From an uncultured Eubacteriales bacterium (GTDB lineage Bacteria; Bacillota; Clostridia; Oscillospirales; CAG-272): DNA of 41,733 nt. The position numbers and the translations under genes were made by a program. The stretch covers positions 1 to 41,733 of the forward strand of contig CAKRMZ010000009.1 of NCBI GenBank assembly GCA_934365155.1, written 5' to 3'. The notes beneath the pieces were generated by a model, which was not told the origin of the DNA, ran no database searches, and saw only the letters and a program-made list of their open reading frames with translations. Position 1 is the stretch's first letter. The number at the start of each line of letters is the position of its first letter. Below are positions 1 through 41,733 of this stretch, in pieces.

Positions 1-1283
1 GCATATCATCACGGCACCGCTGACACCGTCCTTATCTCTTACATACGTGCCGCGCATATAACCGATGCTTTCCTCAAAGCCGAAAATATAGGTTCCCGTC
101 TTTTTATCTTCACACTCTTTGATTTTTTCGCCGATGAACTTAAAGCCGGTGAATACGTTATAAAGTGTAATATGATTTTCTTTGCAGATCCGGCTGACAA
201 TTTCCGTGGTCACAATGGTTTTTACCACATATGCATCTTTCGGCAAGGTATTTGCGGCTTTCAGTGAATTTATAATATACTCTAAGAGAAGAGCGCCGAC
301 CTGGTTGCCGGACAGCATGGCAAAAGAACCGTCCTTTTTACGGGCGCTGACTCCGATACGGTCGCTGTCGGGGTCTGTAGCGATAAAGAGGGATGCCCCT
401 TCTTTCTGTGCCAGCTTTACACCAAGCTGATGAGCCTCCGGAAATTCCGGATTGGGACTTTTTACAGAAGGAAAATCACCGTTCGGACTGCATTGCTCCG
501 GAACTAAATATAAATGTTTCAGTCCCATGCGTCGCAATGCTTCCGGTACGAGTTTGTATCCGACACCGTGCATTGCAGAGTAAACAACTCGAAAACTCTC
601 AGCCATTTCCGATACAATTCCCGGGTTGACTTGCCCTGCCAAAACAGCGTTAAGATACTTTTCATCCATGCTTTTATCAATAATATGAAGAAATCCGGAT
701 TTTTGAGCTTGTTCGAAAGAATGCTGTTTTATACCGCTGAAGATATCGGTATGCTGGATATATTCCGCTACGGTTTTTGCATGCTCCGGAGGAATCTGAG
801 CGCCGTCTTCCCAATACGCTTTGAAGCCGTTGTATTCTTTGGTATTATGGGATGCGGTAATATTAATTCCGGCGACACATCCGAGCTCCCGAATGGCAAA
901 GGAAAGCAGTGGAGTCGGACGCATATCGTCAAACAAAAATACTTCAATTTCATTTGCCGTGAGAACCGATGCGGCACACTTGGCAAAATCAACGGAATTG
1001 TGACGGCAGTCATATGCAATGGCTACGCCCTTAAAAGCAGCGCCGTCGATGGTATTGATTAAAGAAGCCAGTCCCTGTGTTGCCTGTGCGATGGTATAAA
1101 GGTTTATTGCGTTGGTTCCGGCACACATTTTTCCGCGCAGTCCGGCGGTACCGAAAGAGAGCGAAGAATAAAAACGGAATTTTTTTTCTTCTTCATTCTG
1201 TTGAATCGATAACAGCTCTTTTTTCATATCGGGGTGTAAGTGGTCATAATTCAACCAACGCTCATATTCTTCTGTATAATTCA
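1..1283 (-). CDS. Alpha-D-phosphohexomutase (phosphoglucomutase/phosphomannomutase family), N-terminal ~427 aa; C-terminus lies beyond the window start
   Basis: Manual minus-strand translation from the ATG at 1283 gives MNYTEEYERWLNYDHLHPDMKKELLS... and contains the GINITASHNTKEYNGFK active-site serine loop (TASHN motif) of phosphohexomutases. The frame stays open to position 1. A ggag RBS lies upstream in the minus sense. Confidence 0.8.
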
Positions 1284-1307
1284 TAAAATTATCTCCTGAA
1301 ATAATCA

Positions 1308-1565
1308 TTATTGTTGATCTTTGAGTTTTGTCAGTGCGATGGCAAGCTGATCCGGACAGGATGTTGAGCGAAATCCGCATTGAATCCCCCGCAAACGGGA
1401 TATTGCCTCGTCAACCGTCATCCCTTTGACTAAGCGGGCAACGCCTTGAGTATTTCCGTTGCAACCGTTTGTAAAGACAACATCTTTAATAATGTTGTCC
1501 TCTGTTACAATGTCGATTTTAGTAGAACAGGTTCCTTGTGTTTTATACGAAATTCTTTTCTCCAT
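1308..1565 (-). CDS. TSCPD-domain protein (TIGR03905-like, 85 aa)
   Basis: The ORF translates to ...VVFTNGCNGNTQGVARLVKGMTVDEAISRLRGIQCGFRSTSCPDQLA..., which carries the conserved TSCPD signature. Confidence 0.6.
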   Translation of the reverse strand: MEKRISYKTQGTCSTKIDIVTEDNIIKDVVFTNGCNGNTQGVARLVKGMTVDEAISRLRGIQCGFRSTSCPDQLAIALTKLKDQQ

Positions 1566-1834
1566 AATTATCCTCTTTTGCCTTTAAAACTGAATTTTGG
1601 CATTTTGAATCGATGCATATACCTCTATGTATACAGTATATAACAGATTCAAAGTTTTTATCGTTTTTATTGCAATGTTATCAGTATACCATATTTTTCA
1701 AAAAAAGTATAGATTAAAGTATAGTTTTTCAAAGAGAACCCGGTATATGTGCATTATATACAAAAAACAACGCAAAAACACCGAAAAAATTTTTATATAT
1801 TTTCAAGAAAACTGAAAAAAAACACAAAAAACTA

Positions 1835-1863
1835 TTGCAAATCTCTTTCATTTTATGTATAAT
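1835..1863 (+). promoter_or_regulatory. Sigma-A type promoter (TTGCAA, 17 nt spacer, TATAAT) in front of the ribosomal super-operon leader
   Basis: ttgcaa at 1835-1840, an exact 17-nt spacer, then tataat at 1858-1863. This is followed by a ~400-nt untranslated leader before rpsJ. Confidence 0.5.
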
Positions 1864-2267
1864 AATAAGGCTTGATGTGCGATGAAGCGAGAGGTTGCCG
1901 TAACTATTACGGGTAATTTTCGCAGAGTATGTCCGATATTTAACCGGGCGACAGCAGAGGATGAGCATTTCTGCGCAGAATGTTGCAGATTGCGGTAGGA
2001 TATTTCATGATTTATGATGTTTTCATTATTGTGACAATCCGAAACAAGGTGCAAAACTGCGATAAAAAAGGAATCTATTCAATAACGATTCTGTCCTGGG
2101 TTGGTTATTCGCGTTTTAAAGTGAAAAACAATCCAGTTCTTTTATGAGGTGTTATGAAACACCCGGATCAGTGTTCAGAATTTTCTGTAAAAAGCATCCA
2201 TATTATTTATGCTTGATGCTACGCCGTCTTTTAAAGCAATGTGATATTTTGAAAAGGAGGCAAACAA

Positions 2268-2579
2268 ATGGCACAGAAAGAGAAACTCAGAATCAGACTT
2301 TCCAGCTTTGATCATACTTTGGTCGATCAGGCTGCGGAGAAGATTGTAGAGACCGCAAAACGCAACGGAGCTACTGTTTCCGGACCCGTTCCGCTCCCTA
2401 CTGAAAAGGAGATTATCACCATTCTTCGTGCGGTGCACAAATACAAAGACAGCCGCGAACAGTTTGAAATGAGAACTCACAAAAGACTGATTGATGTTAT
2501 GAAGCCGTCTCAGAAAACGGTAGATGCATTGACAAGTCTTGAGTTGCCGGCAGGCGTTGAAATTGAGCTGAAACTTTGA
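2268..2579 (+). CDS. rpsJ: 30S ribosomal protein S10
   Basis: [35 protein letters not shown]... is canonical S10. The RBS aaaggagg precedes it. Confidence 0.97.
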
Positions 2580-2670
2580 TCTTTGCCGAACAAGGTTTTA
2601 TAGCTCGAAAGTCGGTCATGTTGGCATACCATGAAATGCCAACCAATAACCTACAGGAGGAAAAGTAAGA

Positions 2671-3303
2671 ATGAAAAAAGGAATTATCGGCAAAAAACTC
2701 GGTATGACGCAGATCTTTGATGAAAACGGAAACAGCATTCCGGTAACCGTAATTGAAGCGGGACCGTGTGTTGTTGCTCAGAAAAAGACTGTTCAAAACG
2801 AAGGCTATGATGCAATCCAACTCGGTTTTGAGGATATTGCAGAAAGAAAGCTTACCAAAGCGGAAAAGGGCCACTTTGCAAAAAACAATGTGGCGTTTAA
2901 AAAGCATCTGAAAGAGTTCCGTTTGGATGATATTTCCGCGATTAACGTCGGTGACGTAATCGGCGCAGATACTTTCAGCGCCGGCGAGAGTGTGGATATT
3001 ACCGGAATTACCAAAGGACACGGTTATACCGGTGCAGTCAAAAGATGGAACAATCATATTTTGCGTATGACACACGGTACTGGCCCGATTCACCGTCAGG
3101 TTGGTTCTATGGGTGCGAACTCAACTCCGTCAAGAGTATTTAAAAATAAAAAAATGGCTGGTCAGTATGGCTGCGAGCAGGTTACCGTTTTGAATCTGAG
3201 TGTAGTTCGTATTGATGCGGAAAACAATTTGATTGCCGTTAAGGGTGCCGTTCCGGGCGCTAAAGGCGGAATTGTGTTTATCCGTGACAGCGTGAAAGCA
3301 TAA
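2671..3303 (+). CDS. rplC: 50S ribosomal protein L3
   Basis: [33 protein letters not shown]... is canonical L3. Confidence 0.97.
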
Positions 3304-3323
3304 ACGGAAGGAGGAAAATTACA

Positions 3324-3950
3324 ATGCCAAATATGAAAGTTTTGGATATGTCAGGTAAGGAAGTTGGCACAATGACCCTGTCCGATGCTGTTTTCGGCGC
3401 ACAGGTGAATGAAGCGGTTCTTCACAGTGTTGTCAGAGCATACCTTTTGAATCAAAGACAGGGAACCCAGTCTACTTTAACCAGAGCAGAAGTTTCCGGC
3501 GGCGGCAAAAAGCCGTGGAAACAAAAAGGAACCGGCAGAGCCCGTCAGGGATCCACTCGTTCTCCGCAATGGACACACGGCGGAATTGCTCTCGGCCCGA
3601 AGCCGCGCACTTACCGTGTATCAATTAATAAGAAGGTAAAGAAGCTGGCCATGATCAGCGCTCTGTCTTCCAAAGTGGCAAACGGTGAGATGGTTGTAAT
3701 TGATCAAATTTCGGCAACGGAATATAAAACCAAAAACATGGTGAACATGCTGAATGCGATCGGATTTAAGAAAAAAGCTTTGGTGGTATTGGATAGCAAT
3801 GACGAAAAGGTCTTAAAGAGCTTTGCCAATATTCCCGGAGTTAAAACCGCTTTGTCTAACACCATCAATGTTTACGACATTCTGAACAATGATATGTTTG
3901 TTGTTGCGAAGGCGGCTTGTGAAAAAATCGAGGAGGTGTATGCGAAATGA
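3324..3950 (+). CDS. rplD: 50S ribosomal protein L4
   Basis: The L4 family sequence is present (..GGGKKPWKQKGTGRARQGS..). Confidence 0.96.
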   Translation: MPNMKVLDMSGKEVGTMTLSDAVFGAQVNEAVLHSVVRAYLLNQRQGTQSTLTRAEVSGGGKKPWKQKGTGRARQGSTRSPQWTHGGIALGPKPRTYRVSINKKVKKLAMISALSSKVANGEMVVIDQISATEYKTKNMVNMLNAIGFKKKALVVLDSNDEKVLKSFANIPGVKTALSNTINVYDILNNDMFVVAKAACEKIEEVYAK

Positions 3951-4240
3951 TGACAGCTCACGATATTATTATTCGTCCGGTAATTACGGAAGCCAGCATG
4001 GACATGGCGAGAAACAAACGCTATGTATTTGAAGTTAAGAAAGACGCGACAAAACCGGAAATTGCGAAAGCAGTTGAAGAGATCTTCAAGGTCGATGTTT
4101 TGCGCGTTAACACAGTCAGCATGAAAAAGAAACCGAAGAGAATGGGTGTTCACGCCGGTTATACCTCGGCATGGAAAAAGGCGTATGTAACTTTGACGCC
4201 GAAATCCAAGACCATCGAATTCTTCGACGGTATGATGTAA
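3947..4240 (+). CDS. rplW: 50S ribosomal protein L23
   Basis: ..IIIRPVITEASMDMARNKRYVFEV.. matches L23. The start ATGA overlaps the rplD stop. Confidence 0.95.
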   Translation: MMTAHDIIIRPVITEASMDMARNKRYVFEVKKDATKPEIAKAVEEIFKVDVLRVNTVSMKKKPKRMGVHAGYTSAWKKAYVTLTPKSKTIEFFDGMM

Positions 4241-4255
4241 GAGGGAGGGTAAGAA

Positions 4256-5089
4256 ATGCCAACGGTTAAGTTTAAACCTACTACTCCGTCAAGAAGACAT
4301 ATGACAGTTTTGTCCTTCGATGAACTGACCAAGAAAGCTCCGGAGAAAAGTCTTCTTACAGTACTGAAAAAACATGCCGGACGTAACAGTTACGGCAAAA
4401 TTACCGTTCGTCACAAAGGCGGCGGAAATAAGCGCAAATACAGAATTATTGATTTCAAGAGAAATACATTGGATGTTCCTGCAAAGGTCATCGCTACCGA
4501 GTACGATCCGAACCGTACCGCATTCATCAATTTGCTCCAATATGAAGACGGAAGCAAATCCTATGCATTAGCTCCGGTTGGACTGAAGGTGGGCGATACC
4601 GTGTATTCCGGCGCTGCTGCGGATATCAAACCCGGCAACACGCTTCCGATTGAGAATATCCCGGTTGGTACATTTATTTACAATATTGAGCTTTACCCCG
4701 GCAAAGGCGGCCAATTGGTTCGCAGCGCAGGATGTTCCGCTCAGCTTATGGCGAAAGAGAACGGATCTGCACAGATTCGTCTTCCCTCCGGTGAGGTGCG
4801 CATCGTTCGTTTGAACTGCAAGGCAACCATCGGTCAGGTCAGCAATATTGATCATGAAAATGTTAAGATCGGTAAAGCCGGAAGAAAAAGACATATGGGC
4901 ATTCGTCCTACCGTCCGCGGTTCTGTTATGAACCCCTGCGATCACCCGCACGGTGGTGGTGAGGGCCGTTCTCCGATCGGTCGTCCGTCTCCGGTTACTC
5001 CTTGGGGTAAACCGACTAACGGTTACAAGACCAGAAACAAAAAAGCAAGAACCGAAAAATTCATTGTTAAACACAGAAACAGTAAATAA
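4256..5089 (+). CDS. rplB: 50S ribosomal protein L2
   Basis: This is the L2 family (..[17 protein letters not shown].., ..[22 protein letters not shown]..). Confidence 0.97.
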
Positions 5090-5102
5090 GGAGGTAGCAT
5101 AA

Positions 5103-5375
5103 ATGAGCAGAAGTCTGAAAAAAGGACCGTTCGTAGAAGAAAAGCTTTACAAAAAGATTGTTGCTATGAACGAGAAAAACGAAAAACAAATCGTCAAAAC
5201 CTGGTCTCGTGCCTCCACCATCTTCCCGGAATTTGTGGGCCACACGATTGCAGTGCATGACGGACGCAAACACATTCCGGTTTATGTTACCGAAGACATG
5301 GTCGGCCACAAGCTCGGTGAGTTTGCTCTTACGAGAACATTTAAAGGCCATGCAGGCAGCAAAACTACTAAATAA
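5103..5375 (+). CDS. rpsS: 30S ribosomal protein S19
   Basis: [19 protein letters not shown]...[16 protein letters not shown] matches S19. Confidence 0.97.
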
Positions 5376-5441
5376 GAGAATCCAGTTATAAATTGTAAAA
5401 ATGAGCTCAAGAGAGTTTGAGCGAAGGGAGGCACATTTTTA

Positions 5442-5777
5442 ATGGAAGCAAAGGCGCATCTTAAATATGCGAGAATATCCCCCCGTAAAGTTAAGATCGT
5501 TCTCGATTTGATTCGTGGCAAGGATGTCAACGAAGCGATGGGAATAATTAAAAATACGAACAAAGTTGCTTGCGAATATCTTGAGAAATTGCTCAAGAGC
5601 GCAATTGCAAATGCGGAAACCAACTTCGGGATGGATACTTCAAAACTTTATGTATCGCAGTGCTTTGTTTGCCCCGGTCCGACGCTGAAGAGAATTATGC
5701 CGCGTGCACAGGGCAGAGCATTCAGAATTTTAAAAAGAACGAGCCATGTTACTTTGGCTGTTGCTGAAAAAGAATAA
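5442..5777 (+). CDS. rplV: 50S ribosomal protein L22
   Basis: [27 protein letters not shown]... matches L22. Confidence 0.96.
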
Positions 5778-5800
5778 GCAGAAAAGGAGGTAATATCAAA

Positions 5801-6586
5801 ATGGGACAAAAAGTTAATCCTCATGGTCTGCGCGTAGGTGTTATTAAGAATTGGGATTCCAGATGGTTCACCAAAGACGCCAAATTCGGTGACACGCTCG
5901 TATCAGACTACAATATCAGAAAATATCTTAAGAAAAAGCTTCAACTTGCCGGTATTTCCAAGATTGAAATTGAGAGAAACACCGTTGCGGATAAAGAGAG
6001 AGTCCGCGTTGTTCTCCATTGCGCAAAGCCCGGTATCGTTATCGGACGTCAAGGATCTGAGATCGATAAACTCAGAACCGAAGTGGAAAAAATTGCGGGC
6101 ATTCCTGCAAGTGTCAATGTTGTGGAAGTAAAAGTTCCGGATTTGGATGCACAGTTGGTTGCTGAAAACATCGCCAGCCAGCTCGAACGCAGAATTGGTT
6201 TCCGCCGTGCAATGAAGCAGGCGATCGGAAGAACCATGAAGCTTGGTGCAAAGGGAATTAAAATCAGCGTTTCCGGCCGTTTGGGCGGTGCTGAAATTGC
6301 AAGAACCGAGCATTATCATGAAGGAACCATTCCGCTTCAGACATTGCGTGCGGATATTGAATACGGTTTTTGGGAGGCAAATACCACCTACGGTAAGATC
6401 GGCGTAAAAGTATGGATCTACAAAGGTGAGGTTCTTCCGGAAGTAAAGAGAGAGCGTCCTGCACGCCCCTTTAACAGAAATGCGAACGGAGAGCGCAGAG
6501 AACGTCGGGATAACAACAGAACCCCCAGAACACCTCGTGCTCCCAGAGTACCCAGAGAAGGAGGAACGAAAAATGTTAATGCCTAA
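5801..6586 (+). CDS. rpsC: 30S ribosomal protein S3, with a basic Arg/Pro-rich C-terminal tail
   Basis: [23 protein letters not shown]... shows the KH and S3-C domains. Confidence 0.97.
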
Positions 6587-7001
6587 AAGAGTCAAGTATA
6601 GACGTGTTCACAGAGGACGTCTTACCGGTAAGGCTACTCGCGGTAACAAGCTTTCAAGCGGTTCCTACGGACTGGTTGCTCTTGAGCCTGCATGGATTAC
6701 CAGCAATCAGATTGAAGCGGCACGTATTGCAATGACTCGTTACATTCGCCGTGGCGGTAATGTTTGGATCAAGATTTTCCCGGATAAACCGATTACAGAA
6801 AAACCGGCTGAAACTCGTATGGGTTCCGGTAAAGGTTCTCCGGAATACTGGGTTGCTGTAGTAAAACCCGGAAGAGTTTTGTTTGAGATGGATGGAGTCA
6901 GCGAAGAAATTGCAAGAGAAGCAATGCGTCTTGCGACTCATAAACTTCCGATCAAATGCAAATTTGTGAAAAAAGAAACTGAAGAAGTCGGGGAGGTATA
7001 A
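6573..7001 (+). CDS. rplP: 50S ribosomal protein L16
   Basis: [21 protein letters not shown]... matches L16. The start was chosen at the internal ATG at 6573, which overlaps the rpsC 3' end. The ORF track extends it upstream to 6480, inside rpsC. Confidence 0.93.
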
Positions 7002-7004
7002 GCA

Positions 7005-7193
7005 GTGAAAGCAAAAGAATTAAGAGATATGTCTTGCGCTGAACTTGAGGCTAAATTGAAAGATTTGAAAGCCGAGCTGTTCAATCTCCGCTTCCAGCAT
7101 GCAATTAACCAGCTTGACAATCCCAACAAGATTGTAGAAGTGAAAAAGGACATTGCACGCATAATGACTATTCTTCATCAGAAGAATGCTTAA
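7005..7193 (+). CDS. rpmC: 50S ribosomal protein L29
   Basis: [31 protein letters not shown]... matches L29. Confidence 0.95.
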
Positions 7194-7217
7194 AATAGGT
7201 AGAGAGGAGAACAGGTC

Positions 7218-7484
7218 ATGAGTGAAGCAACGGAAAGAACCCTTAGAAAGACCAGAGTCGGCATGGTTGTAAGCGACAAAATGGATAAAACCATTGTTGT
7301 GGCGATTGCTGACAACGTAAAACATCCGAAATACGGCAAAGTTATTAAGCACACCATCAAGCTGAAAGCTCACGATGAAAATAACGAATGCGGAATCGGA
7401 GATAAAGTAAGCATTATGGAAACAAGACCGCTTTCCAAAGATAAGAGATGGCGCCTTGTTTCGATTATCGAAAAAGCAAAATAA
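7218..7484 (+). CDS. rpsQ: 30S ribosomal protein S17
   Basis: ..[21 protein letters not shown].. matches S17. Confidence 0.95.
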
Positions 7485-7547
7485 GATAACCGGAAAGTGA
7501 TAAAGTAAATACGTCAAAAAGCGTATTGAAAAGGAGGAAAACACACA

Positions 7548-7916
7548 GTGATTCAACAGCAATCATTATTAAAAGTGGCCGATAACACTGGCGCAAAAGA
7601 GATCATGTGCATTCGTGTGCTTGGCGGAACCGGCAGAAGATATGCGAATATCGGTGATGTTGTAGTTGCTGCTGTCAAGAAAGCCGCACCGAACGGTACC
7701 GTAAAAAAAGGTGAGGTTGTCAAGGCGGTTGTTGTCAGAACCGTTAAGGGCCTGAAAAGAGCTGATGGCTCTTACATCCGTTTCGACGAAAACGCAGCAG
7801 TAATTATCAGAGAAGATAAAAACCCCAGAGGCACACGTATTTTTGGCCCTGTGGCAAGAGAGCTCCGTGAAAAAGATTATTTGAAGATCCTTTCACTGGC
7901 GCCCGAAGTTCTGTAA
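7548..7916 (+). CDS. rplN: 50S ribosomal protein L14 (GTG start)
   Basis: [27 protein letters not shown]... matches L14. The RBS ggagg precedes the start. Confidence 0.96.
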
Positions 7917-7929
7917 GGAGGTTATAACA

Positions 7930-8250
7930 ATGGCGAATAAAGTTCATGTTAAAAAGGATGATACCGTTATTGTAATCTCCGGTAACAGTAAGGGTATTAA
8001 GGGGAAAGTGATTGAAGTTTCCCCGAAAGAAGGAAAGGTTCTCGTCGAGGGAGCTAATATCGTAAGCAAACATGTTAAACCGAAAAAGCAAGGCGAACAG
8101 GGTGGCATTGTAAAGGTTGAAGGCGCAATGTACGCTTCAAAAGTTCAGCTTTTCTGTTCGAAATGCAACAAAGGTGTCCGTGTTAAACACGTTGTCGGAA
8201 AAGACGGCAAAAAAGAACGTGTTTGTGCTAAATGCGGCGCAAAACTGTAA
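7930..8250 (+). CDS. rplX: 50S ribosomal protein L24, with a C-terminal CxxC...CxxC tail
   Basis: KOW-domain L24 (..DTVIVISGNSKGIKGKVIEV..). The C-terminus reads CSKCNKGVRVKHVVGKDGKKERVCAKCGAKL. Confidence 0.94.
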   Translation: MANKVHVKKDDTVIVISGNSKGIKGKVIEVSPKEGKVLVEGANIVSKHVKPKKQGEQGGIVKVEGAMYASKVQLFCSKCNKGVRVKHVVGKDGKKERVCAKCGAKL

Positions 8251-8267
8251 TGCGGGAGGTTTAGGAA

Positions 8268-8807
8268 ATGTCAAGATTAAATGATTTTTACAAAAAAGAA
8301 GTAGCTCCCGCACTGATGAAAAAGTTTGAGTATAAGAGTCCGATGCAGATTCCGCGTTTTGAAAAGATTGTCATTAACGTCGGAGCCGGCGATGCAAAAG
8401 ATAATGCGAAAGTCATTGATAATATTATTGATGATTTAAGCATCATTACCGGTCAAAAGGCCGTTCCGACTTTTGCTAAGAAATCGGTTGCAAACTTCAA
8501 ACTGAGAGCGGGCATGAAAATTGGTGCAAAAGTTACTCTTCGCGGTGACAAGATGTACGAATTTATGGATCGTTTGTTTAACTTTGCTCTTCCGCGAGTT
8601 CGTGACTTTAAGGGAATCAATCCCAATGCATTCGACGGTCGCGGCAACTATTCCCTCGGCCTCAAAGAGCAGTTGATTTTCCCGGAAATCGAATATGATA
8701 AGGTCGATAAAATCCGCGGTATGGATGTTGTATTTGTTACCACCGCTCAAAATGATGAAGAAGCAAGAGAACTTCTGACTCTCATGGGCGCACCGTTTGC
8801 AAAATAA
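8268..8807 (+). CDS. rplE: 50S ribosomal protein L5
   Basis: [30 protein letters not shown]... matches L5. Confidence 0.96.
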
Positions 8808-8824
8808 GGGAGGATAGAATCGGT

Positions 8825-9010
8825 ATGGCTAAGAAATCGATGATTTTAAAGCAGCAAAAACCTCAGAAATATTCTACCCGTGAGTACAACAGATGCAAAA
8901 TTTGCGGTCGTCCTCATGCGTACCTGAGAAAATACGGTATTTGCCGTATCTGCTTTAGAGAGCTTGCTTATAAAGGTCAAATTCCTGGTGTCAGAAAAGC
9001 AAGTTGGTAA
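8825..9010 (+). CDS. rpsZ: 30S ribosomal protein S14, zinc-binding type Z (61 aa)
   Basis: [11 protein letters not shown]...[38 protein letters not shown] shows the C4 zinc ribbon of the short S14 form. Confidence 0.95.
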
Positions 9011-9153
9011 TTAAAAGGCTCCGAAATATCGGCAGGAAAGAGAAATCTTTAACCGCCGGTTGACCGCCGCATATTTTTGTGGCAAGGTTAAAAAGGGCAG
9101 GATCTTAAAAGATCCAAACACTTTCATTCAACCTATTTAAGGAGGAACTAAAA

Positions 9154-9552
9154 ATGCAAATTTCAGATGTAATTGCGGATATGCTGACACGCATTCGCAA
9201 TGCAAATAATGCAAAACATGAAACCGTTGATGTACCCGCGTCCAATATGAAACGTGCTATTGCAGATATTCTGCTGGCAGAGGGTTATATTAAGGGTTAT
9301 CAGATTATTGAAGACGGTAAACAGGGTGTGATTCGAATCACACTTAAGTATACCAAAGGAAAAGGCAAGGTTATTCAGGGACTCAGAAGAGTGTCCAAAC
9401 CGGGTCTTCGTATTTATTCTAACTGCGAAGATATGCCGAAAGTAATGAATGGTCTCGGTATTGCGATCATTTCTACTTCAAAAGGTATTATGACAGACAA
9501 ACAGGCTCGCAAGGCAAATGTGGGCGGCGAAGTTATCGCCTTTGTTTGGTAA
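9154..9552 (+). CDS. rpsH: 30S ribosomal protein S8
   Basis: [40 protein letters not shown]... matches S8. Confidence 0.96.
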
Positions 9553-9576
9553 TTCGGAACGGGAGGAGAAAGACAA

Positions 9577-10116
9577 ATGTCAAGAATCGGAAGAAAACCT
9601 ATCGCGATTCCTGCCGGCGTTGATGTAAAAATTAACGATGGAAACGTTGTTACTGTCAAAGGCCCGAAGGGAACGCTCACTCAAGCATTCCGTCCTGAAA
9701 TTACAATCAAAGTGGAAGGCGGAGAAATTATATGTGAACGCAGCTCAGATGAGAAGCTGGAGCGTTCACTGCACGGTCTTACCCGTACTCTGATTGCCAA
9801 TATGGTTGACGGTGTAACCCACGGTTATTCCAAAACTTTGGAAATCAACGGTGTCGGCTATCGTGTAGCTAAGACCGGAAAATCGATTACATTAAACCTT
9901 GGCTATTCTCATACGGTTGTGTTCAACGAAAGTGACGGAATCGAATTCGACGTTCCGAACTCCAATACAATTATTGTAAAGGGTATTGAAAAACAGAAAG
10001 TCGGCCAGATCGCAGCACAGATCCGTGAGAAGAGACCTCCGGAGCCGTACCTTGGTAAGGGTATTAAGTACGAGGGTGAGCGCATCCGTCGTAAAGCCGG
10101 AAAGACCGGTAAATAA
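9577..10116 (+). CDS. rplF: 50S ribosomal protein L6
   Basis: [32 protein letters not shown]... matches L6. Confidence 0.96.
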
Positions 10117-10135
10117 AGAAAGGAGTGGATAGAGA

Positions 10136-10495
10136 ATGATTACAAGAAAAGACAGCAATCAACAGCGTCTGAAAAGACATAAAAGAATTCGTGCAAAAGT
10201 ATCCGGTACTGCACAAAGACCCCGTCTTTGCGTATATCGCTCGCTCAATAACATCTATGCGCAGATTATTGATGATGTAAACGGCGTTACTTTAGCGGCA
10301 GCATCCACTACCGAAAAGAACTTTGATGCAAACGGCGGAAACAAGGAAGCTGCACGTGCGGTTGGAAAAACCATTGCAGAAAGAGCAGTTGCAAAGGGAA
10401 TCAGCGAAGTTGTATTTGACCGTGGCGGTTACCTTTATCACGGACGTATTTTGGAACTTGCGGAGGGCGCCAGAGAAGGCGGCCTGAAGTTCTAA
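10136..10495 (+). CDS. rplR: 50S ribosomal protein L18
   Basis: ..[36 protein letters not shown].. matches L18. Confidence 0.95.
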
Positions 10496-10509
10496 GGCAG
10501 GAGGAAAAC

Positions 10510-11013
10510 ATGGCTAAAAGAATAGATGCTTCAGAATTGAATCTGAAAGAGAAACTTGTTACAATCAACCGTGTTTCTAAAACCGTAAAAGGCGGACGTA
10601 TTGCTCGGTTCACGGCAATTATGGTCGTTGGTGATGAAAACGGTCATGTTGGCTACGGTCTCGGCAAAGCAGCAGAGGTTCCGGAGGCAATCAGAAAGAG
10701 CATTGAAGATGCAAAGAAAAATATGATTGAGGTATCGCTCAAGGGTACAACCATCCCTCATCAGGTAACCGGCGAATACGGCGCAGGCAAAGTCCTTCTG
10801 AAACCGGCAGCTCCCGGTACCGGCGTTATTGCCGGAGGCGCAGTAAGAGCTGTTGTGGATATGGCAGGAATCAGAGATATTCGTACCAAGTGTCTGCGTT
10901 CCAATAATCCCACCAATGTTGTTAAAGCAACTTTTGAGGGATTGCGTGCACTCAGAAGCGCAGAACAGGTTGCCGAAATGCGCGGTATCAATGTTGAAAA
11001 TCTGAAAGGCTGA
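10510..11013 (+). CDS. rpsE: 30S ribosomal protein S5
   Basis: ..[39 protein letters not shown].. matches S5. Confidence 0.96.
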
Positions 11014-11027
11014 GGAGGAACGGAAAC

Positions 11028-11213
11028 ATGGAAAACAACAATGTAAAAGTAACTCTGATAAAGAGCCTGATCGGTGCAAAGCCTGCTCAGAAGAGCACAG
11101 CAAAGTCTTTGGGACTCGCTAAAATCGGCGACTCCATCGTACATGCTGACGGCGATGTCATTAAAGGTAAAATCAATGTCATTTCTCACTTAGTTAAAGT
11201 TGAGAAAGCTTAA
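11028..11213 (+). CDS. rpmD: 50S ribosomal protein L30
   Basis: [30 protein letters not shown]... matches L30. Confidence 0.93.
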
Positions 11214-11255
11214 ACGAAAAGACATAACAATTTTAAGCATGAAGGAGGAGAAACC

Positions 11256-11699
11256 ATGAAGCTCCATGAACTTTCACCTGTTGCAGGTTCAATAACTCCG
11301 GCTTTCCGCAAGGGCAGAGGACATGGTTCCGGAAACGGCAAAACTGCCGGAAAAGGACATAAGGGTCAAAATGCGCGGTCTGGCGGCGGAGTAAAACCCG
11401 GATTTGAGGGCGGTCAGATTCCGCTTTACAGAAGACTTCCCAAAAGAGGGTTTAATAATAAGCGTTTTGCTGTTAATTATGCAATTATCAATGTGAGCGC
11501 GTTGAACAATTTCGAAGACGGTGCGACGGTTGATATGAATTCTTTGCTCAACAGCGGAGCAATCCATGACTGCAAAGACGGTTTGAAGATACTTGGTAAT
11601 GGCGAAATTACGAAAAAGCTCACAGTAAAAGCTTCGATTTTTTCCCAGGCTGCAAAAGAGAAAATTGAAGCAGCTGGCGGAAAATGCGAGGTGATCTGA
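11256..11699 (+). CDS. rplO: 50S ribosomal protein L15
   Basis: [38 protein letters not shown]... matches L15. Confidence 0.96.
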
Positions 11700-11700
11700 A

Positions 11701-13020
11701 TTGTTACAGTCACTTAGAAACGCTTGGAGAACTCCGGAACTCAGAAAAAAGATACTGTTCACATTGCTGATCATTCTTTTGTACCGTTTCGGTGCTTCCG
11801 TTCCCGTGCCGTATATCAGTTCAGGTGTTATGCAGACCTTTGCAAATTCTGCAGATGGGTCTTTGTTCCAGTACATGAACCTTCTTTCCGGTGATGCATT
11901 TTCAAAGGCAACGCTGTTTGCTTTGTCAGTATCGCCGTACATCACAGCATCCATCGTAATTCAGCTTTTGACAATCGCAATTCCTGCTTTGGAACGCCTT
12001 TCCAAAGAGGGCGAAGAAGGAACCAAAAAAATTACCGCAATTACCCGTTATGTGACGGTTGTACTTGCGTTGATTACCAGTTTCGGTTATTATATGCTGA
12101 TGAGAAACTCCGGGATGCTTACCAATACCGGATGGTTTCCTGCTGTTGTCATTATAGCTTCCTACTGTGCCGGTGCTGCCTTGGTTATGTGGCTGGCAGA
12201 AAAAATCAATGAAAGCGGTATCGGAAACGGCATATCGATTATTCTGTTTGCGAATATCGTCTCTTCGGCTCCGTCTATTCTGTCTTCGCTGTATGAAAAG
12301 ATTATTGTCAGAAGCGAAGATACAAACCAGGTAACCGGGATCAGTCCTTGGGGAATCGTTGTTGCTGTTGCGGCAGTATTGATTGGTATAGCTGTGGTCG
12401 GATTTGTTATTTTCATGACAGATGCCGAGAGAAGAATCCCTGTACAATATGCGAAGAAGGTTGTCGGCCGTAAAATGTACGGCGGACAAAATACCAATCT
12501 TCCGATTAAGGTAAATATGTCCGGAGTTATGCCGATTATTTTTGCAAACTCCATTGTTGCAATTCCTTCTACGATTGCATTCTTCTTCCCCACTCCGGAG
12601 GCCGGTTCTTTCTGGTATCATGTGCAGAAATTTTTCTCATATGAATCTTGGTTTTATATCGCAGTGTTTGCTGTTTTGATCGTTTTGTTTTCATATTTCT
12701 ATATTGCAATTTCATTTAATCCCGTTGAAGTGGCCAATAACCTGAAAAAGAACGGTGGGTTTGTTCCCGGCATTCGTCCCGGCAAACCGACTGCCGATTA
12801 CATCAAGAAGATTTTGAATAAAATTACGTTAATCGGTGCGCTGTTCTTAGGCGTAATTGCAGTATGCCCGCTGATTCTCAATCAAATATCCGGCAATCAG
12901 TTCACACGTATCGCGTTCAGCGGTTCATCGTTATTGATTGTGGTCGGTGTTGTTTTAGAGACAGTACGTGAACTGGAATCACAGCTTACGATGCGGCATT
13001 ATAAAGGATTCCTTGAATAA
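11701..13020 (+). CDS. secY: Preprotein translocase subunit SecY (TTG start, 2 nt after the rplO stop)
   Basis: ..RKKILFTLLIILLYRFGASVPVPYI.. is the SecY N-terminus, and the protein has 10 TM segments. The RBS gaggtga lies 6 nt upstream. Confidence 0.95.
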   Translation: MLQSLRNAWRTPELRKKILFTLLIILLYRFGASVPVPYISSGVMQTFANSADGSLFQYMNLLSGDAFSKATLFALSVSPYITASIVIQLLTIAIPALERLSKEGEEGTKKITAITRYVTVVLALITSFGYYMLMRNSGMLTNTGWFPAVVIIASYCAGAALVMWLAEKINESGIGNGISIILFANIVSSAPSILSSLYEKIIVRSEDTNQVTGISPWGIVVAVAAVLIGIAVVGFVIFMTDAERRIPVQYAKKVVGRKMYGGQNTNLPIKVNMSGVMPIIFANSIVAIPSTIAFFFPTPEAGSFWYHVQKFFSYESWFYIAVFAVLIVLFSYFYIAISFNPVEVANNLKKNGGFVPGIRPGKPTADYIKKILNKITLIGALFLGVIAVCPLILNQISGNQFTRIAFSGSSLLIVVGVVLETVRELESQLTMRHYKGFLE

Positions 13021-13041
13021 GGTTTTGCTTTTGGAGATTTT

Positions 13042-13689
13042 ATGAAAATAATATTTCTCGGACCTCCCGGCGCCGGAAAAGGTACCCAGTCAGCAATTAT
13101 CAGTAAAAAATACAAGATACCGACAATTTCTACCGGTGATATTATTCGAAATGAAATTCGTGCTCACAGCGAGCTTGGAGTTGCAGCCGAAACCTTTATC
13201 AAAAAAGGGGAGCTTGTTCCGGATGATGTCGTTATCGGCATCATTCGGGAACGGTTGACAAAAGACGATTGCAAAAACGGGTTTATTTTGGATGGATTTC
13301 CCCGAACGGTAACTCAGGCAGAAGCACTGATCCATATGAATGTTCCGATTGATCTTGTTTTGGATCTTCAGATTTGTGATGAGGCGATTATTGAACGGAT
13401 GAGCGGCAGGCTTTACTGTTCCCACTGCGGAGCAACGTATCACCGCTTATATCATCCGCCGCTTCATTCGATGCTTTGTGATCAATGCCACAATGCGCTG
13501 AGCGTTCGTGATGATGACCAACCGCAGGTGGTCAGAGATCGTCTGCGTGTTTATCATAATCAGACAAAACCGTTAGAGAAATTTTATTCGGATATCGGTA
13601 AGTTATTCATTATTCATGCAGATAAGAAGATTGATGAAATTACCGATGAAATTATGTGTGTTCTTGATAAAGTTGAGTTTGGTAAATAA
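13042..13689 (+). CDS. adk: Adenylate kinase with a C4 zinc LID
   Basis: MKIIFLGPPGAGKGTQS... carries a P-loop. The LID reads CSHCG...CDQCH. Confidence 0.95.
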   Translation: MKIIFLGPPGAGKGTQSAIISKKYKIPTISTGDIIRNEIRAHSELGVAAETFIKKGELVPDDVVIGIIRERLTKDDCKNGFILDGFPRTVTQAEALIHMNVPIDLVLDLQICDEAIIERMSGRLYCSHCGATYHRLYHPPLHSMLCDQCHNALSVRDDDQPQVVRDRLRVYHNQTKPLEKFYSDIGKLFIIHADKKIDEITDEIMCVLDKVEFGK

Positions 13690-13691
13690 TT

Positions 13692-14444
13692 ATGATACAG
13701 TTGAAAAACAAAGAGCAAATTGAAGCAATGAAAATTGCAGGGCGTATTACCGGTGAAGCTTTGCTCAAAGGTGCTGAAATGGTGCGTGAAGGCGTTACCA
13801 CAAAGCAAATTGACAATGCGGTCCGCACCTATATTGAAAAGTGCGGCGCGCGTCCATCGTTTTTAGGCTATGGAGGCTTTCCCGGGAGCGCATGTATCAG
13901 CGTGAACAATGAGATCATTCACGGCATTCCTTCCGATCGTCGGTTTTTATCGGAAGGCGATATTGTCAAAATAGACGTAGGCGCTTTTTATCACGGATTT
14001 CACGGCGACAGTGCGAATACCTTTGCCGTTGGTAATATTTCCGATGAGGCAAAACGTTTAATTGACGTAACCCGTGAAAGTTTTTATCGCGGAATTGCAC
14101 AGATTCACCCGGAGGCACGTTTGGGTGATTTAGGACACGCAATTGAAGCGTATGCCCAAGAAAACGGTTTTTCGGTTGTCAGGGACTTCGTCGGTCACGG
14201 TGTCGGACATGAACTGCATGAATCTCCGGATGTTCCGAATTTCGGGACCCCGGGACGCGGTAGCCGCATTTATAACGGAATGACTTTTGCCGTGGAACCG
14301 ATGGTAAACTGCGGAACTGCAAAAGTGCGGGTGCTGGATGATGAATGGACGGTTGTGACAGCGGACGGCAGTCTTTCTGCCCATTATGAACATACTATCG
14401 CGGTAACAGAGGAGGGCATCCTCCTACTGACAAAAGTAGACTGA
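13692..14444 (+). CDS. map: Type I methionine aminopeptidase
   Basis: MIQLKNKEQIEAMKIAGRITGEAL... shows the metal-ligand residues D..D..H..E..E in MetAP order. Confidence 0.95.
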   Translation: MIQLKNKEQIEAMKIAGRITGEALLKGAEMVREGVTTKQIDNAVRTYIEKCGARPSFLGYGGFPGSACISVNNEIIHGIPSDRRFLSEGDIVKIDVGAFYHGFHGDSANTFAVGNISDEAKRLIDVTRESFYRGIAQIHPEARLGDLGHAIEAYAQENGFSVVRDFVGHGVGHELHESPDVPNFGTPGRGSRIYNGMTFAVEPMVNCGTAKVRVLDDEWTVVTADGSLSAHYEHTIAVTEEGILLLTKVD

Positions 14445-14564
14445 TTGCATAGTTTTTAACAGAGTTTTATCGGTTTTATTTCATCGGTATGTATGGATAT
14501 GAAAATTTTGAAAAACTCTTCGTTTCAAAACTGGCAAGCTTTTGAATAAAAAGGAGGGATTATT

Positions 14565-14783
14565 CTGCCGAAGGATGACGTGATTGAATTTGAGGGAACC
14601 GTTGTGGAGGTTATGCCCAATGCGACTTTCAAAGTCAAGCTTTCAAACGATCATATTGTAACTGCTCGGATTTCGGGCAAGCTGCGTATGAATTACATTA
14701 AAATTTTACTGGGTGATAAAGTCACGGTTGAGGTTTCAATTTATGATCCGAGCAAGGGCCGCATTACCTGGAGAGCAAAATAA
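14565..14783 (+). CDS. infA: Translation initiation factor IF-1; start codon ambiguous (CTG at 14565 or GTG at 14580)
   Basis: ..[71 protein letters not shown] is an S1-like IF-1. The strong SD aaggaggg at 14551-14558 is 6 nt from the CTG. The ORF track's GTG at 14580 would drop the conserved KDDV N-terminus. Confidence 0.85.
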
Positions 14784-14813
14784 AAATAAACTGATGGAAA
14801 GGATGGGCACAAA

Positions 14814-14927
14814 ATGAAAGTAAAACCTTCCGTTAAAAAAATTTGCGACAAGTGCAAAATTATTAAAAGAAAAGGCCATGTGATGGTGATTTGCGAAAAT
14901 CCGAAGCACAAACAGAAACAAGGTTGA
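14814..14927 (+). CDS. rpmJ: 50S ribosomal protein L36 (37 aa, not in the ORF track because it is under 60 aa)
   Basis: Manual translation gives [37 protein letters not shown] with the C-x2-C...C-x4-H zinc ribbon. The RBS ggaaaggatggg lies upstream. Confidence 0.92.
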
Positions 14928-14960
14928 TTTTTACTTTAAAAAAAGAGGTGAACAAATTAA

Positions 14961-15329
14961 ATGGCTCGTATTGCTGGTGTAGATATTCCGAACGCGAAAC
15001 GTGTTGAAATCGGACTGACCTATATTTACGGTATCGGTCGCAAAAGCTCCAATGATATTTTAGCAAAAACCGGCATCAATCCGGACACGCGCGTGAAAGA
15101 CCTGACGGAAGATGAGGTTGCCAAACTCCGTGACGAAATCGAAAACTCTTACAAAGTTGAGGGTGATTTGCGTCGTGATGTGGCACTCGATATTAAACGT
15201 ATGGTTGAAATCGGTTGTTATCGTGGCATTCGTCACAGAAAAGGTCTGCCGGTTCGTGGGCAGAGAACCAAAACCAATGCAAGAACACGCAAGGGTCCCG
15301 CAAAGACCATTGCAAATAAGAAGAAGTAA
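14961..15329 (+). CDS. rpsM: 30S ribosomal protein S13
   Basis: [26 protein letters not shown]... matches S13. Confidence 0.96.
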
Positions 15330-15346
15330 AGGAGTGACATGAAGAA

Positions 15347-15739
15347 ATGGCAGTAGCAAAAAAGACCGTCAGAAGACGCCGTGAGCGCAAAAATGTTGAG
15401 CGTGGCGCAGCGCATATCCGTGCAAGCTTCAACAACACCATTATCACTATTACTGATACAGCCGGAAATGCAATTTCTTGGGCATCTGCCGGAGAGCTTG
15501 GCTTTAAAGGTTCCAGAAAGTCTACTCCCTTTGCTGCTCAGACTGCTGCAGAAACCGCAGGTAAGCTTGCTGTAGACCAGGGAATGAAAACTGTTGAAGT
15601 TTATGTTAAGGGTCCCGGTTCCGGACGTGAAGCTGCAATTCGTGCTTTGCAGGCTGTGGGACTGGATATCAGCTTGATAAAAGACGTGACCCCGATTCCG
15701 CATAACGGATGCAGACCGCCGAAGAGAAGACGCGTTTAA
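15347..15739 (+). CDS. rpsK: 30S ribosomal protein S11
   Basis: ..[30 protein letters not shown].. matches S11. Confidence 0.96.
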
Positions 15740-15763
15740 TCAGAATTAAGGAGGTGTAATAAA

Positions 15764-16390
15764 ATGTCAAGATATACAGGACCTGCGTGCAGACTTTGCC
15801 GCAGAGAAGGTACAAAGCTCTTTTTAAAGGGCGAACGTTGCTTAACCAACAAATGTGCAGTTGATCGTCGAGCATCTGCTCCCGGCCAGCATGGAAGCGC
15901 AAGAAAAAAAGTAGAAGAATACGGATTGCAGCTTCGTGAGAAGCAGAAAGCAAAAAGATATTACGGTGTTCCCGAAAAGCAGTTTGCTACGTATTTTAAG
16001 AAAGCAGATGCTGTGGAAGGAATGACCGGTGAAAATCTTCTTTCTCTTCTTGAGCGTCGTTTTGACAACGCTGTTTACAAAATGGGTATGGCAAGCAGCC
16101 GCAAAGAGGCTCGTCAGTTTATTGGACACGGTCATTTCCTGCTTAACGGCAAAAAGGCTACCATCCCGTCTATTATTTTAAAAACAGGCGATGTGATTAC
16201 TGTTCGTGAAAAAACTCGTTCTATGCCGAAATTTAAAGAAATGATTGAAACCCTTTCGAGCGTCAACGCTCCGAAGTGGATGGATCTCGATAAAAATAAT
16301 GCTGTTGCTAAAATTGTTGCAGTTCCCGGCAGAGAAGATGTTGATTTCCCGTTCGAAGAACATCTGATTGTCGAGTTGTACTCGAAATAA
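15764..16390 (+). CDS. rpsD: 30S ribosomal protein S4
   Basis: MSRYTGPACRLCRREGTKLFLKGERCLTNKCA... shows the S4 zinc knuckle and S4 domain. Confidence 0.96.
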   Translation: MSRYTGPACRLCRREGTKLFLKGERCLTNKCAVDRRASAPGQHGSARKKVEEYGLQLREKQKAKRYYGVPEKQFATYFKKADAVEGMTGENLLSLLERRFDNAVYKMGMASSRKEARQFIGHGHFLLNGKKATIPSIILKTGDVITVREKTRSMPKFKEMIETLSSVNAPKWMDLDKNNAVAKIVAVPGREDVDFPFEEHLIVELYSK

Positions 16391-16485
16391 TAGATGCCTC
16401 CGCATAGAGTATCACCGGCTGGCAGAGATGTCTGTGCTTTTGATATTCGGAATTATTTACTATAATAAATTAGGAGGAAACAATC

Positions 16486-17436
16486 ATGATAGAAATTGAA
16501 AAGCCCAATATTACCACGATTAATTTAAGTGATGACGGAACATCCGGTACTTTTGTAGTTGAACCTTTGGAGCGCGGATATGGCACTACTCTCGGCAATT
16601 CGCTCAGACGCGTATTGCTCAGTTCTTTGCCCGGTGTAGCGGTTGTCAGCATCAAGATTGATGGCGTGCTTCATGAAATTTCAACGATTCCGGGTGTGAA
16701 AGAGGACGTTTGTGAAATCGTTCTGAATGTAAAAGGTATTATTGCAAAGCTTCATTCGAATGCTCCGAAAACCGTTGCTATTGATATAATAGGACCATGC
16801 AATGTTTGTGCCGGGGATATTAAAGCAGATGCTGATATCGAAGTTTTAAATCCTGCACATCATATTGCTACAGTGGACGAGGATGTTCGTTTCTATATGG
16901 AATTGACTTTCGATCATGGTCGTGGTTATGTTTCGCAGGAAAAGAACAAACAATCACACCCGTCGCAGATTGGTTTGATTTATATCGATTCAATCTACAC
17001 GCCTGTTTATAATGTAAACTTCAATGTGGAAAATACGCGTGTCGGCAATATTACCGATTATGACAAATTAACGCTTGAAGTACTTACAAACGGAACTATT
17101 TCTGCTAAAGAAGCAATTTCTCTTGGAGCCAAGATACTCAACGAACATCTCAACCTCTTTGTTGACCTTTCGGACGATGCAAAGAGAGCAGAGATTATGG
17201 TGGAGAGAGAAGAAACCATCAAAGAAAAAGTCCTTGAGATGACCATTGAGGAGCTTGACATGTCGGTTCGTAGCTTTAACTGTTTAAAGCGTGCCGGCAT
17301 TGATACAGTTGAAGATCTGACGAGTAAAACGGAAGAGGATATGATTAAAGTTCGTAACCTCGGTAAGAAATCACTCGAAGAGGTCATCCAGAAGTTGCAT
17401 TCTCTTGGCCTTGATTTAAAGAAAGACGATGAATAA
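16486..17436 (+). CDS. rpoA: DNA-directed RNA polymerase alpha subunit
   Basis: [50 protein letters not shown]... matches RpoA and includes the alpha-CTD. Confidence 0.96.
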
Positions 17437-17481
17437 TGACTGTCGTTTATGCGAATAACCGACAAAGGAGGGAAATGAATC

Positions 17482-17844
17482 ATGGGAACCAGAAAACTTG
17501 GAAGACCCACTGCTCACCGAAAAGCAATGCTGCGCGGAATGGTAACCTATCTCTTAGAGAACGGTTCGATTGAAACTACACTCACCCGAGCAAAAGAAGT
17601 AAAAAGTATTGCTGAAAAAATGATTACCTTAGGTAAAAAGAATACATTGGCTGCAAAACGCATGGCAATGGAAGTAATTACAAAAGAGAGTGTTGTAAAA
17701 AAGGTGTTTGACGAAATCGCACCGGCCTATGCCGATGTGAATGGTGGTTATACACAGATTTACAAACTCGGCCCCCGTCGCGGTGACGGAGCTGAGATGG
17801 CTTTAATCCGTTTGGTCGATACCAAAGCGGAAGCGTCAAAATAA
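17482..17844 (+). CDS. rplQ: 50S ribosomal protein L17
   Basis: [33 protein letters not shown]... matches L17. Confidence 0.95.
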
Positions 17845-17845
17845 A

Positions 17846-17912
17846 ATTTTGATCTTTCTTAGATCAAAAGAAGAGGCACAACTCATTTATGAGTTGTGCC
17901 TCTTTTACTGCT
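17846..17912. terminator. Bidirectional intrinsic terminator (two adjacent hairpins) between convergent rplQ and galE
   Basis: Hairpin ttgatctttcttagatcaa is followed by hairpin agaggcacaactcatttatgagttgtgcctct, and both strands have T/A-rich flanks. Confidence 0.7.
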
Positions 17913-17921
17913 TTAAATGTT

Positions 17922-18938
17922 TTACGGTTCACGGTAACCGTTCGGATTGTTTTTCTGCCAGCGCCAAGAATCTTCACACATTTGCTGAATATTAAATTCC
18001 GCACGGAATCCAAGCTCGGCGGCTGCCTTAGAAGGATCGGCGCAAAGAATCGGTACATCCCCGGGACGGCGGCCGACGATTTTTTTCGGAATTTCCTGCC
18101 CGGAAGCCTTTTCAAAGGCTGCAACCATTTCTAAAACACTGGTGGCTTTGCCGGTCCCGATATTATATGCTACTACGCCGGGGCACTCTGTTAATTTTTT
18201 CAGAGCTAAAAGATGAGCGCGGGCAAGATCAACGACATGAATATAGTCACGCATTCCCGTGCCGTCCGGTGTCGGATAATCATTGCCATAAACGGAAAGG
18301 CAGGAGAGCTTGCCGATCGCTACTTGCGTAATATACGGCATCAGGTTGTTCGGAATATCGCGGGGATCCTCGCCGATTTGTCCGCTCGGATGTGCGCCGA
18401 TGGGATTGAAGTAACGCAACAGAGCGATGTTCCATCCTGAATCGGAACGGTAGACGTCACGAAGTATTTCTTCGATGAACAGTTTAGTGCGTGCGTAGGG
18501 ATTGGTGCAAAACAGCGGAAAATCCTCGGTTATCGGCATTTTTTCGGGTTCGCCGTAAACGGTTGCAGTAGAGCTGAAAACAATGTTTTTTACATTGTGG
18601 CGTTGCATGGCGTCGATGAGACTGACAGCACCGCCGATGTTGTTATGATAATATTTCAGCGGCATTTTCACGCTTTCGCCGACTGCCTTATATCCTGCAA
18701 AATGAATGACGGAATCAATGTGGTTTTCATTGAAGATGCGATCCAAAGCTGCACCGTCCAGTACGTCGTTCAAATAAAATTTCACCTTTTTTTCGGTGAT
18801 TTCTTCTACCCGTTTGAGAGCTATTTCAGAGCTGTTATAAAGATTATCAACGACGATGACCTCATATCCGCTTTTTAAAAGTTCAATAACCGTATGACTG
18901 CCGATATATCCGGCACCGCCTGTCACTAAAATACTCAT
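17922..18938 (-). CDS. galE: UDP-glucose 4-epimerase
   Basis: MSILVTGGAGYIGSHTV... shows the Rossmann fold, the YxxxK motif and typical GalE length. The start was chosen at the ATG after the aagagga RBS, whereas the ORF track starts at the upstream TTG at 18956. Confidence 0.9.
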   Translation of the reverse strand: MSILVTGGAGYIGSHTVIELLKSGYEVIVVDNLYNSSEIALKRVEEITEKKVKFYLNDVLDGAALDRIFNENHIDSVIHFAGYKAVGESVKMPLKYYHNNIGGAVSLIDAMQRHNVKNIVFSSTATVYGEPEKMPITEDFPLFCTNPYARTKLFIEEILRDVYRSDSGWNIALLRYFNPIGAHPSGQIGEDPRDIPNNLMPYITQVAIGKLSCLSVYGNDYPTPDGTGMRDYIHVVDLARAHLLALKKLTECPGVVAYNIGTGKATSVLEMVAAFEKASGQEIPKKIVGRRPGDVPILCADPSKAAAELGFRAEFNIQQMCEDSWRWQKNNPNGYREP

Positions 18939-19191
18939 AAAAAATCCTCTTGTCAATCTTTTTTCTAAGACAATTATAACATATTTCCTGTGATTGTAAA
19001 TAAAATTTTCGTAAAAAAATAAAGAAATGCTTTTGATTCATTGCAAAATGAAATCGAATTTTCGAAAGGCTGTCGGATTCATTCTTGGTCTCATAGGAAT
19101 TTTCACTGATGGAGCCGAATGTTCTGTTTTGAAGTCCTGATTTGATATTGTTGTTTCAAAAAACGTTTTTCTAATTTTTTGGATTTTTGTG

Positions 19192-19220
19192 TTGCAAAAC
19201 CCGATGGAATATGCTATAAT
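19192..19220 (+). promoter_or_regulatory. Consensus sigma-A promoter (TTGCAA, 17 nt, TATAAT) driving tRNA-Trp
   Basis: ttgcaa at 19192-19197, a 17-nt spacer, then tataat at 19215-19220, which lies 16 nt before the tRNA 5' end. Confidence 0.6.
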
Positions 19221-19236
19221 AAAAAACGTTGATTAT

Positions 19237-19312
19237 AGGGGTATAGCTCAGCAGGTAGAGCAGCGGTCTCCAAAACCGCGTGTCGTGGGTTCGATTCCTA
19301 CTGCCCCTGCCA
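19237..19312 (+). tRNA. trnW: tRNA-Trp (anticodon CCA), with 3' CCA encoded
   Basis: Manual cloverleaf fold: acceptor aggggta/tgcccct (one G-U pair), D-arm gctc..gagc, anticodon arm gcggt-ctCCAaa-accgc, T-arm gtggg-ttcgatt-cctac, discriminator G, then CCA. Confidence 0.85.
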
Positions 19313-19318
19313 AAATAA

Positions 19319-19365
19319 AAAGTCGGCATTTTCGATGATTTCGAAGATGCCGACTTTTCTTTTGA
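19319..19365 (+). terminator. Intrinsic terminator after tRNA-Trp
   Basis: Stem agtcggcat...atgccgact is followed by ttttctttt. Confidence 0.75.
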
Positions 19366-19479
19366 ATTATTCTATGTTATGATGAATGATATCAACCCAT
19401 CGAAATTTATGCGCAAAATATATTGTTTGCGATTTGCTTATGCTGGAGGGCAGAGCAAACTATCCTAAGGAGGAAAAAG

Positions 19480-20025
19480 ATGATTGTTTTGATTGCCGGT
19501 GCTTCTCATACAGGAAAAACTTTGCTGGCACAAAAATTGCTGGAAAAATATAAATATCCGTATCTATCGATTGATCATCTGAAAATGGGACTGATCCGCA
19601 GTCAAAGCACGGAGCTTACCCCATTGAGCGGTGACACGGAATTAACCGAATATTTATGGCCCATCGTACGCGAGATTGTCAAGACAGCGATTGAAAACAA
19701 ACAAAATCTTATTGTTGAGGGCTGCTATATCCCTTTTGACTGGAAAAAGGATTTTTCGAGAGATTACCTTGAAAATATAAAATATTGTTGCCTTGTCATG
19801 AGTGAGAACTATATAAATCGGCATTTTAACGACATAAAACAATATGCAAGCGTGATTGAAAACCGACTGAATGAAGATTGCACTTTAAAAGATGTGTTGA
19901 AAGACAATGCGCGTACATTGGAGTTTGCACAAAAGAACGGAGTAGACTATTTTCTGATTGATGACGAATACAAGATAGATATTACCCTTGATTCGGAAAG
20001 CAAAGAGAACGGTGGTTGCTTGTAA
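19480..20025 (+). CDS. P-loop NTPase / small kinase-like protein of unknown function
   Basis: MIVLIAGASHTGKTLLAQKLL... carries a Walker A motif, and hhhhDDE-like Walker B candidates follow. The RBS aaggagg is 6 nt upstream of the ATG at 19480. The ORF track extends to a TTG at 19423. Confidence 0.55.
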   Translation: MIVLIAGASHTGKTLLAQKLLEKYKYPYLSIDHLKMGLIRSQSTELTPLSGDTELTEYLWPIVREIVKTAIENKQNLIVEGCYIPFDWKKDFSRDYLENIKYCCLVMSENYINRHFNDIKQYASVIENRLNEDCTLKDVLKDNARTLEFAQKNGVDYFLIDDEYKIDITLDSESKENGGCL

Positions 20026-20130
20026 GTTGTCTAAGAGTTGGGTATGGTCAAGGAAAAGCCTTGCTTAGTTTTAAAAAGCAAAGCGCGCTTGTCGTTTCAG
20101 TGATATTTTTGAGAGGGCGAGAATTAATTC

Positions 20131-20883
20131 TTATTTTTTGTCTAACTCAAAACAGGATGAGAAATTTTTGCAAAGCGGTTGAAATTCAAAGCTTCGATCA
20201 AGCTGTTTGGAGAAAAATTCAATGATCGATCCGTTTAGGATGGCCATGACAAGAGTGCCCCAGCTTAACGCTTCAAGTTTTCCGAAAAAGCAGAAGGTCA
20301 TAGCTGTACTTGCAAGCAAGCAGGAAATATCGAAAATTGTTTTGAAAACAGATAATTTGATACCATAGCGGAGAGAGACCGCTTTTACGAAGAAGTCATA
20401 AACCAGCGGGTATAGATATGTTTTGAAAAAAAGCGCAATCGAAAACGAAGATAGCAAAATACCGATGATAAACATTGAAATCCTGAGCCACAAAGTCATA
20501 GTGCCCGGAGGAGTTACGGATGTATTAAAGCAGGGAATCATCCGCCACAAGTCTAAAACCGCACCGTATATCAAACAAGTCACAAAGGACATCAAATACA
20601 CAGGCTTGAATTTTTTCAAAACGAGGCACAGTATGATAAATATTCCTGCCTGAATGATATATTCTGCTTGCCCGAACGTAATTACGCCCGCTTTCAAACT
20701 GAGCAGATAAGCGGGGGCAACAATCATGGAGATGCCGAAATCGGCCGAGGTCAGGATAGACACCGAGAGAGCCAGCAAGATAATTGCAAGAATATATGCA
20801 ATCTCCGACGGTATGCAGATTTTTTTCTTCGCCGTGTGCTCTGCGTTTGTTTGCTTTTTCTCAATGAATTGCCCCTGTGTCAT
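20131..20883 (-). CDS. Polytopic membrane protein of unknown function (possibly YczE-like)
   Basis: The 250-aa protein has ~6 hydrophobic segments (..ILAIILLALSVSILTSADFGISMIVAPAYLL..) and a ggagg RBS. Confidence 0.5.
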   Translation of the reverse strand: MTQGQFIEKKQTNAEHTAKKKICIPSEIAYILAIILLALSVSILTSADFGISMIVAPAYLLSLKAGVITFGQAEYIIQAGIFIILCLVLKKFKPVYLMSFVTCLIYGAVLDLWRMIPCFNTSVTPPGTMTLWLRISMFIIGILLSSFSIALFFKTYLYPLVYDFFVKAVSLRYGIKLSVFKTIFDISCLLASTAMTFCFFGKLEALSWGTLVMAILNGSIIEFFSKQLDRSFEFQPLCKNFSSCFELDKK

Positions 20884-20896
20884 GCTTGTTCCTCCA

Positions 20897-20931
20897 AAAA
20901 AATACCATACACCGAAACTCGGTGTATGGCG
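20897..20931 (-). terminator. Intrinsic terminator of the XAT/CAT-like operon on the minus strand
   Basis: Hairpin ccatacaccgaaactcggtgtatgg is followed, in the minus sense, by tattttttt, and sits immediately before the next gene's RBS. Confidence 0.6.
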
Positions 20932-21078
20932 AAAAATGAGTGTTTGATCTCAGAAAAATCCATACTGATTTTGTTTCTTTGTTATATCACATAAAACGTT
21001 AATTGTCAACATGGAAATTCAATATATAAATATGTAAACAGTATTTTTTTAGCATAATTTTATGCTTTGCTTTTTTCA

Positions 21079-28580: not shown

Positions 28581-29207
28581 GTCAAGTCCTTTTTTAAAAT
28601 TTCCGAAATAACGGAACACGTGTTTTTTGTATTCCCGATATGCGTCTCCGAAAACTTCGGACAGATATTTCTCTTCCTGCAAAATTTGTAAATGGAGCAT
28701 TACGATCGCAAAAAGCGAGAAAACGGCCAAAAGCAGATTGAAGTACATTAAGAGAACGCCGATGTACATAAAATCAAAGCCAAGAAAAGCGGGATTTCGG
28801 CTGTATTTGTAAATGCCGGTTGTAACAAGCTCGGTTTTGTCTTCGCCGGGAATTCCCGCACGCCAACTGTCCTTCATGCAAATTACCGAAATAAGGAAAA
28901 TCAGGTCTCCGATCATTCCGGTGCAAAAGCCGGTAAAACGTGCGCCGGAGGGAAGGGCGCTCCAACCGAATGCAATCGACAAAAGCTGTACCGCAGGTAC
29001 GCTGAGCGTTGCAATGCTCATGAGAAGCTCCACCGTGTGGATCGAGCGTTCTTTTCTGCATCCGATTTGGCGGGTTTTTATCCCCCGCTGCTTTTGCAGC
29101 AGCATTTTTGTAAAATAAATCCCATAGAACAGTAGTAGTACAATTACGGTCAATACAGGATACGGTAAATGTTCTTCGAATGGATATTTCATGTCTTTTT
29201 CTCCCAT
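28575..29207 (-). CDS. Isoprenylcysteine carboxyl methyltransferase (ICMT)/phospholipid methyltransferase-family membrane protein
   Basis: ..TTGIYKYSRNPAFLGFDFMYIGVLL.. is the ICMT/PEMT signature, and the protein has multiple TM segments. An alternative start at M6 (29192) has a better RBS. Confidence 0.7.
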   Translation of the reverse strand: MGEKDMKYPFEEHLPYPVLTVIVLLLFYGIYFTKMLLQKQRGIKTRQIGCRKERSIHTVELLMSIATLSVPAVQLLSIAFGWSALPSGARFTGFCTGMIGDLIFLISVICMKDSWRAGIPGEDKTELVTTGIYKYSRNPAFLGFDFMYIGVLLMYFNLLLAVFSLFAIVMLHLQILQEEKYLSEVFGDAYREYKKHVFRYFGNFKKGLDK

Positions 29208-29266
29208 GATTGTATTGTTGAATCGAGTTATTATTTATTCCAAGCGTTTTCAGTATCAAAATCGGT

Positions 29267-29737
29267 TCAGCAAGACGTGTGAAACGACTGAAGTGACACC
29301 GTCCAATGTGCTGCGCCGAAGATTACCATACTAACCGCTGCCGGAAGATTATGCAGCCATACGGCGGCACATAAAAAGTAAAGCACGGGAAATACTGCCA
29401 GCGGCATCGGGATACAAAAAAATGCGCGACGGAGCAACGCAATTTTTCGTCCGCCTATAAAAAATCGTATCCAGACGGCATAGTATAAAATCAAACAGCA
29501 GACAGCAAGATATAGCCATGCGCTTTTGAAACTTAGTGGTTTGCAACTCACCAAAAATGTGACTGCAAGCAGATACATCATGCGGCTGATCTGTTCGACA
29601 ATTTCTATCCAACGCGTAATTTTCGTCGGCGGTGAAGATTTTTCGGTAGGCGGAAAAACGGCGTAAACGATATTGATGAGCATGGGCAAGGCAAAAACAA
29701 CGAGCCCTATCCATGAGAAGGATATTTTTAAATTCAT
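29267..29737 (-). CDS. Hypothetical membrane protein (156 aa, ~5 TM)
   Basis: The protein is hydrophobic (MNLKISFSWIGLVVFALPMLINIVYAVF...), and its start overlaps the tetR(3) stop by 4 nt. Confidence 0.5.
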   Translation of the reverse strand: MNLKISFSWIGLVVFALPMLINIVYAVFPPTEKSSPPTKITRWIEIVEQISRMMYLLAVTFLVSCKPLSFKSAWLYLAVCCLILYYAVWIRFFIGGRKIALLRRAFFCIPMPLAVFPVLYFLCAAVWLHNLPAAVSMVIFGAAHWTVSLQSFHTSC

Positions 29738-30339
29738 AGGACAATACCTGCTTTCACGGCAAATTCCGGAAGCTTTGAGGGCTTTCCGTAAATCGAAATC
29801 AGCGCACGGAATTCCCGTCGGAATGTTTCCCGAAGCTCTTCATCCGTCAGATATAAATGATCGGTATTAGCGAGAATGGCAAGCCCGTAGGAAAAGTAAA
29901 TCATATCCTGATGAAGACGTCGTGCGACATCCTCACTGTAGCCGTATTCTTCCTGAATCACCCGGATGACCTCGGTCAGCAGTATATCATTTTGATACGG
30001 ACCGAGCTGCTTTCCATCCAAATACAGCCAACGGAAAAGTTGTTTTTCTTCCGCTGCAAATTTGATAAAGCCCATTCCGTAGCTGCTGTATCGGCTGTCA
30101 TTTCCTTCATGCACATGCAGAGAATTTCGTACGCGCTGTGTGTGCATCTCAATGGCTCGCTTTGTAAGTGCGGATTTTAATTCATCCATATTTTTAAAGG
30201 AAAAATAAATCGGCTGTGTGGAACAGCCCAATTTTTTGGCGACACTGCGAGCATTGATTGACGAAAAGCCGCCGTCACGCAATACTTCTACGGCAGCATC
30301 CACAATCTCATCCTTTGAAACTTTTTTCGCGGCAGGCAT
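29734..30339 (-). CDS. TetR-family transcriptional regulator (3)
   Basis: ..IVDAAVEVLRDGGFSSINARSVAKKLGCSTQPIYFSFKNMDEL.. is a TetR helix-turn-helix. Confidence 0.75.
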   Translation of the reverse strand: MPAAKKVSKDEIVDAAVEVLRDGGFSSINARSVAKKLGCSTQPIYFSFKNMDELKSALTKRAIEMHTQRVRNSLHVHEGNDSRYSSYGMGFIKFAAEEKQLFRWLYLDGKQLGPYQNDILLTEVIRVIQEEYGYSEDVARRLHQDMIYFSYGLAILANTDHLYLTDEELRETFRREFRALISIYGKPSKLPEFAVKAGIVL

Positions 30340-30351
30340 GGCAATTACCTC

Positions 30352-30390
30352 AATAATAACATATAGTTATGTATAACATGATGTTATTAT
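30352..30390. promoter_or_regulatory. Nested inverted repeats upstream of tetR(3) (candidate operator)
   Basis: ataataacat ...18 nt... atgttattat, with an inner palindrome gttat-gt-ataac at 30366-30377. It begins 13 nt upstream of the tetR(3) start. Confidence 0.45.
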
Positions 30391-30679
30391 ATGCTGCATA
30401 GGACAATTTGTCAAGAACTATTCTTGATTACCGCAAAAAAATGTTATTGCCCGGATACTGCTCTACAGCTGACACCCGATACACTTTGAAGCGGAATAAA
30501 ACGGAAGAAATCGTGAATATATTGTATTTCGGGAAGTTGTAAACGGAATAAAATTGTGATATAATCATTACAGTAAAGATATTAAAATCAGAGACAGCTT
30601 GGAAGCGGACAAAACCGAGAGCGGAAGAGGCGACCGATATGCAGAGCATTTTAGTCAAATCGGAAAGACGGGTAATGAT

Positions 30680-30958
30680 ATGCGTAGAATACAACGGAGC
30701 GGCAATTTTTTCTTTTGCTTGCTCATCAATATGTTAATGAACCCTGAGGGATTCATTCTTGCCGCGGTTCTGCTTGTTTTGCATTTTGTGCTCGGTTTGT
30801 CTCTTTGGTGGACCTATGCGGCACTCGGATTGTGGATTTTTTGGCTGATTATTCGGATGTGCCTTATCGGCTGGGCAGTGCGATGCGGCAGTGTTCCCGA
30901 TCCCAAAAAAGAGAATAAGAATCCGTATTCGGTTGGGAAAATACAAAAAAAGCAATAA
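30680..30958 (+). CDS. Small two-TM membrane protein (about 75-93 aa; start uncertain at 30680 or 30731)
   Basis: The hydrophobic core is ..FILAAVLLVLHFVLGLSLWWTYAALGLWIFWLIIRMCLIGW.., and a hairpin follows the stop immediately. Confidence 0.4.
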   Translation: MRRIQRSGNFFFCLLINMLMNPEGFILAAVLLVLHFVLGLSLWWTYAALGLWIFWLIIRMCLIGWAVRCGSVPDPKKENKNPYSVGKIQKKQ

Positions 30959-30960
30959 AT

Positions 30961-30981
30961 CTCCGGAATGATTCCGGAGTA
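30961..30981 (+). terminator. Hairpin after the small membrane-protein gene (weak terminator)
   Basis: ctccggaatgattccggag lies 3 nt after the stop and is followed by an A/T-rich stretch. Confidence 0.4.
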
Positions 30982-31021
30982 ATATAAAACAAAATATTTT
31001 TACTTGGAAGGAGTCTGTATT

Positions 31022-32350
31022 ATGGGATTAATAAAAGCTGGGATCGGTGCGTTGGGCGGCACATTGGCGGATCAATGGAAAGAGTTTTTCTACTGCGAAT
31101 CCATGCCGAAAGAGGTGCTTGTCACCAAAGGGCAAAAACGGATCAGCGGACGATCCTCCAACACCAAGGGGAACGATAATATCATTACAAACGGTTCCGG
31201 CATTGCCGTAGCTGACGGTCAGTGCATGATCATTGTGGAGCAAGGCAAGGTCGTGGAGGTTTGCGCCGAACCCGGCGAGTTTACATATGATGCTTCCACC
31301 GAGCCGTCCATATTTTCCGGCAGCCTCGGAAACAGCATTAAGGAGACGTTTAAGACAATCGGTAAACGCTTTACCTACGGCGGCGATACCGGTAAGGATC
31401 AGCGAGTCTATTACTTCAACACCAAGGAACTCATCGACAACAAATTCGGTACGCCGAATCCCATTCCCTTCCGAGTAGTCGACTCGAAGATCGGATTGGA
31501 TGTGGATGTATCGGTACGGTGCTCGGGTGTATATTCATATAAGATTGCCGACCCGCTGCTGTTTTACACCAATGTGTGCGGCAATGTAGAAAGAGAGTAT
31601 ACCCGGGATGAACTGGACAGTCAACTCAAGACCGAATTTATCAGCGCATTGCAGCCGGCATTCGGAAAGCTTTCCGATTTGGAGATGCGGCCGAACCAGA
31701 TTGTCAGCCACAATACAGAGCTTGAAGAAGCTATGAACACGGCGCTTTCGGCAAAATGGGGCGAGCTGCGCGGTCTTAAGGTAGTGAGCATTGCGCTCGG
31801 CTCAGTCACATTGCCGGACGAAGATGCCGAAATGATCAAGCAGGCACAGCGCACGGCGATCATGCGAGATCCGACGATGGCTGCGGCGACATTGGTTGGT
31901 GCACAGGCAGACGCGATGAAGGCGGCTGCTGCAAACGAAAACGGTGCCATGACCGGCTTTATGGGTATGGGTATGGCGATGAATGCCGGCGGCGGAATGA
32001 ACGCGCAGAATCTGTTTGCTATGGGACAGCAGCAACAGCAACAGGCACAGCAGAGTGCAGCTGCGGTAGCACCGGCGGCAGAGACTTGGAGATGTGCATG
32101 CGGTACGACGGCAAGCGGGAAATTCTGTCCGGAGTGTGGTGCACCGAAGCCTGCCGGCAATGATGGATGGACCTGTTCCTGCGGTGCAGTGAACAAAGGA
32201 AAGTTCTGCCAGAACTGCGGCGCAAAGAAACCGGCAGGGGTACCGCAGTACCGCTGCGACAAGTGCGGTTGGGAGCCGGAGGATCCGAAGAACCCCCCGA
32301 AGTTCTGCCCGGAATGCGGCGATCCCTTTGATGAAAAGGATCAAAAATAA
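31022..32350 (+). CDS. SPFH/Band-7 domain protein (YdjI / virion-core-protein-like) with a poly-Q/Ala/Gly/Met low-complexity linker and three tandem C-terminal zinc ribbons
   Basis: The N-terminus MGLIKAGIGALGGTLADQWKEFF... and the SPFH-like core match. The tail has three C-x-C-G-x(6-15)-F-C-x-x-C-G repeats (CACG..CPECG, CSCG..CQNCG, CDKCG..CPECG). The RBS aaggag is 8 nt upstream. Confidence 0.65.
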   Translation: MGLIKAGIGALGGTLADQWKEFFYCESMPKEVLVTKGQKRISGRSSNTKGNDNIITNGSGIAVADGQCMIIVEQGKVVEVCAEPGEFTYDASTEPSIFSGSLGNSIKETFKTIGKRFTYGGDTGKDQRVYYFNTKELIDNKFGTPNPIPFRVVDSKIGLDVDVSVRCSGVYSYKIADPLLFYTNVCGNVEREYTRDELDSQLKTEFISALQPAFGKLSDLEMRPNQIVSHNTELEEAMNTALSAKWGELRGLKVVSIALGSVTLPDEDAEMIKQAQRTAIMRDPTMAAATLVGAQADAMKAAAANENGAMTGFMGMGMAMNAGGGMNAQNLFAMGQQQQQQAQQSAAAVAPAAETWRCACGTTASGKFCPECGAPKPAGNDGWTCSCGAVNKGKFCQNCGAKKPAGVPQYRCDKCGWEPEDPKNPPKFCPECGDPFDEKDQK

Positions 32351-32356
32351 TATTTG

Positions 32357-32399
32357 TGTTTTGCGAGAAAGGCGGCGAATACGACTTTCTCGCAAAACT
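32357..32399 (+). other. 13-bp-stem hairpin in the spacer between the SPFH and Zn-ribbon genes
   Basis: ttttgcgagaaag-gcggcgaatacga-ctttctcgcaaaa has no U-tract after it. Confidence 0.45.
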
Positions 32400-32474
32400 A
32401 TAAAGATATGATATTTGAAATCCGGTTTGTCAAAGCGGCGAACTGCGATTGATGCGATTGAAAGGAGATTTTTG

Positions 32475-33569
32475 ATGCAAACTTTGCAGGAATATAAATG
32501 CCCCTGCTGCGGCGGTGCTATCAGCTTTGACAGCACGCTTCAAAAAATGAAGTGTCCCTTCTGTGACACGGAATTTGAGGTAGAGACACTCAAGAAATAC
32601 GATGCTGAGCTGCAAGAAGAGCAGACTGATAATATGGAGTGGGAGACCTCGGCAGGCGGTGACTGGCAAGAGGGAGAGACGGACGGTCTCCGTTCTTATA
32701 TCTGCAAATCCTGCGGCGGCGAAATCGTGGGCGATGCAAACACGGCGGCAACCTCTTGCCCTTTCTGCGGAAACCCCGTTGTAATGATGGGTCAGTTCAC
32801 GGGTGCACTGAAACCCGACCTTATAATCCCGTTCAAGCTGGATAAGAAGGCGGCAAAGGCAGGGCTTTTGAAGCATCTGACCGGAAAAAGATTGCTGCCG
32901 AAGATCTTCAAGGATCAGAACCACATTGACGAAATTAAAGGCGTGTATGTACCGTTTTGGCTGTTCGATACCGATGTGGATGCGCAGGTGCGGTATCGTG
33001 CAACCAATATGCGAACATGGAGCGACAGCAACTATAACTACACCGAAACCAGCCATTTTCTGGTGCACCGCGGCGGCAGCGTGGGCTTTGAGCATGTGCC
33101 GGTGGACGGCTCATCCAAGATGGCAGATGATTTAATGGAATCCATTGAACCCTATGATTTCTCCGATGCCGTAGATTTTCAAACGGCATATCTTGCCGGA
33201 TATCTTGCAGACAAATACGATGTAACTGCCGAACAGAGCATTGACCGTGCCAACGAGCGTGTAAAGCGTTCCACGGAGGAGGCTTTTGCCGCTACCGTAC
33301 AGGGATACGGCACGGTTCGCACCGAAAACAGCAGTGTCCGATTCCACGGCGGCAAGGCAAAATATGCACTCTACCCGGTATGGATTTTGAATACCACATG
33401 GAACGGCAACAAATACACCTTCGCCATGAACGGCCAGACAGGAAAATTCGTGGGTGACCTGCCGGTAGATAAAGCAGCGGCGTTTCGGTGGACGCTTGGC
33501 TTAACTGCAGCATTCAGCGTCGCATCCTACGGTGTGATTTTACTTTTGCATCTTATTGGCATATTGTAA
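32475..33569 (+). CDS. Double zinc-ribbon protein with a large middle domain and a C-terminal transmembrane anchor (YdjG-like)
   Basis: MQTLQEYKCPCCGGAISFDSTLQKMKCPFCDTEFEV... and ..YICKSCGGEIVGDANTAATSCPFCGNPVV.. are two Cys4 ribbons. The C-terminus ..WTLGLTAAFSVASYGVILLLHLIGIL is a TM helix. The RBS aaaggag is present. Confidence 0.6.
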   Translation: MQTLQEYKCPCCGGAISFDSTLQKMKCPFCDTEFEVETLKKYDAELQEEQTDNMEWETSAGGDWQEGETDGLRSYICKSCGGEIVGDANTAATSCPFCGNPVVMMGQFTGALKPDLIIPFKLDKKAAKAGLLKHLTGKRLLPKIFKDQNHIDEIKGVYVPFWLFDTDVDAQVRYRATNMRTWSDSNYNYTETSHFLVHRGGSVGFEHVPVDGSSKMADDLMESIEPYDFSDAVDFQTAYLAGYLADKYDVTAEQSIDRANERVKRSTEEAFAATVQGYGTVRTENSSVRFHGGKAKYALYPVWILNTTWNGNKYTFAMNGQTGKFVGDLPVDKAAAFRWTLGLTAAFSVASYGVILLLHLIGIL

Positions 33570-33580
33570 GGAGTGGCACA

Positions 33581-34399
33581 ATGAAAAAGAAATTATCGAC
33601 ACTCTTATTTGTTTTTATCCTTTGTGTCGGAATGATGGTGCCGGCTTTTGCCGAGTCACTCAGTGATATCGAAAATCTTGATGGTTTACGCGTGCTTGAT
33701 ACGGCAAATCTGCTATCCGACAGTGAGGCCGATGAGCTGAATGAAAAAATCATTGAAATCCGCGATCGCCATCAGTTTGATATTGTTATTTATACGACTG
33801 ATGAACCTTTGGAAACAACTCCGCAAGAATATGCGGACGATATTTACGACGCTTGGCAATTCGGCTGCGGGAACGACCGAGACGGGGTTTTACTGCTTAT
33901 CAGTATGGATGACCGTGATTGGTATATTTCCACCTGCGGCTTTGGCATCACGGCCTTTACCGAAGCGGGAATCGAGTATATCGGAGAGCAAATAACACCT
34001 GATTTGTCGGACGGTAACTATGCGGCGGCTTTCAATGCTTTTGCGGATCTGTGTGATGATTTTGTTACACAGGCGAAGTCCGGGAGCCCCTATGATATAA
34101 ATACGCTTCCGCGGGAACCTTTGTCTGCAGTTTATATTCCCGTTTCAATTGCAATCGGCTTTATTCTGGCACTGATAGGGGTGGGCGGAATGAAAGCGAA
34201 GCTTAAAACGGTACGCCGTCAATCCGCGGCCGACAGCTATATGAAAGGCGGTAGCCTGAATATTACCGAAAGCCGGGATCTGTTCTTATACAGCACCATT
34301 ACCCAAACGGCAAGGCCGAAGGAAAGCAGCTCAGGCGGAAGCGGTACACATACATCCTCCTCCGGCACAACGCACGGCGGCGGTGGCGGCAAATTTTAA
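33581..34399 (+). CDS. TPM-domain (YgcG/YdjH-like) secreted/membrane protein with a signal peptide, a TM helix and a Gly/Ser-rich C-terminus
   Basis: MKKKLSTLLFVFILCVGMMVPAFA is a signal peptide. ..LLSDSEADELNEKIIEIRDRHQFDIVIYTT...GVLLLISMDDRDWYISTCG.. is a TPM-domain pattern. ..VSIAIGFILALIGVGG.. is a TM helix. The ATG lies 11 nt after the upstream stop, and an RBS aaggag is present. Confidence 0.65.
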   Translation: MKKKLSTLLFVFILCVGMMVPAFAESLSDIENLDGLRVLDTANLLSDSEADELNEKIIEIRDRHQFDIVIYTTDEPLETTPQEYADDIYDAWQFGCGNDRDGVLLLISMDDRDWYISTCGFGITAFTEAGIEYIGEQITPDLSDGNYAAAFNAFADLCDDFVTQAKSGSPYDINTLPREPLSAVYIPVSIAIGFILALIGVGGMKAKLKTVRRQSAADSYMKGGSLNITESRDLFLYSTITQTARPKESSSGGSGTHTSSSGTTHGGGGGKF

Positions 34400-34531
34400 T
34401 GTCGCACTGAAAAAGCGTAGTCTTATGAAAAAACTTTCATTTTCCGACCGGCGTTTTATTTTGAATCCGGCAATGGATGATGTTTTTCATCAAGCATATC
34501 GGTGACCTTTAAATCAGATATTGATGAAATG

Positions 34532-34573
34532 AGCCCGTGTATCAGACAAGTGTTTGATACACGGGCTTTTTTG
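34532..34573 (+). terminator. Intrinsic terminator closing the SPFH/ZnR/TPM cassette
   Basis: gagcccgtgtatc-agacaagtgtttg-atacacgggc is followed by tttttt. Confidence 0.75.
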
Positions 34574-34683
34574 TTCAAAATTGTATTTTTGATTTTGGTT
34601 TTTGGAATTAAGGTTTTATCGGACTTCTGCACTGACAGCGCATGTCGGTTGTTTTTTGAATACCGTTATTCCGATAATTTAAT

Positions 34684-36273
34684 TTATAATTCTTCAAAAC
34701 GCTTTGTACCTCTGCTCTTTAACCACAATCCCAGCAGGATGTCGAGAACAACGGTTAAAACAGAACAAAGGATTATATATAAATGGTTGTTGGCTTGATA
34801 GTCGAAGACCAGTGCAAAGCCCAATGCGATAATATAGGCCCAATTCAGCAGAAATGCTAAGAATATACCGATCCCCTGTTTAACGGCTGCCGCTTCGGAT
34901 GTCCAGTTTAGATTCGGCCTTTTCAGATTAATGATCAGTCCGGTTTCCGCACTGAAAATACAGACGGCAAGCGGTAAAAGGAAGAGAAAAATCATGTTTG
35001 TGAGCGTGGGCCGGATGACGATCGCCATACATAAACTGCATAAAAGTGCCGGAATTGCGGTTAAAAGTATATGCAAACTCAGCTTTGCCTTAAAAACTTT
35101 CCATGTGGAAACCGGAAGCGATTGGATTAACCACAGGCTTTTTCCCTCCATAGATATTGTCGGCGCGGTAATATTATTCATCGAGGCTAATAAGCAGATA
35201 CTTACGATGGCAATCGGAGGGAGCACTGATTGCGGAAGCTCCAGCATCGTGCACAGATTCCGAATCCATTCGCCTTTGATTAAGACGGCAACGGAGGATA
35301 TAATCAGTAGCAGGGTGCCTAAGGAGCAGTTTAAGATATAAACCGGACTGGAAAGAAAACGGCTCATTTCCCGTCCGAGCAAGGCAGCGCGGATGCTTTT
35401 GGGTTTTTGTTTTCTGGCTTTATAAGGTGTTTTTGCTGTCTTTTCGGGTTCCAATGCAATCTTTAAAAAGCTTCGGGATAAAATTCGATAGACGAGCAAG
35501 AACAGAATCAGCATCGCGGCGGCAAAAATAGCCATGCTGGGAATATCTCCGATTGCGGCTTTACCCATTAGATATAAAGGATATCCGAAGTTTTTGATTT
35601 GTGTAGCAATGCGGTCACTGTTTTCGATAATCAGCGTGATTGATTCACTGGCTTTGAAGTAGATGTAGTAATAGACCGCTAAAAAGATCAGAGAAACAAG
35701 AACGGTAATTAAACTTTTATTTTTCAGTTTGGCGCTGATTTTTGCTACAACCCAACCGAGAATGCATGAAAGAATCAAAACCAAAAACGACAGCAGGAGC
35801 GCAAAAAGAATCGGACAGATGATATTGCTTATTTGTAATGTTGCTGTCTGATAAAAGACAATTACTGCAGGCACGATTACCACACCGCTGTATAAAAGTC
35901 CCATTAAGTATACGCCGGTCAGACGGACAAAAATAATGCACGAAACCGGAATCGGCATAGAGAGAAGCAAATCATTATCCTTTGCATTGTAGAGGCTGGA
36001 GTATGTATTAAACACGCTGCCGAATATGCCGAGTATAAAAGCGACCATTCCCATCAGACAGAAATAAAGCCATGATTTTTCCATAGTAATCAAAGGACTC
36101 AGCATTTTTGCGGCAACGTAAAAAATCCCGCCGATAAAAACAATCATAAGAAGAGCAAACAGGATAATATAAGCAATCGATGCAAATGCAGATCTTACTT
36201 TGCCGGTTTTACTGTTTTGGAAAAAACTGCGATTTAGCTCCAAAAGCTGTTTTTTCAGAAGCGCTTTCAGCAT
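34684..36273 (-). CDS. Large polytopic ABC-exporter permease (529 aa), translationally coupled to the upstream ATPase
   Basis: The protein has ≥10 hydrophobic segments and its start overlaps the ATPase stop by 7 nt. Confidence 0.55.
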   Translation of the reverse strand: MLKALLKKQLLELNRSFFQNSKTGKVRSAFASIAYIILFALLMIVFIGGIFYVAAKMLSPLITMEKSWLYFCLMGMVAFILGIFGSVFNTYSSLYNAKDNDLLLSMPIPVSCIIFVRLTGVYLMGLLYSGVVIVPAVIVFYQTATLQISNIICPILFALLLSFLVLILSCILGWVVAKISAKLKNKSLITVLVSLIFLAVYYYIYFKASESITLIIENSDRIATQIKNFGYPLYLMGKAAIGDIPSMAIFAAAMLILFLLVYRILSRSFLKIALEPEKTAKTPYKARKQKPKSIRAALLGREMSRFLSSPVYILNCSLGTLLLIISSVAVLIKGEWIRNLCTMLELPQSVLPPIAIVSICLLASMNNITAPTISMEGKSLWLIQSLPVSTWKVFKAKLSLHILLTAIPALLCSLCMAIVIRPTLTNMIFLFLLPLAVCIFSAETGLIINLKRPNLNWTSEAAAVKQGIGIFLAFLLNWAYIIALGFALVFDYQANNHLYIILCSVLTVVLDILLGLWLKSRGTKRFEEL

Positions 36274-36980
36274 GATTTTTCCTCCAACCCTAAGAATACT
36301 TCTTCAAGGCTTTCGTCTCCTTTGACTTCCTCCATGGTACCAAAGCGAATCAGTTTTCCGTCTTTGATAATGGCAACCTTATCGCAGAGCTTTTCGGCAA
36401 CCTCCAGTACGTGTGTCGAAAAGAAGATGGCGCCGCCCTGATCGCAATGTTCTCGCATGATTGCCTTGAGAAGATGGGATGCTTTGGGATCCAACCCAAC
36501 AAAGGGCTCATCCATAATAATCAGCTTAGGAGCGTGAATCCATGCGGAAATAACGGCTAATTTCTGTTTCATTCCGTGCGAGTATGAAGAAATAGGCTGT
36601 GCCAAATGAGGAGTCAGCTCCAATAAATCGGCGTATTTTTGAATTCGTTCCTGCCGGTTTTCTGCACTGACTTCAAAAATATCCGCAATAAACTGGAGAT
36701 ATTTTATACCGCTCATATACTCATATAAATCCGGATTATCCGGGATATAGGCAATTTGTTTTTTGCATCCGATGGGATCTGCCTTTAGAGAAATTCCGTT
36801 TATGGTAATTTCACCGTTATCAAAGGGTAAAATTCCCGCTACGGATTTCAGAGTGGTTGTTTTGCCGGCTCCGTTATGACCGATAAATCCGTAAATTTCT
36901 CCGCTTGCAATATGAAGTGATAAATCGTCCACTGCTTTTTTATCACCGTAAGTTTTGGTTAAATGCGAAATGTCTAACAT
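36267..36980 (-). CDS. ABC transporter ATP-binding protein
   Basis: Walker A GHNGAGKTTT, signature YSHGMKQKL, Walker B LIIMDEPFVGLD and an H-loop are present. Confidence 0.9.
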   Translation of the reverse strand: MLDISHLTKTYGDKKAVDDLSLHIASGEIYGFIGHNGAGKTTTLKSVAGILPFDNGEITINGISLKADPIGCKKQIAYIPDNPDLYEYMSGIKYLQFIADIFEVSAENRQERIQKYADLLELTPHLAQPISSYSHGMKQKLAVISAWIHAPKLIIMDEPFVGLDPKASHLLKAIMREHCDQGGAIFFSTHVLEVAEKLCDKVAIIKDGKLIRFGTMEEVKGDESLEEVFLGLEEKSC

Positions 36981-37069
36981 AATAATTGCAACTCCGTTTT
37001 TTGTATTTTAATAAAATGGACCAAGGGTGTTTTGCTGTAAGTTGATGGTATCTGCGGCTAAAAAACTGT

Positions 37070-37966
37070 TTATCTGTTTTTTTTACACAGAGTATTCAGT
37101 AATATATAAATACCGATTAATGCGATGATGGATAAAAGCAGAATGAAAAACATCGTACTTATTTCTACTTTATTACTGAAAAAATAGAGATTGCAGTCGA
37201 TAGAATCTTTGATTTTTTCTACGACCTCTGCCGGAAATCCGACCCGACTCATTTCCGAAAATACACCGCGCAGGGCATGATTGCGGAGGAGACTGGTTCC
37301 GTAAGTGCCCGGGAGAAAAGAGAGCACCTTTTGCAGGCCGTCTCCGAATTGGGAAATCGGCATATACGCACCGCAAATAAAACCGTATCCGGCGCTTACT
37401 ACGGTGCCTACGGCAGAAATTTGCCCTTGAGAACTTAAGAAAAAATTGATAATGCTGGAAAGGGCGGTACCGAATAGGACCAGTAAAAACACATCGAGTA
37501 AAATCAGCAAAACATCACTCAAAGATAAATACCACCCGACGCGGGAAAGGTAAACAAAACAGATTCCGGTTGCAAAAAAGCACACAATCAGTGTGGAAAT
37601 CAAAGTGGAAAAATAATAACTGAGCGCCAAAACGGATTTTTTAACCGGTGATACTAAAATATCACCGCGTGTACCGTGGGCTTTATCCTGTACCATGGTC
37701 ATATTGCAGCAAAAAGCTACGGTGACGCAACTGACTGCCAAAAGGGAGGAAAAAAGCTCGCCGCCGACTGTAGCGTCAATCAGACGGTCTGAAATTTGCA
37801 CAGAGTCCGGCAATGATGCAGTGAAGCTGTCACGGTAGACATTGGCGAGAAATGTTGCATAGAGAACCAATAAAATCAGCGGCGTGATCAGTGATGTAAA
37901 AAACATGGCTTTGTCTTTGAAAAACAGCTTGCTGTTGCGCTTGATTAAATTCCAAAGTCCTATCAT
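37070..37966 (-). CDS. ABC-2 family transporter permease
   Basis: The 298-aa protein has 6 TM segments, and its start overlaps the upstream ATPase stop by 4 nt. Confidence 0.7.
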   Translation of the reverse strand: MIGLWNLIKRNSKLFFKDKAMFFTSLITPLILLVLYATFLANVYRDSFTASLPDSVQISDRLIDATVGGELFSSLLAVSCVTVAFCCNMTMVQDKAHGTRGDILVSPVKKSVLALSYYFSTLISTLIVCFFATGICFVYLSRVGWYLSLSDVLLILLDVFLLVLFGTALSSIINFFLSSQGQISAVGTVVSAGYGFICGAYMPISQFGDGLQKVLSFLPGTYGTSLLRNHALRGVFSEMSRVGFPAEVVEKIKDSIDCNLYFFSNKVEISTMFFILLLSIIALIGIYILLNTLCKKNR

Positions 37967-38877
37967 CCTTCGATCCCCCTTGTCAGATTTTTGCCTGTGA
38001 CGGAAAGAAACACATCGTCCATTTTTCCCTTTGTAATTTCATAGTCCGTAAACAGTTCCGGATGCTTCAGAATCAGCTCAGTCGCTGCGGCGGTATTCGG
38101 AACCGATACGCGGATGGCATCACGGATTGTTTCGTAGGGGAAAGCAAGCATATCTGCCTGAGCTGCCGTCAAGCCGTATAAGGTAATGAAATCACCGGTA
38201 TATTTGTTCTTTAGCGCAAGCGGAGTGCCTTCGGCTGCAATTTTTCCGCTGTCAAGGATTACGACATAGTCGGCATCTGACGCCTCTTCCATATAGTGTG
38301 TGGTAAGAAAAACCGTCAAGTGCTCATTTTTTCTGAGATCGGTAATGACGTTCCAAAGCAGCTTGCGGGTCTGAGGATCAAGGCCGGTGGTCGGTTCATC
38401 CAAAATGAGAATTTCCGGCTTGTGAAGCAATGCGCGCGCGATATCGATTCGGCGTCGCTGTCCGCCGGAAAGTTTTGCCACCGGTCGGTTTAAAAATGTT
38501 TTAAAATCGAGCATCTCAGAAAGTTCCGCCAAGCGCTCTTTAAATGCTTTACCGTTGATTCCGTAAAGGGCTGCGCGGCTTTGAAGATTATCTTTGACCG
38601 ACAGTGCCTGATCCAACACGGAATTTTGAAATACAACCCCCAATTTGCGGGCAATCCAATTCATGCCGCTGTCGATGTTTTGCCCACAGATATGAATGCT
38701 GCCGCTGTCCTTGGATAATTGTCCGCACAGAATTGAGATCGTTGTTGATTTGCCGGCACCGTTTACACCGAGAAAAGCAAACAATTCTCCCGGACGTACA
38801 TGCAGGGATAAATCCTGCACCGCGTGGATTGTACCAAATGATTTGTTTAAGTGTTCAATTTCAATGATGTGTTTCAT
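37963..38877 (-). CDS. ABC transporter ATP-binding protein (DrrA-like, with a C-terminal accessory domain)
   Basis: MKHIIEIEHLNKSFG..., Walker A GVNGAGKST, signature LSGGQRRR and Walker B ILILDEPTTGLD are present. The ATG at 38877 follows a ggag RBS. The ORF track starts at 38922. Confidence 0.9.
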   Translation of the reverse strand: MKHIIEIEHLNKSFGTIHAVQDLSLHVRPGELFAFLGVNGAGKSTTISILCGQLSKDSGSIHICGQNIDSGMNWIARKLGVVFQNSVLDQALSVKDNLQSRAALYGINGKAFKERLAELSEMLDFKTFLNRPVAKLSGGQRRRIDIARALLHKPEILILDEPTTGLDPQTRKLLWNVITDLRKNEHLTVFLTTHYMEEASDADYVVILDSGKIAAEGTPLALKNKYTGDFITLYGLTAAQADMLAFPYETIRDAIRVSVPNTAAATELILKHPELFTDYEITKGKMDDVFLSVTGKNLTRGIEG

Positions 38878-38977
38878 GAGGTAAACTCCATAAAAAATAT
38901 TTGATCGGTAATTTGCACTCAAAACCGGGTTTGCTTGTTTTGAGTGTTAACGGAAGTATTTGCGCGAATAAAGGCAA

Positions 38978-39175
38978 TCAATATTCAACATCCGATTTAT
39001 TCGGCATGATAATCGCAGCAACGATATAAGCGATGAGTCCGCATCCGAAGCATAGCGAAAACAAGACCCAAGCTAAACGGACAATGGTAGGGTCAATGTT
39101 AAAATATTCGGCAATTCCGCCGCAAACGCCGGCCAGCTTTTTGCCTTCTTCTATTTTATAAAGTTTCTTTTGCAT
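38978..39175 (-). CDS. PspC-domain small membrane protein (65 aa)
   Basis: MQKKLYKIEEGKKLAGVCGGIAEYFNIDPTIVRLAWVLFSLCFGCGLIAYIVAAIIMP has the PspC N-terminal motif (LAGVCGGIAEYFNIDPTIVRL) plus a TM helix. An RBS is present. The ORF track extends upstream to 39364. Confidence 0.7.
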   Translation of the reverse strand: MQKKLYKIEEGKKLAGVCGGIAEYFNIDPTIVRLAWVLFSLCFGCGLIAYIVAAIIMPNKSDVEY

Positions 39176-39440
39176 GATGTGAACCCCCTGTATAATATTG
39201 TTTTTATATTTTTGCGATTTCTGTGACAACGTTTTTTCTCCGCGGTGTTTGAGAAAGATAAACATTTTCACTGATATTATACTTCGCAGTAAAAACGCTG
39301 TCAAGCAAAGTTTCGAATCTTGTCGAAATCGGCAAAAGCACGGCGCCGGATATTGACGGGCCATGGGGAATATGATATATTGAGTATATGTTTAAATGCA
39401 TCAAAAAAGCATATTGAAATGAAAGGGAAGATAGCGGGGC

Positions 39441-40412
39441 ATGGATGAATATAATGTAGTGAAAAAAGCCAAAAAAGCATACAGCAGAGTTGGCACGGCG
39501 ATTTTTGTGATGATCTTGACTGCTTTGGCTTCAGAATTGATATGGATTTGGATCATGCAGAAAACCATGCTTTTCCAAAATTCTTCGATTAAGCTATGGA
39601 TTACGAGCTTTTTGCCTTTATATCTGATTGCTTTTCCGGTCGGGATGGCAGTGCTTCGCGGAACTGCGGCCGAGTCTCCGAGAAAGCAGCCCTTGGGATT
39701 CGGGAAATTTTTCTCGTTGCTGGCTGCTTGCTTTCCGCTCATGTACGTGGGAAACATCATCGGGAATTTATTTTCCGACATTCTGTCAAACGGGAATGCA
39801 GAGAATGCCCTTGATACGTATATTGAAAGCGGATGGATCCCGCGTGTTTTGTTCATGGTGATTTTAGCGCCGATTTTAGAGGAATTCATTTTCCGTAAAA
39901 TGGTAATTGACCGAATTTGGCAATACGGGGAAAAAATAGCGGTTGTTACTTCTGCGCTGATTTTTGCTCTTTTTCATATGAATTTGTTTCAGTTTTTTTA
40001 TGCACTTGGGATCGGACTGATATTTGCATATGTTTATCTCAGGACCGGGAAACTGCGGTATACAATTATAATGCATGCTTTTTTGAATTTTTTAGGGTCG
40101 GTTGTGGCGCCGATTATAATTTCTTTATTAAATTCCGACAGTGTAAAGCAGTTTATGCAGGATGGCGGACAAACCCTAAATCTTCCGTGGGAGCTTGCTG
40201 TTCTTTTCGGTTACATGCTGGCAATGCTTGCCGTTAACATTGCCGGGATTATATGCTTGATTTACCGATGCAAACGGATGGTATTTTTGCCGACGGAGCA
40301 AAATCTTCCGTCCAATTTACAGGTATCTGCGGCATATTGGAATGTCGGCATGATTTTATATGTAACATTAAGCATCTTTATGATGGCTATTTCCGCTTTT
40401 TCAAATGGGTAA
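39441..40412 (+). CDS. CPBP-family (CAAX/Abi) intramembrane metalloprotease
   Basis: The motifs EEFIFR, FALFH and HAFLNF occur in the typical order and spacing, with ~8 TM segments. Confidence 0.75.
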   Translation: MDEYNVVKKAKKAYSRVGTAIFVMILTALASELIWIWIMQKTMLFQNSSIKLWITSFLPLYLIAFPVGMAVLRGTAAESPRKQPLGFGKFFSLLAACFPLMYVGNIIGNLFSDILSNGNAENALDTYIESGWIPRVLFMVILAPILEEFIFRKMVIDRIWQYGEKIAVVTSALIFALFHMNLFQFFYALGIGLIFAYVYLRTGKLRYTIIMHAFLNFLGSVVAPIIISLLNSDSVKQFMQDGGQTLNLPWELAVLFGYMLAMLAVNIAGIICLIYRCKRMVFLPTEQNLPSNLQVSAAYWNVGMILYVTLSIFMMAISAFSNG

Positions 40413-40418
40413 ACTAAA

Positions 40419-41480
40419 ATGAATCATTGGAATGTTTTGAAGGATATTCCGGAGCCTTTGCTGAGTTGGTATGCCGAACATGCGCGTGTCCTCCCTTGGC
40501 GAAGCTCAAAAGACCCTTACGGGGTTTGGATTTCGGAGGTCATGCTTCAGCAGACACGTGTGGAGACAGTGATTCCGTATTATCTGCGCTTTTTGCAGCG
40601 TTTTCCGAATATAACTTCTTTGGCCGAAGCAGACGAAGCCGTTCTTTTAAAGCTTTGGGAGGGATTGGGATATTACAGTCGGGCCCGAAATCTTAAAAAG
40701 GCTGCTCAGAAAATACGGGATGATTTCAACGGCGTTTTTCCCAGTCAGTATGATGCGCTTTGTAAACTTCCGGGAGTTGGAGAATATATTGCCGGCGCTG
40801 TGGCTTCCATCGCATTTGAGTGCCCCGAACCGGCAATCGACGGAAATGTACTCCGTGTAGCGGCAAGGCTTTGCGACTGTCGCGAGGATGTGACGAAAGC
40901 GGCTGTCAAAAGAGAACTCAGAGAGGCTCTGAAAAAAATATATCCGAAAGGACATTGCGGCGATTTTACGCAAAGTTTAATGGAGCTCGGCGCAATTGTT
41001 TGCATACCGAACGGAATGCCGTATTGTGACATATGTCCTTTGAACAAATATTGTTTGGCGCAAAAAAACGGAACGGTTATGCAATTGCCGCAAAAACCGG
41101 CGAAGAAAAGTCGGCGTCTTGAACAGCGATGTGTATTTTTGTTGTATTTTAACGGGAAGGTCGCTTTGAGGCAACGAAGTGAGAAGGGGTTGCTTGCCGG
41201 TATGTGGGAATTCCCGAATGTTATGGGGGATATAGATGATCCGTCAGTGTGCGATTTTTTGAATGCTGTCGGAATTTGCCGGGATCGTTTGAAATTCATC
41301 GGCAAGACCGGACACGTATTTTCTCATGTCGAATGGACGATGAGCGGATATGAAGCGGAGTGCCCGGCAGCGTATGAGGATTTAAAATATGTTTCGCTGG
41401 ATGAGATGAATGCCTTTGCCATTCCGTCTGCATTTCGATTTTTTGAAAAATACTGCCGACAAAGCGGAAAAATAAAGTAA
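40419..41480 (+). CDS. mutY: A/G-specific adenine DNA glycosylase
   Basis: The HhH-GPD domain (..LPGVGEYIAGAVASIAF..) is present. The Fe-S cluster motif is CIPNGMPYCDICPLNKYC. A C-terminal NUDIX-like domain follows. Confidence 0.9.
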   Translation: MNHWNVLKDIPEPLLSWYAEHARVLPWRSSKDPYGVWISEVMLQQTRVETVIPYYLRFLQRFPNITSLAEADEAVLLKLWEGLGYYSRARNLKKAAQKIRDDFNGVFPSQYDALCKLPGVGEYIAGAVASIAFECPEPAIDGNVLRVAARLCDCREDVTKAAVKRELREALKKIYPKGHCGDFTQSLMELGAIVCIPNGMPYCDICPLNKYCLAQKNGTVMQLPQKPAKKSRRLEQRCVFLLYFNGKVALRQRSEKGLLAGMWEFPNVMGDIDDPSVCDFLNAVGICRDRLKFIGKTGHVFSHVEWTMSGYEAECPAAYEDLKYVSLDEMNAFAIPSAFRFFEKYCRQSGKIK

Positions 41481-41481
41481 A

Positions 41482-41530
41482 AAGAAAGCGCAGGAACGTT
41501 TTGCAGCGTTCCTGCGCTTTTTCTTTTTAT
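41482..41530. terminator. Bidirectional terminator between mutY and the convergent WG-repeat gene
   Basis: Stem agcgcaggaacg-ttttgcag-cgttcctgcgct is flanked by aaaaagaaa and ttttcttttt. Confidence 0.7.
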
Positions 41531-41542
41531 TATTCGGGAGAA

Positions 41543-41733
41543 TTATTTTTTCATTTTGGAAAAAATTTGCCATCCGAGCGCGTCGGAAAAAGCTGTAATT
41601 GTCGCGCCGGAACAATTCGATATATAATCAAATGCAAACGGCAGTACAATGTTTCCCTCTGTGTCAATCATTCCGATCTTTCCGTCTTGAAAGCCCAAAA
41701 CGGCAAGTCCTTCATAAATAGGCAGCGCAAAAC
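41543..41733 (-). CDS. WG-repeat-containing protein, C-terminal 63 aa only (the 5' part lies beyond the window end)
   Basis: Manual translation gives ..FALPIYEGLAVLGFQDGKIGMIDTEGNIVLPFAFDYISNCSGATITAFSDALGWQIFSKMKK*, which shows the WG repeat pattern (G-x-x-G-x-I-D-x-x-G-x-x-V-I-P-x-x-Y-D). Confidence 0.5.
   Translation of the reverse strand, partial: FALPIYEGLAVLGFQDGKIGMIDTEGNIVLPFAFDYISNCSGATITAFSDALGWQIFSKMKK

Follow-up and report, generated by a model that had tools for sequence, protein, structure and literature searches.

The locus raised the question whether three adjacent same-strand genes, designated A, B and C, represent a version of the Bacillus subtilis YdjI/YdjG/YdjH membrane module that does without pspA and, if so, which function they are likely to have. 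To our knowledge, studies of this module are confined to B. subtilis, where it has been viewed only via its link with PspA; the B. subtilis pspA-ydjGHI operon has since been renamed pspA-samGHI. Inspection of open reading frames and sequence in the window (the whole 41.7-kb stretch of DNA analyzed) placed A, B and C at the coordinates given in a preliminary description of the locus (Table 1). All sequence-level claims of that description held, comprising the shared strand, the low-complexity linker and triple zinc ribbon of A, the two Cys4 ribbons and transmembrane (TM) helix of B, and the signal peptide and TPM domain of C. The bracketing small membrane-protein gene (S) with its hairpin and the strong terminator were also found, and the gap between the B stop and the C start was exactly the 11 nt reported, with a GGAG inside.

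Table 1. Features of the A-B-C cassette and its immediate surroundings (window coordinates).
Feature	Coordinates	Strand	Evidence
Promoter candidate, sigma-70-like, TTGTAA-17-TATAAT with TG extension	30537..30565	+	Consensus scan, 10/12 matches
S, small two-TM membrane protein, 92 aa	30680..30958 (ATG 30680 to stop)	+	ORF and sequence
Hairpin between S and A, 8 bp, GC-rich	30961..30979	.	Fold, -11.6 kcal/mol
Gene A, YdjI/SamI-like cytosolic SPFH protein, 442 aa	31022..32350	+	Pfam, BLASTP, synteny
SPFH (Band_7_1) domain of A, aa 52-276	31175..31849	+	Pfam
Met/Gly/Asn/Gln-rich low-complexity linker of A, aa 313-343	31958..32050	+	Sequence
Three tandem zinc ribbons of A, aa 358-372, 385-399, 412-432	32093..32317	+	Motif count
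Hairpin in 124-nt A-B spacer, 12-bp stem, no T-run	32360..32396	+	Sequence; fold, -24.8 kcal/mol
Gene B, YdjG/SamG-like tail-anchored protein, 364 aa	32475..33569	+	BLASTP to YdjG
Two Cys4 zinc ribbons of B, aa 9-30 and 77-98, acidic linker between	32499..32768	+	Alignment
Conserved cytoplasmic core of B, aa 114-330; two long beta-hairpins, weakly PepSY-like	32814..33464	+	
C-terminal TM helix of B, aa 333-361	33471..33557	+	Model helix; hydrophobic, K/R on N-terminal side
Gene C, YdjH/SamH-like TPM membrane protein, 272 aa	33581..34399	+	Pfam, BLASTP, synteny
Extracytoplasmic TPM domain of C, aa 38-160	33692..34060	+	Pfam; PDB sequence matches 2kw7, 7tbr
TM helix (aa ~185-205) and conserved cytoplasmic tail of C	34133..34396	+	Alignment
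Intrinsic terminator closing cassette, 17-bp stem, 4-nt loop, T-run	34531..34574	+	Fold, -33.7 kcal/mol

The promoter candidate is situated 5' of both S and the cassette and was the only one found, whereas the Bacillus module is induced under envelope stress via sigma-W. The ATG of A (31022) is preceded by a ribosome-binding site (GGAG at 31010). S yielded no match in Pfam, NCBIfam or PADLOC, and the hairpin that follows it shows no clear T-run on the + strand. As a homologue of S was found 5' of A in only ~6 of 80 species loci, S was considered an accessory gene outside the core. The hairpin in the A-B spacer, absent from the preliminary description, is possibly an element of mRNA processing or stability. 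The cassette is located in the chromosome of a gut member of the Clostridia, ~13 kb from the ribosomal protein operon.

A B. subtilis-group pspA-ydjGHI operon recovered from a metagenome, whose YdjG is 99% identical to the NCBI B. subtilis YdjG, served as direct BLASTP reference and bore out the proposed homology of all three proteins. Protein A matched Pfam Band_7_1 (E = 4.8e-19; 69 bits, cut-off 24 bits), albeit as a divergent member, with 69 bits versus 147-323 bits for the others. Its identity to YdjI was 21% (E = 3e-10) with the same architecture, in which both the ribbon and the linker, the latter including the stretch MGMGMAMNAGGGMNAQNLFAMGQQQQQQAQQ in A, were aligned with equivalents in YdjI. 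As in YdjI/SamI, a soluble SPFH protein is thus combined with a linker and C-terminal zinc ribbons; no hydrophobic or TM segment was seen in the sequence of A. Counts in 57 Clostridia orthologues gave 2-5 ribbons, against 1 in Bacillus. A sequence search found no PDB member of the Band_7_1 family and, since the predicted structure of A had a pLDDT of 38.5, an oligomeric scaffold was assumed from the family.

Protein B aligned with YdjG over its full length (33% identity, E = 2e-75) and showed the features of YdjG/SamG, namely a pair of zinc ribbons at the N-terminus, a core resembling YpeB/PepSY and a TM helix at the C-terminus. The eight ribbon cysteines (C9, C12, C27, C30, C77, C80, C95 and C98) were invariant across 35 homologues. 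At E ≤ 1e-3, B matched 7078 clusters at 50% identity, and single 90%-identity clusters held more than 1,000 member sequences each.

Protein C matched Pfam TPM_phosphatase (E = 2.8e-32) and, over its full length, YdjH (26% identity, E = 2e-15). A signal peptide read off the sequence (aa 1-24, AFA/ES) precedes the TPM domain, which, as in YdjH/SamH, is followed by a TM helix and a low-complexity cytoplasmic tail. This tail is Gly/Ser-rich and ends in GGGGGKF, with the final Phe invariant among 71 aligned orthologues. The alignment took in Enterococcus gallinarum and four pspA-linked (type 1) YdjH sequences from the B. subtilis group, Sporanaerobacter, an 'Epulopiscium' MAG and Ammoniphilus; tail motif and terminal Phe are therefore common to the pspA-linked and pspA-less subtypes. 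These results indicated that the cassette consists of real relatives of the known YdjI/YdjG/YdjH module and is no new kind of system.

Synteny beyond a single genome had been set beforehand as a test of the triad and was assessed in 80 Clostridia loci sampled at one-per-species level. C was located directly 3' of B in 78 of these 80 loci (median gap 13 nt), an adjacency far beyond chance, and A preceded B in 57 of the 65 loci that offered sufficient sequence. The reported order I-G-H without pspA was confirmed. A phmmer search (E ≤ 1) with B. subtilis and E. coli PspA queries against all ORFs of the window and the 80 loci found no PspA-like ORF in the window, nor within 8 kb in any of the 80 related loci; as positive control, Bacillus PspA was recovered (E = 7e-16 with the E. 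coli query). PF04012 was likewise absent from the Pfam annotation of the cassette flanks. Synteny of the triad extends far past the source genome.

This order had previously been interpreted as a rearrangement, which the wider distribution did not support. Enterococcus also carried I-G-H without pspA, SPFH-YdjG pairs without pspA occurred in Proteobacteria and Actinobacteria, and I-G(-H) without pspA was the arrangement in all sampled representatives of these groups and of Clostridia. Among the loci sampled, pspA-G-H-I was found only in a tight Bacillus-like clade (YdjG at least 67% identical). The pspA-less arrangement, which is common but little discussed, thus constitutes a separate, widespread subtype. 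The module had also been called portable. With respect to independence from pspA this description was upheld, but not with respect to mobility: a homologue was present in only 12 of 72,556 plasmid records. Of these 12 plasmids, 8 were typed as non-mobilizable and most were of very large size (about 0.24-2.2 Mb). Phage matches were restricted to short or unverified contigs, and neither a mobile-element nor a defence signal was found.

Only A, B and C recurred as neighbours, and no NfeD or protease family was present among the conserved neighbours of the triad. The two ABC systems (34684-38922) and the PspC-domain gene (38978-39175) 3' of the cassette, which had been taken to indicate a stress or defence theme, lend it no support, since they are encoded on the minus strand and are not conserved neighbours; homologues of the PspC gene were restricted to two same-species loci, and the 80 species loci had none. 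In relatives, the A-B slot is variable and contains diverse small genes or, in two loci, an inserted serine-recombinase element. It also holds other proteins, for the most part of the DUF4428 type, whose C-termini carry the ribbon array of A, including its distinctive last ribbon (CxxCGWxP...PKFCPECG).

Among the closest known systems, B. subtilis pspA-samGHI shares with the cassette the full-length architectures of all three protein families and the tight coupling of the G-H gene pair (B-C here). The cassette differs by the absence of pspA in cis, by its order (I-G-H rather than G-H-I), by an identity of only 21-33%, by three ribbons and an N-terminal insertion in A instead of the single ribbon of YdjI, and by the 124-nt A-B spacer, a slot that holds extra genes in relatives. 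The pairs of Vibrio, Comamonas, Paracoccus and Tsukamurella likewise encode an SPFH and then a YdjG-like protein (23-25% identity to B) on the same strand without pspA; however, they lack a TPM gene, and their SPFH proteins end in GYF_2 or HTH_17 instead of zinc ribbons. The classical SPFH scaffolds HflK/C-FtsH, QmcA-YbbJ/NfeD and the flotillins FloA/FloT share with A the SPFH domain and the expected membrane-associated oligomeric scaffold that regulates a membrane partner, whereas A belongs to a separate family (Band_7_1) and has neither a membrane anchor of its own nor an NfeD or protease partner. E. coli PspABC follows an analogous logic, in which a membrane sensor pair is checked by a peripheral regulator, a parallel drawn in bioRxiv 10.64898/2026.02.06.704340; PspB and PspC show no homology to B and C, and PspA is absent from the cassette locus.

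Judging from its domains and topology signals, the homology to YdjI/G/H, the tight and conserved synteny and the absence of pspA in cis, the cassette probably encodes a SamIGH (YdjIGH) membrane-stress module that is independent of PspA. Most likely, it would function as an SPFH scaffold that is anchored to the membrane and senses stress, in the way described for SamGHI. In B. subtilis, recruitment of I to the membrane depends on G and H, and H contacts G, I and PspA (PMC8581546; bioRxiv 10.64898/2026.02.06.704340). G/H signalling is curbed by I there, and the SamGHI phenotype does not require PspA (bioRxiv 10.64898/2026.02.06.704340). By analogy, the interactions of A, B and C in the source organism are presumed to be the same. 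C would reside in the membrane with its TPM domain outside and its Gly/Ser-rich, Phe-ending tail in the cytoplasm, and B would be tail-anchored via its C-terminal helix, with zinc ribbons and PepSY-like core in the cytoplasm. Together, B and C may form a membrane-integral sensor and anchor that recruits A, which has no membrane segment, to the inner membrane face. There, the SPFH domain of A would oligomerize into a scaffold that organizes the local membrane and restrains B-C signalling, and the output could be PspA encoded elsewhere or another client. Points counted against this explanation were the low identity (21-33%), the divergence of A, the altered order and the lack in cis of the known effector PspA, as well as the A-B spacer with its strong hairpin, which leaves co-transcription of A with B-C putative.

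Alternatively, the triad could work via a PspA (IM30) encoded elsewhere in the genome, with A as the adaptor that takes PspA to damaged membrane. B. subtilis YdjI binds PspA and is required for PspA foci (PMC8581546), contexts without PspA might, according to Ravi et al., recruit it in trans, and both subtypes conserve the tail of C, the part of YdjH that contacts both partners. We nevertheless regard this explanation as unlikely in view of the missing pspA in the window and near the cassette in 80 related species, its dispensability in B. subtilis, and the SPFH-G pairs of other phyla, which also lack pspA. A quality-control or assembly device, in which TPM acts as extracytoplasmic phosphatase or assembly chaperone (Psb32/TLP18.3-like) and the SPFH cage regulates a membrane protease or complex (HflK/C-FtsH-like), is very unlikely. 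TPM proteins have been tied to repair, assembly and phosphatase activity (Ravi et al.) and partner-regulating SPFH cages are established for HflK/C and QmcA (bioRxiv 10.64898/2026.02.06.704340), but the NCBIfam Psb32 similarity of C is weak (E = 1.4e-4, far below cut-off), no conserved protease, NfeD or substrate-complex candidate accompanies the triad, and B, its best-conserved member, is without counterpart in HflK/C-type or Psb32-type systems.

An anti-phage or abortive-infection defence system appears highly improbable. The variable A-B slot with its serine-recombinase insertions, a TIR-domain gene near the Vibrio locus and the phage-responsive sigma-W of B. subtilis (bioRxiv 10.64898/2026.02.06.704340) would fit such a role; against it stand the absence of PADLOC matches for S, A, B or C at E ≤ 0.01 and of any meaningful PHROG match, the chromosomal site, the rarity on plasmids, and a conservation of 61-87% between species in a nearly universal module, in contrast to patchy defence islands. 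Chance adjacency of three functionally unrelated genes, for which nothing but the A-B gap and its hairpin speaks, was refuted by the synteny data, and in Bacillus these three families are linked as well, in another order.

The B-C anchor may, tentatively and with considerable doubt, be a general docking hub for which the tandem zinc-ribbon array is a portable address tag. This idea derives from the slot proteins with the same ribbon array, the ribbon copy number of A (1-5) and the GYF/HTH tag swaps in other phyla; if true, interchangeable cytosolic clients would be recruited to stressed membrane without PspA. The natural variants (ribbon copy number, swapped tails and inserted client-like genes) could be used to dissect scaffold recruitment. 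An SPFH-YdjG(-TPM) unit without pspA is present across dominant human-gut Clostridia and other phyla. This distribution is in line with recent genetics showing that SamGHI signalling does not depend on PspA (bioRxiv 10.64898/2026.02.06.704340), and suggests that the conserved core is the SPFH-anchor pair.

Four open reading frames on the same strand, here designated S, A (YdjI/SamI-like), B (YdjG/SamG-like) and C (YdjH/SamH-like), each with a good ribosome-binding site, were identified in the window. The trio A-B-C, the hairpin after S and the closing terminator of the preliminary description were all found at 30680-34568, with 11 nt, including a GGAG, separating B from C. The 124-nt spacer between A and B held a further hairpin, absent from that description and stronger than the one after S; speculatively, it could let the level of A differ from that of B and C. 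Around the cassette, Rfam searches gave only sub-threshold chance matches. One of these, a weak match to the Listeria sRNA rli40 (E=0.0018), scored 25.7 bits where the gathering score is 100; it lies between the terminator and the convergent ABC permease gene and is most likely due to chance.

Features of the window and of loci (L numbers) from other genomes or contigs that carry a B homologue
Feature	Position	Strand	Description
spc/alpha operon	~4000-17500		ribosomal
TetR run	~20000-30400	-	three TetR-family regulators
Last TetR gene	29734-30339	-	divergent from cassette
TetR promoter	30414-30386		perfect TTGACA-17-TATAAT
Promoter candidate	30537-30565		sigma-70-like, upstream of S
S	30680-30958	+	92 aa, two hydrophobic segments
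Short hairpin	30961-30979		3' of S
A	31022-32350	+	442 aa
A ribbon array	32093-32317		three zinc ribbons
A-B spacer hairpin	32360-32396		-24.8 kcal/mol, without T-run
B	32475-33569	+	364 aa
B core	32814-33464		long beta-hairpins and helices
C	33581-34399	+	272 aa
C tail	34196-34396		conserved
Terminator	34531-34568		17-bp stem and T-run, -33.7 kcal/mol
rli40 match	34602-34692		sub-threshold
DUF4428 proteins	L008:5680-6564, L014:561-1433, L024:2533-3630, L025:5765-6580, L037:609-1757, L060:6677-7957, L070:6300-7106		A-B slot
Recurring uncharacterized slot genes	L008, L011, L016, L024, L034, L054; L003:6916-8712		A-B slot (first six loci)
Serine-recombinase element	L001:7412-9960, L002:7412-9960		two Dorea-like contigs
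SPFH partners	L093:3600-4697, L094:3909-4997, L095:3667-4812		Proteobacteria/Actinobacteria

For comparison with Bacillus subtilis, the N-terminal peptide of YdjG was derived from published primers (PMC8581546), converted to a degenerate pattern and used to scan metagenome contigs. Contigs with pspA-ydjG-ydjH-ydjI were recovered; their protein ends agreed with the primers and the recovered YdjG shared 99% identity with B. subtilis entries at NCBI. BLASTP against this operon aligned B with YdjG over its full length (33% identity, E=2e-75), C with YdjH including the tail (26%, E=2e-15), and A with YdjI through the SPFH domain, the Met/Gly/Gln-rich linker and the ribbon (21%, E=3e-10). A, B and C are therefore homologues of YdjI, YdjG and YdjH, as had been proposed from the sequence. 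At the level of Pfam profiles the earlier assignment held for A (Band_7_1, E=4.8e-19) and C (TPM_phosphatase, E=2.8e-32), both above gathering score, while the zinc ribbons of B matched below threshold only. NCBIfam gave nothing over cut-off, and a PDB sequence search returned no relative of A or B.

In A, the low-complexity stretch quoted in the preliminary description corresponds to residues 313-343 and is followed by zinc ribbons at 358-372, 385-399 and 412-432, against a single ribbon in Bacillus YdjI. Ribbon number differed among the 57 Clostridia orthologues of A (in L008-L087): two in one locus, three in 33, four in 22 and five in one. Structure prediction for A from a shallow alignment (86-94% identity) reached a pLDDT of only 38.5, too low for any structural reading. 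The family of B is very large, with 7,078 representatives of 50%-identity clusters matched at E<=1e-3. In an alignment with 34 homologues (36-53% identity), its eight ribbon cysteines were invariant, as was an NGQTG motif close to the helix at the C-terminus. A confident AlphaFold2 model (mean pLDDT 88.6) showed two small ribbons, a core of helices and two very long beta-hairpins with strands of ~25-30 residues each, and a single C-terminal helix (333-361). Since B lacks a signal peptide and has K/R residues ahead of its sole helix, its bulk should be cytoplasmic. A Foldseek search of the PDB with the model yielded nothing significant (best E=0.07); a likeness to beta-pore-forming toxins was discarded, as the matches were insignificant and probably reflect the long hairpins only. 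C starts with a signal peptide of cleavable appearance (AFA/ES), and the KAKLKTVRRQ segment after its second hydrophobic helix would put the tail in the cytoplasm and the TPM domain on the outer side of the membrane. In an alignment of 71 sequences, among them that of Enterococcus gallinarum and four YdjH proteins from pspA-linked loci (the B. subtilis group supplied one), this tail retained a juxtamembrane motif, a Gly/Ser-rich end and an invariant C-terminal Phe; the cytoplasmic tail and terminal Phe were thus common to pspA-linked and pspA-less subtypes.

Synteny outside this genome was borne out when GTDB species, each represented by one genome, were scanned with a pattern from an 11-sequence alignment. 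The best 80 of at least 599 confirmed loci were kept; all were from Clostridia (B 61-87% identical), so that the survey is biased towards relatives of the window. In 78 of the 80, the gene directly 3' of B was C, in the same orientation (median gap 13 nt). Upstream sequence of 1.6 kb or more was available for 65 loci, and 57 of these had a co-oriented A orthologue 5' of B: in 46 the two genes were neighbours, and in 11 one to six further genes of that strand lay between them. Blautia wexlerae and Faecalibacterium tardum are examples of isolates that carry the cassette. Neighbour clustering of the 80 loci placed no further gene family in more than 16, and S was present in only ~6 species. Given the A-B and B-C synteny and the lack of any other widely recurring family, the conserved unit is A-B-C, and the PspC and ABC-exporter surroundings are incidental. 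An envelope-stress island that includes these neighbours, the stress or defence theme suggested previously, was rejected: they were not conserved, and homologues of the window PspC occurred in same-species contigs only.

The A-B slot of relatives was occupied by DUF4428 proteins that share, at their C-termini, the tandem zinc-ribbon array of A (phmmer against the A tail, 4e-6 to 3e-18, L070 being the weakest); the last ribbon, CxxCGWxP...PKFCPECG, was common to both. No such gene lies between A and B in the window. The slot also contained recurring genes for single-TM proteins of 156-190 aa, lipoproteins of ~166 aa, a 250-aa protein whose N-terminus resembles DUF4428, a protein with a TM2 domain, and a 430-aa protein that combines a zinc ribbon with TM segments. 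Downstream of C, a DUF6935 gene was frequent (14 loci). In L001 and L002, a serine-recombinase element that carries relaxase or Mob genes lay directly upstream of B; it shortened the product of a zinc-ribbon gene from 429 to 229 aa, and A was gone from the neighbourhood.

PspA was sought with B. subtilis and E. coli queries (phmmer, filters off, E<=1) in all stop-to-stop ORFs of the window and all loci. Matches occurred in Bacillus-type loci only, with none in the window or the other loci. The E. coli query still found Bacillus PspA at 7e-16, indicating adequate sensitivity. PF04012 was likewise not found across ~35 kb of Pfam-annotated contigs identical to the window, in agreement with the reported absence of pspA. 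The proteins closest to B. subtilis YdjG (67-99% identical) came from Bacillaceae, Ammoniphilus, Sporanaerobacter and a MAG labelled Epulopiscium, and pspA-G-H-I order was seen in all three sampled loci of close relatives. Enterococcus gallinarum and an E. faecalis-associated contig carried SPFH-G-TPM without pspA, and a Listeria-associated contig carried SPFH-G up to the contig end. Comamonas, Vibrio, Paracoccus and Tsukamurella had SPFH-G pairs without TPM or pspA, in which the SPFH protein ended not in ribbons but in GYF_2 (Vibrio, Tsukamurella) or HTH_17 (Comamonas). The sample within reach is biased and, beyond Clostridia, small; within it, the pspA-less order I-G(-H) is general, the window being a typical member, and pspA-G-H-I is clade-specific.

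The module had also been called portable. This stands as independence from pspA but not as mobility: a B homologue was present in only 12 of 72,556 plasmid records, most of them very large (~0.24-2.2 Mb); eight of the 12 were typed as non-mobilizable, three as conjugative and one as mobilizable. The Enterococcus 'plasmid' locus also contained dnaX, recR and ribosomal protein genes. Matches in phage collections were short virome contigs or UNVERIFIED_ORG records. Two of the latter, the unannotated 'Listeria phage' OR846934.1 and 'Enterococcus phage' OR846590.1 (L099, L100), carried SPFH-YdjG(-TPM) and may be bacterial rather than phage DNA. A defence-system reading was rejected, as PADLOC gave nothing meaningful and PHROGs only zinc-ribbon-level matches. 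The window holds the ribosomal spc/alpha operon (L18, S5, L30, L15, SecY, Adk, Map, IF-1, L36, S13, S11, S4, RpoA, L17), which places the cassette on the core chromosome. The TetR regulators between operon and cassette stand amid small unannotated membrane proteins, with a DUF6487 protein, a DUF998 protein, a Clp protease subunit and an acetyltransferase among them.

In the literature searched, the module was treated from the PspA side only, and nothing on SPFH proteins with TPM or zinc-ribbon partners was found beyond Bacillus and PSP-survey papers. In B. subtilis, soluble YdjI reaches the membrane only with YdjG and YdjH, and YdjH contacts YdjG, YdjI and PspA (PMC8581546). A recent preprint renames ydjGHI samGHI, proposes that SamI, the SPFH protein, restrains a membrane stress sensor made up of SamG and SamH, and reports PspA to be dispensable for the SamGHI phenotype (bioRxiv 10.64898/2026.02.06.704340). 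The window locus shares the three protein-level characters of this module but departs from it in both operon-level ones, being unlinked to pspA and not ordered G-H-I; it is therefore a pspA-less, I-G-H-ordered form of an already known module. Its proteins retain the anchorless SPFH protein A, the tightly coupled B-C pair and the conserved tail of C, and by homology the interactions among A, B and C would proceed as in SamGHI. The cassette is thus rather likely to act as a PspA-independent sensor and scaffold of the SamIGH type.
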